Below, in pieces: positions 1 through 64,000 of a stretch of 64,000 nt of DNA. How positions within the stretch are numbered: position 1 is the stretch's first letter; every line of letters begins with the position of its first letter. The notes beneath the pieces are model-generated. The model was given only the letters and a program-made list of their open reading frames with translations. It had not been told where the DNA came from and did not search any database. This stretch comes from Candidatus Obscuribacteraceae bacterium. Its GTDB lineage: Bacteria > Cyanobacteriota > Vampirovibrionia > Obscuribacterales > Obscuribacteraceae. A program made the position numbers and the translations under genes. The DNA is taken from contig JBGASG010000009.1 of NCBI GenBank assembly GCA_044229845.1, forward strand, positions 135,269 to 199,268. The letters run 5' to 3'.

Positions 1-60
1 CGTGACTGCAACTAATAAAGCAACGCCGCATACTGTTGATCTAAATGTAGTGCTCCTCAT
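1..60 (-). CDS. 5' end of a probable secreted protein, running off the window edge
   Basis: ATG at 60 on the minus strand with AGGAGG 9 nt upstream. Reads MRSTTFRSTVCGVALLVAVT, which is signal-peptide-like. Confidence 0.6.
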   Translation of the reverse strand, partial: MRSTTFRSTVCGVALLVAVT

Positions 61-96
61 TTCGGTTGCCCTCCTAGCACAGAGCGTCATGCCAAC

Positions 97-141
97 CATC
101 CTAGGAAATGGCTGTGTGGTCACTGTGTAAATTGTGGAGAG
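97..141 (-). promoter_or_regulatory. Putative response-regulator-dependent promoter (CTCCACA box + TAGGAT -10)
   Basis: 30/45 ungapped identity to 3101-3145, with the same 36-nt offset between CTCCACA and TAGGAT. Confidence 0.55.
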
Positions 142-185
142 AAAGTGAGGATTGCCGCCAAACTTAACACCGCTAAAATAGAGCG

Positions 186-3080
186 ATGGCTCGTCAGGTC
201 TTTATGAACTCTGCAATCCGACGTTTTCGTCCCACCAAACTGAGCGGGCTGTTTTTGCTGGCGATGCTGGCAGCGCCGGCTGCAGTTGCCGCTCCGCCTG
301 GCTTCGACCAGCACATGCAAAACGCGCTCCAGGCGATTGCCAAAAAGGACGCCGCCCTGGCTGACAAAGAAGTGGAGGCTGCCGAAAAGGCGCTGGGTCC
401 GACCAAGCCGGCAGACGAGTATTCCCAGCTCTTGCTGCAACGCGGATTAATTCGTGTAGCCTCTGGTCGACCAAAGGAAGCGGTCCCTTTCTATACGCAG
501 TCTATAAACACCCTCATAAAGGCATTTGGACCAAAGAGCAGCAAGCTGGGAATTCCGTACGCCATGAGAGGGCTTGCCTACTGCGACAGCGACGGTTACA
601 AGGAAGCCGCCGAAGACCTGGCCAGCTCGTTTGCCCTGATGCAGCCAGACAAGAGCAACCAGGCGCCGATATATCTGCGCGAGCTGGCAAGTCGGGTGAC
701 CCCAATCAGAATAAAACTTGGTGGCGGTCCATTAATCATGCCGATGCTGGTCAATGGCATCGCCGCCATGGACCGCTGCGGATTGGGAACCGCCCGAGAA
801 ACTGGTTCTCTGATCACGATGCTGGGTGATACTTACAAAGCTGAAGGGAAAATCCAGGAGGCTGAAGCGAAGTTTCGCAAAGCGATTGAAATTTTTGCCG
901 CTGCCAAGGCAGACGACGACGAATTAAGTCTGCGACTGGCCCTTGCCGCCCTCTACGAGGATCAGGGGCGATTCGCCGATGCGGACGAACAGATCAAACC
1001 AGCGCTGGCGATTGCTGATCGTGTGTTTGGAGCTAAAAGCACTCAAGCAGCCAAGGTGCTCGAGCGCCAGGGCATTTTATATTGCAGCTGGGGCAAAGTA
1101 ACCGAGGGCGAAGCGAAACTAAAGAAAGCACTGGTGGTGCTTGAAAAAGATCCTAACAACCCTGAGCAGATGTTCTGTTGGATGGGACTGAGCTCGGCCG
1201 CGCAGTCTCGCGGCGACCTGGCTGAAGCGGAAAATGCCATGAAGCAGGCGTTCGCCTTTGCAGAGAAATCGACCAACATTCTTCCTGAAGATGCAAGCAC
1301 TGTCGATAACGCCATGGCCGATGTGCTGATAGCGCGCAATAAGTATGTTGAGGCCGAGGCGGTGCTCAACAAGTCGCTGCAAACGGCGCAGAAGGTAGCC
1401 GCCGAGAGCCCGCTGGTGGCAGATGCCTATGCGTCGCTCGCCAAATTGAATTTGTCGCAGGGCAAATACAAGGAAGCCGAAGACTACATCATGAAAGCCC
1501 TGATTATGCGGCGCAATCTTTTTGGCGACATCAATCGTCTGGTGGCGCGAGACTTGCGTCGCGGGGCTTTGATCTATGACGATCAGAAACTGTTTACCAA
1601 ATCAGCCCCCTGTTATGACCTGTCGCTGCAGATTCTCAACAAAGTCGCGCCCGAAAATGATTTCGATAAAATCAGACTCTTAGAATGCTGGGGGCTGAGC
1701 GAAAACGCGCAAGCCAAATATTCCGACGCCGAGAAACGCATGCTGCAAGCCGCTGCAATGGCGGAGGTCGTGTTCGGCAAAGACTCTCGCGAATCGCTTT
1801 CTTATGTAGAGCTACTGGGAAAGAACGACTTTGACGCTGGTAAGTATGAGCAGGCAGAAACTCGCCTGCTGCAAGTGCTGACGAAACTGGAAAAACTTGA
1901 CGGACCTACTTCTCCGTCGCTGGGCAGCGTGCTCACTCACCTGTTGCACACCTACAACGAAATGGGCAACGCCACCATGGCGCAGGAGATACAGGCGCGC
2001 CTCGACAAGATCAAGGGCGCCCTGCCTGGTGCACCGCCGGCGGTGGTGAAAGCCAATCCGGTCATTACTGATGTGGCCGAGATGCCAAAATCCGGCAAGC
2101 CTGTGGCAAACAAGTGGGCTGTCGTGATTGGTATCAGCAACTTCCGCGACTCCTCAATCAACCTGAAGTATGGAGCAAAAGATGCGAAAGACTTCGCCAA
2201 TTTTCTGGTCGCTGAGCAAAACTTCAAACCTGAGAACGTCAAACTGCTGATTGACGAGAATGCCAATCGCATGAACATCGCCGATGCCCTTGGCGAAGGC
2301 TTTCTGGTCCGAAACGCGCGGGAAGACGACCTGGTAGTGATTTTCGTTTCCAGCCATGGTGGCGCCGATATCACCAAGTCGTCAGGAAGAAACTTTTTGT
2401 GCTCCTATGAATCAAACGCGCAAAATCTTCTTATGACCGGCATCACGATGGAATGGTTCTCCCAGTATCTGACCGACCGCGTTCCGGCTCAGCGCGTGGT
2501 TGTCTTCCTTGATGTCTGTCACAGCGGCGCGATCACCGGCGACAAAGGATTGACTCGCGAGCAGCAGAGCTTCGATGTTTTGAGCAGTGCACCGGGGCGC
2601 GGACAGATCTTTATCGCCTCCAGTTTGTCCAGCCAGCTTTCGTGGGAGTCGAAGCGCTACGAAAATGGCGTGTTCACGCATTCACTAATGGATGCCCTGC
2701 GCGCCAACGGGCGGCAGACAAAGTTGAGCGAAGCTTTCGACCGGTTGCGTAAGCAAGTCGAAGACGAGGTCCTCTCCGACCGCCAACAAATGCAAACGCC
2801 GCTCATGAAGCGAACCTGGAACGGCGATGACCTACGCCTTTCCGAAGCCTCCGGTACGATGCTCGTCAACACGGGGGCGGCGTCACCATCGGCCCAGCCA
2901 GTCATCCCCACGGCCATGCCGGCGTCCAATACCGCCGCACCTGTGCCCAATGCCAATCTAATTTTTCAACCCTCCGCGTCCTCTCAGCCAACGGCTGTCC
3001 AGGCTCCGGTGCGCCGATTGCCAGCCCGGGCGCCCGTTCTTAAGGTGCCGCCGGTGCCCGGCAGCCAGGACGATTTCTAA
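186..3080 (+). CDS. Signal-peptide TPR-repeat protein with C-terminal caspase-like (peptidase C14) domain
   Basis: N-terminal hydrophobic signal and many TPR-like helices. The C-terminal domain has KWAVVIGIS, SSHG (His) and DVCHSG (Cys), followed by a Pro/Ala-rich tail. Start may be a few codons later. Confidence 0.85.
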   Translation: MARQVFMNSAIRRFRPTKLSGLFLLAMLAAPAAVAAPPGFDQHMQNALQAIAKKDAALADKEVEAAEKALGPTKPADEYSQLLLQRGLIRVASGRPKEAVPFYTQSINTLIKAFGPKSSKLGIPYAMRGLAYCDSDGYKEAAEDLASSFALMQPDKSNQAPIYLRELASRVTPIRIKLGGGPLIMPMLVNGIAAMDRCGLGTARETGSLITMLGDTYKAEGKIQEAEAKFRKAIEIFAAAKADDDELSLRLALAALYEDQGRFADADEQIKPALAIADRVFGAKSTQAAKVLERQGILYCSWGKVTEGEAKLKKALVVLEKDPNNPEQMFCWMGLSSAAQSRGDLAEAENAMKQAFAFAEKSTNILPEDASTVDNAMADVLIARNKYVEAEAVLNKSLQTAQKVAAESPLVADAYASLAKLNLSQGKYKEAEDYIMKALIMRRNLFGDINRLVARDLRRGALIYDDQKLFTKSAPCYDLSLQILNKVAPENDFDKIRLLECWGLSENAQAKYSDAEKRMLQAAAMAEVVFGKDSRESLSYVELLGKNDFDAGKYEQAETRLLQVLTKLEKLDGPTSPSLGSVLTHLLHTYNEMGNATMAQEIQARLDKIKGALPGAPPAVVKANPVITDVAEMPKSGKPVANKWAVVIGISNFRDSSINLKYGAKDAKDFANFLVAEQNFKPENVKLLIDENANRMNIADALGEGFLVRNAREDDLVVIFVSSHGGADITKSSGRNFLCSYESNAQNLLMTGITMEWFSQYLTDRVPAQRVVVFLDVCHSGAITGDKGLTREQQSFDVLSSAPGRGQIFIASSLSSQLSWESKRYENGVFTHSLMDALRANGRQTKLSEAFDRLRKQVEDEVLSDRQQMQTPLMKRTWNGDDLRLSEASGTMLVNTGAASPSAQPVIPTAMPASNTAAPVPNANLIFQPSASSQPTAVQAPVRRLPARAPVLKVPPVPGSQDDF

Positions 3081-3090
3081 ATTTAAAGCG

Positions 3091-3145
3091 TCTCCCAAGT
3101 TTCTCCACATTTTTCATCGTCGCTCCACCAGCTCTCCCTAGGATG
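3091..3145 (+). promoter_or_regulatory. Putative promoter of the pqqD-like operon with phased CTCC(A/C) direct repeats
   Basis: CTCC repeats at 3092, 3103, 3123 and 3134 (about one helical turn phasing), TAGGAT at 3139-3144, then a small hairpin and an AGGAG RBS. Confidence 0.55.
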
Positions 3146-3185
3146 TACGGTGTGGCGGTCGAATGCCGCCTGCAGGAGAAGGGAT

Positions 3186-3458
3186 ATGCAGCAAAAAGTA
3201 AATGACGTGCTGAGCAGAATAAACGTCGGCGAGCGGCTGTCCAAGCTGGCTGTCAGTTCGACGGGCTTCGTTTTCGACCCGCAAACCGGACAGAGTTTCA
3301 CACTGAACCACAGCGGTCTCACCGCCCTTGATGCTTTGAAGCGCACCGCGTCCACCGAGTATGCGGCTCGAGCGTTAGCCGATACCTACAAGATTCCGCT
3401 GGAGATAGCCGAGACCAGTCTCGACGCGTTTCTGGTGCAACTGGGGAGATATCTTTAA
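3186..3458 (+). CDS. PqqD-family / RRE-like small protein
   Basis: ATG at 3186 after AGGAGAAGGG. Pattern LAVSSTGFVFDPQTGQSFTLNHSG...ALADTY..P.E.A...LDAFLVQL is typical of the PqqD winged-helix fold. 90 aa. Confidence 0.75.
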   Translation: MQQKVNDVLSRINVGERLSKLAVSSTGFVFDPQTGQSFTLNHSGLTALDALKRTASTEYAARALADTYKIPLEIAETSLDAFLVQLGRYL

Positions 3459-4577
3459 ATGACGACGACAATCAATATTAATCGCACGTGGAAGCATTTC
3501 AATGTAGCCATAACCGGAGTCAATGCCAGAGCCGACAGTCCCGGTCCGGGGTGCGCAGTTGCCCGCTGTATCAGAGAGCACCGCGCGTTTCGCGGGAGAG
3601 TGATCGGTCTGGGCTATGATGTACTCGATGCCGGACTGTACGCCAGAGATCTCTGCCACGCAGGCTATCTGGTGCCTTACCCCTCCGCCGGGCAGGAAGC
3701 ATTACTCGAGCGCATCAAAGACATACATGCGCGCGAGGGTCTCGATGTAATCATTCCCTGTCTGGATGCCGAAATCCAGAACTTCATCGGCATCAGACCG
3801 GAACTTACCCGCATGGGCATCCAAATGCTGATTCCCAGCCGCGATCAATTTATGCTGCGCGCCAAGGATCATCTTGATGCCTTCTGCAAATCGATCGGAG
3901 TGCTCGCTCCCGAGAGTCGCACACTAACAGATCCGCAATTCTTCGACACCTGTGAGAGCGATGGATGGCAATATCCCTTGATCATCAAAGGCATCTTTTA
4001 TGATGCAACGGTGGCATACAGCGCCGTTGACGCCAAGGCGATCTTCCACCGCATGGTTCATTCCTGGGGCTATCCGGTGCTGGTGCAGAAGATCATTCCC
4101 GGCGATGAATTTGACCTGGCTGGCATAGGGGATGGTAACGGTGCGCTGATCGGCGCAGTAACGATGCGCAAGCGCGCCCTTACTGAAAAAGGAAAGGCGT
4201 GGGCGGGGGTAACTGTTGTAGACGAGGCGATTGCGGAGGTGGCGGAAAAACTGGTTCGCGCTCTCAGTTGGCGCGGACCGCTGGAAGTAGAAGTGATGAA
4301 AGGAGAAGACGGAAAGATATATTTGATAGAGATAAATCCGCGTTTTCCTGCCTGGATCTATTTAAGTCATGCTGCTGGAAGAAACCTGCCGGTGGCGCTG
4401 CTCAAAGTTCTATCCGGCGACGAAAATCTCGAATTGGCAAAACCGAACACCGGCACATTTTTCATCCGCTACGCACAGGAAATTATTGTGCAGCTGCCGG
4501 AATTTGAATCGATGTTTGTCGATGGTTTTTCTGCGCCCGAAAATGACGCGCTGACGGCGACAACCCGATCTGCGTAA
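3459..4577 (+). CDS. ATP-grasp ligase (carboxylate-amine ligase) of unknown substrate
   Basis: DVIIPCLDAE, YPLIIKG, VLVQKIIPGDEF and YLIEINPRF motifs. Starts immediately after the pqqD-like stop codon. Confidence 0.85.
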   Translation: MTTTININRTWKHFNVAITGVNARADSPGPGCAVARCIREHRAFRGRVIGLGYDVLDAGLYARDLCHAGYLVPYPSAGQEALLERIKDIHAREGLDVIIPCLDAEIQNFIGIRPELTRMGIQMLIPSRDQFMLRAKDHLDAFCKSIGVLAPESRTLTDPQFFDTCESDGWQYPLIIKGIFYDATVAYSAVDAKAIFHRMVHSWGYPVLVQKIIPGDEFDLAGIGDGNGALIGAVTMRKRALTEKGKAWAGVTVVDEAIAEVAEKLVRALSWRGPLEVEVMKGEDGKIYLIEINPRFPAWIYLSHAAGRNLPVALLKVLSGDENLELAKPNTGTFFIRYAQEIIVQLPEFESMFVDGFSAPENDALTATTRSA

Positions 4578-4591
4578 GCGCTCGGATCGAA

Positions 4592-4619
4592 CACGCGAAA
4601 AACATCAGCTGATCGCGTG
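4592..4619. repeat. 28-bp dispersed palindrome, copy 1
   Basis: CACGCGAAAAAC-ATCA-GCTGATCGCGTG, in an intra-operon spacer. Confidence 0.8.
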
Positions 4620-4639
4620 CCTGCGTTGGGGAGGATTGT

Positions 4640-6094
4640 ATGAGTATCGAACCTGTTACCACCACTTGGGAACCGCCGTATATTCAGCCGCACCGCATCG
4701 GTGCCGCCAATAAGTTCGGCAACCGCACCGTGAGAGATGACGTGACGCACAATGTATTTGGACTGCCGATCAATGATTTGATCGAGCGTTTTGGCTCGCC
4801 GCTGTTCGTCACTTCAGAACACCAGTTGCGGGCAAATGTGCGCCGCATCACGCGAGCTTTCGAACGTCGATACAGCCCGGTTGTGCACGGCTGGTCCTAC
4901 AAGACCAACTATATCAGTGCCATCTGCAACATCCTGCATCAGGAGGGCTCGTGGGCCGAGGTGGTCTCGGCTTTCGAGTATGAAAAAGCGAGAGCTCTGG
5001 GTATGCCTGGACATCGCATTATTTTCAACGGACCAAATAAGGGGCGAGCGATCTTAGAACGTGCCATCGCCGAAGGTGCGCACATTCACATAGATCACAT
5101 GGACGAGCTAAAACTGATCGAAGCCATCGCCGAAGAGCAGGATCGCATCGTGCAGGTGGCGCTGAGGCTGAATTTCGATACCGGTTATACGGAGCCGTGG
5201 AGCCGCTTTGGCTTTAACGTCGAAAATGGACAGGCCCATCAGGCCGCTAAGATGATCGCGCTCAGTCCGCATCTGCGACTCAACGGATTGCACAGCCATA
5301 TCGGCACCTTCGTCCGCGAACCGCGAGCATACGCCGAGCAAGTGAGGGTGATGTGCGCGTTCATGCGCGAACTGGAAACCTCGCAGCACATAACTATCGA
5401 AAATATCGATATTGGCGGCGGGCTGCCCTCGCGCAATGCCTTGCAAGGAGTCTATCTTCCTCCCGAACAGGCTATCCCCGACCTCAATGAATACGCCGAT
5501 GCCATTTGCGATGCACTCGTCGAACGCACCGCATATCGCAAAGAATTGAACAAGCCATTGCCGCGTTTGATTTTTGAAAGCGGACGGGCCGTAGTTGATG
5601 ATGCGCAAGTTTTGATTGCGACAGTCGCCGGCACGAAACGACTGCCTGACGGCCGTCGCGCCGCCATACTGAATGCCGGCACCAACTTGATGTTCACCGC
5701 CTACTGGTACAACCATCAGATCAAGATAACTCGCGAACCGACAGGCAGCTACGAAGATACAGTGCTCTACGGACCGTTGTGTATGAATATCGATGTGGTG
5801 CGCCACAGCGTCTACCTGCCGCCGCTGAACGCCGGCGATCACCTGGTAATCAGTCCGGTCGGTGCCTACAACAATACGCAGTGGTTGCAATTCATCGAGT
5901 ATCGACCAAATGTGGTGCTGGTCCAGGAGGGCGGTGAGTGTTCCGTCATTCGTCGCGCCGAAAATCTGGAATCGATGATGTCCCACGACGAACTGCCTGA
6001 GCGGCTGCGCGACCCATTCGCCAACCTGAGCACCAGTGACATGCAGCAGATGCGCACGTGCTCCGACTTGCGCGGCGCCAGAGAAAGAATTTAG
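4640..6094 (+). CDS. Fold-type III PLP-dependent decarboxylase (DAP decarboxylase/BtrK-like)
   Basis: WSYKTN (PLP lysine), HSHIG, DIGGG, ESGR, GPLCMNID and GAY motifs. GGAGG RBS. Confidence 0.85.
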   Translation: MSIEPVTTTWEPPYIQPHRIGAANKFGNRTVRDDVTHNVFGLPINDLIERFGSPLFVTSEHQLRANVRRITRAFERRYSPVVHGWSYKTNYISAICNILHQEGSWAEVVSAFEYEKARALGMPGHRIIFNGPNKGRAILERAIAEGAHIHIDHMDELKLIEAIAEEQDRIVQVALRLNFDTGYTEPWSRFGFNVENGQAHQAAKMIALSPHLRLNGLHSHIGTFVREPRAYAEQVRVMCAFMRELETSQHITIENIDIGGGLPSRNALQGVYLPPEQAIPDLNEYADAICDALVERTAYRKELNKPLPRLIFESGRAVVDDAQVLIATVAGTKRLPDGRRAAILNAGTNLMFTAYWYNHQIKITREPTGSYEDTVLYGPLCMNIDVVRHSVYLPPLNAGDHLVISPVGAYNNTQWLQFIEYRPNVVLVQEGGECSVIRRAENLESMMSHDELPERLRDPFANLSTSDMQQMRTCSDLRGARERI

Positions 6095-6110
6095 TTGCGA
6101 GGTCGATGAT

Positions 6111-8258
6111 ATGTTAAACCGGTTACTCGAAGGGTATGGTTCGTTTTTTGCACTCAACCATCCCGCCTCAAAATTTTTGATCTTCATTGCCGCTATGCTG
6201 CAGCCGCTCTCTGGGCTATTCGGTCTGGTCGGAGGCTTGAGTGTGATACTGGCCCGCAAGCTGCTCAACTTCCAATCCGAGACAGAACGAATTGAGACTG
6301 TCAACGGCATTCTTCTGGGCATGTTGATTGGTTCACTGTACGCGCCTGACTATCGCACCGTGCTTCTCACCATGTGTGGTGGCGCCCTGGTGGTTTTGAC
6401 CAGCGCCATTCTGACCGAAACCCTGGCCCGCCAGTATCGGCTGCCATTGCTAGGACTTCCCTATGGGCTCGCCGCATACATTCTCTTGCCGGTGGCCGCT
6501 AACCTGCGACTCGATCCAGCCATGCCGGCATACACATACTCTCTGCCCATGCTGCCGATTCAGGCCTTTCTCTGGCTGTATCCCATGGGCGCTATGTATT
6601 TCAACGGCACCACAATCGGGGGACTCCTGGTGCTCACCGCATTCGCTATATCTTCTCGGTATCTTGCCATCATCGCCGTCGGCAGTTCGATTCTCTGCTG
6701 CGCGTTCCTTGAGATATTGGCCGTGCCGTCCAATACGACACTATTTATGGTGGCACAAATGAACGGTGTCCTCAGCGCTTGCATTATCGGTGGGCTGTGT
6801 GCAACGCCCGGCAAACGCAGCCTGCTGGTAGCAGTATCAGCAGCTGCGTGCGCCTGTGTCCTTTCTTTGTGCCTGTCGCGGTTGCTCTGGGTTTTCGGGC
6901 TGCCGGTATTGGCGCTGCCGTTTGTGATTTCAACCTACGCCTGTATGCTTTCGCTCAACCCCGGTCGTGGGAAAGCGTGGACTTATTTCTGGTTGCCCGC
7001 GCCGGCGCTGCCTGAACGCAGCATGGAGCAGATAGAAACGGCCAAGGCTCGCGGTGTCGATGTGCGGAGCATAGCTCTGAAACCGCCGTTCGACGGTGAG
7101 TGGCAAATCTACCAGGGCTTCGGCGGCAAACACACGCACACCGGCAACTGGCAGTATGCCCTCGATTTCTTTCAGACTCAGGAAGAACGCAGCTTCTGGA
7201 CAGATGGACGCCTGCTTTGCGATTACTATGCATTCGGCAAACCGGTACTGGCACCAGCGTATGGCACCGTCATCGATTGCCGCAACGACTTACCTGATAA
7301 TCCACCAGGCGAGGTCGATGCCGTCAACAACTGGGGCAACTTCATCTTGATTCAGTTGGATTTTGGTCCATGTGTACTGCTCGCTCACCTGCAGAAAAGT
7401 TCTCTCAAAGTAGCACCGTACGCCCGCGTACATCCCGGACAGGTAATTGCATCGGTCGGCAACTCCGGCCGGTCGCCGCAGCCCCACTTGCATGTGCATG
7501 TGCAGGAGACGGCAATTATTGGAAGCAAAACACTGCCATTTCATCTGACGTCGGTGACGACCGTTGCCAGTGACGCACCAACCGACACGCGAAATACATT
7601 CAGTTTGCGTGCTTGCCCTAAAGAAGGCGATACGATTGCAACGCCGCGCCGGAATCCCGCAATTAAGCGTGCTTTGCGACTGATCGTCGGAACCCAGTTT
7701 CAATTTGAAGTGGCGCAGGCAAACGCCCCGACCGCCGTGTCGCGCCTCGAGGTCAAGCTGGACATCTATGGACAGTTCTGGCTCGAGAGCGCGACAGGCG
7801 CCAGGGTGGCTTTTGTTTGCAACGATGATTTCGTTGCCTTTTACAACCGTACTGGTCCCAAAGACATGCTTCTGGACGCATTGATCCTCAATATCGGATT
7901 GACTCCTTTTTGCGAAGGCGGTCTGGAGTGGACCGATGTGGCATCGCGGCGCTTACTGCCCATGAATAGTTTCACCCGACTGGCACACGCCCTCTGGCAT
8001 CCTTTGAAAGCCTGCGCTCTGGGCAAATTTCAACGCACTTGGGATCCTCTGACGCAGCTCTGGCATCAAACCTGCGAATACAGTTTAGGAGGCGACAAGT
8101 GGCGCACTCATGCGAAACTATGCGAGGCGAACGGACTCGTTTGCGTCTCGCTGTTCAAAAAGGGAGCACCGTTGCTTACAGCAAGATTGATCGGTTACGG
8201 CATTCGCGAAGACTATGGAATTCCGGAGCAGCAAACATCTCTGTTGGCAGCCGTCTGA
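6111..8258 (+). CDS. Urea-transporter-like membrane domain fused to M23 metallopeptidase plus C-terminal domain
   Basis: About 10 hydrophobic segments with urea-transporter-like repeats (NGILLG..LPLLGLPY; NGVL..LPVLALPF). M23 motifs H..G.WQYALDF, VLAPAYGTV, GN, AHL and GNSGRSPQPHLHVH. ATG 6111 follows GAGGT. Confidence 0.8.
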   Translation: MLNRLLEGYGSFFALNHPASKFLIFIAAMLQPLSGLFGLVGGLSVILARKLLNFQSETERIETVNGILLGMLIGSLYAPDYRTVLLTMCGGALVVLTSAILTETLARQYRLPLLGLPYGLAAYILLPVAANLRLDPAMPAYTYSLPMLPIQAFLWLYPMGAMYFNGTTIGGLLVLTAFAISSRYLAIIAVGSSILCCAFLEILAVPSNTTLFMVAQMNGVLSACIIGGLCATPGKRSLLVAVSAAACACVLSLCLSRLLWVFGLPVLALPFVISTYACMLSLNPGRGKAWTYFWLPAPALPERSMEQIETAKARGVDVRSIALKPPFDGEWQIYQGFGGKHTHTGNWQYALDFFQTQEERSFWTDGRLLCDYYAFGKPVLAPAYGTVIDCRNDLPDNPPGEVDAVNNWGNFILIQLDFGPCVLLAHLQKSSLKVAPYARVHPGQVIASVGNSGRSPQPHLHVHVQETAIIGSKTLPFHLTSVTTVASDAPTDTRNTFSLRACPKEGDTIATPRRNPAIKRALRLIVGTQFQFEVAQANAPTAVSRLEVKLDIYGQFWLESATGARVAFVCNDDFVAFYNRTGPKDMLLDALILNIGLTPFCEGGLEWTDVASRRLLPMNSFTRLAHALWHPLKACALGKFQRTWDPLTQLWHQTCEYSLGGDKWRTHAKLCEANGLVCVSLFKKGAPLLTARLIGYGIREDYGIPEQQTSLLAAV

Positions 8259-8278
8259 GGAGCAATAAAGCTCGATCG

Positions 8279-9811
8279 ATGAAGCTCAATATCGCGCACA
8301 AGTTGATGATGATTATGATGCTGACCACCGGAATTGTGGTCGGGCTGATCTTCGGATTGACGCGCTTCAGCATCCTCAGCGGCTTCACCAACTATGTTGA
8401 GCGCGTTGAACTGTCGACTCTCAGCACCTTTGCCGGCAATCTTGCCCGCCGGTATGAGCGAGGAGGCAACAGCTGGGATTTTGCACGAAACGACGAGTCG
8501 CAAATCTGGTGGATACTGGGCGCCAGCGAGATGAGCGATCTGCATCACAATGTTCCGCCACCGCCGGGGGAGCTACCAAACCCTCATCCCCCGCCTGGCA
8601 GCGGTCCGCCGCTCGAGGCACCGGGCGGCGGACCACCCTTCTTGCAATTTTTGGGTGCGCCGCCGGGCACCAAACCCGGCACCATGCCACCATCGTTTCC
8701 TGAACATCGAATGGCTTTCTTTCGCCGCATTGGTCTTTTCGACCAGAGCGGCAAAATAGTCTGGGGCAACCTGGCCTCCAGAAACAGCAAACAGATGCTG
8801 GCCCTGACCGCCGGCGGCAAACAGATCGGGTACCTGAAACTGGTGCCTAACGATTTGATGTCTAAAGATATCGAGGGACAGTTCATTGCCGAGCAGAGCC
8901 GCAACCTGTTGATCGTCAGCGCCGTGGCGTTTCTTGCCGCAGTTGGAGCTGCATTTTTGCTCTCTCACGATCTGGTGCGAGCCATAAACACTCTCGTGCA
9001 GGGTACCCGCAAACTGTCGACCGGCAATTTCGAGACCCGCATTTCACTCAATCGCGGCGACGAACTCGGTGAGCTTGCCGAAGACTTCAACAGCCTGGCC
9101 AACACGCTGCAGCAGCAGGACACTGCCAAGAAACAGTGGATCACCGACACGTCGCATGAACTGCGCACTCCGATCGCTATATTGCGCGCGCAGGTGGAAG
9201 CGTTTCAAGATGGTGTGCAACAAGTAAATCCTCGCACCCTGGAAATATTGCACAGCGAAATCATCACGCTGGGAAAACTGGTTGATGATCTGCATGACCT
9301 GGCGCGCTCTGATCTCGGACAGCTGCGTTATGATTTCGTGCCGGTCGATGTAGGGGTGGTTTTGCTGGATACGGTGGAAGCTTTCAATGAACGTTTCGCC
9401 AGCAAGAAGATCAAGCTGGATGCCAGTGCCGTCGCCGACTTGCATTGCATCGTGGAAGCGGATAGCACGCGGCTGACACAGGTGTTTTCCAATCTATTGG
9501 AGAACTCGCTACGATACACAAATGAAAACGGCGGTGTTAAGATCTCGTCCATGCAATTGCCGGGCGAGTTGGCTATCTATTTCGACGATTCTGAACCCGG
9601 TGTGTCGGCGCAGTCAATCTCACAGATTTTCGATCGGTTCTATCGCAGCGAAAGTTCACGCAATCGCAAGCATGGTGGTGCCGGGTTGGGGCTGCCGATC
9701 TGCAAAGCTGTCATTGAAGCGCATCATGGTACCCTGACCTCGACCCGCTCTCAAATGGGCGGTCTGCGCATCACTATCCGCCTGCCGTTGAAGGAGCTGT
9801 CCAAATGGTAG
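8279..9811 (+). CDS. baeS: BaeS-like sensor histidine kinase (2 TM, HAMP, HisKA, HATPase)
   Basis: TSHELRTP H-box, NLLENSLRY N-box and GAGLGL G-box. Pro-rich periplasmic region. Start re-set to ATG 8279. Confidence 0.85.
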   Translation: MKLNIAHKLMMIMMLTTGIVVGLIFGLTRFSILSGFTNYVERVELSTLSTFAGNLARRYERGGNSWDFARNDESQIWWILGASEMSDLHHNVPPPPGELPNPHPPPGSGPPLEAPGGGPPFLQFLGAPPGTKPGTMPPSFPEHRMAFFRRIGLFDQSGKIVWGNLASRNSKQMLALTAGGKQIGYLKLVPNDLMSKDIEGQFIAEQSRNLLIVSAVAFLAAVGAAFLLSHDLVRAINTLVQGTRKLSTGNFETRISLNRGDELGELAEDFNSLANTLQQQDTAKKQWITDTSHELRTPIAILRAQVEAFQDGVQQVNPRTLEILHSEIITLGKLVDDLHDLARSDLGQLRYDFVPVDVGVVLLDTVEAFNERFASKKIKLDASAVADLHCIVEADSTRLTQVFSNLLENSLRYTNENGGVKISSMQLPGELAIYFDDSEPGVSAQSISQIFDRFYRSESSRNRKHGGAGLGLPICKAVIEAHHGTLTSTRSQMGGLRITIRLPLKELSKW

Positions 9812-10512
9812 AAAACGGCGGCAGCAGCTATATCTTGATTGTCGAAGACGAGCTGGTGATTGCCGGGATTCTGGCTGATTACTTGAAACAATCAGGTTTC
9901 CGCACCAAACATGTGGACAACGGCATCGATGCCGTCGATGCCGTCAAGAAAGAAGCGCCGGATCTGGTCCTATTAGATGTAATGCTGCCCGGAAAAGACG
10001 GACTGGAAGTCTGCCGTGAGATTCGTACTTTCTCGACTGTGCCTGTGATTATGGTAACCGCCAAAGTTGATGAGATCGACAAACTGCTAGGGCTGGAGCT
10101 CGGTGCCGATGATTACATCTGCAAGCCCTTCAGCCCGCGCGAAGTGGTGGCACGAGTGAAGGCTTCTTTTCGGCGCGCCAAGTACGCAGCCACCACCGAC
10201 ACCGGCAAGCGCCAGCTGATCGAGATAGATGAGCCGCGCGCGCGAATCACGGTAAGTGGGCACCGGCTCGACCTGACTCCCACAGAATATCGGCTTCTGA
10301 AACTGCTCGCCAGCAACCCGGGGAGAGTCTACTCTCGCGCACAACTTCTTGATCTTTGCTACCAGCAAGAGCAACAAATATTCGATCGGGTAATCGACAG
10401 CCACGTTAAGAACGTGCGGCGCAAGCTGGCAAAGGTGCTGTCAGGACAGGACGTCATTCATGCTGTGTACGGTGTCGGCTATCGCTTCGAAATCGATAGC
10501 GGTCAGTCCTGA
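9805..10512 (+). CDS. baeR: BaeR-like OmpR-family response regulator
   Basis: IVEDE, LLDVMLP, GADDYICKPFSPRE and winged-helix LTPTEY..RVIDSHVKN..YGVGY. Overlaps the kinase stop. Confidence 0.88.
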   Translation: MVENGGSSYILIVEDELVIAGILADYLKQSGFRTKHVDNGIDAVDAVKKEAPDLVLLDVMLPGKDGLEVCREIRTFSTVPVIMVTAKVDEIDKLLGLELGADDYICKPFSPREVVARVKASFRRAKYAATTDTGKRQLIEIDEPRARITVSGHRLDLTPTEYRLLKLLASNPGRVYSRAQLLDLCYQQEQQIFDRVIDSHVKNVRRKLAKVLSGQDVIHAVYGVGYRFEIDSGQS

Positions 10513-10644
10513 AAGCAATGTTGGCGCGCTGCTAACTCGAGGCAAAGTAATTGCAAAGGCTGCGTAAGAGACGTCGATTGGGCGTTTTCGGGCTTTGCAA
10601 ATTTCGCAAAGGTGACATTATGGAGGTGTCAGAGGAGCTGAGCG

Positions 10645-11553
10645 ATGAATCTCCGAAAGTCTCTACACGTTACCGCAATCATTCTCTCCTCTGTCATCTT
10701 TATAGGCGCGAGTCATGTTGCTGGTGCTGCCGGCGAGAGTTCAGTTCCCGCTGGAAAAGTAGCCGGCGGTTCCAGTAACAAAATTGCAGCTGACCTGATG
10801 CGTCTGAAAACATACAAAGATAGCGAGAAAGTGATAGCCGACCCGCAGGTCCAAAAGCTTCTGAAAGGCGTGATGGGCACTTCTCTCAATCAACTCCACA
10901 ATCAGACGCAGGGCTATGAAGAGCCGCAAGTGACCGGCAACGAAATGATTTTGCACGGTGGTGTTGCCGGTTTGTACGGACAGATGGAAGCCGTGGTTTC
11001 TCTGAATCTGGCGACGAGTGAAACATGTGTAGCCCTGCTCAACGCCGAAGATCTGACGATTTTCAGCAAAGTGTCTGATCGCACCATGCTTTCGGGTGGC
11101 GTTAAGAGTTTCATCAAAGATATGGAGGCGCAGGGCGCTCGCAAAATAACTTTCTCGAAGCCCACAACTAATCCGATTGCGCTGGAAACCGGCATTATCA
11201 AGACGGACAAAAATCTCAATGTCGCGATCGTCACCGGCACTTTTCAGCGCCAGGGCACAGAGCGGTGGGCTGATTCGACTCTGAAACTACAGGCACTGCC
11301 CGGTGGAAAAATCAAATTCGAGCTGGAATCGGCTCAGGGAGCGAGAACCGGCGGTGTCAGCGGCACGGCTGCAATCAAGAGCGGAGTGGCAAAGTTTTAT
11401 ACAGATGGCGGTAGCACCATCACACTCAAAATTAGTGGTGCCCAGGCCGATGTCTCAATTGACGATAAGGGTGATTATGGCGGCGTGGGCGTGACGCCTG
11501 AAGGGCACTATTTGAAGAAGTCGAGTGCCGTGCCCAAGTTTTCCGCACACTGA
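10645..11553 (+). CDS. Secreted hypothetical protein
   Basis: 302-aa ORF with GAGGAG RBS and N-terminal signal peptide. No family recognised. Confidence 0.75.
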   Translation: MNLRKSLHVTAIILSSVIFIGASHVAGAAGESSVPAGKVAGGSSNKIAADLMRLKTYKDSEKVIADPQVQKLLKGVMGTSLNQLHNQTQGYEEPQVTGNEMILHGGVAGLYGQMEAVVSLNLATSETCVALLNAEDLTIFSKVSDRTMLSGGVKSFIKDMEAQGARKITFSKPTTNPIALETGIIKTDKNLNVAIVTGTFQRQGTERWADSTLKLQALPGGKIKFELESAQGARTGGVSGTAAIKSGVAKFYTDGGSTITLKISGAQADVSIDDKGDYGGVGVTPEGHYLKKSSAVPKFSAH

Positions 11554-11589
11554 TCAGAGTCCGTCGGTATCTCCCCGGCGGATTTCTGT

Positions 11590-14500
11590 TTATTGCAGCT
11601 CGGCCATAGCCACGGCATAGGCGAGCGTGTTGCGATCACCGTGCTCTTTTACCCAGTCCAGTTGCGACTGCGCTTCGTCCTTCTCGCCGGTCAGCTTCGA
11701 TTTGATGCCGATAAAAGTGTGCGCTTCCGTGAGGCGCGCAGCTCCCTTTGTGCTATTCAGCAGCTCTTCTGCTGAAATGTCTCCGGCTAGATACTTAGCT
11801 TCCGGCATCGGCCAGCCGGTTATTTGAATGCGATACAGAGAATCGCGCAGCTTGAGCTTCGCTTCGCCTTCGTTCGATTCTTTCGCGCGAATCAGGTATT
11901 TCCAAATTTCTGCGTTCAGCTGATCGTTGCCGTCTTCGGCGTGCTCGACGTATTCATCCATGGCTTTCATCGCTTCGGCGGGATTGGATTCATAGAGCAG
12001 AGCTACGGCGCGCAGCAAGGGCGGATATGTCCAGTTGGGTGACGAAGCTTGAGCTTTTTCAGCCGCGCTGAGCGCTGTGCTGTAGTCGCCGTGCAGGAGA
12101 CATATTTCGGCTTTCTTCGTCAGGAAATATCCTGGCTTTTTACTGTATTCAAGTCCGCGTTTGATTTGTTGCGCCGCTCTTTGATCGTCTTCCATCGCGA
12201 TGTAGCACTCGGCGTTCTTCTGATAGGGTGCCGCCCAGGTCGGTAGCGCATGCTGTGCCATAACACAATATTCTTGTGCTTCTTTAGGCTTGCCTGCCTT
12301 CAGCAAAGCGTCAGCGGCTGCCAGAAGCGCCTTGGGATCGCTTTTGGTCATGCGCACATAATGCTCGTAGTCATCAGCTGCCCGTTCGTAATCCTCTTCC
12401 ATCATGAACAAGTCGCCACGCAACTGGTACGCTCGCGGGAACTTAGCATCGAATGTCAGCGCAGCCGTCAAGTCTTGCATAGCATCTTCGGTGTTGCCGA
12501 GTTTTAGATAGACGTTGGCGCGAACAACATAGAAATTAGAGTTGGAAGGATCGAGTTCGATGGCATTTGAATAGTGATCGAGCGCCTCGTCGTAGTTGCC
12601 GAGCATGTGGTAACACAGACCCAGGTTTAGCTCGGCGTCGGCACTGGGTTTGTGCCGTTCTCTGATGTAAGCGTTGTAATCGGAAATCGCATTGGTCCAG
12701 CGTTTCAAGTCTGTGAGCGCGTAGGCGCGTGTGAAATATGCATTCACCAGAGTGCGGTCCAGCTCGAGCGCTCGTGTCGCATCGGCAACTGCCAGCTCTG
12801 GTTTGCCGAGCTGCGTGTAGATTTGTGCACGGTAAAGATAAGCGCGTCCATATTTCGGGTCGTGTCTGATGGCGGCATCGACGCCTTTGATCGCTTCGCC
12901 GAGTTTTTTCAATTTTCGCTTTGCGTACGCCCAGTCAGTCCAGGCTTTTGGATCGTTCAAGTCTTGTGCGCTTTCGATTACCTTGCTCGACTGTGTAAGC
13001 AGCTGGGCCGCAACGTCGTTGGTCAAGCGTTTCAGGCGCTCATCGCCTGGATGTGATTGTTCCAGATCGCCAAGGGCATCAAGCGCGTCCGCATATCGTC
13101 CTTTCTGTGCGGCAAGGCGCGCCCAATCAAGGCAGTAATCAACATCCTGAGTTCGATAACTGCGAGCCAGATCGTAGTATTTGAGGGCATTTTCAGTATC
13201 TTGCTGGCGCAGTGCGACGTCGCCGAGAATGTGATAAGCCTCGGCATTTTCTTTGTCGAGATTGATCGCCTTTTGTGCTTGCTCTTCGGCTCCGGCGTAG
13301 TCTTTTAGAATCAGCAAACAGCGCGCGTAATCAGAAAATATCTCAGGGTTGGGAGCCAGCCCAGCCGCTTGGGCGAGATGCTGTTTTGCTGCCTCGTTGT
13401 CTTTAATTTTCAGTTCAGCAAGTCCGCGCGTGTGTAAATACAACTCCCGCATCTTGTCGGAGCGAATTTCATCCTGTATTTGATCGAGCTCTTCGATCGC
13501 TTTGGACGCCTCTTGCCGCTCAACCAGGCAGCGCGCCATATATAACCTGGCTTCAACGTTTCCGGGAGCGAGTCGCTTGACGCGGTCGAAATCCTCTACC
13601 GCTTTGTCATAGGTGAGTTGCTCCATCTCGGCGCGTGCGCGCAAGAAGTATGCTTCCGAGTTGTTCGGATACTTGTCGATCACACGCGTGGATAATTCGA
13701 TCGTGTCCCAATCATCCTCTTTCTTGGCGGCATCTTTAGCTGCCAGCAAGAGGCGCTCTTCCTCGGATTTGGTTAAGCGGGTCAATCCCGTCAAGCCGGA
13801 GTTGACGTCGATCGTGGAGTGGTTCCATAACGGGATGGTCAGCGCTGCCACTCCGATCGCCACTGCCACCACCACACCGCCGACGATGGCAACGGTCTTC
13901 ATAGGCGAACGTTGCGCCGGCTCATCAAGTGTCTCAGGATCTACTTGCGGGAGGTCCTGCGTATTAACAGCGGAGTTCTGCTCGGTTGGTGCCCGGTCTT
14001 CGCCTTCTTCTTCGTCATCGTCGTAGTAATCATCCAGATAGATGCGTCTTCCCGAGCTGCGGCGTTTTGCGAAGTCGTCGTCGCTCGAGGCGGGCACCGG
14101 CAAGTTCTTTGATTCGAAAATCGGCTTCGGACCGCTGGCTGACGGTGAATCAATGGACATGCGCGTCGAGTCTTGCGGCTCCGGCTCTGCACTGGCGCTG
14201 CCGCCCGAGACGAACGGCTTCAGCGGCCGGCCTGGCTGGCTGACGGCCCGGGTAGAGTCTTGCGGTGGTTCTTCATCGGTGGACGCCGGTAAAACTGACG
14301 GTGCTACGGATTTTCTCTGGTCGCCGGTAGAGATTGCCGCCCGCGTGGAATCTTGCGGCGGTTCGGCGGTGGTTTCGTCCGGCACTGCCGCCGGTGCTGC
14401 GTCGTGCACTGTATCTGGTGCTAGTGGTGGATCGACCTCCGGCAGATTGTGATTGCTGGCGCCTGGCGGCATCGCCCCTGGTGGTATAGCACCGAGCGGC

Positions 14501-15057
14501 ACGGCACCGGGGGGCAGCCCGCCGTTTGGTATCGCATCTGGTGATAACGGGGTCAACGGTATGGCACCGGGAGGCAGCTCCGGTACGATGGCACCCGGCG
14601 ATAAGCCAGGTTGAATCGCTTGTGGATTTTGACTGGGGTCACCCTGATACGGCATCAACACCCAGCCATGCGTCGGGACCCAGACTGGAATTCCGTACCC
14701 GGGAGCGATTTGACCGCCCTGACCCTGAATCGCCTGCCACTGACTGATTTGTTCTGGGACCGACGGGCCCTGCTCTGACGTGTAGGGATAGGGCGGCGGA
14801 CCTAAGCCGGACGGGTATCCTTTTAAAGCTTCTTCGTCCACCGGTTGCGCGTCGGCGCTTTCCTGCGCTTCGGCGCTTTCTTTCGTGTCGGTGGCTTCCG
14901 GCGTGACGGCATCTTTGGCGGCTCCCTTCTTCTTTGAGCCTTTGCGCCCTCTTGAAGACTTTAGATCACCAGCGCCGGAGCCGGATTTGGAATCCTCGCT
15001 CCGGTTGGATTGGCTGGAATCGTTGCCAGTGCCCTGTTTTGGGTCTTCGTCATCCAT
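11590..15057 (-). CDS. Membrane-anchored TPR-repeat protein with long disordered N-terminus and NlpI-like C-terminus
   Basis: Pro/acidic N-terminal ~390 aa, one TM helix, many TPRs. C-terminal W..P.AKYLAG.IS..ELL...TEAH..IG motif. Confidence 0.8.
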   Translation of the reverse strand: MDDEDPKQGTGNDSSQSNRSEDSKSGSGAGDLKSSRGRKGSKKKGAAKDAVTPEATDTKESAEAQESADAQPVDEEALKGYPSGLGPPPYPYTSEQGPSVPEQISQWQAIQGQGGQIAPGYGIPVWVPTHGWVLMPYQGDPSQNPQAIQPGLSPGAIVPELPPGAIPLTPLSPDAIPNGGLPPGAVPLGAIPPGAMPPGASNHNLPEVDPPLAPDTVHDAAPAAVPDETTAEPPQDSTRAAISTGDQRKSVAPSVLPASTDEEPPQDSTRAVSQPGRPLKPFVSGGSASAEPEPQDSTRMSIDSPSASGPKPIFESKNLPVPASSDDDFAKRRSSGRRIYLDDYYDDDEEEGEDRAPTEQNSAVNTQDLPQVDPETLDEPAQRSPMKTVAIVGGVVVAVAIGVAALTIPLWNHSTIDVNSGLTGLTRLTKSEEERLLLAAKDAAKKEDDWDTIELSTRVIDKYPNNSEAYFLRARAEMEQLTYDKAVEDFDRVKRLAPGNVEARLYMARCLVERQEASKAIEELDQIQDEIRSDKMRELYLHTRGLAELKIKDNEAAKQHLAQAAGLAPNPEIFSDYARCLLILKDYAGAEEQAQKAINLDKENAEAYHILGDVALRQQDTENALKYYDLARSYRTQDVDYCLDWARLAAQKGRYADALDALGDLEQSHPGDERLKRLTNDVAAQLLTQSSKVIESAQDLNDPKAWTDWAYAKRKLKKLGEAIKGVDAAIRHDPKYGRAYLYRAQIYTQLGKPELAVADATRALELDRTLVNAYFTRAYALTDLKRWTNAISDYNAYIRERHKPSADAELNLGLCYHMLGNYDEALDHYSNAIELDPSNSNFYVVRANVYLKLGNTEDAMQDLTAALTFDAKFPRAYQLRGDLFMMEEDYERAADDYEHYVRMTKSDPKALLAAADALLKAGKPKEAQEYCVMAQHALPTWAAPYQKNAECYIAMEDDQRAAQQIKRGLEYSKKPGYFLTKKAEICLLHGDYSTALSAAEKAQASSPNWTYPPLLRAVALLYESNPAEAMKAMDEYVEHAEDGNDQLNAEIWKYLIRAKESNEGEAKLKLRDSLYRIQITGWPMPEAKYLAGDISAEELLNSTKGAARLTEAHTFIGIKSKLTGEKDEAQSQLDWVKEHGDRNTLAYAVAMAELQ

Positions 15058-15132
15058 TGGCGACTACCGCATGGTTCGGTCTTCATTGTCTCATAAGGGT
15101 GACTGGCGTAACGACTTGGGATTTCACCCGAC

Positions 15133-15954
15133 TCATTTTGCCGGTGGTGTCGGCTCCAGCAATTTGGCATCCACCAGAATTCTTTCCGTAATGTCCCGGG
15201 CGCGACGTCCCCAGGCATTGTCTTTGCTCTTGATATTGGTGGCAAACACATAGGGATGTCCATCGTGCACGACGTAGCCGACAAACCAGCCGAGCACTCG
15301 CTTGCCGTCTTTTGCATCGGTGCCGGTCTTGCCGGCGAACACCGTATCTGGTGTCTCCTTCAGTTTGATCAATGTCTTGACTGTGTCCTGCGACGAAGTT
15401 GAAAATGGCAGCTTGTCGAAATAGAGCTTTTTGAGAAACTCCACCTGCTCGTCCGCTGAAATCTTCAATGAAGAATCAAGCCAGAATGTGGTCAGTCCTC
15501 CCGATAAATCGCGATTGCCGTAGTCAACGTCGTCGATGTACTTTTGCATGCGCGGCATACCGACGTCACGGGCCACGTTTTGAAAATACCAGACGACCGA
15601 ATCAGTGACGGCAGATTGCAATGTCTGGTCTTTGTTCCAATTGTCCATGGGGCGTCGTTTGCCGTCCCACTTCATCTTATGATCGGCGCCGGTCAGTACT
15701 CCCGAGTCCAAACCGGCCAGTGAGTTGAATATCTTGAAAGTAGAACAGGGCGAAATCTGCTCGGCACAACGCTTCTTGTTGTAGCGAATGGTGTGTCCTG
15801 ATTCCAGGTCTACAAATACAAAAGCACCGTCGTAACCGGTGAAGTATTTCGGCAGACTCTCAGTCTTTACCGATGTCTCTGTTTCTAAGTCTTTAGCATA
15901 AGATGGAGACGTCAATACAAGGGCAGCGACAAGCGGTAACAGCTGTTTCATCAT
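15133..15954 (-). CDS. Class D (OXA-type) beta-lactamase / penicillin-binding protein
   Basis: STFK, SVV, YGN, W.DSSLKIS and KTG motifs, plus a signal peptide. Confidence 0.88.
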   Translation of the reverse strand: MMKQLLPLVAALVLTSPSYAKDLETETSVKTESLPKYFTGYDGAFVFVDLESGHTIRYNKKRCAEQISPCSTFKIFNSLAGLDSGVLTGADHKMKWDGKRRPMDNWNKDQTLQSAVTDSVVWYFQNVARDVGMPRMQKYIDDVDYGNRDLSGGLTTFWLDSSLKISADEQVEFLKKLYFDKLPFSTSSQDTVKTLIKLKETPDTVFAGKTGTDAKDGKRVLGWFVGYVVHDGHPYVFATNIKSKDNAWGRRARDITERILVDAKLLEPTPPAK

Positions 15955-16166
15955 GGTACGTTCCTTTGCCCTGGGGAGATAGGAACAATGTACAGGGTCA
16001 GTGTTAAATGCAATGTCGAATGTGAAGGTCTAACCAGCTTCTAACCCGCAGCCAACAAATCTCCTCCCAGAGCGCGGTGGTGCACCGGGCACCAGATATG
16101 ATGCCCGGCGCTAGGGCACCGCGTTCGCTTCAGTACACGGCATGTTAGCGGCAAGCTGTGAATCGG

Positions 16167-16197
16167 GTGTGTAGAAAGTGTGGAGTTTGTGTGGAGT
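16167..16197 (-). promoter_or_regulatory. Three 11-bp-phased direct repeats (CTCCACAC on minus strand)
   Basis: GTGTGTAG at 16167, GTGTGGAG at 16178 and 16189. TAACAT -10-like hexamer at 16147-16142 faces the OXA gene. Confidence 0.45.
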
Positions 16198-16296
16198 CGG
16201 GCACGTACTTTCCACCTTGTTTCGTGCTACTCGAACACTATGATCGAGTCCGAGGTAAGCGGTGCACGCAACATCTCTTTGGGAGCGTAAACCGAA

Positions 16297-16995
16297 ATGC
16301 AAATAATGATCAATCACCTGTCTCGCCTGCGAGGCAATAAGATAGCGGTGGCCGGGCTGGATCTTGCCAATCCCGGTCGCCATGTCCGACCCATGCTCAA
16401 TGATTTCGATGCTCTGCTGGAGTCTAAGACCAACGGTTCATCAGTGTTTTCGCTCGGTGCGATTGTCAATTTGACAGGCACTTCTGCGTCCAAAGCCTCT
16501 CACCACGGAGACGAGCACGTGATCACGTATGTGAGAGCAAAGAAGGTTGCTCAGTTGCATCCGATCGACTTCTGGCGCACACTGGGTGATATTGCCAGAC
16601 CGACATTGCGTTCGATCTTCGGCGACGATGTGCAACTGCTCTCCCATCGTTACGTGATCGAACGGTTTCGGGCGCGCAGCGGCTTTGGCTGTTTGCGCAT
16701 CATGCATACCGCAACCTTATATAAGGGATACCGGTATGCCCGCTTGCGCTGGCTCTCTGATGGACGCATCATCGATTGCCCGGTCACCGATGCACGCCTC
16801 TATGATCGTTCTGGCGCGGTGCGCGACAACTTGATCGCGCATCTCAACGAGCGCATCAAGCGCGGAGAGGCGTTGATTGTCGCTGTCGGGTTGTCGCGCG
16901 GATTTAGACGACCTGGCGGGCGCAGAGAGTTGCACTGGATTCAAATAAACAACCTCTATCTAGAGACAGACCCGCTCGGTGACGAGTGGGCGTGA
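16297..16995 (+). CDS. Dual-OB-fold-like protein, paralogue 1
   Basis: Clear paralogue of 19611-20324: I.INHL.R...K.AVAG, H.RP, F.LGA..N, V.D.RL, VGLSR, H..Q.NN.Y...DPLGD.W. Family name is from memory of DUF488-associated proteins. Confidence 0.65.
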   Translation: MQIMINHLSRLRGNKIAVAGLDLANPGRHVRPMLNDFDALLESKTNGSSVFSLGAIVNLTGTSASKASHHGDEHVITYVRAKKVAQLHPIDFWRTLGDIARPTLRSIFGDDVQLLSHRYVIERFRARSGFGCLRIMHTATLYKGYRYARLRWLSDGRIIDCPVTDARLYDRSGAVRDNLIAHLNERIKRGEALIVAVGLSRGFRRPGGRRELHWIQINNLYLETDPLGDEWA

Positions 16996-17077
16996 TATCA
17001 AGGATGGTCTGATCGCTCCGTGTCGCGCAGGGGCGGCACGGCTGCGAGGCCGCTTCGGGTCGAGTATACTGTCACCT

Positions 17078-18013
17078 ATGAAAAGGCTGCTTGTTTTGAT
17101 TCCGGTACTGTGTGTGGTGCTGAGCGCTTGTAACGGCGGCACCGAGACTCCTTATGAAAAGCTTTCTGCGCAGGGTGTTGCCCAGTTCAACGAGCGCAAA
17201 TACGCCGAAGCAGAAGCGTCATTTCAGCAGGCGTTGAGAGAGGCTGAGAAGGAACAGAATCAGATTCTCATCAATAAAACATTGATGAATCTCTCCAACG
17301 CTTACGATCGCATGGGCAAGTCCAGCGAATCAATCGACTATGCCGACCGAGCGATCAAGGCTGGTGAAAAGGCTTACAAGCCCGGCGATGCTGAGTTGCT
17401 CAAGCAAATGCAGTTTGTGTCGAGCTTGTACTTGAAAGACGCGCGGTACGCTGACGCACAGGCAATGCTGGAGCGCATTATTGCGCAAGGCGATAAAACG
17501 TTGACTCCAATTGGACTGGCGAGCATTCGCAGCAATCTGGCGCTTATGTATCGCTCACAGGGACGAATGAAAGACGCTGAGCGTATCAATCGGCAGGCGC
17601 TGGAAGCCTTCAAACAAGAACTGGGAGATGAAGACTTCCATACTGCCGCCGCGCTGATAAATCTGGGCGGCAACAACATAGATAATGGCAATCTTCCGGA
17701 GGCGCGACTGAACACTGAAAAAGGACTGTCCATTCTGGAGAAAACTTTTGGCAACGAGCATCTGCATCCCTCCACGGCCCGTGCGCAGCTGGCTTTGATT
17801 CAATGGAAGTCTGGCAACAAAGCCGAAGCGGAGAAGATATATAAGGAAGCTCTTCCTGCCTTGCAGAAAGTCAACGAAAAGTACGCCAACACCAAACTGG
17901 GCACGCAGTATCCGCCGACTATGGAAGAATATGCCAGGCAGTGGCAGGAAAAGTACGACGCCGCCGTCAAAACAGCCGGAGCATCCGCTCACTCAGCTCA
18001 GTCAGCTCACTAG
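17078..18013 (+). CDS. TPR lipoprotein
   Basis: MKRLLVLIPVLCVVLSAC lipobox and TPR helices. TATACT 7 nt upstream of the ATG suggests a possibly leaderless mRNA. Confidence 0.8.
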   Translation: MKRLLVLIPVLCVVLSACNGGTETPYEKLSAQGVAQFNERKYAEAEASFQQALREAEKEQNQILINKTLMNLSNAYDRMGKSSESIDYADRAIKAGEKAYKPGDAELLKQMQFVSSLYLKDARYADAQAMLERIIAQGDKTLTPIGLASIRSNLALMYRSQGRMKDAERINRQALEAFKQELGDEDFHTAAALINLGGNNIDNGNLPEARLNTEKGLSILEKTFGNEHLHPSTARAQLALIQWKSGNKAEAEKIYKEALPALQKVNEKYANTKLGTQYPPTMEEYARQWQEKYDAAVKTAGASAHSAQSAH

Positions 18014-18019
18014 TTTGTC

Positions 18020-19087
18020 TTAATTTGATGGGTGCCACTGGCGAATGGCTGTTCCGCCTGCCACCATCGAATGAATTGCTCCTTCAAAGAACATATAAGG
18101 ATGTGCATTCGCAGGCTTGCTGAGCGCGTTCAGGCGCTTCACCGCCTCCTCAGGCAATTGGATTTCCAGTGCCGCCAGATTGTCTTCCAGTTGTTTGATC
18201 TTGGTGGCACCGATCAAGGTCGAAGTGACGCCGGGTTGGTTGTACACCCACGACAATGCCACCTGCGCGGCCGAGCATCCCAGTTCTTTAGCTATCTTTT
18301 GCGCTTCTTCGAGGATCGCCCAGTTTTTCGGCGTGAACTTATCCCATACCGGATTGTCGCTCTCTTTAGTCATTGAGAGCCGCCCTTCGGATGCGCCATT
18401 GCCTTCCTTCTTGTATTTTCCGGAGAGGAATCCGGAGGCGAGCGGGCTCCATGGACAGATGCCGACGCCAAATTCTCGAGCGGCCGGAACGTGCTCGCGT
18501 TCGATGGTGCGCTCGACCAACGAATATTCCAGTTGCATGGCCGCCACCGGCTCTAAAAGACGCAGACTGGCAAGTGTCTGCCACTTAGCCAGGTACCAGG
18601 CGGGCACGTCAGACAAACCGACATGGCGCACTTTGCCCTCGCGCACCAGATCGTTCAGTGTCAGCAAAACCTCTTCCAGTGGTGTCACCGTATCCCAGGC
18701 GTGCAACCAGTAGAGATCTATGTAATCGGTGCCCAGGCGTTTTAGAGAGCCCTCCAGCGCACGATAGATGTTTTTGCGGCCGTTGCCGCCGGCGTTGGGA
18801 TTACCTGGTTCGGCGCTGAAGGTGAATTTGGTGGCCAGCACCACTTTATCGCGCAGCTTTTCGCGATTGATGAACTTGCCGCACATCTCTTCACTGGTGC
18901 CGTTGGTATAACCGTCGGCGGTGTCGATAAAGTTACCGCCCAGCTCGATGTATTTGTCGAAGATGGCTTTGGCTGTTTCTTCTTTGCTACCCCAGCCCCA
19001 TTCTTCTCCGAAGGTCATGGTTCCCAGGCACACCGGGCTTACCTTGAGACCGGAACGTCCCAGTGTCGTGAAGTCTGTCAGTCGCAT
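18020..19087 (-). CDS. Aldo/keto reductase
   Basis: LGRSGLKVSPVCLGTMTFG, FIDTADGY, SLKRLGTDYIDLY.LH and WSPLASG motifs. Confidence 0.92.
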   Translation of the reverse strand: MRLTDFTTLGRSGLKVSPVCLGTMTFGEEWGWGSKEETAKAIFDKYIELGGNFIDTADGYTNGTSEEMCGKFINREKLRDKVVLATKFTFSAEPGNPNAGGNGRKNIYRALEGSLKRLGTDYIDLYWLHAWDTVTPLEEVLLTLNDLVREGKVRHVGLSDVPAWYLAKWQTLASLRLLEPVAAMQLEYSLVERTIEREHVPAAREFGVGICPWSPLASGFLSGKYKKEGNGASEGRLSMTKESDNPVWDKFTPKNWAILEEAQKIAKELGCSAAQVALSWVYNQPGVTSTLIGATKIKQLEDNLAALEIQLPEEAVKRLNALSKPANAHPYMFFEGAIHSMVAGGTAIRQWHPSN

Positions 19088-19150
19088 ACGAAGTCCCCTC
19101 GCTAACCGCGGCGACAGTATATCCGCTCGACATCGAAATGGTGCTGTCGC

Positions 19151-19585
19151 CTATACGTGGATAATTTCGACGCCTTCCCAGTGCCGGCGCAGATATTCAG
19201 CCACCAGTGAGCGGTGACAGTGCTGAGGCTCGCGTTCGCTACAAAGAATCACGGAGCGCTCGGGAAACAGGGTTTGCGGCAGGCGTTTTTCCACCTCGCG
19301 CCTGGACAGAAGGTCTAGAAACAACAACGAGTAGACCTGCCAATCTTTGTTTCTCTGATAGTCTGACAGCATCTCCGCGGTCGGCGCCAGGAGCGGCTCG
19401 TGAATGTATTCCATGCCGCAGATGCGGCGCAAAAAATAGTTCAGATCCATTTTTTTGGTGAAACCTGAAAGTTGCGATGTGTTGTTCAAGCGCACATCGA
19501 TGAGTCGAGAGGCACCGGTATTATTCAGCGTCTCGAAGAAGTCTTCCGCCGACCGCTTCGTAAATCCGATTGTGTAAATCTGCAT
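19151..19585 (-). CDS. DUF488 family protein
   Basis: IYTIG, LIDVR, Y.H...LAP and LCSE..P.HCHR.LVAEYL motifs. Confidence 0.85.
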   Translation of the reverse strand: MQIYTIGFTKRSAEDFFETLNNTGASRLIDVRLNNTSQLSGFTKKMDLNYFLRRICGMEYIHEPLLAPTAEMLSDYQRNKDWQVYSLLFLDLLSRREVEKRLPQTLFPERSVILCSEREPQHCHRSLVAEYLRRHWEGVEIIHV

Positions 19586-19610
19586 AGTTCATTCCTGCCC
19601 TGTCGTTATT

Positions 19611-20324
19611 CTAATTAGAGAACCATGTATCGCCGAGTGGATCTGCCTGGAAATAAATGTTGTTTACCTGAGCCAGGTGATATCTGTTCTTGCCGTCCGG
19701 GGACCAGGCTCGCGACAGCCCAACCGACAGGATGCAACGCTCTCCGTCGTTGAGCCGGTCGGCGATTGCCTCAGCCAGGTCGTAGCGAATTTTGCCGTCA
19801 TCGTAGTGCAAGCGCACATCATTAACACGCAGGCAGGCGCGCGCACCGCTTTCATTCAGCCAGATTTTCACACCGCCTTCGACGGTGAGAATGGCATCGT
19901 TGCTCTTGACCCGCAACAGTCCCAGTGAAGCCAGGCCTTGATTCTCATCGATCACCCGCAGGTTGAAATTAAAGCCGGTGGCGCGCAGTTCGTTGCCGAA
20001 AATGTCGGACAGGCTGTCTTGAGCATTCTCATCGAGCAGGTTCCAGAAATGCTCTTGATCGATACGCCCGGACTGGCTGAGTGCTTCGCTTTCAACAATG
20101 TGATCTTCGACATGCGGACGACGCGGCTGCCACTTTGTCTGGGCAATGTTTATCACTGCACCGAGGCAGAATGGTCCGCCGCGATCTTTGATCATTTCTC
20201 TGTTGAATGAAATATCCGCGGAGGGACGGGGGCGAATGTGGGTCTGCGCATCAGGCATGAAGATGCCGGCGACCGCAACTTTTCCCGGTGCGGTGCGAAA
20301 CAAGTGGTTAATGACGATTTCCAT
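19611..20324 (-). CDS. Dual-OB-fold-like protein, paralogue 2, co-oriented with DUF488
   Basis: Paralogue of 16297-16995, ending 25 nt upstream of the DUF488 gene. Confidence 0.7.
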   Translation of the reverse strand: MEIVINHLFRTAPGKVAVAGIFMPDAQTHIRPRPSADISFNREMIKDRGGPFCLGAVINIAQTKWQPRRPHVEDHIVESEALSQSGRIDQEHFWNLLDENAQDSLSDIFGNELRATGFNFNLRVIDENQGLASLGLLRVKSNDAILTVEGGVKIWLNESGARACLRVNDVRLHYDDGKIRYDLAEAIADRLNDGERCILSVGLSRAWSPDGKNRYHLAQVNNIYFQADPLGDTWFSN

Positions 20325-20385
20325 GGGGCGACCTCAATGCGGGGGAACGACATGAGGCTAGCCCCACCCGTGGTGCCAGACTATC

Positions 20386-20440
20386 GGTAAAGTACGTGTT
20401 CCGGTGGAGAGTACGCGTCTCAGCGGAAAGTACGCGTCTC
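20386..20440. repeat. Three 19-bp-period direct repeats (A-R-AGTACG-Y-GT) upstream of dual-OB paralogue 2
   Basis: AGTACG at 20391, 20410 and 20429. Confidence 0.7.
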
Positions 20441-20451
20441 TGGTTAATTAA

Positions 20452-21543
20452 CTAGTCGATGCCGGGGACGTGAGTTTCCGACTCTCCGGCTCCGGGCGGC
20501 AGCTTGCGCATTGGGTTGCAGCGACCGCTGCGTACGTCGGCGGTTTCAAAAATGAAATCACCGTTCGGCATCGAGGTCTTATAGGTTCTGCCGGCCACTA
20601 CATCCGGCAACATCTGACCCAGTAGGGAAGTCTTTGGCGGTTTCTTCGAATAGGCAACGCTGCGCAGTTCGCTCAGTGGTGTATGGGCTGTCCATGCTTG
20701 ATTCTTATAAGAAGAAACGATCAACGTGTGGTTGACCTCGACGTTTTCGTTCAATTTCGGTCTGTGTCCGGTATGCGCATCGAGAGCCGGGAAGAAAAGT
20801 GTATGCGGATTGAGAGGTTCATACCACCAGACCATTGGATCGCTTTCGGTGATCGAGTCTTTAAAACAGCAAAGTGCGAACGTCCAACCCGGATACCATT
20901 TAGCGTACGCGTCGAAAATTTCTTTGTTGATCGCCGGACGTTTGTCCAGCGGCACTCGGTTCAGCGCCTTGGGAATGTCGGTGGCATTGGGCGAGAGCAC
21001 GACGGTGTACATGCCTTTGCTGAAAACCTGGATATCGAGACCACGCGTTATCTCGCTGCTCTTCTGCTTACGAGCCGGAGGGGCGACCGCCGTTTTCATA
21101 TTATTGAGGATGTCTTTGTACTCGGAAGTATCCAGAAAGTTTTCCGGCGTCATCCTGGCTCTCGCCGGAATCGGCAGCAACATGGCATTGCCGGTCGGCT
21201 TCGTCGGCGCAGCTGCTTTTGCCGGTGGGGACTGCCCGGTGGCTGCCGCTCGGTTGGCTGCTGCCTTGGCGTCGACATCGGCGAGCGCAACATGCTTGCC
21301 CAGTGTCACCAGCGAAGGAGCAACGATCATTTTGTTGAAAGCTTGATTCTGGTAGCCGAGGACGTGAACAATTTTGCCTTTGTATACGGTCTCGCCGGCC
21401 CAGCCGACCGTGTTATTGAAATCTGCGGGAGCCAGCGAGCAGCAGGCAGATCCGGGGACGGCCGCATAACCGATAAACACCATACTGATTGCAATCAGCG
21501 CGCAGAAAATCTGCCTACTGCGGTTGTTGTTGTTGAGCAGCAT
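20452..21543 (-). CDS. Secreted/membrane-anchored hypothetical protein
   Basis: Long ORF with a hydrophobic N-terminus and motifs HVLGYQN, GNAMLLP, FALCCF, LFFPALDAHTG. Start uncertain; it overlaps the upstream gene end. Confidence 0.7.
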   Translation of the reverse strand: MLLNNNNRSRQIFCALIAISMVFIGYAAVPGSACCSLAPADFNNTVGWAGETVYKGKIVHVLGYQNQAFNKMIVAPSLVTLGKHVALADVDAKAAANRAAATGQSPPAKAAAPTKPTGNAMLLPIPARARMTPENFLDTSEYKDILNNMKTAVAPPARKQKSSEITRGLDIQVFSKGMYTVVLSPNATDIPKALNRVPLDKRPAINKEIFDAYAKWYPGWTFALCCFKDSITESDPMVWWYEPLNPHTLFFPALDAHTGHRPKLNENVEVNHTLIVSSYKNQAWTAHTPLSELRSVAYSKKPPKTSLLGQMLPDVVAGRTYKTSMPNGDFIFETADVRSGRCNPMRKLPPGAGESETHVPGID

Positions 21544-24403
21544 TTTGTTCTGTGTCGTCGAGTACGGCGAGGAATATGTCCACCAGAAGCGGGTCAAACT
21601 GCGTGCCGGCACCGTTGCGAAGCACGCGTTTTGCCTTGTCGGCCGGCATGGCGGGTCGATAAGGACGATCGCTGATCATGGCGTGATAGGCGTCGACAAT
21701 GGCGATGATGCGGGCTGCTAGAGGAATTTCCTCTCCTTTCAGGCCGCGTGGATATCCGGTGCCGTCCCAGCATTCATGGTGATTTTCCAGAATGTCGCAA
21801 ATGTCTTTAAGCGCGTGAATCGGTCGGAAAAGCTGCGCACCAAGAGTCGGGTGTTGCATTAAAATGCGCAGCTCGTCGGAGGTAACCTGACCTTCCTTGT
21901 TGATGATCTCTTCGGGAATCGACAGCAGTCCTACGTCGTGCAGCAAGCCTGCGACGCGAATTTGTTCGATCTGTTTCATCGACAATCCCAGCACTTTGCC
22001 GACCATCTCAGAGAAACGTGCCGTCTCCAAATGGTGCACTTTGTTGTACTCGGATTTCGCGTACAAAGCCCCTGCCAGCGCTTTCACCATCTCCACCACT
22101 TCCGGCAGCATGACGGTGTCTGTTTCCAGATTTTGGGTTTCGGCTTGCTGTTCATACGATGCCGCCTGTGCTGCTTGCGCTGCTTGCGCGGCGGCGGTCG
22201 CGGTTTGCACGGCTTTTTTGTGCTCGTCGTGTTCAGGTTGAGTTTCGAACTCGTTGAACATCAAGTCGGTGGCGGTGTGCACCTGGTTTCTTCCCAGACG
22301 CTTGGACAGATAGAGAGCTTTGTCCGCCAACTCCAGCAGCATGTGTTGCGAGGTGGCATCATCCGGATAGGAAGAAACACCCAGTGAAGCGGTGACGCTC
22401 AGTTGCACGTTGTCGTGGGCGATGCTTTCGCGTGAGAGCGTCTTGCGCAGACGTTCCGCCACCACCAACGCACCTTCCTGATTGATCTCAGGCAGGATGA
22501 GCATAAACTCTTCGCCGCCGTATCTGACTGCGATGTCGACGTCGCGGCAATCGCGCTTGATCACGTGAGCCACGGATTTGAGAACGGTGTCGCCGACCGG
22601 GTGGCCGTAAGTGTCGTTAATAGATTTGAAGTGATCGACGTCGATCATGACGACGGAGAGGTGCTTGGAATAACGCTCGGCGATTCGCAGTTGTTCCGAG
22701 AGCTTTTCCTGTCCGGTACGGTGGTTGACCAGCCCTGTCAGACCATCTGACGTAGCCTGCCGTTCGACGCGCCGATAAAGCCGGGCGTTGGTGACACCGA
22801 TGGCGATCTGGTCGGCAACCTGTTTGAGAAACGTTTCGTTGTCCGGAGTCCATTGTGCTTCCGATTCGCACTTGTGTCCACCGAGAATGCCGAACAGTTT
22901 GTTCTCGTAAGTAATCGGCACATAGAATAGCGAATAGATATGCAAGCCGCTCAGGATGTCGCGCTTGAATGGCTCCACTTTTTTGTCGCGTTTGACGTCG
23001 TTGACGCGCAAGATTTCATCGTTGTGGTGGAGCGATTTGAATTTCTCCAGAATCGCCAGGTCGAGGTCTTTCTCGACTATTTTGTAACCTTCGTCGGTGA
23101 AGTACTCGCGGCGCACTGTATCTTGTTTTTCCAGTTCGTCGCCGGGCAGCGAGACGAAACAGCAATCGAGCTGCATCCAGCCAGCCAGATCCTCCAGCAT
23201 CTCAGCGATGTTTGATTCGATGTTGAACGAACTTCTGATGGTGCTGCTGATGCGATGCAGCAGTTTGTCCTGATTGCGCCTGATTTCGATTTCCAGCTTG
23301 CTCTTTTTCAGCTCGCGGTTCATCTCGTCAAGTTCGGTGTTTTGTTTGGTGAGATTCGAGCTCGCCATGCGCTCTTCTTCCGTGTAGTGTTCGAGACGCG
23401 CGGCGTAGTCTTCCAGCAGTTGCAGCTGCGCCGATAACTCACGCTCTGTTTTGCGCAATTTGAGCAGCGAGCGCACCTTTGCAATCAGTTCAGCCTCTAC
23501 ACAATCTGCGTCCAGGCAGTCGTCTGCGCCGGCATTCAACCCGTCGACCTTGCCGGTATGATCGCCTTCCGGAGTGATCAAAACAATCGGTAAAGCCTTC
23601 CATTGGCCGGAACCGCGAATGTAAGCGCAAATGCCGGTGCCGTTGGGAGCTTTCATGTGCGAATCGGCGATCAGGAGATCGACCGGTTGCTTCGAGAGAA
23701 TGTCGAAAGCCTTGTTGGCATCGTCGACTTCCAGGACGTTGTAGCGGGCACTGAGCGCTCGCCCGAGGCGGCGGCGCACCACGCGGTCGGCATGCGCGAT
23801 CACGACGTGCTCAGGCTGAGCCGTGGCGATGGCACTGGGTGCACCGGCCGGTGTTGCCTGTCCGGTGCCGGCTTCTACTGAAGCCAGGTAAGGAACGCGC
23901 GCCGAAAAATTCTGTCCGATTAGCTTCAAGGTGGAGACGTCTGTCGAATCGATGGTGCGCGAGTCGTCCAGTGTCAGCACGCGAATCAATCCTTTAATCA
24001 ACCGGCTGTCGTCGAGTCCGTCGAATATCGGGACGATAACGTATGGATATCCGGGCGTTTCTTCCGCCGCATCGCGGTGCAGAGGATAAGCGCGTCCCAC
24101 CCATGGCTGCAGGGTTTCGCGCACTCCTTTCGCCAGTTGGCTGTCTGCCACCGTAAGCGGTTGCTCGTTCATGTCGATGAACTCGGCCAGCGCGCCGGCA
24201 TCGATGATGTCGTCTTGTTCGCCGCCGAAAGTAATAGCGTTGACGACCTGGTCGCCCCGGATGATGTCGATCATGCCGTAGTCGAAGCCGAGGATGTGGC
24301 AGATATGGCGACGCACCGCATCGATTTCCTGACGCGGCAGCGTTTGTCCGGCTCCGTCGGCTCCGGATCCGCCTGGCTGGTTCGACATGTTGGAAGTGGT
24401 CAC
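21515..24403 (-). CDS. GAF-REC-GAF-GGDEF-HD-GYP c-di-GMP signalling protein
   Basis: RYGGEEF active site with RDVD I-site, LLHDVG and DGTGYP motifs, and receiver-like GLNAGADD. Confidence 0.9.
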   Translation of the reverse strand: MTTSNMSNQPGGSGADGAGQTLPRQEIDAVRRHICHILGFDYGMIDIIRGDQVVNAITFGGEQDDIIDAGALAEFIDMNEQPLTVADSQLAKGVRETLQPWVGRAYPLHRDAAEETPGYPYVIVPIFDGLDDSRLIKGLIRVLTLDDSRTIDSTDVSTLKLIGQNFSARVPYLASVEAGTGQATPAGAPSAIATAQPEHVVIAHADRVVRRRLGRALSARYNVLEVDDANKAFDILSKQPVDLLIADSHMKAPNGTGICAYIRGSGQWKALPIVLITPEGDHTGKVDGLNAGADDCLDADCVEAELIAKVRSLLKLRKTERELSAQLQLLEDYAARLEHYTEEERMASSNLTKQNTELDEMNRELKKSKLEIEIRRNQDKLLHRISSTIRSSFNIESNIAEMLEDLAGWMQLDCCFVSLPGDELEKQDTVRREYFTDEGYKIVEKDLDLAILEKFKSLHHNDEILRVNDVKRDKKVEPFKRDILSGLHIYSLFYVPITYENKLFGILGGHKCESEAQWTPDNETFLKQVADQIAIGVTNARLYRRVERQATSDGLTGLVNHRTGQEKLSEQLRIAERYSKHLSVVMIDVDHFKSINDTYGHPVGDTVLKSVAHVIKRDCRDVDIAVRYGGEEFMLILPEINQEGALVVAERLRKTLSRESIAHDNVQLSVTASLGVSSYPDDATSQHMLLELADKALYLSKRLGRNQVHTATDLMFNEFETQPEHDEHKKAVQTATAAAQAAQAAQAASYEQQAETQNLETDTVMLPEVVEMVKALAGALYAKSEYNKVHHLETARFSEMVGKVLGLSMKQIEQIRVAGLLHDVGLLSIPEEIINKEGQVTSDELRILMQHPTLGAQLFRPIHALKDICDILENHHECWDGTGYPRGLKGEEIPLAARIIAIVDAYHAMISDRPYRPAMPADKAKRVLRNGAGTQFDPLLVDIFLAVLDDTEQNAAQQQQPQ

Positions 24404-24507
24404 GGCACTAGTTGGTAAGTGATTGCCAAGTGAGAAAACGAGGGCGCAATTCCTCAGTTTGAGTCTAACAGAAGATAAGCCGCCTGACAGGTTTTACCCG
24501 GTTCAGC

Positions 24508-26394
24508 CTATCCCAAAAACTTCCGCCACCACCACTGAAACATGAAGAGCGTCCACAGCTCTTTGCGACGGTCGAAACGCCCGTCGTTGTGCTCATTCAG
24601 CAGCCTGTCAATGTACGTCCACTGAAAAATGCCTTGTTTGCGGACGAAATCTTCACAAAGCAATTCGTCGACGACCGGCTTGAAGTCTTGTTTCAGCCAC
24701 TTTGCCACAGGAATACCGAACCCTTTTTTCGGGCGCTTGATATTCTCCATCGGCAGATAAGGAGCCACAGCCTTCTTGAGTAGATACTTGGTGGTCAGCC
24801 CCTTGACCTTGAGATGCGAGGGCAGCGAGACGGCAAACTCAACCAGCGGCCAGGCAAGAAACGGTAAACGCAGCTCCAGCGACGCTGCCATGGAGGCGCG
24901 GTCCGACTTGACGAGCAGGTCATCAGGCAGGTACGTGGTCATGTCCAGATGCATGATTTCCTGAACTACATCTTTATTGCCGTTCTGCCGGCGCCCCAGC
25001 ACTTTCAGAAGGTCTTCATCGGTAGTCAGGGACAGCAGTTGCGGCTGAATGAGCTCCTGTTGTTGAGCTACCTGAATCGAGCCCATCCACTTCAAGTGCC
25101 GCTTACCGGGTGGTTCCGCAGCGGATGCGATAAACCGTTTCGCTTTATAGTCGAAACTCAGATTATTGTGAGAAACGGGCAAAGCCCGAATGGCCGGCTC
25201 GAGGACGCCCTCTCTCAAGAGCGATGGAAAACTGGTCCAGATGCCGGCCAGCTTATGCGCGAAATACGTCGGATATCCGCCGAACAGTTCATCGCCGCCT
25301 TCCCCGGCAAGCGCAACCTTGACGTGCTCGCGGGTCATTTTAGACAGGAAGAAAGTGGGCACGATAGATCCGTCGGCCAGCGGCTCATCAAGGAAGTTCC
25401 AGAGTTCTTCCAGTGTATCGCGAGCCATGCCCGGCTCGAAAACAGCAACGTGGTGCTGCGTGCCTACATGGTCGGCGACGCGCTTGGCGTGCTCGGTTTC
25501 ATCGAAAGACGGATCGGAGAAGCCGATAGAAAATGTCTTGAGGGGCTCGGTGCGGTTGCGAGCAGCCAGGGCGACGATGCCGGAGGAATCAATCCCTCCT
25601 GAGAGGAAAACCCCCAGCGGCACATCGGCGATCAAGCGCAGCTTGGTGGACCTGTCGAGCAGTTCAATCAACTTCTCTTTCAGCTCACCTTCGCTCATTT
25701 TGGCGTAATCTGCGACTGGCTTGGGCTCCCAATAAGGCTGAGTTTTAATGTCGCCATTTTCGGCAAGTAAAAAGTGTCCGGGCATCAACTTTTGAATGCC
25801 TCTGAAAATCGTGTGCGGTGCCGGCACATATTCCAGGGCTAGATATTTCTGCAGTGCCAGGGGATCCAGTTCTCGACGGGCTGCCGGGTGCACGAGAATG
25901 CCTTTCAGTTCGGAGCCGAATATCAGCTGACCTTCGAACACTCCGTAATGCAGAGGTTTTTCGCCCATGCGATCGCGGGCGACGAAGAGACGTTCCTTCT
26001 TGATGTCCCAGATGGCGAAGGCGAACATGCCCTCCAGGTGCTGCAGGCAATCGACGCCGAACTCTTCGTAGAGGTGCACGATGACTTCGGTATCGCTTTT
26101 GGTGCGCAGCTTGTGTCCTCGCTCGAGCACCAGCTTTTGCAACTCGTGAAAGTTGTAGATTTCGCCATTGAAGACAATCCAGATAGATTCGTCTTCGTTG
26201 GCAATCGGCTGTTGACCAGTAGAAAGGTCAATAATCGAAAGACGGGTCATGCCCAGGGCCGCGGGCCCGATGACAATCGAGCCCTGCTCGTCCGGACCCC
26301 GGTGCGTAATGCTGTGGCACATGGGCTCCAGCAGCTTTTCCTGGGGATTGAGCGGCTGGCGATTGAGATTTAGATATCCAACAATTCCACACAT
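24508..26394 (-). CDS. asnB: Asparagine synthase (glutamine-hydrolysing) family amidotransferase
   Basis: MCGIVG Ntn start, HRGPD, RLSIID, FNGEIYN, LSGGIDSS and GEGGDELFGGY. Confidence 0.92.
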   Translation of the reverse strand: MCGIVGYLNLNRQPLNPQEKLLEPMCHSITHRGPDEQGSIVIGPAALGMTRLSIIDLSTGQQPIANEDESIWIVFNGEIYNFHELQKLVLERGHKLRTKSDTEVIVHLYEEFGVDCLQHLEGMFAFAIWDIKKERLFVARDRMGEKPLHYGVFEGQLIFGSELKGILVHPAARRELDPLALQKYLALEYVPAPHTIFRGIQKLMPGHFLLAENGDIKTQPYWEPKPVADYAKMSEGELKEKLIELLDRSTKLRLIADVPLGVFLSGGIDSSGIVALAARNRTEPLKTFSIGFSDPSFDETEHAKRVADHVGTQHHVAVFEPGMARDTLEELWNFLDEPLADGSIVPTFFLSKMTREHVKVALAGEGGDELFGGYPTYFAHKLAGIWTSFPSLLREGVLEPAIRALPVSHNNLSFDYKAKRFIASAAEPPGKRHLKWMGSIQVAQQQELIQPQLLSLTTDEDLLKVLGRRQNGNKDVVQEIMHLDMTTYLPDDLLVKSDRASMAASLELRLPFLAWPLVEFAVSLPSHLKVKGLTTKYLLKKAVAPYLPMENIKRPKKGFGIPVAKWLKQDFKPVVDELLCEDFVRKQGIFQWTYIDRLLNEHNDGRFDRRKELWTLFMFQWWWRKFLG

Positions 26395-26484
26395 ACTGCC
26401 ATTTTCGTCGATCGAAGCCAAAACGGCATTAGATAACCTTTGCCATCGGCGGCAGGCGCCATGGCGATGTTACAATTTACGCTT

Positions 26485-27093
26485 GTGAAATCTCTTGAAA
26501 AGTGCTACAGCTCAGGCTTCTACGCGCGTCCGACCGTGGAGGTGGCGCGAGATTTACTTGGCGCAATGTTGTGTCGTCGTTTGCCTGACGGCAAGGTGTA
26601 TCGGGCGGCGATCGTGGAGGTCGAGGCTTACCATGAAGAAGAGCCGGCTTGCCATGCTCACCGGGGCAAAACGCCGCGCGCAAAAATCTTATTCGGACCA
26701 CCGGGGCTGGCGTATGTTTACTTTATATACGGCATGTACTGCTGTCTGAATGTGGTTACGGAGCCGGCGGAAACCGGTGCCGCTATCTTGATCAGGGCGG
26801 TGGCGGCGCCAGGGTGCGACGGACCAGGCAAGCTGTGTCGGCAGTGGGAGGTTACTCGCGAGCACAATGGAGTCAATCTGATGTCGCCGAGATCGGACAT
26901 CTGGATAGAGAAATCACCTCGCCTTCCGGACGAAGAAGTCGAGATCACTCCGCGCATCGGCATTTCATCGGCTCAAGACTTGATGTGGCGTTTTTGTGTG
27001 AAAAACCACCCGTCGGTGAGCGTGAAAACATATCGTCCGCACAAGCCGCTGAAGCGGCGCACTCACAAACAAAAGAAGTCGTCGAATTCCTGA
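26485..27093 (+). CDS. mpg: DNA-3-methyladenine glycosylase (AAG/MPG family)
   Basis: VARDLLG, IVEVEAY, AYVYFIYGMY.CLNVV, GPGKLC and TPRIGIS motifs. Start is GTG 26485 or ATG 26467. Confidence 0.9.
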   Translation: MKSLEKCYSSGFYARPTVEVARDLLGAMLCRRLPDGKVYRAAIVEVEAYHEEEPACHAHRGKTPRAKILFGPPGLAYVYFIYGMYCCLNVVTEPAETGAAILIRAVAAPGCDGPGKLCRQWEVTREHNGVNLMSPRSDIWIEKSPRLPDEEVEITPRIGISSAQDLMWRFCVKNHPSVSVKTYRPHKPLKRRTHKQKKSSNS

Positions 27094-27491
27094 TGAACAG
27101 AGAAAAGGCGCCGGTGGCAATCATCCTGGATTGGGCGGTCTGCCTGGTCTGGATGTGTGTCATCTATTACTTCTCCGACGTGCCGAACTCATTCCATGTT
27201 ACCGAGCACTACCTGGGCGTCATGAACTACTTCTGCCGCAAGTGGGCGCACATGGGTGAATATGGAGTCTTGATGGTGCTGACGTTTCGCGCGTCGCGTT
27301 CGTTAAGCGGAAGCTCGTCCTGGGTAACCTATGCCATCGCACTTGGTATCACAGTCATGTATGCGTTGCTTGATGAGCACCATCAATCTTATGTAGTCGG
27401 TCGCAGCTCCTCAATCGGAGATGTGGCGGTAGATAGCGCCGGGGCGCTTCTGGCGCTGGGTGTGCTGTTGATACGCAAGTCCAGTGACTGA
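27093..27491 (+). CDS. VanZ family membrane protein
   Basis: RKWAHMGEYG and YALLDEHHQSYVVGR...DV.VD motifs. TGATG coupling to mpg. Confidence 0.85.
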   Translation: MNREKAPVAIILDWAVCLVWMCVIYYFSDVPNSFHVTEHYLGVMNYFCRKWAHMGEYGVLMVLTFRASRSLSGSSSWVTYAIALGITVMYALLDEHHQSYVVGRSSSIGDVAVDSAGALLALGVLLIRKSSD

Positions 27492-27512
27492 GTCTCTGGA
27501 GACTATAAGAAT

Positions 27513-30500
27513 TCAGTGGTGGGCGCCGGCCTTGCCATTGCCGTTGCGAGCGCCGAAGCGCTGCAGCCTTTCCAGGAATGAAGGATCGACCTGGCAAACG
27601 CCCAGATGACAGTTTTCGGAGTCGGTGGCGACAGCGTGCAACAGCGTTCGCTCGGAATCGGATAGAGGGGTAGTGGGGTAGGCCTCTTCAGCCCCTGGAA
27701 ACGCCCTTGCCGCTGTAGCCGAGGAAGCAACGGTGAGGATGCGACGCGCAATAATCGGATCGAGCCAGCATGCGCCACTATGCACGGTGCGAATCGCCAG
27801 CTCCAGCCGGTAACGATCGAATGAGTGTTTTGTGACGTAGCCGTCTGCGCCTGCGGCGAATGCGGAGAACATGTCCTCATCGTCATCATGGGAGGTGAGA
27901 ATCAGAACCTTGGTTTTCGGAACGATGGCTTTCACCCGGCGGGTGACTTCGATGCCGCTCAGCCCCGGCAAGCCGATGTCGACGACGGCCACGTCGGGAC
28001 GCGCCGTGACTATCGCCTGGATGGCGGACACCCCGTCCTCGGCGTCGCCACAGACAGACAGCCCGTCGAGTTTGTCGAGGATGGTGGAGATGCCCATGCG
28101 AGTGAGTTCGTTGTCTTCAACGAGGAAGACCCGCACTGTCTCTAGTATTTCGCTTGGCATTGAATTTGTACTCCTTGCGTGAATCCAGGCTTCCATGTCT
28201 TTGGCGACGCGGCAAAATTCGCGCTCCAGCTTGCTCTCCGCGATAGCGGCACTGCCGATGTTCTGGGCGCGGGCGCAGCGTTCGATTTCATAGCAGATAT
28301 CGGCCAGGCAATGACAGTTGATGGCGAAACAGGATCCCTTCAATTCGTGGGCAACCGACTTCAGTCTCTCTGTGTCGCCCGTGCGCAGGGCGATTTGAAT
28401 TTTCTCGATCAATGGAGGCGTCTGAACTAGAAACATGGTTAGAAACCGCTCGGCAGCAGCCTTGCCGAATAATGTCACCAGTTGTTCCATCGCCACGCGT
28501 GTCTCGGACTCTGAAGACGATGTCTGTCGCGATGAACCGCGGGCGGTGTCAACTGGTTGTTCCCGCACAGTGATCGTCAGCTCGTCCGTCTCACGTGTCG
28601 AGTCGGTGGTCGTCGGTTCAACGCTGTCCGTAGCGACGGGCTCTGAATCGAGTGCGACGAGAAACCATCTTTCGATGACTTCCCTCAGTTTTTCTGCCGT
28701 GACAGGTTTGCCGATGTAATCGTTCATTCCGGCTTGCAGGCACTGCTCGCGGTCGCCCTCCATGGAATTGGCAGTCATCGCTACGATGGGTGTCGTGATG
28801 CCCTGCTCTTCCTCCATGGCGCGTATCGCCGCTGTCGTTTCGAATCCATCCATGTCCGGCATCTGGCAGTCCATGAGAATCAAGGCGACGCGATGGTGGC
28901 GCAGATATGTCAGTGCTTGCTGTCCGCCTGAACACAATTGCGGGTCGAAGCCCAGTTCTCGAAGTTGCAGCGAAGCCACCTCCTGGTTAATCGGATTGTC
29001 TTCGACGACCAGAATGCGACGGCAAGCATCCGCAGGCAGTTCTGAGCTGAAGGTATCGACGCGGTTTGTGCCGCTGGTTGTCCGCCCCGCCACATGTCTG
29101 GCATGCGCCGGAACCGATTCAGCCAAAGTGACAATCGCATCATAAAGGTCGGATTGGCGAATCGGTTTGGACAACACCGCATCAAAGCCGCGTGCCTGCG
29201 CCTCGTCAGTCTTGCCGACTTGATCCAGATCGCTGAGCAGCACAAATCGCAGGTGCGGCGAGCGCTCGGACATCAGGTCACGCAGTGCGTAGGCTTCCAG
29301 TCCGCCGCTACCGATCAGCTGCTCGCAAATAACTATGGAATACGGCTTGGACGCACTGGCTGCGAGGTCGGTGAAGAACATGGCGGACTGCGCATCCGGA
29401 GCATAATCCGCCTGCATTTCCCACGCTTCGCTGTAGCCCTTGAGTACGCTGTACTCGTTTGCCGGGGAGCCCACGACCAAGAGTTTCAAGCCAGCCACAT
29501 CGCGCCGTCTATGCAGCGGCGGTGTATCGTCGGTATAAGCCAGCGGTAAGGTGACACTGAAGGTGGAGCCTTCCCCTTCAGAGCTTTCCACATTAATGCT
29601 GCCACCCATCAGTTCAACAAGACGCCGGCAGATAGCTAATCCCAGACCGGTGCCTCCATATTTGCGCGTTATAGATCCGTCGCATTGAGAAAACGGTTTG
29701 AAGAGTTGCGACAGATATTGCTCTCTCATGCCGATACCGGTATCTGCTACCGACATGCGCAAAATCAGACCGTGCTCGGTGACCGCTTCCGGCTCGACGG
29801 TAAGAGTCACAGAACCCTGCTCGGTGAATTTGACTGCATTGCTAAGGATGTTCAGCATCACTTGTCTGATTCTCTGGGGATCGCCGGTGACCGTGCGGTC
29901 CAAGACCGGGTCTATATATGTGGTGAGCGATATTCCCTTAGATTGCGCCTTCTCGGCAACAAGCCGGGCTGTGCTTTCAAGCAATTCGATGATATTGATC
30001 GGCACCATCTGTAGTTCCAGTTTGTCGGCCTCAATTTTCGACAGTTCGAGAATGTCGTTGATAATATTTACCAGCGTTGAGGCGGACGACATGACGATAT
30101 CGACGAAACGCTTCTGATCGCTGCTTAGATTGGTGCGTTGCAACATATCTGCGCAGCCAATCACGGCGTTCATCGGCGTGCGAATCTCATGACTCATGTT
30201 GGCTAGAAACTGCGACTTGATGCGCACCGCCTGCACGGCGCGGTCGCGGGCATCGGTGAGGTCTTCGTAGAGACAGCGGATTGTCGAGAGCGACTTATCG
30301 CGCTCGTGGGTCAAGGAATTCAGCAAGATGGCGTTGCGGATGATCAGTGCGCTGAAAGACAAGATCATCAGCAGAACGAGCAGAGTCACGCCGAGCGTGC
30401 TGTCGAACCAGCCCGCAGCCTCGCCCCAGACATCCAGGTAACCGAGCAACACGGGCAGTCCGATTGCCGCCGGTAAAAGGCGTCGCATCGAGTAACTGCC

Positions 30501-31175
30501 CTCGCCGTCTCCGGTGAGCAGCCGCATCAAACCGAGGTTTTTATGGGCGGCCAGTTCTGCGCATGCCAAAAGCAGCAGCGACACCGCCGTCGGCAATGCT
30601 ATCGGAGTGAATGCTCCGATTCCATAGATAGTCGATACCCGATAAAGAAATCCGATCACAAAAGTGGTGGCGGCCGCCAGGACCCCCACTGCACATATGT
30701 GCCAGATCCAGAGCATTCTGTCGCCGATAACACTGCGACAGAGCGAAGCTATTCCGAGGAGGACAACACAGACTGCTGTATTCGGTGCCATCCTGCCCGC
30801 CGCAAAGCCGAAGGCGGGCAGTCTATTGTGATGGGACCACTGGTCGATATCGACGAGGTGGGGCAAAAGGTAATGCAGCGCTACGAGGGAGCCGATGGTA
30901 ATCGCCACGATGCTGCTGGCGAGCGCAATCTTCCGATTTGACCGGCGAGGCGACTCACGTAATGTGATTGCGATACACAGAGCCAGCAGACAGACGCAGG
31001 TGGTGGGAGCGACCGGTGGCTGCTCAGGAAACGGATTGCGCAGCAAGGGCAGGTTGAGCCACCAGCCCAGTGCGGCTGAACATGCTACCAGTGCGGGAAC
31101 GAGGATGAAAGAGTTGCTGCCTTTCAGCGCCAAATGCCAGGGACCTGGCTGCGGACGTGCGTCACTGGTCGACAT
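27513..31175 (-). CDS. Membrane hybrid histidine kinase (HisKA-HATPase-REC-REC-Hpt) fused to NarL-type receiver
   Basis: MSHEIRTP, GGTGLGL, LMDCQMP, AHELKGS (Hpt), then VFLVEDN..VVDIGLPG..GADGYV.K. Confidence 0.88.
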   Translation of the reverse strand: MSTSDARPQPGPWHLALKGSNSFILVPALVACSAALGWWLNLPLLRNPFPEQPPVAPTTCVCLLALCIAITLRESPRRSNRKIALASSIVAITIGSLVALHYLLPHLVDIDQWSHHNRLPAFGFAAGRMAPNTAVCVVLLGIASLCRSVIGDRMLWIWHICAVGVLAAATTFVIGFLYRVSTIYGIGAFTPIALPTAVSLLLLACAELAAHKNLGLMRLLTGDGEGSYSMRRLLPAAIGLPVLLGYLDVWGEAAGWFDSTLGVTLLVLLMILSFSALIIRNAILLNSLTHERDKSLSTIRCLYEDLTDARDRAVQAVRIKSQFLANMSHEIRTPMNAVIGCADMLQRTNLSSDQKRFVDIVMSSASTLVNIINDILELSKIEADKLELQMVPINIIELLESTARLVAEKAQSKGISLTTYIDPVLDRTVTGDPQRIRQVMLNILSNAVKFTEQGSVTLTVEPEAVTEHGLILRMSVADTGIGMREQYLSQLFKPFSQCDGSITRKYGGTGLGLAICRRLVELMGGSINVESSEGEGSTFSVTLPLAYTDDTPPLHRRRDVAGLKLLVVGSPANEYSVLKGYSEAWEMQADYAPDAQSAMFFTDLAASASKPYSIVICEQLIGSGGLEAYALRDLMSERSPHLRFVLLSDLDQVGKTDEAQARGFDAVLSKPIRQSDLYDAIVTLAESVPAHARHVAGRTTSGTNRVDTFSSELPADACRRILVVEDNPINQEVASLQLRELGFDPQLCSGGQQALTYLRHHRVALILMDCQMPDMDGFETTAAIRAMEEEQGITTPIVAMTANSMEGDREQCLQAGMNDYIGKPVTAEKLREVIERWFLVALDSEPVATDSVEPTTTDSTRETDELTITVREQPVDTARGSSRQTSSSESETRVAMEQLVTLFGKAAAERFLTMFLVQTPPLIEKIQIALRTGDTERLKSVAHELKGSCFAINCHCLADICYEIERCARAQNIGSAAIAESKLEREFCRVAKDMEAWIHARSTNSMPSEILETVRVFLVEDNELTRMGISTILDKLDGLSVCGDAEDGVSAIQAIVTARPDVAVVDIGLPGLSGIEVTRRVKAIVPKTKVLILTSHDDDEDMFSAFAAGADGYVTKHSFDRYRLELAIRTVHSGACWLDPIIARRILTVASSATAARAFPGAEEAYPTTPLSDSERTLLHAVATDSENCHLGVCQVDPSFLERLQRFGARNGNGKAGAHH

Positions 31176-31381
31176 CTATCAGTCCCCCCAGACGTCGAAT
31201 AACACTTTAGCCTCAAACGACATTGCGGTCGTCGAACCTATTAATGCGCCATCTAGGGTCAACAAGTAAATGGGAAATTTCATCAACGAAAGCCCTGCCT
31301 GCTTTTCAGGCATTGGGCGTCACGATTATGCTACGAACCATTTGGTCCGAAACTTGGAGGCTGCAAAAAGTGCGCGCTCTT

Positions 31382-33001
31382 TTAGTTGAACTCCAGGTCA
31401 CCGGATGCGGTGCCTTCGTCGGAACCTGAGTTAGCCGGCGGATTGGGAGAAGCAGCCTGTGGAGCGGGCGTCGGCTTTGGCTTGGCCGCCGGCGTGATAC
31501 CCATTGGTGCAACTTTTCCATCAAGCGTCTTCAGTCGACGCACTGCGTTGGAAAGAACAGGCGTCTGTGGCTTGGGCGCCTGCTGATATACCTTGTATGT
31601 CTGATTGACGGGATTTGCAGGCGCGGCGGGAGTTGCAGCTGCCGGCACCGCCTTTGTCGGAGGCTCCGTGACGGATTTCTCTGCAGAATTCGCGTGTGCC
31701 GGGGTGTCCGCGGCCGGTGCCGGGGTGTCCGCGGCCGGTGCCGGAGTGGCTGCGGCCGGTGCCGGAGTGGCTGCGGCCGGTGCCGGAGTGGCTGCGGCCG
31801 GTGCCGGAGTGGCTGCGGCCGGTGCCGGTTCGCCAGGCGGTTCCGGAGCTGACGCCGTCACGTCTTGTTGCTCGATGACGCGGATGGTACCGTCCGTGGT
31901 GATGCCCAATTTGAGCTTGAGGTGAAGCGGTGCCATGACTCGCGAGTTGGGCTGCACCATGTGTGCGTAAATGTCCACGTCAGCGGATTCCATGTCGATT
32001 GGTTTCTGCTGAATTTCTGTGATCGTTACCGAGCACTTCTGCGGCAAAGATTTCAGTTGGGCGTTGGTGAGCGGAAACTTGGTTTCTTTCCAGTAACGTT
32101 CCAGCAGTTGCTGAGACATGTGTGACATGGCTTGAATCTGGGAGATCTTGTAAGTCTCGGGATTGAAGTCCAATAAATCCGAGACGTACACCCGCGCGAA
32201 ACCATCAATTCTCTCTGGAGTTAGCGGATTGGGAATGTTGGTGCTGTCCGGCGCGGTTGGTCCGAAGGTGTTGTTCAAAACCAGTCCTGCGGAAATGCCG
32301 ACAGCGGACAGTACCAGTGCCACCGTGCAGGAGACGCCCACAAGTCGAGGATTGATTGCTCTGAACCAGGGACGTTTTCCCTTGCGAGCGCGCGCTGCGG
32401 CGACGCCTGCTAAAGCTTCTTGTTCGAGTGATGAAAATCTCGGAAGTCCGTCTTCACCGAGCGGAGCCGATGGGTCTTCGCCATCTTCGTACTGACTGCT
32501 GTCATCGCGATAGAGTGTGTTGCCGAGCGAGCCGTCGGCGTCATACGGGTTGCTGCGATGATCGACTTGGCTGTCCCGGTACTCAGCGCTGTTGAAGGGC
32601 GACGATCCAAACTGGGCATCAAATTGCGACGCTCCGAATTGTGTGCTGCTGAATGGAGTCTGTTCGCCGTCTTGCGAGAGCAGCCGGCGACGCAATTCGG
32701 TGCGCGAAATACGTTCTTGCTGAAATTCTTCAGCGGTCAAACTGGTGGCAAGTATGCGTGAAAGCTTAAGCGATTCGTCGGGCGTAAGTAGAACGCTGCT
32801 GTTCGGAGGCGTTCCGAGCCGGCGTTTCACCGAGATCGAAATACGTTCGGTTTGGCGTTTGACGACGACCAGAAATCCCGACTGGGTGTCTACGATGCGT
32901 TCGGTCGTGGTCGGTGATTGCAAGAATGCGTCCGGCAAATCAAAAACATCGCTGTCGCCGGTGAACGCGGCTGGTGATTTGCTGTCGTCCTGAAAACTCA
33001 T
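31382..33001 (-). CDS. Single-pass membrane hypothetical protein with Pro/Ala-rich C-terminus
   Basis: 539-aa ORF with one TM segment and a globular domain possibly VirB8/TraE-like (weak). Confidence 0.7.
   Translation of the reverse strand: MSFQDDSKSPAAFTGDSDVFDLPDAFLQSPTTTERIVDTQSGFLVVVKRQTERISISVKRRLGTPPNSSVLLTPDESLKLSRILATSLTAEEFQQERISRTELRRRLLSQDGEQTPFSSTQFGASQFDAQFGSSPFNSAEYRDSQVDHRSNPYDADGSLGNTLYRDDSSQYEDGEDPSAPLGEDGLPRFSSLEQEALAGVAAARARKGKRPWFRAINPRLVGVSCTVALVLSAVGISAGLVLNNTFGPTAPDSTNIPNPLTPERIDGFARVYVSDLLDFNPETYKISQIQAMSHMSQQLLERYWKETKFPLTNAQLKSLPQKCSVTITEIQQKPIDMESADVDIYAHMVQPNSRVMAPLHLKLKLGITTDGTIRVIEQQDVTASAPEPPGEPAPAAATPAPAAATPAPAAATPAPAAATPAPAADTPAPAADTPAHANSAEKSVTEPPTKAVPAAATPAAPANPVNQTYKVYQQAPKPQTPVLSNAVRRLKTLDGKVAPMGITPAAKPKPTPAPQAASPNPPANSGSDEGTASGDLEFN
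31696..31828. repeat. Intragenic 21-bp tandem repeat, about 6.3 units (PAAATPA/PAADTPA)
   Basis: GTGCCGGGGTGTCCGCGGCCG x2 then GTGCCGGAGTGGCTGCGGCCG x4, plus a partial unit. Confidence 0.9.
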
Positions 33002-33094
33002 TCGAAACCCGCGGTCTGAAAACTAAAACGCCACAGCCTGGCTGATTGTAGCAAGAATCCAAGAATCTACAAATGCGGACGGTCTTATAAGAAA

Positions 33095-33122
33095 CACGCG
33101 AAAAACGTCGGTTTTTCGCGTG
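33095..33122. repeat. 28-bp dispersed palindrome, copy 2 (perfect)
   Basis: CACGCGAAAAAC-GTCG-GTTTTTCGCGTG. Confidence 0.85.
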
Positions 33123-33127
33123 CTCGC

Positions 33128-33156
33128 AAAAGAAAGGGGGGCGCTGGGCGCCCCCC
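33128..33156 (-). terminator. Rho-independent terminator of the sigma factor gene
   Basis: GGGGGGCGC-3nt-GCGCCCCCC stem followed on the minus strand by TTTCTTTT. Confidence 0.8.
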
Positions 33157-33183
33157 GATATCTCTAGGTTAGTCTGGGCTCAG

Positions 33184-34209
33184 CTAAAGATACTCCCGGA
33201 GCCGCGAGGACCGACCCGGCTGGCGGAGTTTCCGCAGAGCCTTGAATTCGATCTGTCTGACGCGCTCACGAGTGACGGTGAACAGCTGGCCCACTTCTTC
33301 CAAGGTGCGTTGACGGCCATCGTCCAGACCGAATCTGAGACGGAGCACATCACGCTCTCTGGGGGTGAGTTCGTTGAGCATCTTTGCCAGGTCCTGGCGC
33401 AGAAGTTCGTGTGTAACTGTGGTTTCCGGACGTTCGGCTTCGCTGTCTTCGATGAAGTCGCCGAGGCGAGAATCTTCTTCTTTGCCGATTGGGGTTTCGA
33501 GCGAGATCGGCTCTTTGGCTGCTTTGATGATTTCATGCAGTTTGACGAGCGAGACGCCCATGTTCTTGGCCAGTTCCTGCTCCGTGGGTTTGCGGTTCAG
33601 TTCTTGAGCCAGTTGACGCGTTACTTTTTTGAGCTTGTTGATGGTTTCTACCATGTGTACAGGTACACGGATGGTGCGGGATTTGTCTGCCAGAGCGCGG
33701 GTGATCGCCTGACGGATCCACCATGTGGCGTAAGTGGAGAACTTATAACCACGTTCGTGATCGAACTTTTCGGCGGCGCGGATAAGTCCGAGGTTGCCTT
33801 CTTGAATCAAATCAAGGAAGGAGAGACCGCGTCCGATGTATTTCTTCGCGATACTGACCACCAAACGCAAGTTGGCTTGCACCAATTTACGCTTTGCCAT
33901 CATGTCGCCCTGGAGAATTTTGCGAGCTAGTTCGATTTCTTCGTCTGGTTTGAGAAGTTGAATGCGACCGATTTCGCGGAGATAGAGACGAACGGAATCT
34001 TCAGTAGCGATTTCTCTGCTTGACGGCAGTTCGACTGGTTCATCGTCGTCGTCGAGATCATTGTCTTCGTCGTCGATGATGGTGAACGTGTCCGCATCAT
34101 CAAGTAGGTCGAGCTCTTCAAGTTCATTGCGCTTGGCAATGTTTTCGTCTTCGACCAACATGTTCATCGGACTCGTACGTTCGGTATCAGCAGCCTTAGT
34201 CTTAGCCAT
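33184..34209 (-). CDS. rpoD: RNA polymerase sigma-70 factor, RpoD/SigA family
   Basis: [48 protein letters not shown] and TRERVRQIE. Confidence 0.92.
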
Positions 34210-34817
34210 ACGTTTCCTCGTTTATGCATCCTGGAAATAAAGGTGCGCGATGCGCGAACAACTCTGGTTGTCGTACTGCAATGTACTTATCGAGTATTCG
34301 CGGAGATGGTTACGAAGAACGAATGTTGCGTCCGGCTCTGACTAAAGCGTTTCTTTTATATGGATGCTGATCCAACGATTCAGCGGCGCAAACTTCAATT
34401 CAATGTCAAGCATCAATCCCACGGCAGCATAATAGGCGCGAAAATCAAACGCAGAGAGGATCTAAACAGTTCCATAAGATTTGCTAGTTCCTTGTGTTCG
34501 AAATCAGCGTCACTGCCTTGCTTGGCAACACCTGTGAGCCTAGTATAAGTGCGGTTTCCAGAACGTGCGCATCCTGTTAAGCGACTTTAAATGCATGCTT
34601 AAGCGCCGCTAATCATCGGGTTCCGCGCCGGGTGGGGTTTATACGAAACGTTCAGTTTTTATGGGCTATGTTTAACGCTCGCGACACTAAATCTGGTGCC
34701 TGAAGCGAAGCAGTGTGTGGCTGTAAGGAGGCAATACTCCTGAATTACGACCCCCTTTACTACCCGGGTGGTCTGGTATGGCACCACTTCGATATCGTCA
34801 AGATGCACAAAAATAGT

Positions 34818-34845
34818 CACGCGATAAGCCGAGGTTTTTCGCGTG
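34818..34845. repeat. 28-bp dispersed palindrome, copy 3
   Basis: CACGCGATAAGC-CGAG-GTTTTTCGCGTG. Confidence 0.8.
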
Positions 34846-34908
34846 CTGTCGATCTGCTGCACGCGCAGCGGGAAGGGCTTTACCATGAAAGAAGAGATGA
34901 AAAATTGT

Positions 34909-37128
34909 TCACTTGGCAACCCGCGTGACGGAATCATGTGCACCTTTCGAAGCTTGCATCTCCTTCTCGACCTGCGTAATCAGGACCTGCCAGTGTTCGG
35001 CATCGGCTCGGTCGTTGCGCCTTTCTGCCAGGGTCCGCAAGCCGCCATACACTTCTAGTCGCGAATAGTAAGGATTCTCGCGTGGCAGGTCGATGGCGTA
35101 CTGCCTATTCGCGTCCTCGAAATAGGACTTCGCCTCGGCATCTTTGTGCTGTTCCAGGAGGCTCACTCCCATGAGTTGGAATGACAGACCGAAGCTCGCA
35201 TGTATATGAGGATTGAGTCCGTCCAGCGGTACACGCTTTATAGACTCTTTGAAGTAAGCCTCCGCGATGGCGGGCTTTTTTGCTTTCATTTCCAGAATTC
35301 CCAATTGTCGCAGCGCATGTACCTGCTCCGCTCCGGTGCCGATTTTTGATACCACCAACAGTGATTTACTGGCTTTGTCCAATTGATTGAGATCTCCGTA
35401 GGTCGTCCCCAGGGTTAATCTGGCGTGAGAAATGGGCCCGAGGCTCTTCTCGCAAGCGTCCAAAGCATCGGACATGGGGTCAGCCACCTCGGACGCAAGT
35501 TTTGCATCGGGAACATGATGTGCAACGTTAGCTAGTTCTTCAAGGATAGCCAGTTTTGCCGGAGGGGCGAGCTTCAACTTGCGATACTTAGCTAACGCTG
35601 AATAGGCCTTCTGCAACGCTTCCTCTGGTTTGTGCAAGTCGGACAGTAGTCTCGCGTGCAAAACTTCGCATTGGCACGCGCCGAATTGATTTTTTAGATG
35701 TTCTGTCTGTCCATGCCACTCTTCCAGCATTGATTTGGCAGCCGCATAGTTCTTTTCTCTAAATGTGATTACCACCAGTCGCGAGGCGGCATTCGTAGAC
35801 TGCTGATCTTCCCAGACGCGTCCGACACGCAGCATGCGCCAGCCCTTTTGCGCACATCGCATTGCGCCTACCGGATTGTTGTCGACCTGATTGAAATGGT
35901 CGGCTGCCTGCAGATAAGCCTGGGCTGCGATTCTCTGTGCCATTTGCAGTTCGGCATAGTCCCCCAGTTGCTCCCACTCAGTTGCGGTTACATGTCCTTT
36001 CTTTTCGCCTTCCATAAATCGTTCGTACATTGTGAAAGCGGGAGCATCGAAATGGGGGGCCGACAATTTGCGATCTGCCTGTGCCGAGGGCGGCGCAGCC
36101 TCATCGTTTTTGCGGCTGTTAGTCATAACCAGCACACCCATGATTGCCAGCGCAACCAACAAGGAAGCGGCCAGCACGATCACTTTTCGCTGCTGCCGAA
36201 GTTTCTTTCGCGTTTTGCGACTAGCTTGGTACGCGGCGGTCTTCTGGGTGCGCGAAGGATCGCTGTAAGCCTGTTCGAGATCTGCCTGCAACTCGATAAC
36301 CGACTCGTAGCGGTCATCCGGATCTTTTTCTATGCCCTGTCTGATCACGCGCGCCAAACGAATCGGAACACCCTGAGTAGTCACCAGATCTGGTGCCGTT
36401 TCATGCACGTGTTTGTAGAGAACCTCAAGTGCCGTATCGCCGGCGAAAGGCGGTGCTCCGCTCAGCGCTTCGTACATGACGCAGCAAAGGGAATAGATGT
36501 CGGAACGCGCGTCGGTGTGTGTGCCGACAGACTGCTCCGGGCTCATATACGACGGACTGCCTACCAGTTCACCGGTTTGAGTAAGTTCGACCGCTGTGCG
36601 CTGCGGCGCTTCCAGCAGCTTAGCTAGACCGAAATCGAGGAGCATGGCATGCAAGCGACCATTCGCATCCTTGCTGATGACGATGTTGCTTGGCTTTATG
36701 TCTCGGTGCAGCACGCCGCGACTGTGGGCGTGCGCCAGTCCTGCCAGTACGTCGGCAAAAATGACTTTGAACGTCGGCAGATCGATCTTGCCTGTCTCTT
36801 TGAGCCACTTGTCCAGGCTTACGCCCGTTACCAGGTCCATGACCATGTAGAGGGCGCCGTCCTCGACCCCCAGTCCATAAGTCCGCAGAACGGAACGGTG
36901 CTCCAGCGTCGTCAGGAGTCGCGCTTCGTTTTGAAAGCGCTTGATCACTGAGTCTCTGGATGCCAGCCAGGGATGCATCATCTTGATGGCTACTTCCCGG
37001 TCCAGTTGCTGATCGCGGGCGCGGTACACGTGTCCCATGCCGCCCGCCCCAATGTCTTCCACTATCAGATAGTGCTCGCCCAAGACTTTGCCGATCAGGC
37101 TGTCTTCTTTGACCAAGATGCGCGGCAA
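34909..37128 (-). CDS. Hanks-type Ser/Thr kinase with TM helix and C-terminal TPR-like region; 5' end interrupted by IS
   Basis: GAGGMGHVY, VAIK, HRDIKPSN, DFG and YMSPE. The first 5 codons (37114-37128) are IS-derived; the native N-terminus lies at 38872-38919. Confidence 0.88.
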   Translation of the reverse strand: MPRILVKEDSLIGKVLGEHYLIVEDIGAGGMGHVYRARDQQLDREVAIKMMHPWLASRDSVIKRFQNEARLLTTLEHRSVLRTYGLGVEDGALYMVMDLVTGVSLDKWLKETGKIDLPTFKVIFADVLAGLAHAHSRGVLHRDIKPSNIVISKDANGRLHAMLLDFGLAKLLEAPQRTAVELTQTGELVGSPSYMSPEQSVGTHTDARSDIYSLCCVMYEALSGAPPFAGDTALEVLYKHVHETAPDLVTTQGVPIRLARVIRQGIEKDPDDRYESVIELQADLEQAYSDPSRTQKTAAYQASRKTRKKLRQQRKVIVLAASLLVALAIMGVLVMTNSRKNDEAAPPSAQADRKLSAPHFDAPAFTMYERFMEGEKKGHVTATEWEQLGDYAELQMAQRIAAQAYLQAADHFNQVDNNPVGAMRCAQKGWRMLRVGRVWEDQQSTNAASRLVVITFREKNYAAAKSMLEEWHGQTEHLKNQFGACQCEVLHARLLSDLHKPEEALQKAYSALAKYRKLKLAPPAKLAILEELANVAHHVPDAKLASEVADPMSDALDACEKSLGPISHARLTLGTTYGDLNQLDKASKSLLVVSKIGTGAEQVHALRQLGILEMKAKKPAIAEAYFKESIKRVPLDGLNPHIHASFGLSFQLMGVSLLEQHKDAEAKSYFEDANRQYAIDLPRENPYYSRLEVYGGLRTLAERRNDRADAEHWQVLITQVEKEMQASKGAHDSVTRVAK

Positions 37129-37182
37129 GCCTCGTCCTTCAGGGCGAGGAGGATAGCGCCGGCGGCGCAGACGCCTTGTCGA

Positions 37183-37599
37183 TCAGTGTGGGGTGCGTTG
37201 CTGCTCAATATACTGGCGAACAATGCTGATAGGGGCGCCTCCGCAACTTCCAGCGAAGTAGCTAGGAGACCATAGACTGTCTCCCCAGAGCTTCTTGGAG
37301 ATGGCGGCACCATGTTGCTTCCGAAGCAGACGACTGGAAACACCTTTCAGGCTGTTTACTAGATGCGAAATTGCGACTTTCGGAGGATAAGTCACCAACA
37401 AATGGACATGGTCGTCTTCGCCGTTGAATTCGAGCAATTCAGCCTCAAAGTCCTCGCAAACATCGGAGAAAATCTCCTGAAGATCGGACAACAGGGATTT
37501 AGTGAATACAAATCGATGATATTTGGTCACAAAGACCAAATGCACATGCAAATTGAACACGCAGTGTCTACCGCGTCTAATGTCAGTGGCAGCTTTCAT
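37183..37599 (-). CDS. tnpA: IS200-type Y1 HUH transposase
   Basis: HLVFVTKY, DHVHLL (HUH), LKGVSSR, LWSPSYF and YIEQQ (catalytic Tyr). Start re-set to ATG 37599. Confidence 0.93.
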   Translation of the reverse strand: MKAATDIRRGRHCVFNLHVHLVFVTKYHRFVFTKSLLSDLQEIFSDVCEDFEAELLEFNGEDDHVHLLVTYPPKVAISHLVNSLKGVSSRLLRKQHGAAISKKLWGDSLWSPSYFAGSCGGAPISIVRQYIEQQRTPH

Positions 37600-37622
37600 A
37601 GACCAACAGTATAATTCAATGT

Positions 37623-38834
37623 ATGAAACGACTGCAAGCATACAAATTTCAGTTGATGGCGACGCCAACGCAAGAGCGCAAAATGGCACGCTTTGCTGGT
37701 TGCCGACGCTTTGTGTATAACGAAGCGCTGGCATTGCAGAAGCGGCGTTTTGAATCTGGTGAATCAAGATTGGGATATGCTGCGCTGTGCAGAGAACTTA
37801 CAAAGTGGCGGCATTTGAAAGAAAAGTCGTTTTTGGCGGAGGCACCAACACATCCACTTCAGCAAGCGCTGAAAGATCTAGAGCGAGCGTACGGCAATTT
37901 CTTTGGTGGTCGCGGCGGGTTACCGAAGTTTCACAGACGAGGGAGACAGGATGGATTTCGTTATCCAGATCCGAAACAGATCAAGCACGATGAGGTGAAT
38001 GGCAGGATCTTCTTGCCTAAATTGGGATGGATGCGATACCGAAAGAGTCGGGAAATAGCAGGTGCGATCAAGCAAGTTACAGTGGTTCGAAAGTGCGGAC
38101 GGTGGTACGTGAGCATCCAGACAGAGCGTGAATTGATCGGCAAAGAGCGAGTCAACGACTCGATGGTAGGGATAGATATGGGGGTTGCGAGATTTGCCAC
38201 GTTATCTGATGGCACTGTGTACGAGCCGGAAAATCACTACAGGAGGAACGAGAAACGGCTGGCGAAGGCGCAGCGGCAGATGTCGCGAAAGCGCAAGTTC
38301 GGAGCCAATTGGAGGAAGCAATTGAGGCGCGTTAAGCAGCTGCACATGCGAATCGCCGAATGTCGGAGAGACTTTCTGCACAAGAGCACCACGACCATCT
38401 GCAAGAACCACGCGATGGTAGTGATAGAAGATCTTTGTGTGAAGGGAATGAGTGCGTCAGCTGCTGGTACGTTGGAGAGACCTGGAACAAATGTCAGAGC
38501 GAAAGCCGGATTAAACAAGGCCATATTAGATCAGGGCTGGGGAGAGTTTCGGCGCCAGCTGGAGTACAAGCAGTTGTGGCAAGGGGGCATTGTGATTGCG
38601 GTGGCGCCGCGAAACACAAGCCGAATGTGTGCTAAATGTGGACATACTGATGCCGGCAATAGAACTGCCCAGGAAAAGTTCAAGTGTGTTGCATGTGGAG
38701 AGGCTGAAAATGCTGATCTCAATGCAGCGCGCAACATACTGGCGGCGGGGCGCGCCGTTATAGCCTGTGGAGAGGTGCCGATGGGTGCCTCGGCGAAGCA
38801 GGAACCCACCGTGTCGGCAGCTTCGGCTGCTTAG
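37623..38834 (+). CDS. tnpB: TnpB RNA-guided nuclease
   Basis: RuvC residues GIDMG, VIEDL and NADLNAA.NI are intact. Zinc finger CAKC..CVAC and N-terminal AYKFQL..T..Q HTH. Confidence 0.93.
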
Positions 38835-38871
38835 CCGGAATCCCCTTCCTTCAGGGAGGGGAGGACGTCAA

Positions 38872-38919
38872 CGACTGCAGTTCTTGATCTTGCTTTTCTT
38901 TTTCTCTATGGTCCGGCAC
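38872..38919 (-). pseudogene. Detached native N-terminus (16 codons) of the Ser/Thr kinase
   Basis: GTG CCG GAC CAT ... CAG TCG joins in frame to GTC AAA GAA (37113) when the IS is removed. Confidence 0.7.
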
Positions 38920-38973
38920 AGCAGTTCTGTGCCCGTTGCGTGCAGCCTGTAAACCAGCCGGCGCGGCGCGTGC

Positions 38974-41013
38974 TCAGCCGCCTGATGACTGACGTTTGGC
39001 TGCCGCCGCCTTCTGCAAGTGCATCAGCTGATCGCGAAGCTCCGCGGCTCGTTCGAAATCGAGGTTGCGGGCTGCTTGCTTCATTTCCTGTTCCAGTTTT
39101 TTCACGACCTTAGGCAGGTCGGCGCCAATCGCATCAAGCTGCGCCTCTATGGAGGCGGCTTCTTTTTGACGTGAATGTTCAGGTAAAATTTCGCGTGTCC
39201 CGCGCAAACTATCCAGCAAGCTGTTGGTGGTTTCTTTGACGATCGTCTGCGGCGTTATATTATGCTCTTGGTTGTATTTCAGCTGAATTTCGCGGCGGCG
39301 ATTTGTTTCTTTCAGGGCTCTCGCCATCGAATCGGTGACGCGATCGGCATAAAGAATCACTCGCCCGCCGACGTTGCGCGCGGCTCGCCCGATGGTCTGC
39401 ACGAGCGACCGTTCGGCGCGCAAGAAACCTTCTTTGTCGGCTTCCATTATGCAAACGAGAGAAACTTCGGGCAGGTCCAGTCCTTCTCTAAGCAGGTTGA
39501 CTCCGACCAGAACATCGAACGCGCCGAGACGCAAATCGCGCAAAAGCTCGATGCGATCGAGGGCGCCGATATCGCTGTGCAGCCAGCGTACGCGGATGCC
39601 GACTTGTTGCAGGTATTCTGTCAGGTCCTCAGCCATACGCTTGGTAAGTGTGGTGACCAGCACGCGTTCGCCGATCTCAGCGCGAATCTTGATCTCTTTG
39701 ATCAGATCATCTATCTGTCCCTGAATCGGGCGCACTTCTACTTGTGGGTCGACCAATCCGGTGGGACGAATGATTTGCTCGACGATCTGTTGGCTCTCCT
39801 TAAGCTCGTTATCACCGGGAGTGGCGGATACATAAATAACTTTTCCGACCTTCTCGAAGAACTCTTTATGCGTCAGCGGGCGATTGTCGCGAGCGCAGGG
39901 CAGGCGAAATCCGAAGTCGATCAGGGTGTCTTTGCGTGAACGATCGCCGTGATACATCGCATGCAGCTGCGGTATCGTCACATGCGATTCATCGATGAAG
40001 GTCAGGAAACCGCGCTGACCGAAACGGCGAATGAAATAATCGAGCAGTGTTTGCGGCGGCTCTCCAGGCAGGCGACCGTCCAGAATGCGCGAGTAGTTTT
40101 CAATACCGTTGCAGTAGCCCACTTCCTTGAGCATCTCGATGTCGAAGCGGGTGCGCTGCAGAAGCCGCTGCGCTTCGACTAATTTGTTGTCGCGCTTGAG
40201 CTCGGTCAATCTGTCTTCCAGCTCAAGCTCAATCTGCTCGATCGCTTGATCCAGATCTTCTTCGTCCGCCACATAGTGCTTGGCCGGATAGACTTTGATC
40301 TCCTGCACCACTTCTTCGATTTCGCCGGTCACAGGATTGACGATCACGAGCCGTTCGATGTCGTCTCCGAAAAACTCGACGCGCAACACTCGTTCTTCAT
40401 AAGACGGAAAAATCTCTACAACGTCGCCCCGAGCGCGGAAGCGCGAGCGCTCGATGGTCAGGTCGTTGCGCTCGTACTGAATGCCGACCAGCATGCGCAG
40501 GAGTTTGTTGCGCTCGATTTGCTGTCCTACTGCCAGAGGGATGGCGGCGGAAAGATAACGCTCCGGCACACCCAGACCGTAGATGCAGCTTACTGATGCC
40601 ACCACGACAACGTCTTTCCGCTCCCAGACTGAGCGCGTTGTGGAGTGACGAAGCCGATCGATTTCATCGTTGATGCTGGCTTCTTTTTCGATGAATGTGT
40701 CAGTGGACGGAATATATGATTCCGGTTGGTAGTAGTCGTAATAGCTGATGAAATACTCGACCGAGTTGTTCGGCATGAATTCGCGGAATTCATTGCACAG
40801 CTGGGCTGCCAGCGTCTTGTTGTGGGCAAGGACAATAGCCGGTAAACCGGTCTCGGCAATCACTTGCGCCATGGTCATGGTTTTGCCGGAGCCGGTGACG
40901 CCCAGCAAAGTCTGGCGATCAAAACCTTCCGCCACGCCCTCCGAGAGTGCGCGTATGGCCTTTGGTTGATCGCCGGCCGGTTGAAATTTCGAGATGACCT
41001 CGAATCGACTCAC
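38974..41013 (-). CDS. uvrB: Excinuclease ABC subunit B
   Basis: [34 protein letters not shown] and C-terminal UVR domain. Confidence 0.97.
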
Positions 41014-41040
41014 GACACCACGCGATTTACTACTGGCTGA

Positions 41041-41265
41041 TTACGATTGGCTTGTGCTGGGCTTCTTCTCGGTGGATTCGTCGTCATCCATGTTGGTTTC
41101 AATCGCTGTCTTGATCTCGTTTTGAGTCTCTTTCATCGAGCGCTTGAAATTGACGAGTCCCTGACCAATGGCGCGTCCCAGTTCAGGCAACTTTTTGGGT
41201 CCGAATATGAGCAAAGCCAGCCCGAACACGATTGCTATTTCGCCAGGACCAATGTTAAACGGCAT
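41041..41265 (-). CDS. tatA: Twin-arginine translocase TatA
   Basis: IGPGEI...LLIFGPKKLPELGRAIGQG...FK. Confidence 0.92.
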   Translation of the reverse strand: MPFNIGPGEIAIVFGLALLIFGPKKLPELGRAIGQGLVNFKRSMKETQNEIKTAIETNMDDDESTEKKPSTSQS

Positions 41266-41335
41266 AAGTGCTTTGCCTCAGCTTCAAATATCTAACCCTT
41301 AAATGGTAGCACATTCGGCGGAATGCCGGTCCTGC

Positions 41336-42814
41336 TTACTTTTCGGGCTGCTTATCGTCGGTCGCGGTGGGCGGCGGTGCGGCCCCATTGCTGTAGCTGG
41401 TGAGGGGCGCGGCGAGCGGAGCGGCGTTGATTTTGTTTTGTTTCTTTCGGTCCGCCATTTCGGCTATAGCAGCGTCCATATAAATGAAATCTGGAACCAT
41501 GCCTTCCGGTTCCAGGTATGACTCGATATCGGACGCATCTATGGACTCGTTGGGCACGTTGTTCGGGAAGTTGCGGGCGTTCATGCCGACGACCTGCGAG
41601 ACGTAAAGCGGGTCTGGATTCAACCGCACCCATTTGACTCCGCTGGTCGCCCAGTCGTTATACTGCAGAGACACATGCGGATGGTCCGGCTGGTGTTGCA
41701 GGTGGTCTAAGCGGCTGCCGAACACTGTCACCATCAGGTGTGGCATCGCCTTCGCGACGCTTTTTAAGTGCAGGGAACCGTCGCGGTCTTTGAAGTAAAG
41801 TTCCGACTCCTCTATGGTTGCCACTTGCGGGTTCCAGGTCTTGCCGAAGACGTTCAAACGAGCCAGAGCCCGTGTCACCTGCGGTGGATAAATCTGCCTG
41901 GGCCATGCCGGCATAGATGAGTACGGAACCGCGAACTCGATTGATTCCTCCCAGACTCCGTTGTTGTTTTCGTCGAAGAACACAACCCCGGGTATCTCCG
42001 GTAGTCCGACCTTTTTGTGCGAACCGGGAGTTTTGGAAGCATCCGCCTGGAACTTTATCCGGCGATAATCGACAGCCGGCTCGCCAGTGGCGGCGCTGCC
42101 CTGCCTGTAATGGCGGTTGGTGACAAAGTCTTTGGCGCTGCCGAGAGCCGGCGGGTAAAACATCGATCCCAGCGGAGTCTCATAGAAAGCCAGCCAGGAA
42201 ACGTTCCGCAGATCGCTGTGGTATTTGTCGAGCGTGGTCATCAAAAGATTGCCACCGTTGGACCAGCCGACGATGCCCATGTTCTGCGAGTTGACCTTGA
42301 CCGGTACCAACTCGTTGATGGTTCTCAGTTTCGTATCGTTTGACTTGCCGGCGGCGAATTTAATCACATCGCGCAGTGCAACCTCGCAGAGCGGTCCCCG
42401 CTGGTCGTAGGTGCCTCCGGAGCGGAACCCTTCCTTGCCGCCGCCGGGAAAAGCAAATCTCACTTCCACGAAACCGGCTTGGGCTGCATGCATGGAAAAG
42501 TCGAGGCCGCTCTTCTCGTCGCCCCCCGGAACTACCACCACCACCGGTGCGCCGTCGGCATAGCGAGGCTTGACCGGATAGATGACATTGACAGCCAGCC
42601 CTTTGTCGGGTGCGGAGCTGCTGGGTATGAAGAAACTGGTGGAATGCTCCGGCACCATTGGTGGTAGCTTCAGGCTGGTGTTTGCGCCCGGTACCGATCC
42701 AGGCGAAGCCGACCATGACGGGGGTGCCGACGCGGTCAGCAAGCCGATTGCCGCAATCAGACAGGCGAATATTGCCTTGGCGGCATTTAGTTTCTCAGCA
42801 ATTTTCTCAACCAT
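41336..42814 (-). CDS. Secreted alpha/beta-hydrolase-like protein
   Basis: Signal peptide, APVVVVVPGG and GIVGWSNGG nucleophile elbow. Start is 42814 or 42829. Confidence 0.65.
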   Translation of the reverse strand: MVEKIAEKLNAAKAIFACLIAAIGLLTASAPPSWSASPGSVPGANTSLKLPPMVPEHSTSFFIPSSSAPDKGLAVNVIYPVKPRYADGAPVVVVVPGGDEKSGLDFSMHAAQAGFVEVRFAFPGGGKEGFRSGGTYDQRGPLCEVALRDVIKFAAGKSNDTKLRTINELVPVKVNSQNMGIVGWSNGGNLLMTTLDKYHSDLRNVSWLAFYETPLGSMFYPPALGSAKDFVTNRHYRQGSAATGEPAVDYRRIKFQADASKTPGSHKKVGLPEIPGVVFFDENNNGVWEESIEFAVPYSSMPAWPRQIYPPQVTRALARLNVFGKTWNPQVATIEESELYFKDRDGSLHLKSVAKAMPHLMVTVFGSRLDHLQHQPDHPHVSLQYNDWATSGVKWVRLNPDPLYVSQVVGMNARNFPNNVPNESIDASDIESYLEPEGMVPDFIYMDAAIAEMADRKKQNKINAAPLAAPLTSYSNGAAPPPTATDDKQPEK

Positions 42815-42878
42815 TATCTCTACCAGCACGTCGACGTTCCGGCCGGATCATCGCCGACCGGGGATGTATGTAATACAG

Positions 42879-45005
42879 TTATGTAGGCAGCAGCGGTTGC
42901 AACTTAGTGAAGTCGGCGATGCTCACGTAATAACGATTGACGGCGTTCAGCAAGCCATGCCGCGTGTCGCGTTTGGCTTTGTCTTCGTCATTCACCATGA
43001 CGTCGACAAAAAACTGATCGATCTGTTTGACGAGTTTGCCGAGCAACGCGGTCAATTGCTTGTACTCAGCGGCATTGGCGGGCTGCCTGAACTGACCGCC
43101 ACTTTCCCACGTTGCCACCACCTCTTTCTGGAAAGCATCCCACAGGTTTTTCTCGGCATCGAGTGTAAATGCGGCCGGATCTACTGCTTCCGGGCTGTCG
43201 GGCTTGAGAATCTTGCCGACGCGCACGCCGCCGCGAACGATTGCCAGTCCATCCTCGTTGCTGGTCAGGTCCTCGAGAATCTGGCAGCGCACCAGCGTAT
43301 CCGGCAGATCTGCGAGCGGATCTTGAACTTGCAGGACGGCATCGATGATCTCGCGTTTGAAGCCTTTCTCTTGCAGGCGCATGCGGATGCGCTGCGTGAG
43401 AAATTCCCGCAGATCGGCAATTGTTTTCTGCGGTTCAAATCCGCGCTTTCCTTCCAATGCCGGTTGCAGGAGAGTCAGAATTACTTCCATCAAAGCGTTG
43501 AGATTGATGGAGGTAGCTTGCATGCCGTCGAACAGAATGTCGACGATGCCCTGGGCCTGGCGGCGCAACGCATAAGGATCGCTAGATCCACTTGGACGTC
43601 TGCCCAGAGCGAAGAGCCCGACCAGATTGTCCAATTTGTCTAGAAGCGCGGCATATTTGCCCACGTCGTCGGCGGGAATTTCATCATCGGTAGAGCGCGG
43701 CGCGTAGTGCGAGGCGATGGCTTTCACCACATCTGGTGGCTGACTTTCCTGTTCTGCATACCAGGAACCGACGTAGCCCTGCAACTCCGGCAGCTCGCGG
43801 ACCAGATCGGTGACCAGGTCGAGTTTGCACAACTCCATGGTGCGTTCCAGGCAGACTTTGATGCGGGCATCGAGATTGAGGCTGTCGGAGAGGATGCGCG
43901 ACATGTGCATCAAGCGATCCCGCTTGTCGACATAGCTGCCCAGACCTTCCTGGAATGTCAGGTTACTGAGGTTTCCGAGCCGATCGGTGAGTTTCGTCTT
44001 CTGGTCATTAAAGTAGAAGAAACGGCCGTCGGCGAGGCGGGCCCGCAATACGCGTTCGTTGCCTTGTTTGATGATTGGTTCCGCTTCCTGGCGGTCGTTG
44101 TTGGAGACAGCTATGAAGTAGGGCAGCAATTTGCTTTTGCCGTTGCCGCTGCCGGCGCTTTCGACCGGGAAGTAGCGCTGGTGGTGCACCATGACGGTCT
44201 CGATCAATGTGTCAGGCAAGTCGAGGTACTGTTTCTCGAACTCGCCCAGGATTGCGTGCGGCCACTCGGTGATGTTGATCACTTCGTCCAGCAAGCCGCT
44301 TTTTAGCCGGCCCGGCGTTCCTTTGACTTTCTGGGCCGTCGCAACGGCTTGTTTTTCAATAACTCCTTTGCGCTCCTCGGGGTCGACCAGTACGCGTGCG
44401 GCGCGCAGCGCCTCGACGTACTTGCTCGGGTGGTCGATTGCGACCTTCCCCGGGTTTAGAACGCGGTTGCCGTAGGTTTCGCGTCCGGCGTGAACGCCTT
44501 CCATTTCCAGCGCCACAATCTGATTGTCAAGCAAAGAAACCAGCCAGCGAATCGGGCGTGAAAACTTGAGGTCATAGTTGCCCCACCGCATCAGGCGTTC
44601 ACCGGACAGTTTGCTGATCGCCTGCGGGACCACCTCTTGCAGAACCGCTGCCGCGTCTTTCCCTTTGATAGTTACGCTGGCGAAGTAGTAGCTGACCCCG
44701 CCTACTTCCTTTTTCACGAGGTCTTCGACTTTGAGGTCGAACTTTTTGGCGAAACCAGCCGCTGCGCCGGCAGGCGCGTCTGCCTTCGGACCTTTCTCTT
44801 CTTTTTCGACTGTTGGCTGCACGTCGGACAGCCCTTTGACGATGGCGGTCGTACGCCGGGGCGTGCCCAGGGTGATAATTTCCTCGAACCCCAGATTGGC
44901 GCGCTTCAAGCCATCACTCAAAAGGGTTTTTAGCCGCTCCTGTGCTTCCGGAACGTGATCTGCCGGCAGCTCTTCGGTGCCTATTTCGAGAAGATAGTCG
45001 GGCAT
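42879..45005 (-). CDS. glyS: Glycine-tRNA ligase beta subunit
   Basis: LLEIGTEELP, TPRR, MRWG..F.RPIRW, HQRYF, RARLAD.RFF and SGSSDPYALRR. Confidence 0.96.
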   Translation of the reverse strand: MPDYLLEIGTEELPADHVPEAQERLKTLLSDGLKRANLGFEEIITLGTPRRTTAIVKGLSDVQPTVEKEEKGPKADAPAGAAAGFAKKFDLKVEDLVKKEVGGVSYYFASVTIKGKDAAAVLQEVVPQAISKLSGERLMRWGNYDLKFSRPIRWLVSLLDNQIVALEMEGVHAGRETYGNRVLNPGKVAIDHPSKYVEALRAARVLVDPEERKGVIEKQAVATAQKVKGTPGRLKSGLLDEVINITEWPHAILGEFEKQYLDLPDTLIETVMVHHQRYFPVESAGSGNGKSKLLPYFIAVSNNDRQEAEPIIKQGNERVLRARLADGRFFYFNDQKTKLTDRLGNLSNLTFQEGLGSYVDKRDRLMHMSRILSDSLNLDARIKVCLERTMELCKLDLVTDLVRELPELQGYVGSWYAEQESQPPDVVKAIASHYAPRSTDDEIPADDVGKYAALLDKLDNLVGLFALGRRPSGSSDPYALRRQAQGIVDILFDGMQATSINLNALMEVILTLLQPALEGKRGFEPQKTIADLREFLTQRIRMRLQEKGFKREIIDAVLQVQDPLADLPDTLVRCQILEDLTSNEDGLAIVRGGVRVGKILKPDSPEAVDPAAFTLDAEKNLWDAFQKEVVATWESGGQFRQPANAAEYKQLTALLGKLVKQIDQFFVDVMVNDEDKAKRDTRHGLLNAVNRYYVSIADFTKLQPLLPT

Positions 45006-45168
45006 GCCTTCTTGTTTTCCTGCAAAAGTCAGCGCAAATTATAGCCAATCCGGCACCTTAAAACCCGCTATGCTGCGCACTGTAACGCCTGCAGCCGGAC
45101 GCAACTGGCGTGCCACCATATATGGTGCGCTTGGCGTCTGCGAGGTTGCTTATGGCTCCACGTCGGCG

Positions 45169-45196
45169 CACGCGCAATCCTGTCGTTTTTCGCGCG
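45169..45196. repeat. 28-bp dispersed palindrome, copy 4
   Basis: CACGCGCAATCC-TGTC-GTTTTTCGCGCG. Confidence 0.75.
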
Positions 45197-45385
45197 TTGC
45201 CCGAGGAGCCGGACTATTCAGACACGCCCCAGCAAAGCGCCACCTGGGGCAGATGTGCGAGAAGTGATATGTCAAGGGGGGGGCGGCCGGCGGCGCAGCT
45301 CTGGGGACGGTTTTGCTGCAAGTTGGGTTTGCTTGAGTGAGTGGTATGAAAGGTCTAGATCAGATTTAACCAATAGGACATTGGG

Positions 45386-46408
45386 ATGAGGCGGTTCTTT
45401 TTTAGCAGCAAAGGGGTGAGCGCAACGCTGGCTTTGTTGTTTGGGCTGATTGTGACAGTCAGCGGCGCCTGGGCTAAGTCGGCTGGAGGTTTTGCTGGAG
45501 TTGAGTATCTCAGCAGCGATTCCCAGACCTCCCGGCAGGAAGTCGAGAAGATGCTGGGGCTGCATCATGGGGCCAGCTACGAGTCGGCCGAGAGAGCCCT
45601 GGAGAGACTGCGCGACAAGCTGGAACAGCGTCGAATGCATGCCAACCTGGACATCGTCGATGGCGATAAAGACGAATTTTACGTCTCCATAGATATCGTC
45701 AAGGCCGGCGTTGCTGGTGACGCTCCGACGAGAAAGCTGGAGTTTCCTCACAGAGTTTTCTTGACCAACACCAAGCCGCTCGTGTTGCTCGAGCAACTGG
45801 AGACTCGTCGGATGCAGTTGCAGGAGCAGGGGCGCCCGACAGAAGTCGTCTATAGGGACGGCATCAAGCACTATTCCGATGTCGCTTGTGATCGACTCGT
45901 CGATCAGCTATTGGTTGTAACTCCGCTAGTGAGAGGACAGCTGCACCAGATGATTGCCAGCGATCCCGATCCGAAACGGCGGATGGCGGGCATCGAGCTG
46001 CTCAACTGGGCTGGGCAGCCGGTCGGCGACGCGGTGGTAGTGGTGCCGGCGATCAACGATGTCGATGCGGATGTGAGAGTGGTGGCTGCCAAGTATGTGA
46101 TGGCACGCTTCGACTTGCTTCCGGATCGCTTTCCATGGACGCAACTGATTGAAGCGTACGCCTTCCAGCTGGCAAGACCGTCGCATCGCGATCGCATCAC
46201 GGGACTTGCATGTTTGTCTGCGTTGACGAAAACGCGTCCTGAGCTCATGTACAACGTCAAGGTTTATAGCGAGGAACGACTCAAGCAGTTGTCTGAGCAA
46301 AGCGCGATTCCAGCCATCAGGACTCGGTCACAGGATTTGCTGGCTCAGGTCGGCAACGTCAAGGGACCTAAGAGCAAAGTTTCTCCCGGTGAGTTCAATG
46401 GTTTCTAG
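45386..46408 (+). CDS. Secreted hypothetical protein with HEAT-like repeats
   Basis: Signal peptide and HEAT-like segments DPDPKRR / D.DADVR..A. Confidence 0.7.
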   Translation: MRRFFFSSKGVSATLALLFGLIVTVSGAWAKSAGGFAGVEYLSSDSQTSRQEVEKMLGLHHGASYESAERALERLRDKLEQRRMHANLDIVDGDKDEFYVSIDIVKAGVAGDAPTRKLEFPHRVFLTNTKPLVLLEQLETRRMQLQEQGRPTEVVYRDGIKHYSDVACDRLVDQLLVVTPLVRGQLHQMIASDPDPKRRMAGIELLNWAGQPVGDAVVVVPAINDVDADVRVVAAKYVMARFDLLPDRFPWTQLIEAYAFQLARPSHRDRITGLACLSALTKTRPELMYNVKVYSEERLKQLSEQSAIPAIRTRSQDLLAQVGNVKGPKSKVSPGEFNGF

Positions 46409-46491
46409 CCAAGAAGAGTATTTTGGGATGCTGTCGATGTCGATTCGTTGGCGATAAGTGATAAGTGGTAAGTGAGGAATTGTCCCCAATC

Positions 46492-48963
46492 ATGACGACG
46501 CAGTTGATTGCGAAAAAATGCTTGAGTTGCGAGCGCAGTTATGGACCGGATTTCGTGGTCTGTGAAGACGACGGAACGCAACTGGCGGCCGTCCTCACTC
46601 AGTCTCTGGTCGGCGATACTCTTGGCGGTGGCAAATATGAGCTGCTGGAAGAGCTGGGGCGGGGCGGCATGGGCGTCGTGTTTCGTGCTCGCCACAAGCT
46701 CATGGAGCGGATCGTCGCCATCAAAATGTTGATCGACGACATGGGCAAGGACCCGACCGCACTGCAACGTTTTCACGTTGAAGCCAAGGCGGCGTCGGCG
46801 TTGAATCATGCCAATATCATTCGCATCTACGACTTTGATGTTTCGCAGCACGGATTCCCGTTCATCGTCATGGATTACTTGCAGGGTGAGCCGCTGGATG
46901 GAATTCTCGATCGGGACCAACGCATGAATTGGCAGCGAGCGATGCCGCTGTTTCTAAAAGTGTGTGATGCGCTCGGGCATGCTCACCGACGACAGGTGGT
47001 GCATCGCGACATGAAACCCAGCAACGTCATGGTGGTGCACGATGAGGATGAAGGCGAGCGCCCGGTAGTGCTCGACTTTGGGATTGCGAAACTGTTTACT
47101 CCCGGTGGGAAGAACGAAGGACGATTGACGCGCACCGGCGAAATATTTGGTTCGCCCCTGTACATGTCTCCGGAGCAGTGCCTCGGTCAGCCGGTGGACC
47201 ATCGCTCTGATATTTATTCCGTAGCTTGTTTGATTTACGAAACGCTTACCGGTTGCGTGCCGTTCGACAAATCCGGTTTCGTGCAGGTGATCCTGGCACA
47301 CGTGAATGAACCGGCTCCAAGACTGGATCGCGCGGCTCCTGAATTGGGACTGCCGAAGGAATTGTCGGATGTGCTGATGAAGGCGATGGCTAAAAGCGCT
47401 ACCGAACGATTTGAGAGCATGGCTGAGTTCAAGCAAGCACTGATTGCCGCCAGTGGTGGTGGCACCGGGCAAGTCGAAGTTTCCCAACAATCAGCCGGCG
47501 CGCCTGCGGTCAACGCTGGTGCTGCTGGTGTCGCCGGCGGTGTGCCGGCAGGCACCGACACAAGTTCAACTGTGGTGGGCAACGTGCCCAATCCCTACTT
47601 TCAGGGCGCGGGCGCTGCACAGGCAAATCAGGCGGTGAGGCCTCCGGAATATACAGTTGTGTCGGGGCACAGAGTTACTGAAAGCGATTCCAGTATGGAG
47701 CCGCAAGTTCGAGATTGGCTCGACGGCGCCGAGCGCGGGCGCGTCGAAGATCAGTTCGATCTCGCCTGGGCTTACCGGGCCGGCGACGGAGTAGATCAGG
47801 ATCCGAGATTGGCGATTTTTTGGTATACCGAAGCCGCTGGGCAAGGGCATCCGCAAGCTGCGTGTTGCGCCGGCGAGTTGTACAGAGACGGGATTGGAAC
47901 CGAGCAGGATTACGGCGAGGCACTAACTTGGTTTCGTAAGGGAGCAGAGGGTGGCGACTTGCTCTCCCAATTCAATGTAGGTTGGGCTCATGAGTTCGGA
48001 CAGGGCACGCCGGTAGATTTAGAGATGGCGGCGTACTGGTACAAGAAAGCTGCTGAGAGTGGATACTCGTACGCGCAGAACAGTCTCGGCGTGCTCTACA
48101 CCATAGGTAGTGGCGTAGAGCGGGATGATAAAGCGGCGTTCGAATTGTATTTGCAGGCTGCAGAACAAGGATTGGCTGAAGCACAAAGAAGGCTCGGCGA
48201 GGTCTATGAATGGGGTTGGGGAGTTGATATCGACTACGCCAATGCTCTCTATTGGTACGAGAAAGCGGCTGCTCAGGACGATCTGGATGCGCAGTTTCGT
48301 CTGGCAATAATGACGCTGGAAGGGCGTGGCTGTAAACCGGATGTGGCGGGCGGTAAGCGCAAACTGCGACAAGCCGCGCAACGCGGATCGTCGCTGGCGC
48401 AGAACTACATGGGTGAAGTTTATGAGTATGGCTTACATGATGCGACGATGAACCTGGAGGAAGCATTCCACTGGTATAAGAAAGCCACCGTCCAGGGGCA
48501 CGCTGAAGCCAATTATTCGCTCGGACTGATGTTTGAAGAGGGACGAGGGACTGAGGTCAATAATCAGGAGGCTGAGCGCTGTTTCCGAGCTGCTGCCGAA
48601 GGCGGAAGCGGTAACGGCATGGTGGCATTGGCGCGCAGTATTCGCGAAGGGCGGTCGAAACCGGTAGATCCCGATGAGGCGATCACTTTGCTGGAGAAGG
48701 CAATGGCATTGGATTGCGGGTGGGCTTTCATGCTGATGTCGCAAGTTGTGCAATCTGGTGACCTGAAGAATACCGGCTACGATGCGCTGAAGTTAATGGA
48801 AGAAGCGGCGGCACTATGCCCGGATTTCGCCATGCCGCATTACGAACTGGGAATTCTTTATATCGATAGCGGTCGCAGGGCGGAAGGTATGGAGTGTCTG
48901 CGCAAGGCCGCAGCACTGGGTAGCGCGGATGCTGAGGATGCTCTGGCATCGTATGAGGGGTAA
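46492..48963 (+). CDS. Ser/Thr kinase with N-terminal Zn-ribbon-like prefix and C-terminal SEL1 repeats, paralogue 1
   Basis: CLSC..CEDDG, GRGGMGVVF, HRDMKPSN, DFG and repeated A..WY.KAA.QG...AQ..LG. Start aligned to its paralogue. Confidence 0.9.
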   Translation: MTTQLIAKKCLSCERSYGPDFVVCEDDGTQLAAVLTQSLVGDTLGGGKYELLEELGRGGMGVVFRARHKLMERIVAIKMLIDDMGKDPTALQRFHVEAKAASALNHANIIRIYDFDVSQHGFPFIVMDYLQGEPLDGILDRDQRMNWQRAMPLFLKVCDALGHAHRRQVVHRDMKPSNVMVVHDEDEGERPVVLDFGIAKLFTPGGKNEGRLTRTGEIFGSPLYMSPEQCLGQPVDHRSDIYSVACLIYETLTGCVPFDKSGFVQVILAHVNEPAPRLDRAAPELGLPKELSDVLMKAMAKSATERFESMAEFKQALIAASGGGTGQVEVSQQSAGAPAVNAGAAGVAGGVPAGTDTSSTVVGNVPNPYFQGAGAAQANQAVRPPEYTVVSGHRVTESDSSMEPQVRDWLDGAERGRVEDQFDLAWAYRAGDGVDQDPRLAIFWYTEAAGQGHPQAACCAGELYRDGIGTEQDYGEALTWFRKGAEGGDLLSQFNVGWAHEFGQGTPVDLEMAAYWYKKAAESGYSYAQNSLGVLYTIGSGVERDDKAAFELYLQAAEQGLAEAQRRLGEVYEWGWGVDIDYANALYWYEKAAAQDDLDAQFRLAIMTLEGRGCKPDVAGGKRKLRQAAQRGSSLAQNYMGEVYEYGLHDATMNLEEAFHWYKKATVQGHAEANYSLGLMFEEGRGTEVNNQEAERCFRAAAEGGSGNGMVALARSIREGRSKPVDPDEAITLLEKAMALDCGWAFMLMSQVVQSGDLKNTGYDALKLMEEAAALCPDFAMPHYELGILYIDSGRRAEGMECLRKAAALGSADAEDALASYEG

Positions 48964-48973
48964 GAGAGCTTAA

Positions 48974-51499
48974 ATGACGACGCAGATGTTCCAGAGAAAA
49001 TGCCTCCAATGCGAGCGCACTTATCCTGCTGAGACGCTTGTGTGTGAAGACGACGGAACCCAGCTGGCTGCCATCCTCACCCAGTCGCTCGTCGGTGATA
49101 CTCTCGGCGGTGGCAAGTATGAACTGCTGGAAGAGCTTGGTCGTGGTGGTATGGGCGTCGTGTTTCGCGCCCGGCATAAACTGATGGATCGCACAGTAGC
49201 GATCAAAATGCTGATCGATGATCTGGGACGGGACGAAACCGCCTTGCAGCGTTTTCACGTGGAAGCCAAGGCAGCGGCGGCTCTCAATCACAGCAACATC
49301 ATTCGTATTTATGACTTCGATGTTTCGCAGCATGGTTTTCCATTCATCGTTATGGACTACCTGCAGGGTGAGCCGCTGGATGTTTTTCTGGAGCGCGAAA
49401 AACACATGGATTGGAAGCGCGCTCAACCACTCTTCATCAAAGTCTGCGAAGCACTCGGCCATGCGCATCGCCGCCAAGTCGTGCACCGCGATATAAAACC
49501 AAGCAACATCATGATTTGTGTGGACGATGATGAGGAAGAAAAACCTGTCGTTCTGGATTTCGGAATTGCCAAACTGTTTACCGCGCAAACCGGTAAGGCA
49601 GCCAATCGGTTGACGAAGACAGGCGAGATTTTTGGATCGCCTCTCTATATGAGCCCGGAGCAGTGCCTGGGGCAGTCGATTGATCCGCGTTCCGACATCT
49701 ATTCTCTGGGCTGTCTTATTCACGAAACGCTAACCGGGCAGGCGCCTTTCGAAAGAAGCGGTTTCTTGCAGGTCATTCTGGCGCATGTGAATGCTCCCGC
49801 GCCCACGCTGGAGGAGTCGGCTCCTGATATGGTGTTTCCGCCCCGTCTCACAGAGATTATCGGGCGCGCGATTGCCAAAGACTGCACGCAACGCTACGAA
49901 ACCATGCAGGAATTCAAAAAAGCGCTGGCTGAAGTCGACCTGGACAAAAGTCCGGCGCCGCCTGCCCGTGATACCGGTGCTGGTGACTCAGGCGCTCGCA
50001 AAGGCTTAGGATTTGTATCAGGATTTGCATCAGGATTTGCTTCGGGAATGGCTTCCGGAGCCGCTTCTAAAGCGGTCTCCAGCGCCGGTTCCAGTGCTTC
50101 ATCCGCTCCGGAGGCTATAACTGCCAAGTCCGATGCCGGTGGTGCGGCGCAAGATGGTTCCGAGGTTTTCGAGGTTTCCGAGGTGGAAGGCAGTCCACCG
50201 GACGCCAGTGAGGAGTTTCTACGCGTGTTAGCCGCTGCGAAGAACGGAGACGCGGAAGCTCAATACGACCTGGCCTGGTTCTATCGAAAGGGGGACGAGG
50301 GCGCGCCTCTGGATGCGAAGATTTCCTTCTACTGGTTTTTGAAGTCGGCTGAGCAGGGCAAGCCGCAATCAATGAACTGTGTTGCCGACATGTACCAGGA
50401 CGGCGAAGGTGTTGAGGAAAGCATGGCGGAGGCTTTCAGTTGGCGCCAGAAGTCTGCCGAGCTTGGAGACGCTCTCGGGCAGTGGAATCTGGGTTGGCAC
50501 TACAATCACGCCCATGGCTGTGACGAAGATCCGGATCTGACTGCCTACTGGTATCGCAAAGCCGCCGACCAGGGTACTCCAGGAGCCCAAGCCGATCTCG
50601 GCTGGTGTTACATGAACGGTTATGGGGTGGAGGAGAGTGACGCCGAAGCCTTCGAGTGGTTACTGAAAGCTGCCGAGCAGGGCAATGGCTACTCGCAAGT
50701 TAGAGTCGGGCGAGCGCTCAAATGGGGTTGGGGTGTCGAGAAAGACGAGAAGGGTGCCTTCGAGTGGTTCGAGCAGGCTGCTTCGAACGGGAGGCTCGAC
50801 GGTCAGCATGAACTTGCCATCATGTACTTCCGCGGACTTGGTTGCCGTCTGGACGCCAGCGAAGGCTACAGGCAACTGCGCATCGCCGCCCAGAAAGGGC
50901 ATCCGGAATCGCAGAACTATCTCGGACTTTGTTATGAATTCGGCTGGCACAAAATTCCAATCAATTGGAACGAAGCGGCTGTCTGGTACAAGAAAGCTGC
51001 CGATCAAAATTACGCCGACGCCGAGTACAACCTTGGTTCCATCTATGAAGAAGGCAAAGGTGTAGACCTCGATGAAGACCTGGCGTTGAGCTGGTATCGA
51101 CGCGGTGCCGAGAACGGTTCCGGGTCGGGGATGGTGGCTTTGGCCCGTTTCCTCGGCAAGGGTATTGCATGCGAAAAGGACGAGGCAGAGGCTATCTTCT
51201 GGCTCAAGAAGGCGGCAGCGGCCGGTGACGCCACCGGCATGTACCGGCTGGCCATGCGTATCGACGATGGTCGTTGCAAGGATGCTGAGGGTTTCGATGT
51301 GATGGAACTATTCCGCAAGTCAGCGGACAAAGAGAACTCGGATGCACAATTTGAGTACGGTTCTCGGCTCTACAATGCCGGCGAGCGCGAAGAAGGTTTG
51401 AAGTATCTCAAGTTGTCGGCTGAGCAAGAGAATACAGATGCTCTTGACTTTCTCGCCAAGCATGGAGAGGCTGGCGAGACGTCCGGCACTCAATCCTGA
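48974..51499 (+). CDS. Ser/Thr kinase with SEL1 repeats, paralogue 2
   Basis: Same architecture with a near-identical kinase N-lobe, 10 nt downstream of paralogue 1. Confidence 0.9.
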   Translation: MTTQMFQRKCLQCERTYPAETLVCEDDGTQLAAILTQSLVGDTLGGGKYELLEELGRGGMGVVFRARHKLMDRTVAIKMLIDDLGRDETALQRFHVEAKAAAALNHSNIIRIYDFDVSQHGFPFIVMDYLQGEPLDVFLEREKHMDWKRAQPLFIKVCEALGHAHRRQVVHRDIKPSNIMICVDDDEEEKPVVLDFGIAKLFTAQTGKAANRLTKTGEIFGSPLYMSPEQCLGQSIDPRSDIYSLGCLIHETLTGQAPFERSGFLQVILAHVNAPAPTLEESAPDMVFPPRLTEIIGRAIAKDCTQRYETMQEFKKALAEVDLDKSPAPPARDTGAGDSGARKGLGFVSGFASGFASGMASGAASKAVSSAGSSASSAPEAITAKSDAGGAAQDGSEVFEVSEVEGSPPDASEEFLRVLAAAKNGDAEAQYDLAWFYRKGDEGAPLDAKISFYWFLKSAEQGKPQSMNCVADMYQDGEGVEESMAEAFSWRQKSAELGDALGQWNLGWHYNHAHGCDEDPDLTAYWYRKAADQGTPGAQADLGWCYMNGYGVEESDAEAFEWLLKAAEQGNGYSQVRVGRALKWGWGVEKDEKGAFEWFEQAASNGRLDGQHELAIMYFRGLGCRLDASEGYRQLRIAAQKGHPESQNYLGLCYEFGWHKIPINWNEAAVWYKKAADQNYADAEYNLGSIYEEGKGVDLDEDLALSWYRRGAENGSGSGMVALARFLGKGIACEKDEAEAIFWLKKAAAAGDATGMYRLAMRIDDGRCKDAEGFDVMELFRKSADKENSDAQFEYGSRLYNAGEREEGLKYLKLSAEQENTDALDFLAKHGEAGETSGTQS

Positions 51500-51509
51500 C
51501 CTCAACCAA

Positions 51510-51537
51510 CGCGCGAAAAACTTCCGTTTATCACGTG
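51510..51537. repeat. 28-bp dispersed palindrome, copy 5
   Basis: CGCGCGAAAAAC-TTCC-GTTTATCACGTG. Overlaps the ferredoxin stop codon. Confidence 0.75.
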
Positions 51538-51854
51538 GTGATTTTGCCGCTTCCGTCGTACAGAAGCCGCTCCACGTGCTGGTCGTTGAGCAGGTGTGAC
51601 TCGACTATTTCCTGGCAGTCTTCGGGTTTGACGTGGGCGTACCAGATGCCTTCGGGGTAGACGACTATCACTGGTCCATTGCCGCACTGGTCCAGGCAAC
51701 CTGTTTTGTTTATACGGATCTGACCCTTCAGTCCGCGGTCGACAATCTGTTTCCGCAAGACAGAGCACACTTCTTCGGAGCCCTCGTCCGGGCAGGTCTT
51801 GCCGCTGGTGCACACGAAAACGTGCTTTCTATAACCGGGCCATGGTGTTGTCAT
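51531..51854 (-). CDS. Thioredoxin-like [2Fe-2S] ferredoxin
   Basis: HVFVCT...C, GCLDQC..GP..VVYPEG.WY..V. AGGAG RBS before ATG 51854. Confidence 0.9.
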   Translation of the reverse strand: MTTPWPGYRKHVFVCTSGKTCPDEGSEEVCSVLRKQIVDRGLKGQIRINKTGCLDQCGNGPVIVVYPEGIWYAHVKPEDCQEIVESHLLNDQHVERLLYDGSGKITT

Positions 51855-51979
51855 TAGGTCTCCTGGCAGCCACTCTGGTGAACTTCTGTATAACACAGGC
51901 GTTACGTTTAAAGCGTTAGCGTTGACGGTTGGGCGCTTTCCTTGCAACAATTCCCCTTCAGACCTGCCTCACGGCAGGC

Positions 51980-52043
51980 GACCGTAGACAGTCTGGTGCT
52001 GAGCCTCGAGCTCGCTAATGGTTCCGAACCGCCGGCTTAGGTC
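51980..52043 (+). ncRNA. Ribosomal protein L10 leader (autoregulatory RNA)
   Basis: GACCGTAGACAG...CTAAT...GGCTTAGGTC, with pairing GACC/GGTC and AGTC(T)GGTG/CGCCGGCT, upstream of rplJ. Confidence 0.65.
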
Positions 52044-52047
52044 ACAA

Positions 52048-52075
52048 AGCGCGAAAAACTCTCCTTGTTCGCGGG
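52048..52075. repeat. 28-bp dispersed palindrome, copy 6
   Basis: AGCGCGAAAAAC-TCTC-CTTGTTCGCGGG, within the rplJ leader. Confidence 0.7.
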
Positions 52076-52118
52076 TGCTTGTCGCCTGCATTCCGGGACT
52101 ATCAATCGTTTTTGTGAT

Positions 52119-52152
52119 CCCTGCGGAATTGTTTTCCCAGGGCTTTTTATTT
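52119..52152 (+). terminator. Attenuator-like terminator in the rplJ leader
   Basis: CCCTG(C)GGAA/TTCCCAGGG stem followed by CTTTTTATTT. Confidence 0.5.
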
Positions 52153-52225
52153 GAGCCTGAAGGTAAGCAAAACGATCGAAAACTCAACTTGTCAGGCGAA
52201 TGCCTGGCATGGACCCGGAGGCACA

Positions 52226-52924
52226 ATGGCCACTAAAGAGAAAAAACAGGAAATTGTGGCTGAGTTGGAAGCTCTTCTTAAGAAGACCAACGTCGCCATC
52301 GTTGCCGATTTAAGTGGCTTTACTGTTGCGGAAATTACCGGTTTTCGGCGCAAGCTGGATAAGGACAAAGCCCGCTGCAGAATCGCCAAGAACACACTGA
52401 TCTCGCTCGCAGCAGAAAAGGGAGAGTTCAAGCAGTTGGCAGAGATTGCCAAAGGCCCGACCGCCCTGATTCTCGGCGAAGAAGATCCTGCCGCCGCGGC
52501 CAAAACTACAGTCACATTCTTCAAAGCCGTCAAAAAAGGCACCGTTCGCGGTGCCGTGTTCGAAGGCAAGTTGATGTCCGGCGACGAAGTGAAAGCATTA
52601 GCCGATCTTCCGTCGCGCGAGGTATTGCTGTCTCAGATCATGGCCGGACTTGATTCTGGTGCTCGCGAAATTGCTGGTTGCCTGGCAGCCGTGATTCGCG
52701 ACATCGCCATACTGGCTGAAGAGGTCGCTAAGAAACGAAACGAAGGGCAACCCGCAAGTGCTGCCCCCGCGGCTCCTGCTGCTGAAGCGCCAGCCACAAC
52801 CGAGGCTGCCGCACCCGCTGAAGAGCCCAAAGCTGAAGCTGCGCCTGAAGCAACCGCTGAAGCGCCTGCTGCCAGTGAGGCTGCGCCTGCAGCGCCCGAG
52901 TCGGTTTCCGAAGAAAATTCATAA
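52226..52924 (+). CDS. rplJ: 50S ribosomal protein L10 with Ala/Pro/Glu-rich C-terminal extension
   Basis: [16 protein letters not shown]...RR, KNTL, GPTAL and [18 protein letters not shown] before ATG 52226. Confidence 0.95.
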
Positions 52925-52935
52925 GGAGAATTCAA

Positions 52936-53328
52936 ATGGCTACTGCTACAAAACTTTCAGTCGATGACCTGCTCGAGCAGATCGGTTCGTTGACTTTGCT
53001 TGAAGCCGCTGAGCTCAAGACCAAAATGGAAGAAAAATTCGGCGTCACCGCTGCTGCTCCGATGGGCATGCCCATGATGATGCCTGGTGCTGGCGGCGGC
53101 GCTGCCGTTGAAGAGAAGACTGAATTCGACGTCATTCTCACGTCCGTCGGCGACAAGAAGATCGAAGTGCTCAAAGTCGTTCGCGAACTTACCGGTCTTG
53201 GACTGAAAGAAGCGAAAGACCTGGTCGACTCCGCACCGAAACCGGTGAAGGAAAAGATCAAGAAGGAAGAAGCCGAGCAAATGAAGACCAAGCTCGAAGC
53301 TACCGGCGCCAAAGTCGACATCAAGTAA
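52936..53328 (+). CDS. rplL: 50S ribosomal protein L7/L12
   Basis: [28 protein letters not shown] and [11 protein letters not shown]. Confidence 0.97.
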
Positions 53329-53353
53329 TCTTCCGGATTGCGAAAATTGTGCG

Positions 53354-53378
53354 GGGCGGACCTTCGGGTCCGCCCTTT
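53354..53378 (+). terminator. Terminator hairpin after rplL
   Basis: GGGCGGACC-TTCG-GGTCCGCCC-TTT (cUUCGg loop). Confidence 0.75.
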
Positions 53379-53421
53379 GCATATGGACTGGCGGCTGGCT
53401 GGACCTCAGGAGCGCTCGAAC

Positions 53422-53449
53422 AGCGCGAAGATTTGTGGTTTTTCGCGCG
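53422..53449. repeat. 28-bp dispersed palindrome, copy 7
   Basis: AGCGCGAAGATT-TGTG-GTTTTTCGCGCG. Confidence 0.75.
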
Positions 53450-53452
53450 TTT

Positions 53453-54409
53453 CTATTTCCTGGAGCGGGCGGGACGCACTTTGTGTTTCTTCAGCCAGGC
53501 ATGCGCCCCGCCGGAGAGCAGGTCGCTGTGCATGATCCAGGGCTCGTTGAAGAAATCTACGGCGATGTGCCCATCCAGGATATGTGTGACTAAGAGGTCG
53601 AGACCCGCTTCCTCTGTGTCCACGCCTTCCATGACGATAACTCTTTTGCCCTCTTCTTTTTCGTTCAAGTAATCGCAGAAAAACTGGAACGCACTCAGGT
53701 GCCGTCTCGGCATATGTCCGGTGGTGAGAATTACGTGCAGTTTCTCCCACTCGTCCGGCGCCAGTTCGGACCGCCATTTGTCAGTTATCTCCTGCATTTT
53801 CGCCAGTTGCAGGGCGATTGCGTTATCGATGTTCTGCAGCGATTCGGGCGCTGCGGCGCGCGCAAATGACTGTAGTTGGTCGTGAGTCACCTTGCCGTTT
53901 TCAACGGTCTCGGACAGGAAATCCAGAGACAGCTGCACCAGAAATTGTTGTCGCGCCAGTTCTTTCTTGTCACCGGATACGGTGCCGCTTAGCGTGGTTC
54001 TTGCCTTCCTGATAGAATCGGCGAATGTGGACAGATCTTTCGTTTCTTCCGCAGTCAAAGTGCGGTTCGTTTTGTTGACCAGTGTGACGTAGCAAGCCAG
54101 GGGAATGTGGTCGACATCCTTAAAGTACGTGTAGCCCTCCGGGATAAAGCGCTCTGATTTCTTCGCACCCTTGTTTATGAGCGTCATCTGATCCCCGGAA
54201 ACGAAAATCACCGGTCCGAGATTCTCGCGTATTTCGCGCTTCGCGTTGGTGTATCGTGCGCGGAAGCTGGCGTTGAGCTGATTCAGAGATTCCATTGAGG
54301 GAGAAATTGACTCTTCCGCTACCGCCGGTGGTGGAAGCAGAATCGACAACGTTCCAGACAGTGCGGAAGACACGACGGAAACCAGGATAAAGGGCAAGAT
54401 TTGTCGCAT
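53453..54409 (-). CDS. Secreted hypothetical protein
   Basis: 318-aa ORF with a hydrophobic N-terminus. No family recognised. Confidence 0.7.
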   Translation of the reverse strand: MRQILPFILVSVVSSALSGTLSILLPPPAVAEESISPSMESLNQLNASFRARYTNAKREIRENLGPVIFVSGDQMTLINKGAKKSERFIPEGYTYFKDVDHIPLACYVTLVNKTNRTLTAEETKDLSTFADSIRKARTTLSGTVSGDKKELARQQFLVQLSLDFLSETVENGKVTHDQLQSFARAAAPESLQNIDNAIALQLAKMQEITDKWRSELAPDEWEKLHVILTTGHMPRRHLSAFQFFCDYLNEKEEGKRVIVMEGVDTEEAGLDLLVTHILDGHIAVDFFNEPWIMHSDLLSGGAHAWLKKHKVRPARSRK

Positions 54410-54569
54410 AAAAAACTCGTTGTGAAGTGCGGGCGCATCGAACGGTGTGACCGTATTCTAAACAGGTGTGGGCTTCTTAGGCTTGAATAGAAAAACTTAG
54501 AGACGTCATGACAACGGCCGCCTTCAAAGTTGCTAAACTGGGCTAGGTTTATTTTTTGGGCGAAAGTCA

Positions 54570-56339
54570 ATGCAGTGCCCCAGTTGCGGTCTCTATCATC
54601 CTCCTAAGTACCAGAATTGCGTGTCTTGTGGCGCCAAGCTCATTCAAGGCTCTGCGCCGCTGATTGGCGAAGGACCGCCGACCCAGCAGGGGCTTCCAAA
54701 GATTCCGGAGAGCTACGGGACGGCGCCCCCGCCCCTGGGTGGAGCCGATTTTGACGCCAATCCCGAAGAAGACGACGACGAAGAGGATGACACGCCCCGG
54801 CGGCGTCGCTCTGAACGCAAGAGCACCACAGCCGGCAACGCAGGCAAGCGCGGCGGGAAAAAGGGACTGCCGATTGGCATGGGCATAGCGCTTACAGGCT
54901 TTATTTTGATTGCCTCAGCCGGAGGAACTTATTTCTTCCTCACTAAACCGCCTGAGAATCAGCGTCTATTGCAAGAAGGTCTTAAAGAACTGCAAAACGG
55001 ACAATACGCGTTTGCGGTCAAGACCCTTACTCAGGCACATTCGCGGAAGCCCGATGACAGCAAAATATTGCTGGCTCTGGCGAGAGCGTATGTCGGGGTA
55101 GATCAGGTCGAGAAAGCCTGGCAATGCATCACCGAGGCGCAGCAGTTGGGTGCCGGTCTGGCTGCCGAGCCGGAGCTGGCATCCGGACTGGCCAGTTACT
55201 ACCGGCAGCGCAACCAGTATCAGCGCGCCGTGGAGTTATTGCGACCACTGGCGGCCGCCGATTTGCCGGGCAAGAAAGTTGAACTCAGCGATCTGGCTGC
55301 ATTGTGGGGAGATGAATCGTTCCGCAGCGGCGACTTCAAAACAGCGCTGCGCTGCTGGGAAGAAGTGAAGGAACTGGGAGCCGGAACTCGCTTGGATGAG
55401 GCGGACAGCCGGCTGGCCACAGTTTATGCCAAGATGGCGGCCGAGAGTGCCACCAAGGGTGATATCGATGCCGCCATCGCATACTACACCAAGTTGAACA
55501 CACTCTCCCCGAGTGCCACCAGTCTGGAGCAAACCGCAGTTTTGTACGAGAAGCAAGGCAAGTACGAACTGGCGATCGATCAAATGCGCAAGGCCGTGCA
55601 ACTCTCAGACAACTCCAGCGATCTCAATCGCAAATTGGCAGCCCTCATGGCCAAGCGCGGCAAGGAAATGCTGGATGCCGGCGATTCCGATGGCGGCTAC
55701 GGATATTTGCAGCAGGCGCAGTCGCTCGATCCCCGTATCAAAGCACCGAATGTCACCGTCCGCAATATCAAGGTCGATGTCGACAATAGCACCAGCGTCT
55801 TGCGGATTTCTGGAGAAGTCTGGAACCCGGGACCGGAGCCGCTCAACTATCTGAGCATCCGTGGCGAGCTTTGCGAGGCGAAGGGAACCAAGGTGCTCTG
55901 GTCGAAAGAACAACGCGTCATCGATGAATTTGTGCAACCGCTGAGCGCGCGCGAATCCAAGCCTTTCGAATTTGTTGCCGGTGTGCCGGTGAAGGAAGAC
56001 GGCAGCAGTGAGTTTCGTGTCTATCTCGACGGGGCGCTCTACAAGACTTATGCCGTCGGCAAGGGAAGCGGCGAAAAAGGCGGCACTGCAACAGCGCACA
56101 ACGATGACTGGACTCCGGGGACCAGCGGGTCTAGTGGCGCCAGTGGTGGCATCTTCTCGAAGCCGCGCACCAAAGTAATCGAGGCGCCGGTGAATCCGGC
56201 TCCAGCACCGCAGGCGGCTTCCGGCACGACATCCACGGCTCCTGCGCCGGCACCGGCTCCTATGCCGGGCTTCACTTCAGAAACGCCACCGTCGGGCGCC
56301 AGCCCGGAACAGAAAACTCTGGACGATCTGGACCGTTAA
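54570..56339 (+). CDS. Zinc-ribbon / TM / TPR protein with C-terminal beta-sandwich domain
   Basis: CPSC..CVSC, acidic/basic linker, one TM, TPRs and an ISGEVWN.G Ig-like segment. Confidence 0.8.
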   Translation: MQCPSCGLYHPPKYQNCVSCGAKLIQGSAPLIGEGPPTQQGLPKIPESYGTAPPPLGGADFDANPEEDDDEEDDTPRRRRSERKSTTAGNAGKRGGKKGLPIGMGIALTGFILIASAGGTYFFLTKPPENQRLLQEGLKELQNGQYAFAVKTLTQAHSRKPDDSKILLALARAYVGVDQVEKAWQCITEAQQLGAGLAAEPELASGLASYYRQRNQYQRAVELLRPLAAADLPGKKVELSDLAALWGDESFRSGDFKTALRCWEEVKELGAGTRLDEADSRLATVYAKMAAESATKGDIDAAIAYYTKLNTLSPSATSLEQTAVLYEKQGKYELAIDQMRKAVQLSDNSSDLNRKLAALMAKRGKEMLDAGDSDGGYGYLQQAQSLDPRIKAPNVTVRNIKVDVDNSTSVLRISGEVWNPGPEPLNYLSIRGELCEAKGTKVLWSKEQRVIDEFVQPLSARESKPFEFVAGVPVKEDGSSEFRVYLDGALYKTYAVGKGSGEKGGTATAHNDDWTPGTSGSSGASGGIFSKPRTKVIEAPVNPAPAPQAASGTTSTAPAPAPAPMPGFTSETPPSGASPEQKTLDDLDR

Positions 56340-56383
56340 GAACTCTCGTGTCCGGGTGTCCAGGAAGCGAAACGAGAAAGCGA

Positions 56384-56417
56384 AACGAGAAGCAGAGGTA
56401 CCTCACTGCTTCTCGTT
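56384..56417. terminator. Hairpin, probable bidirectional terminator between convergent genes
   Basis: AACGAGAAGCAG-10nt-CTGCTTCTCGTT perfect 12-bp stem. A 13-bp tandem duplication (AAGCGAAACGAGA x2) overlaps its 5' arm. Confidence 0.6.
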
Positions 56418-56679
56418 ACACGTAGTATTCAATTCTCGAAAAGGTACCTGACTCAGGCAGGCGGTCCGCGTTCATCGGCATACCAAACTTTTCGACAATG
56501 TTTCTTCGGCATGAAGAATCTCCTGTACAGGGGTACGAAAGAGTTTCGTCCGAACCTGCACACAGGCAGAGCGGACGCGCGAAATCATTCAGCGGCGCAC
56601 TCGCTCGGTTGTTCGGACGTAACAGGATTTCGCAATTCTGTTCTGAGCGACGCATGTGCCCAGTTTGCTCGCAAGTAAG

Positions 56680-56707
56680 CACGCGAAAAGAAATGGTTTT
56701 TCGCGTG
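56680..56707. repeat. 28-bp dispersed palindrome, copy 8
   Basis: CACGCGAAAAGA-AATG-GTTTTTCGCGTG. Confidence 0.8.
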
Positions 56708-56738
56708 TCGTTGATCGGATGTGGCGAACCCTACGCGC

Positions 56739-58208
56739 TTAGTAGCGGTACTCAATTTCGTAGGTGATTTTGACCTCGCCATTGGCGGGTACCGGCACTG
56801 CAAACTCGAGAGTACTTGAATCCTTTTTTTTGTACTCATGGCTGGACGAGAGAATCTTCCACGTGCCGCTGGCATGCTCAACGGCCGTCACGGTGACTTC
56901 TTTATCTTTGTGATTTCGCAAACTGATCTCGTAGGACTGCCGCATCTCGTGATTATTGATGCGTTGTTGCGTGAGCTGTTTGCGTTCTCCCACGACATCG
57001 AATGCATCGCCTATATAGAGACGAATTTTTTCGTCGCGCGGAGTGTGATCGATCAGATCTTCACCGATAAACTGCAGCGCTCCATCCGCATCGCGCTTGT
57101 AGACGCGCACCTTGCCTTTAGGCAGAGCCATGCCGAGATTGTTTTTTTCGGAATTATCAACTTCGATCTTGACGGCGACCTTTTTACTGCGGTCACCGCC
57201 GCCGGACATCCAGGGGTAGTAGACGCGCGGAGCCGGATCATAGACGAACTGCTTGCGCGCCGGCACTTGATTCGCGTTGAACAGGCTGAGCTGCTTGGTT
57301 TCGTTGTCGTTGACGCTCGTTTTTCCTGCCAGGGTGTAGAGATGGTATTCAGCGAAAGCCTGTTCTTGAAACTGCTGGCGTGGTGCAGCTGATTTGTAAT
57401 ACGCACCGTTAACCGGAACGCCTTCCCGAGGCGTTTGAATCTTGCGTACGTCGCCGGCCATCAGTTTGAGACTGGCATTTTTATAGCTGGCGCCGGACTT
57501 GTTGTCCAGAGTGACCCAGCTTGTCAAATCGAGCTGATTGTCATCTTTGTTCAGCACTGCAACGTAATCGGCATGCCAGTTCATGCCGGAAGTCTGATAC
57601 GCGATTTCTGTCTGATGTTCACCCGCTTTGGTGCTCTCCAATTTCCACATCAGAGATGGCTTGGAGATCAATCCCGGCGGCAACTCGGCCAGTTCGATTT
57701 CACCTGCGGGATTGAGCAGGATACCTTCCGGTGTTTTGACCACCAGACCCTGCCAGCGAACACTCGAACCACCTGAGGGATCGGCGACCGTTGCGCGCGG
57801 CGAATTGAGCAAAGTGCCGGTGAACTCTCGCATGGCACCGCCCGGTCCAATCTGGCGAAATTTGAGCGTTTTTCCGATTGACTTAGCGAGGATGGTAGTG
57901 GGGTCGATCAGGTCGTACTGATAATTTTGCTCGCGGACAACCACTGCATTGGGTGCGGTCAGAGAGACGAAACTGACGGAAGTCGGATCAATCCTGGCTG
58001 CTACGTCAGAAAAACGAACGAAGTTCACACCGTTGTTCAGCCCTACGGTCCGAATGTCTTTGACCAGACCGAAGTTCTGGTTGTAGATCGTGAGGTTTAT
58101 GCCCTTGGAGTCGGATGCGCCCACCTCCTCGCCGCGCGCCCAAGGCGTCAGTAACGTCGCTGCCAGCGCCGCCGTTGCTGCTAATGTAATCAGTCCGTTC
58201 CGTTGCAT
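56739..58208 (-). CDS. DUF4139-domain secreted protein, paralogue 3
   Basis: LTIYNQNFGLV.D.R, IDPTSV, EQNYQYDL, W.ADY, F.EYHLYTL and LG..LPKGKVRVY. Confidence 0.85.
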   Translation of the reverse strand: MQRNGLITLAATAALAATLLTPWARGEEVGASDSKGINLTIYNQNFGLVKDIRTVGLNNGVNFVRFSDVAARIDPTSVSFVSLTAPNAVVVREQNYQYDLIDPTTILAKSIGKTLKFRQIGPGGAMREFTGTLLNSPRATVADPSGGSSVRWQGLVVKTPEGILLNPAGEIELAELPPGLISKPSLMWKLESTKAGEHQTEIAYQTSGMNWHADYVAVLNKDDNQLDLTSWVTLDNKSGASYKNASLKLMAGDVRKIQTPREGVPVNGAYYKSAAPRQQFQEQAFAEYHLYTLAGKTSVNDNETKQLSLFNANQVPARKQFVYDPAPRVYYPWMSGGGDRSKKVAVKIEVDNSEKNNLGMALPKGKVRVYKRDADGALQFIGEDLIDHTPRDEKIRLYIGDAFDVVGERKQLTQQRINNHEMRQSYEISLRNHKDKEVTVTAVEHASGTWKILSSSHEYKKKDSSTLEFAVPVPANGEVKITYEIEYRY

Positions 58209-58242
58209 TTGATAACCCCTAGCAATTGCTGCGTGTCGTTCG

Positions 58243-59730
58243 TTAATATCGGTGTTCGATTTCGTAAGTGATTTTTACTTCGCCGTTTGCCGGCACCGCG
58301 ACGTTGAACTCGAACGTGCTCGCATCTTTCTTCTTATACTCATGGCTGGAAGAGAGAATTTTCCAGGTGCCGCCGGCGTGCTCTACCGCAGTCACGGTGA
58401 CTTCTTTGTCCTTGTGATTACGCAGGCTAATTTCGTATGTTTCTCGCGTGACGCGATCATTGATACGCTGCGACGTGACCTGCCGACGCTCGCCGACAAC
58501 ATCGAAGGCGTCTCCGATATATAGACGAATCTTTTCATCGCGTGGTGTGTGATCGATCAGATCTTCGCCGATGAATTGCAGAGCGCCATCAGCATCACGT
58601 TTGTAGACGCGCACCTTGCCTTTTGGCATTGGCATGCCGAGGTGATTTTTCTCAGAGTTGTCTACTTCAATTTTGACTGCAACTTTCTTGCTGCGGTCGC
58701 CGCCGCCGGACATCCACGGGTAATAAACAGTGGGCGCCGGATCATAAACAAACGATTTGTGTGCCGGAACTTGATTGGCGTTGAAAAGGCTCAATTGTTT
58801 GGTTTCGTTGTCGTTGACGTCGGTCTTGCCCTGGAGGGTGTACAGGTGGTACTCGGCAAATGCCTGTTCTTGGAACTGAGGTTGCGGCGCCATCGGTATC
58901 GCCGCGTCGACAGCCTGGGCACCGCGCATGTAGCGCTCCTCGTCTTGGACTTTACGCACGTCGCCGGCCATTAGTTTCAGCGCTGCGTTCTTGTAGCTGG
59001 CTCCGGATTTGTTGTCCAGAGTGACCCAGCTGGTCAGGTCAAGCTGGTTGTCGTCCTTGTTCAGAACAGCTACGTAATCGGCATGCCAGTTCATCCCGGA
59101 AGTTTGATACGCGATTTCCGTCTGATGTTCGCCGGCTTTCGTGCTTTCCAGTTTCCACAACAGCGAAGGCTTGGAAATCAATCCCGGCGGCAATTCGGAC
59201 AGTTCTATTTCGCCTGCAGGATTGAGCACGACGCCTTCCGGTGTGCGTACTACCAGTCCCTGCCAGCGCACATTCGATCCGCCCGAGGGATCTGCAACTG
59301 TTGCCCGGGGTGAATTGAGCAGGGTGCCCGTGAATTCCCTCATGCTGCCACCCGGTCCGATCTGGCGAAATTTGAGCGTTTTTCCGATTGACTTAGCGAG
59401 GATGGTAGTGGGGTCGATCAAGTCATACTGGTAATTCTGCTCGCGTACCACCACCGCATTCGGGGCGGTCAAAGATGCAAAACTCACCGACGTCGGATCT
59501 ATTTGAGCTGCCACATCGGCAAAGCGCACGAAGTTGATGCCGGTGTTCAGAGTGACATCGCGCACATCTTTGACGAGTCCGAAATTCTGGTTGTATATTG
59601 TCAGATTTATCCCTTTAGAATCAGACGCTCCGACCTCTTCACCGTGCGCCAGAGGCGCCAGCAGCGCTACCGAAACTGTTGCCGCCAGGAGCGTCGCTGC
59701 AATACCTATCTGTGAAAGTTGAAAACGCAT
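58243..59730 (-). CDS. DUF4139-domain secreted protein, paralogue 2
   Basis: Same motifs; highly similar to 56739-58208. Confidence 0.85.
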   Translation of the reverse strand: MRFQLSQIGIAATLLAATVSVALLAPLAHGEEVGASDSKGINLTIYNQNFGLVKDVRDVTLNTGINFVRFADVAAQIDPTSVSFASLTAPNAVVVREQNYQYDLIDPTTILAKSIGKTLKFRQIGPGGSMREFTGTLLNSPRATVADPSGGSNVRWQGLVVRTPEGVVLNPAGEIELSELPPGLISKPSLLWKLESTKAGEHQTEIAYQTSGMNWHADYVAVLNKDDNQLDLTSWVTLDNKSGASYKNAALKLMAGDVRKVQDEERYMRGAQAVDAAIPMAPQPQFQEQAFAEYHLYTLQGKTDVNDNETKQLSLFNANQVPAHKSFVYDPAPTVYYPWMSGGGDRSKKVAVKIEVDNSEKNHLGMPMPKGKVRVYKRDADGALQFIGEDLIDHTPRDEKIRLYIGDAFDVVGERRQVTSQRINDRVTRETYEISLRNHKDKEVTVTAVEHAGGTWKILSSSHEYKKKDASTFEFNVAVPANGEVKITYEIEHRY

Positions 59731-59754
59731 GGAGCCTCCGCTGCTCAGTTGGCT

Positions 59755-61275
59755 TTAGTTTTTGATTGAAATGGTGTAGTTAACTTTGACTTCGCCGTTG
59801 GCCGGTACGTCAACGTTGAATTCAAATGTGCGCGAATCCTTTCTGGTCGACGGATGACTCTGTTGCAGAATCTTCCAGTCGCCCCAGGTGTGCTCGATAA
59901 TCGTCACCGGCGCGGCAGTCTTCTTGTGGTTGCGTATGGAAATCTCATAAGTTTCGCGTGTTTCGTGATCTGAAACTCGCGTTTGCGTCACTTGCTTGCG
60001 TTCGCCCACCACATCGAATGCATCGCCTATGTACAGGCGAATCTTTTCGTCGCGCGCCGTGTGATCGATTTCGTCCTCGCCGATAAATTGCAGCGCGCCG
60101 TCAGCATCTTTTTTATACACGCGCACCTTGCCCTTCGGCATTGGCATGCCGAGGTGATTGGCGTCACTGTTCGCGACTTCGATTTTGACATTCACTTTGC
60201 TCTTGGTTGTGCTGCCGCCATCGCTTTCTTCCATCGGTATCATTTCGTTCCGGTTCGAATCGAACACGAATAGTTTCTTGACCGGAATATTGGAGGCATT
60301 GAACAAGCTCATCTGCTTGGTCTCGTTGTCGCGCAGGGTGGTCTTTCCTTGCAGCGTATATAGATGATATTCGGCAAACGACTGCTCTTGAAACTGCGGC
60401 GGTGGGGCAGATTCGGCCATTGCCATGACGCCGCCTCCGCCCGCCAATCCTCCGCGCGTCTGCACCCGGTGCACGTCGCCGGCCATCAGTTTGAGCGCCG
60501 CGTTGTCGTAAGTGGCGCCGGACTTGTTGTCTAGAGTTACCCAACTGGTCAAATCCAGCCCGTTATCGGCTTCGTTCATCACAGCAACATAGTCGGCATG
60601 CCAGTTCATGCCAGACGTCTGGTAGCGCAACTCGGTTTGATGTGTGCCGGATTTTGTGGTTTCCAGTTTCCACAGGAGTGAGGGTGTCGACACCAACCCC
60701 GGTGGCAACTCAGCAATTTCGATCACACCTTCCGGCTGCAGCACGATACCGTCTGCAGTGCGAATCACCAGTCCCTGATAACGCATGGAGTTGCCGCCAC
60801 CGGCATCGGCTACAGTTACCTCGGGCGAATTCAGCAAGGTGCCCGTGATTTCGCGCACAGTTCCGGACTGCAGGTACTGTCTGAACTTGAGCGTTTTTCC
60901 GACCGACTTGCGCAAAATAGTGTTCGGATCGATCAGATCATATTGATAGTTCTGTTCGCGAACCACAACCTGGTTTGGTGCTGTTGTCGACTCGAAGCTG
61001 ACCGAGGTCGGGTCAATTTGAGCGGCAACATCACCTATTCGCAGGAAGTTGACGCCATTGGATAGATTGATTGTTCTCGTGTCGCGGACCAGTCCGAAGT
61101 TCTGGTTGTAAATAGTGAGACTGAAGTCTTTAGGAGCGGAGGCTGAGAGCTCCGTGGAAGGCGGTGCATCCGGCGACTGCTGTGCATTGACATCCAACAC
61201 CGCCAGCGGACCGAGAATGAGCAGAGAAGCTGCGCAGGCGACTGCCAGCCCACCATACCGCGACGAGAAACGCAT
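59755..61275 (-). CDS. DUF4139-domain secreted protein, paralogue 1
   Basis: Same motifs, more divergent, with a signal peptide. Confidence 0.85.
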   Translation of the reverse strand: MRFSSRYGGLAVACAASLLILGPLAVLDVNAQQSPDAPPSTELSASAPKDFSLTIYNQNFGLVRDTRTINLSNGVNFLRIGDVAAQIDPTSVSFESTTAPNQVVVREQNYQYDLIDPNTILRKSVGKTLKFRQYLQSGTVREITGTLLNSPEVTVADAGGGNSMRYQGLVIRTADGIVLQPEGVIEIAELPPGLVSTPSLLWKLETTKSGTHQTELRYQTSGMNWHADYVAVMNEADNGLDLTSWVTLDNKSGATYDNAALKLMAGDVHRVQTRGGLAGGGGVMAMAESAPPPQFQEQSFAEYHLYTLQGKTTLRDNETKQMSLFNASNIPVKKLFVFDSNRNEMIPMEESDGGSTTKSKVNVKIEVANSDANHLGMPMPKGKVRVYKKDADGALQFIGEDEIDHTARDEKIRLYIGDAFDVVGERKQVTQTRVSDHETRETYEISIRNHKKTAAPVTIIEHTWGDWKILQQSHPSTRKDSRTFEFNVDVPANGEVKVNYTISIKN

Positions 61276-61439
61276 GGAAAAACTCCTGATAACCGAGTCA
61301 GTTCATTTATAGCCCACATGGTATTGCAATATCCTGGGGCAATGCCTGAATTTTGCTCAGGGAATATCGAGCAACAAGTAGGCGCCCAGAACGTCTCCAG
61401 GTCATTCGCCGTCACACCAAAACTGCGGGTCTCAAAAGG

Positions 61440-61467
61440 CGCGTGAAGAATCGATGTTTTTCGCGTG
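61440..61467. repeat. 28-bp dispersed palindrome, copy 9
   Basis: CGCGTGAAGAAT-CGAT-GTTTTTCGCGTG. Confidence 0.75.
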
Positions 61468-61629
61468 TGATGAGAATGAGTATTCCAACGAGGACGTTGG
61501 AAATTTGCCGGCGAGAAACTGCGGACATAGGCTTCCCGAGCCGTGTCGAGAAGTTTGTTACAAACGGCGTGTGCCGCCGGGTGGCGTGAAAAGCGGATGC
61601 GCGACTTAGGACTAACTCTGTACGCAGAA

Positions 61630-61658
61630 TTGACCGCCGACGTTGCGGCGCTTATAAA
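61630..61658 (+). promoter_or_regulatory. Sigma-70-like promoter
   Basis: TTGACC-17nt-TATAAA upstream of the small secreted ORF. Confidence 0.45.
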
Positions 61659-61688
61659 TTTGCCCGAAACCCAATTGAGGAGCGCATT

Positions 61689-61946
61689 ATGCGTAATATA
61701 GTTACACTGTCACTGACAATGTTGCTCGCTACATCGACTTCCGCCGTCATGGCCGCCGATGAAGTAGCGTCTTCTCCGGTCCCGGCGATTCCGGTGGCAC
61801 CGGTGGTACCTGCCGATCCGTCGGTTGGTCAAGCCAAGACTGAGCAGCCTGACGTGAAATCAGAAGAGTCCCAAGCTAAGGCTGGCGGCGAATCTTCTGA
61901 GAAAGCTGCCCCGACCCCGGGCGCAACCCAATCGCAAACCAAATAG
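61689..61946 (+). CDS. Small secreted low-complexity protein
   Basis: GAGGAG RBS, signal peptide ending VMA-A, disordered mature part. Confidence 0.7.
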   Translation: MRNIVTLSLTMLLATSTSAVMAADEVASSPVPAIPVAPVVPADPSVGQAKTEQPDVKSEESQAKAGGESSEKAAPTPGATQSQTK

Positions 61947-62042
61947 CAACCGGATGTGGTGTCACTTCGCACCATGACAGTCGGCGCTGGGGCTTTCAAG
62001 ATAAATGCCCTTGCGCCGGCTTCCTGCCGAGGCTATAGGAAT

Positions 62043-62849
62043 CTATTTGCGTTGCTCGGCGAGCAGTCCGGCCAGTTTTACGTCCAGTTGGTGACCGCCC
62101 TTCATGCTGATGAAGTGAGCTTTCCAGCGCAGTGGATTGCAGCCGGCCAGATAAAGATCGCCGATCAGGTCGAGCACTTTGTGTCTTACCGGCTCATCCG
62201 GCCAACGAAGTGGTTTGGAGAAATCATCCGGCGTCATGCTGACGACTTCATTGGAAAGTCCCAACATGTCGTGCTCTTTCTGTGAACCGAACGTACGCGC
62301 CAGGGCGATGTCTTCCACAGGTGTTTGCGCAGTCCATGTGTACCAGCGCTTGCCTATCATAGGATGGTTCCAGTCCATCATATAGGTGGCCGAGAAACTC
62401 TCGGCCGGCACCGCCAGCAGTGTACGATCGCCGAGCGAACAAGATACCGGCTGGGTGAGTTCGACGTTGGGAACAATCGGTCGTTGCTGCCAACCTCCCT
62501 GCTTGAACAGTTCGATCCAGAAATTGGCGCTGCCGTCGCCGAGCGGCATTTCAGGTCCGTCTACTGTCACATAGAGGTCTTCCAGTCCCCAGACGGCTGC
62601 TGCCGCCAGGAAGTGCTCGACGATGCATAGGCGTGCCTTTTCTTTGCCCAAAACGACGTTGCGCAAAGTGTTGACCACATTGGCTTGATTGGCCGGCAGT
62701 TCGGTAATCTGACCGTCTTGCTTGAGGGCGAAGACGATGCCATATCCGGCTTCTCGTTGTTCTACCTCAACGGACACCGCTTGCTTTGAGGTGATGCCGT
62801 GGCCTTTGTAGGTGATATTAGATGTGGTGCTAGAGTTGGATATCATCAT
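62043..62849 (-). CDS. lpxC: UDP-3-O-acyl-GlcNAc deacetylase
   Basis: VEHFLAA, EMP..DGS, ARTFG and RHKVLDLIGDL. Start overlaps the lpxD stop. Confidence 0.9.
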   Translation of the reverse strand: MMISNSSTTSNITYKGHGITSKQAVSVEVEQREAGYGIVFALKQDGQITELPANQANVVNTLRNVVLGKEKARLCIVEHFLAAAAVWGLEDLYVTVDGPEMPLGDGSANFWIELFKQGGWQQRPIVPNVELTQPVSCSLGDRTLLAVPAESFSATYMMDWNHPMIGKRWYTWTAQTPVEDIALARTFGSQKEHDMLGLSNEVVSMTPDDFSKPLRWPDEPVRHKVLDLIGDLYLAGCNPLRWKAHFISMKGGHQLDVKLAGLLAEQRK

Positions 62850-63973
62850 TTCTTGCTTTTTACCAGTTCGGGTTCCTTCGTGACTTTCAGCTGTTCTTCG
62901 AGCTGATCGAGGCGTTTCTTCACAGCGCGGAATTCTTTGACCATGTCCGGCAATTTCTTGAGGGCGGCCTGTCCCAGGAAGAATTGTTTGGAAGGCACCG
63001 ATGGTGTGCCGCAGACCACTTCGCCTTCCGGAATGTCTTGCATGACGCCGGACTGGGCTTGAATGATGGCGTCTTTGCCGACATGCACGTGGTCTTTGAG
63101 TCCGACCGCGCCCGCCAAGATTGCCCGGTCGCCGATGTTGCAGGAGCCGGCGATGCCGGTTTGTGCAACTACCAGGCATTCTTTGCCGAGGCGATTGTTG
63201 TGCGCGATCATCACCAGGTTATCGACTTTGGTTCCGGCACCGATTACGGTATTGCCGAGGGTGGCACGGTCAACGGTGCTGTTGGCACCGATTTCGACAT
63301 CGTCTTCCACGACGACGTTGCCGATGTTCGGTATTTTCAGGTGTGGGTTCGATTCATCGACCAGGTTGAAGTCGCCTTTGATACGGCGTTCCATGTTCGA
63401 GACTTTCTCGGTCACGTAGCTGAAGCCATCCGGTCCGATACAAGCGCCGGCTTGCAGAATCACACGGTTGTTGATGCGGCAATGATCTTCAATTACTGCG
63501 TGCGGATGGAACAAACAGTCTTCGCCGATCTTCACTTCACCGCCGACGACCACGTGCGCCATAAGTTTGGTGCGCGCGCCGATTTTCGTTTTCGGTCCCA
63601 CCACTACGTAAGGTCCCAGACCTACATCTTCACCCAGTTCAGCGGTGGGATCGACTATGGCAGTCGGATGAATGCCTTCCGGGTAGTGTCGTTTAGGTTG
63701 CACGACAGTCAGCATTTTAGAAACTGCCACCAGCGGCCGTTCGACAACGATGGCCGGCAAAGTGGTTTTAGTGCCTTCCGGAACCATCACGGCTGTCGCC
63801 TTGCACTGCGAGATTTGCGCAATGTACTTCGGCTCGAAAACAAAAGCGAGGTCACCTTCTTGGGCATTGAGCGGGTTCAACGCGATACTTTTCACTTTCA
63901 CGTCGTCGCCTTCAAGTCGACCTCCGGCTACGGAGGCGATCTGTTGCAGACTCAATTCCATTGGCAGTTTCAT
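62846..63973 (-). CDS. lpxD: UDP-3-O-(3-hydroxyacyl)glucosamine N-acyltransferase
   Basis: GIHPTA, hexapeptide repeats, IG.DGF, EIGANSTVDRA and TKVDNLVMIAHN. ATG 63973 follows GAGGAA. Confidence 0.95.
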   Translation of the reverse strand: MKLPMELSLQQIASVAGGRLEGDDVKVKSIALNPLNAQEGDLAFVFEPKYIAQISQCKATAVMVPEGTKTTLPAIVVERPLVAVSKMLTVVQPKRHYPEGIHPTAIVDPTAELGEDVGLGPYVVVGPKTKIGARTKLMAHVVVGGEVKIGEDCLFHPHAVIEDHCRINNRVILQAGACIGPDGFSYVTEKVSNMERRIKGDFNLVDESNPHLKIPNIGNVVVEDDVEIGANSTVDRATLGNTVIGAGTKVDNLVMIAHNNRLGKECLVVAQTGIAGSCNIGDRAILAGAVGLKDHVHVGKDAIIQAQSGVMQDIPEGEVVCGTPSVPSKQFFLGQAALKKLPDMVKEFRAVKKRLDQLEEQLKVTKEPELVKSKK

Positions 63974-64000
63974 CGAACTATTCCTCAAAAAAATTGGACG

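Follow-up and report, generated by a model that had tools for sequence, protein, structure and literature searches.

A conserved ligase, decarboxylase and channel-peptidase cassette linked to a sensor pair in Obscuribacteraceae, which probably makes and moves a small amine-type compound

The window, by which we mean the whole stretch of DNA that was analysed (64,000 nucleotides from a Candidatus Obscuribacteraceae bacterium, contig JBGASG010000009.1, positions 135,269 to 199,268), carries six open reading frames on the same (+) strand, separated by intergenic gaps of 0, 62, 16, 20 and -7 nt. The orientation, spacing and domains of these genes had been proposed in a sequence-only reading and were confirmed by ORF and Pfam analysis, in which every match of the six cassette proteins lay above the gathering score. 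The features are listed below.

1-60, - strand: 5' end of a secreted TPR gene (~240-250 aa) that runs past the window start; whole gene at G000:C14:134612-135328
95-155, - strand: repeat box and -10-like hexamer, 5' of the divergent TPR gene (matrix match)
3087-3147, + strand: candidate regulator-binding box (tandem repeats and -10-like hexamer)
3186-3458, + strand: PqqD-like (RRE-type) protein, 90 aa (Pfam PqqD)
3459-4577, + strand: ATP-grasp ligase, PylC-like or "carbamoyl-phosphate-synthase-like", 372 aa (profile matches)
4640-6094, + strand: fold-III PLP decarboxylase, FigC-like, 484 aa (profile and residue comparison)
6111-8258, + strand: fusion of UT channel, M23 peptidase and beta-barrel (Pfam, structure models)
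6111-6959, + strand: urea-transporter-fold channel of the fusion, residues 1-283 (Pfam UT, fold match)
7068-7550, + strand: invariant linker helix and M23 zinc peptidase of the fusion, residues ~320-480 (Pfam Peptidase_M23, fold match)
7566-8255, + strand: beta-barrel domain of the fusion, residues 486-715 (structure model)
8279-9811, + strand: BaeS-like sensor histidine kinase, 510 aa (HAMP, HisKA, HATPase_c)
9805-10512, + strand: BaeR-like OmpR-family response regulator, 235 aa (Response_reg and Trans_reg_C)

The cassette is syntenic in other genera of the same family, at 45-71% protein identity, and its four-gene core is colinear in Obscuribacterales, several classes of Pseudomonadota, Acidobacteriota, Desulfobacterota, Bacteroidota and Vulcanimicrobiota, which bears out the expected co-occurrence of the core in other genomes. 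Given this synteny and colinearity, the arrangement is far beyond chance. Among the best 80 of 542 related loci, from which the core-order counts were taken, the ligase gene is followed by the decarboxylase gene in all 73 loci with room, the channel-peptidase fusion comes next in 64 of 66, and a PqqD-like gene was detected by tblastn 5' of the core in 67 of 78. Literature searches found no published function for the cassette, in agreement with its earlier description as uncharacterised; the combination of UT and M23 domains is mentioned without a function in the accessible part of PMC12998343.

The first gene, with a GGAG-type ribosome-binding site 5' of its ATG at 3186, encodes a protein that matches Pfam PqqD with 29.9 bits (gathering score 23.4; E 7e-7), and the motif LA.SE.GF.FDP.TG.SF..N is kept in these PqqD-like proteins. 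Among NCBIfam models the lasso PqqD chaperone scores best, with 29 bits where the cut-off is 70. Four of 80 loci encode a longer form, extended at the N-terminus by ~180 aa, and in one of these the extension matches TetR_N. In the window its stop codon abuts the ligase start, and in 26 of 50 loci the two genes overlap by 4 nt, which fits an adaptor role. The further suggestion that the PqqD-like protein acts as a covalent carrier is without support, because its C-terminus is not conserved. It resembles the lasso-peptide B1/PqqD proteins in being a small, stand-alone PqqD fold, here translationally coupled to its enzyme; unlike those systems, the cassette has no precursor gene, radical SAM enzyme, lasso cyclase or B2 protease. 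Pfam detected no radical SAM or carrier-protein domain in the ten neighbouring proteins scanned, and a phosphopantetheine carrier domain was likewise absent from the window's genes and from the recurrent neighbour clusters. Clustering of 1002 small ORFs taken from 81 loci gave only two clusters of 3, both confined to three close relatives, and no conserved small ORF near the core. The sequence-only reading had thus been right to see no precursor, radical SAM enzyme or carrier nearby. Two segments of the cassette's own proteins, the N-terminal tail of the decarboxylase and the invariant linker after the UT domain, are candidate internal handles that the PqqD-like protein may recognise.

The ligase matches ATPgrasp_Ter and ATP-grasp_3 and has 43 invariant columns across 62 sequences, whereas Ddl/Van models gave 17-24 bits against cut-offs of 243-700. 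The decarboxylase (Orn_Arg_deC_N and Orn_DAP_Arg_deC) begins with a conserved extension of ~40 aa (W10, P13, N24, F26, G27); the conserved lysine of the decarboxylase tail gives way to Arg, Thr or Pro in five of 60 sequences, every one from the Accumulibacter clade, which counts against its use as an attachment site. The closest solved relative is FigC (7kh2, E 6e-55), followed by DAP decarboxylase (E 3e-39) and, more distantly, BtrK (E 3e-21). The PLP lysine K88, the stacking histidine H220, the G259-261 loop, the catalytic C381 and M382 are invariant in 60 sequences, and the pocket residues are almost invariant between phyla; the roles of the corresponding residues in FigC and DAP decarboxylase were taken from the accessible part of PMC7857480. 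As in FigC, a Met follows the catalytic Cys and a Thr stands at the specificity helix: M382 (60/60) replaces the Asp/Glu of LysA, and Thr353 (59/60) occupies the place where LysA has the Arg for the DAP distal carboxylate. The possibility that the enzyme is simply the genome's lysA was therefore ruled out, since it lacks this Arg, scores 219.6 bits with the LysA model TIGR01048 (curated cut-off 297.9), and a separate true lysA at G000:C18 scores 424 bits. An N-citrylornithine decarboxylase of the FigC/FslC type is matched in the catalytic core only: the FigC citrate contacts H357, R387 and N389 are replaced by I384, Q414 and L/M416, and the FslC model NF041039 gave 223 bits against a cut-off of 500.

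Two known systems come closest to this enzyme pair. In the FigA/FigC (FslA/FslC) rhizoferrin route of Francisella, as given in the accessible part of PMC7857480, ligation is followed by decarboxylation on free N-citrylornithine; as proposed for the cassette, the amide is formed by a ligase on an amino acid before a fold-III PLP decarboxylase takes off the alpha-carboxylate. FigA is an NIS synthetase, whereas the cassette ligase is an ATP-grasp enzyme, and the Francisella route is without the PqqD-like protein, channel-peptidase fusion, TPR partner and sensor pair that the cassette has. In the second group, BtrJ/BtrK/BtrI (butirosin) and CtaD/CtaF/CtaE (closthioamide), an ATP-grasp enzyme likewise adjoins an Orn/DAP/Arg-family decarboxylase. 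According to the part of PMC7183216 available to us, these pairs work on a tethered substrate, and the decarboxylase acts only on the tethered amino acid; an iterative ligate-then-decarboxylate logic is possible in them as in the cassette. They use a phosphopantetheine carrier and have no membrane channel or peptidase; the cassette has channel and peptidase and no carrier domain. The VanC/VanG clusters and cell-wall chemistry, with which the cassette had also been compared, proved weak analogies. Those clusters combine a Ddl-family D-Ala-D-Ser ligase, a membrane-bound serine racemase and the peptidase VanXY, whereas the cassette has marginal Ddl matches, a decarboxylase C-terminal domain with FigC-like residues, and an M23 domain that is predicted to be cytoplasmic.

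The fusion protein scores 95 bits with Pfam UT and 49.6 bits with Peptidase_M23, and its AlphaFold model has a pLDDT of 93.7 (94.4 for the model of the barrel domain). The UT domain has the ten-helix fold of dvUT, UT-A and UT-B (Foldseek TM 0.76-0.83, around ~0.8), and the M23 fold was matched as well, the matches being to peptidoglycan-cutting enzymes. Functional urea transporters have signature threonines in two LPxxTxPF motifs, which belong to the urea filter, and polar Gln/Glu at the pore ends. At the two LPxxTxPF-like positions Thr occurs in 0 of 59 sequences, with Ser/Gly/Cys and Ala/Ser/Val instead, and the pore-end Gln/Glu are replaced by the small residues Ser/Ala in all 59 fusion homologues. 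The channel thus resembles functional urea transporters in fold only: the fold is present, the signature Thr and pore Gln/Glu are gone, and the TIGR03441 score of 57 bits lies below the cut-off of 275. The zinc and catalytic residues of the M23 domain (H343, D352, H426, H459 and H461) are kept in 59 of 59 sequences.

The barrel domain resembles the vitellogenin/ApoB/lipovitellin barrels (Z 10.8-9.1) and LolA (Z ~7.5), lipid-binding families whose open beta-barrel has an internal helix and binds a hydrophobic ligand, but membrane barrels score alike and the Foldseek TM values are 0.36-0.43. Four lines of evidence, all of them predictions, place the M23 peptidase and this C-terminal LolA/vitellogenin-like barrel in the cytoplasm: Lys+Arg average 9.1 in loops of the inferred inner side and 1.7 on the outer side; the AlphaFold model has no membrane helix after the UT domain; the cysteine content of 1.68% is comparable to that of the cytoplasmic enzymes; and a split M23-barrel protein on a 13.5-kb contig has no signal peptide. 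This placement runs counter to family habit, as the periplasm is the usual place of M23 peptidases, LolA-like barrels and TPR adaptors. A peptidoglycan hydrolase acting outside the cytoplasmic membrane is contradicted by the predicted topology.

The kinase and regulator share the domain architecture of BaeSR, and their best models are BaeS and BaeR, with scores below the equivalog cut-offs (BaeS_SmeS, 407 bits against 500; BaeR, 296 against 380). The label "envelope-stress-induced" given to the cassette was therefore a transfer of names, and the apparent regulon, unlike that of BaeSR, contains no efflux genes and comprises the cassette and the secreted TPR gene. The kinase is syntenic with the cassette in sister genera and in other phyla, and the regulator is 43% identical to its nearest paralogue in its own genome and 48-58% identical to cassette-linked regulators of other phyla. 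Upstream of the first gene lie four tandem direct repeats with an 11-nt period (~3090-3132; TTCTCCA at 3100-3106), followed by a -10-like TAGGAT at 3139-3144, 41 nt 5' of the ATG. PhoB/OmpR-type activators bind tandem direct repeats of helical-turn period beside a -10 element, and the repeat core presumably resembles the E. coli BaeR box. The box, which scores 54.4 bits in a matrix scan, is found at a similar distance 5' of the first gene in those Obscuribacterales, Accumulibacter and Vulcanimicrobiota loci that have the kinase-regulator pair. Among Obscuribacterales loci with the regulator, 13 of 14 have CTCC-N7-CTCC upstream, against a background expectation of 0.05 per search space; outside the order it is present in 8 of 11 regulator-bearing loci and in 1 of 30 that lack the regulator. 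This correlation overstates independence because the box-bearing loci are related by descent. These repeats and the hexamer, newly described in the present analysis, thus track the kinase-regulator pair across phyla, and the earlier suggestion of a link between cassette and two-component system stands. We infer that the regulator binds the box, through which the sensor pair likely activates its own cassette.

A second box lies 5' of the divergent TPR gene. With 30.0 bits it is surpassed by only one other match in the 5.16-Mb genome, and the matrix was trained without it; the match ranking next, at 21.3 bits, is at about chance level. Linked and divergent copies of the TPR gene have this box, and so does the gene where it lies on another contig. 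The TPR gene is 50% identical (E 3e-67) to the one located directly 5' of the PqqD-like gene in other Obscuribacterales loci, and an orthologue (E <= 1e-20) was found in exactly the 6 cassette-bearing genomes of the 41 searched. The secreted TPR gene is a conserved partner of the cassette. Regarding expression, in three RNA libraries the identical contigs cover only a downstream gene of 302 aa; cassette fragments, at 95-99% identity, occur in one RNA library only and may be DNA carry-over.

The cassette probably makes and moves a small amine-type compound. The course that we tentatively favour, while holding it to be possible rather than probable, begins with the BaeSR-like pair, which would switch the cassette on through the tandem 11-nt repeat boxes. 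In the cytoplasm, ATP-grasp ligation would presumably come first and FigC-like removal of the alpha-carboxylate second, giving an amine-ended, amide-linked product. This product would be built on a peptide handle gripped by the PqqD-like protein, cut free by the M23 zinc peptidase, which together with the barrel may lie on the cytoplasmic side at the inner mouth of the channel, and would leave through the re-purposed urea-type channel if transport is outward. The handle is hypothetical, since no conserved gene for a precursor or carrier lies near the core. It should also be mentioned that the FigA/FigC precedent needs neither a peptide-binding protein nor a peptidase, which counts against the handle.

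A pathway on free small molecules, with no handle at all, is somewhat unlikely. Two small metabolites would be joined by the ATP-grasp enzyme, for instance an acid to a side-chain amine (that of ornithine, lysine or diaminobutyrate); decarboxylation would yield the amine for export through the channel, and the only task left to the PqqD-like protein and to the M23 domain would be that of a scaffold or gate. This agrees with FigC as the nearest solved relative, with the action of the FigA/FigC route on free N-citrylornithine, with the failure to find a precursor gene in 81 loci and with a UT-type pore suited to small polar solutes; however, it leaves unexplained both a near-universal, translationally coupled peptide-binding fold and an invariant M23 catalytic set, and neutral residues replace the FigC citrate contacts. 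UT channels conduct both ways, and the peptidase is predicted on the cytoplasmic side, so the flow might also be inward: a peptide or amide from outside would be captured by an outer-membrane barrel and a TPR protein (beyond Obscuribacterales, 25 of 41 loci have both genes 3' of the fusion), imported by the channel, cut by the M23 domain at the inner face and converted by the two enzymes. We consider such uptake or salvage improbable, since a ligase that consumes ATP belongs to biosynthesis, none of the 14 Obscuribacterales loci with room for the barrel gene has it, and peptides would not fit the narrow pore unless it were greatly widened.

M23 enzymes mostly cut peptidoglycan peptides, as do the M23 fold matches of the fusion; the best NCBIfam match of the TPR protein is NlpI (54 bits against a cut-off of 250), and the sensor pair is similar to BaeSR. 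On these grounds a peptidoglycan precursor might be what the enzymes modify, for instance at meso-DAP with its free D-centre, while the M23 domain trims peptidoglycan. Such cell-wall modification seems very improbable, given the cytoplasmic prediction for the M23 domain, a conserved gene set whose recurrent neighbour clusters include no Mur, flippase or lipid-II gene, the missing Arg for the DAP distal carboxylate and the marginal Ddl/Van matches. We give still less credence to a RiPP-type pathway whose precursor gene would be unlinked and in which the M23 domain would be a leader peptidase at the exporter, even though the cassette has an RRE-type PqqD fold and joins a peptidase to a membrane conduit in one protein. 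Peptidase-containing ABC transporters likewise place a peptidase at the cytoplasmic entrance of an export conduit, an analogy only: they pair a C39 peptidase with an ABC pump, whereas the cassette pairs M23 with a passive UT-type pore and has no known double-glycine precursor. Against the RiPP reading, a precursor was not found in 81 loci, the UT-type pore is narrow, and the decarboxylase requires a free alpha-amino acid moiety, which a ribosomal peptide would have only once a side-chain ligation has taken place.

The favoured course of ligation, decarboxylation, M23 release and channel exit also has a bolder version, which we regard as doubtful. Here the pathway would be peptide-templated and free of carrier proteins: the PqqD-like protein would grip a segment of the cassette's own proteins, on which ligation and decarboxylation might be repeated before the M23 domain clips the product off. 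The secreted TPR protein would receive the product, together with the outer-membrane barrel in Proteobacteria and Bacteroidota, and the dedicated two-component system would control the whole machine. If true, this would represent a new kind of trans-envelope make-and-release machine.

The cassette consists of six co-oriented genes, which are listed below with the neighbouring features.

Features of the cassette and its surroundings (window positions)
95-155, minus strand: repeat box of the divergent TPR gene, 30.0 bits, outside the training set, about 0.01 such matches expected by chance
186-3080, plus strand: TPR-caspase protein, 964 aa, signal-peptide-like N-terminus, many TPR repeats, C-terminal Peptidase_C14
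3087-3147, plus strand: repeat box of the cassette promoter, ending 41 nt 5' of the ATG
3186-3458, plus strand: PqqD-like gene, Pfam PqqD over threshold
3459-4577, plus strand: ATP-grasp ligase gene, Pfam ATP-grasp over threshold
4640-6094, plus strand: decarboxylase gene, two Pfam Orn/DAP/Arg decarboxylase domains over threshold
6111-8258, plus strand: channel-peptidase fusion gene, Pfam UT and Peptidase_M23 over threshold
8279-9811, plus strand: sensor kinase gene, Pfam HAMP-HisKA-HATPase_c over threshold
9805-10512, plus strand: response regulator gene, Pfam Response_reg and Trans_reg_C over threshold
10645-11553, plus strand: 302-aa secreted protein, without a family match, found in this genus only
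11557-11585: strong terminator-like hairpin, the only one, 3' of the 302-aa gene

The ORF coordinates bear out the gaps of 0, 62, 16, 20 and -7 nt described in the sequence-only reading, and a GGAG-type ribosome-binding site lies ahead of position 3186. That reading had also remarked on the lack of a radical SAM enzyme, an ACP and a precursor peptide nearby, and our searches agree: a Pfam scan of the window neighbours found no radical SAM or carrier-protein domain near the cassette, and when 1002 small ORFs from 81 loci were clustered, conservation extended no wider than three close relatives. All six proteins scored under the curated cut-offs of their best NCBIfam models, which were the lasso PqqD chaperone for the PqqD-like protein, "carbamoyl-phosphate-synthase-like" ATP-grasp models for the ligase, FslC and LysA in a near tie (223 and 220 bits) for the decarboxylase, BaeS for the kinase (407 bits vs a cut-off of 500) and BaeR for the regulator (296 vs 380). 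A protein atlas search with the ligase returned merely unnamed ATP-grasp clusters. PADLOC matched no cassette protein to a defence system, and the defence-system reading was therefore dropped.

Representative genomes (185,579 species) were scanned with peptide patterns taken from the ligase alignment. At least 600 stretches were obtained, 542 of which encode a relative, and about 1300 stretches are estimated to match the patterns. The gene-neighbourhood comparison proposed in the sequence-only reading was performed with the best 80 of the at least 542 related loci, leaving out loci without room for the gene in question, and the four-gene core was found to co-occur across phyla. Within these 80 loci the decarboxylase gene lies 3' of the ligase gene in 73/73 loci with room, and the fusion gene comes next in 64/66, the exceptions being L038, where it is upstream and inverted, and the Legionella locus L059, where it was not found. 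The PqqD-like gene was detected 5' of the ligase gene by tblastn in 67 of 78 loci, several of the misses being divergent copies recovered by ORF clustering, and the two genes share 4 nt in 26 of 50 loci and a single nt in four more. The hosts are Obscuribacterales, Magnetococcales, Accumulibacter, Methylococcales, Legionella, Zetaproteobacteria, Geothrix, Solibacteraceae, Desulfobulbaceae, Bacteroidia and Vulcanimicrobiota.

Homologues of the fusion, complete or partial, were found in six of 41 related genomes, namely the window's own genome (G000), G001, G004, G016, G017 and G020. The six-gene synteny is kept in G001, G016 and G020, and the contig of G004 stops within the fusion gene. In G017 the fusion is shortened by an in-frame TGA, the sensor pair is missing, and a search for the cassette regulator at E <= 1e-50 yielded no orthologue in the genome, which is 98% complete; the cassette is apparently in decay there. 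The TGA falls at about residue 476 (L013 / L024) and the barrel is gone; the box is still there, as is an unlinked TPR gene with its own box. The non-photosynthetic Obscuribacteraceae host lineage is common in activated sludge, with DNA near-identical to the window found in 16 DNA runs from nine studies.

The decarboxylase is not simply the genome's lysA, as the sequence-only reading had allowed, because the true lysA lies elsewhere (G000:C18, another contig) and scores 424 bits on the lysA model. The closest solved relative is FigC, an N-citrylornithine decarboxylase (7kh2, E 6e-55), followed more distantly by DAP decarboxylases (E 3e-39) and BtrK (E 3e-21). Residue roles were taken from section 8 of PMC7857480 and mapped through HMMER alignments. 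All 60 family members retain the PLP lysine, the stacking histidine, the glycine loop and the catalytic cysteine. Where a free side-chain amine is bound, enzymes carry Asp or Glu after the catalytic Cys (PMC7857480); the cassette decarboxylase and FigC have Met in common at this position. The arginine used by DAP decarboxylases for the distal carboxylate is replaced by Thr, and the three citrate contacts of FigC by Ile, Gln and Leu/Met. With these contacts missing and no TonB-type receptor, a siderophore reading was dropped. As the pocket is near-invariant across phyla (F352, T353, W356, Y357, H359, N383, I384, Q414, W415, Q417 and F418), one substrate with a neutral distal group is probably common to all members, and such a group in turn suggests an amide-linked amino acid.

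Ahead of the canonical fold, the decarboxylase is extended at its N-terminus by about 40 residues, a tail conserved in the family (W10, P13, N24, K25, F26, G27). The lysine of this tail is K in 55 of 60 sequences, R in three, T in one and P in one, all five substitutions belonging to the Accumulibacter clade, which weakens its candidacy as a fixed attachment site. The PqqD-like protein was likewise dropped as a covalent carrier, since its C-terminus is not conserved. In 4 of the 80 loci (L070, L075, L077 and L082) the PqqD-like domain is preceded by some 180 additional N-terminal aa. The extension of L077 matches TetR_N (E 4e-6), and the other three align with it; judging from this match, the PqqD-like helper may double there as a DNA-binding regulator. 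A helper-plus-repressor fusion possibly takes the place of the stand-alone helper in these loci.

The AlphaFold model of the fusion, built from 59 homologues (pLDDT 93.7, pTM 0.88), matches urea transporters (TM 0.76-0.83) and M23 peptidases. Threonine is found in none of the 59 sequences at either LPxxTxPF-like motif, where Ser/Gly/Cys (first half) and Ala/Ser/Val (second half) occur instead, and the Gln and Glu of the UT pore ends are replaced by Ser/Ala; we take these Thr, Gln and Glu positions to be the urea-selection residues of UT channels. The M23 peptidase should be active, given that H343, D352, H426, H459 and H461 are present in 59/59 sequences. The last 230 residues, modelled alone (pLDDT 94.4), form a predicted beta-barrel with internal helices, whose top fold matches are the N-terminal barrels of vitellogenin (Z 10.8), ApoB (9.4) and lipovitellin (9.1), with LolA proteins at about 7.5; because membrane barrels reach similar scores, this model-based match is one of fold class, not function. 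The barrel hardly ever occurs without M23: the 22 homologue matches are mostly fragments or M23-barrel forms, and none of them has an informative name.

Both the peptidase and the barrel are predicted to be cytoplasmic, on four lines that are all prediction. Inner-side loops carry on average 9.1 Lys+Arg vs 1.7 on the outer side, with both ends of the UT domain on the rich side; the model contains no further hydrophobic helix after the UT domain; the soluble part has a cysteine content (1.68%, none conserved) like that of the ligase (1.56%) vs 0.38% in the outer-membrane barrel partner; and a split M23-barrel protein on a 13.5-kb contig begins with the M23 domain and has no signal peptide. This placement agrees with the known in-in topology of UT proteins, and is unusual among M23 enzymes.

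ORF clustering over the 81 loci identified two more recurrent partners. In Proteobacteria two genes lie 3' of the fusion gene, one encoding c6 (about 300 aa, with a signal peptide and an aromatic C-terminus) and the other a secreted TPR protein (about 210 aa); Bacteroidia have a TPR-barrel fusion and a TPR protein there. Such barrel/TPR partners occur in 25/41 loci with room outside Obscuribacterales. We infer from its sequence that c6 is an outer-membrane barrel; no Pfam family was found for it or for the Bacteroidia TPR-barrel, the best being the Autotransporter beta-domain (E 0.003, 1/14 proteins). In many Obscuribacterales loci, a gene for a secreted TPR protein of about 250 aa lies 0-17 nt 5' of the PqqD-like gene. 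That of the window genome (50% identity) is on the minus strand, beyond the left edge, with its 5' end at 1-60, and the TPR-caspase gene lies between it and the cassette. As the latter was found elsewhere in G001 only, a genome of the same genus, it appears to be an insertion in the vicinity of the regulon. At E <= 1e-20, the TPR gene has orthologues in the six cassette-bearing genomes and in no others of the 41; these genomes are kin, hence not independent, and some are only 58-89% complete. Immediately 3' of the TPR gene on contig G000:C14 (L100), outside the window, the minus strand encodes a secreted protein of 441 aa that has a YHYH-like motif and a C-terminal run of GGGGFGPP repeats; its gene may be co-transcribed with the TPR gene.

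A repeat box was observed 5' of the first cassette gene in all Obscuribacterales loci examined and in one proteobacterial locus. It is composed of 3-4 tandem direct repeats with an 11-nt period and a CTCCA core, followed about 30 nt on by a -10-like TAGGAT or TATGAT; in TPR-led operons it precedes the TPR gene rather than the PqqD-like gene. Accumulibacter, Vulcanimicrobiota and some other loci outside Obscuribacterales have the same repeat type about 100 nt ahead of the PqqD-like gene. A weight matrix trained on 19 loci, including the cassette promoter of the window (54.4 bits, within the training set), was used to scan the whole 5.16-Mb genome. Apart from the box of the divergent TPR gene, no further regulon members were found in this genome, the remaining matches (21.3, 16.7, 13.2 and 12.6 bits) being at chance level. 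TPR genes have a box in G004 (37.4 bits, gene 3' of the regulator gene), in G016 (30.0 bits, gene adjacent) and, on other contigs, in G020 (19.0 bits) and G017 (29.5 bits). In L029-L032, several units of a tandem repeat, each about 36-40 nt long and containing CGATATCGGTCC, are located about 250 nt 5' of the TPR gene, just 5' of the box.

OmpR/PhoB-type activators bind tandem repeats with helical-turn spacing beside a -10 element, and we therefore read the box as the putative site of the regulator, and the cassette and the TPR gene as its putative regulon. The pattern CTCC-N7-CTCC was sought in the upstream kilobase, with a background of 0.05 per search space. Outside Obscuribacterales it is present in 8/11 loci with a downstream regulator gene vs 1/30 without, a correlation inflated by the shared descent of promoter and sensor pair; in Obscuribacterales it is present in 13 of 14 loci with the regulator and also in the sole locus without. 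By sequence comparison, the regulator travels with the cassette, because cassette-linked homologues in other phyla are 48-58% identical to it vs 43% for the nearest paralogue in its own genome. The predicted periplasmic part of the sensor kinase (8279-9811) contains a long proline/glycine-rich low-complexity stretch, unusual compared with a BaeS-like sensor domain.

Contigs from RNA libraries that are identical to the window lie 3' of the regulator gene and cover 10637-11600 only, a lack of cover elsewhere being uninformative. They come from three libraries in two studies, and none of them bridges to the regulator gene, their start points falling at 10637-10651. RNA fragments over the cassette were found in one library, at 95-99% identity. 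These data hint that the 302-aa gene has its own transcript, more abundant than that of the cassette; being confined to the genus and lacking a bridge to the regulator gene, it was dropped as an operon member. Further on, a 273-aa secreted protein with an S-T-F-K motif (15133-15954, minus strand) gives 274 bits with the model of the BlaR1 sensor domain and 243.8 bits with that of class D beta-lactamases, whose cut-off is 250; 5' of its gene, a repeat-box-like match (16141-16201, minus strand, 13.2 bits) is at chance level.

A logic of ligation followed by decarboxylation has precedents. FigA and FigC act in this order, according to the part of PMC7857480 consulted, and for the ATP-grasp and fold-III pairs of butirosin and closthioamide the part of PMC7183216 consulted describes decarboxylation of the tethered amino acid alone, with iteration possible. 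The cassette differs from the latter pairs in having no carrier protein. Given this absence, together with a peptide-binding fold and an apparently active peptidase at the pore, we tentatively favour a product built on a peptide handle, the PqqD-like peptide-binding fold being coupled to the ligase. The M23 peptidase, predicted at the inner mouth of a widened UT-type pore, would cut the product free, which would then leave through the pore, and the TPR protein (and barrel) would act beyond the inner membrane. Candidate handles are the conserved N-tail of the decarboxylase and the invariant linker that follows the UT domain.

A route handling a free small molecule, which would do without a handle, is somewhat less probable than the handle-built product. 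Uptake and salvage, with traffic inward rather than outward, seems distinctly unlikely, and modification of a cell-wall precursor a little more so. Least probable among the readings considered, which together do not account for the whole probability, is a RiPP pathway, for which a PqqD-like protein would be in place; its precursor would have to be unlinked, and it is the clustering of small ORFs, with no conserved precursor, that speaks against it. As to a published function, which the sequence-only reading had asked after, no paper on the cassette was returned by a full-text literature search whose reach excludes subscription-only papers. The UT-M23 domain combination in bacteria is noted in a 2026 paper (PMC12998343), the part of which that we consulted does not address function and gene context.

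The cassette breaks the usual rules of its parts: its UT domain lacks the urea filter, its M23 peptidase is predicted to be cytoplasmic and its RRE-type protein comes without a precursor. Its product, once found, would define a new route to amine or amide metabolites as well as a new use for the UT fold. A dedicated sensor pair and a recognisable box at the promoter together offer a practical handle on the cassette, as the regulon would be inducible, reportable and mappable without knowledge of the product.
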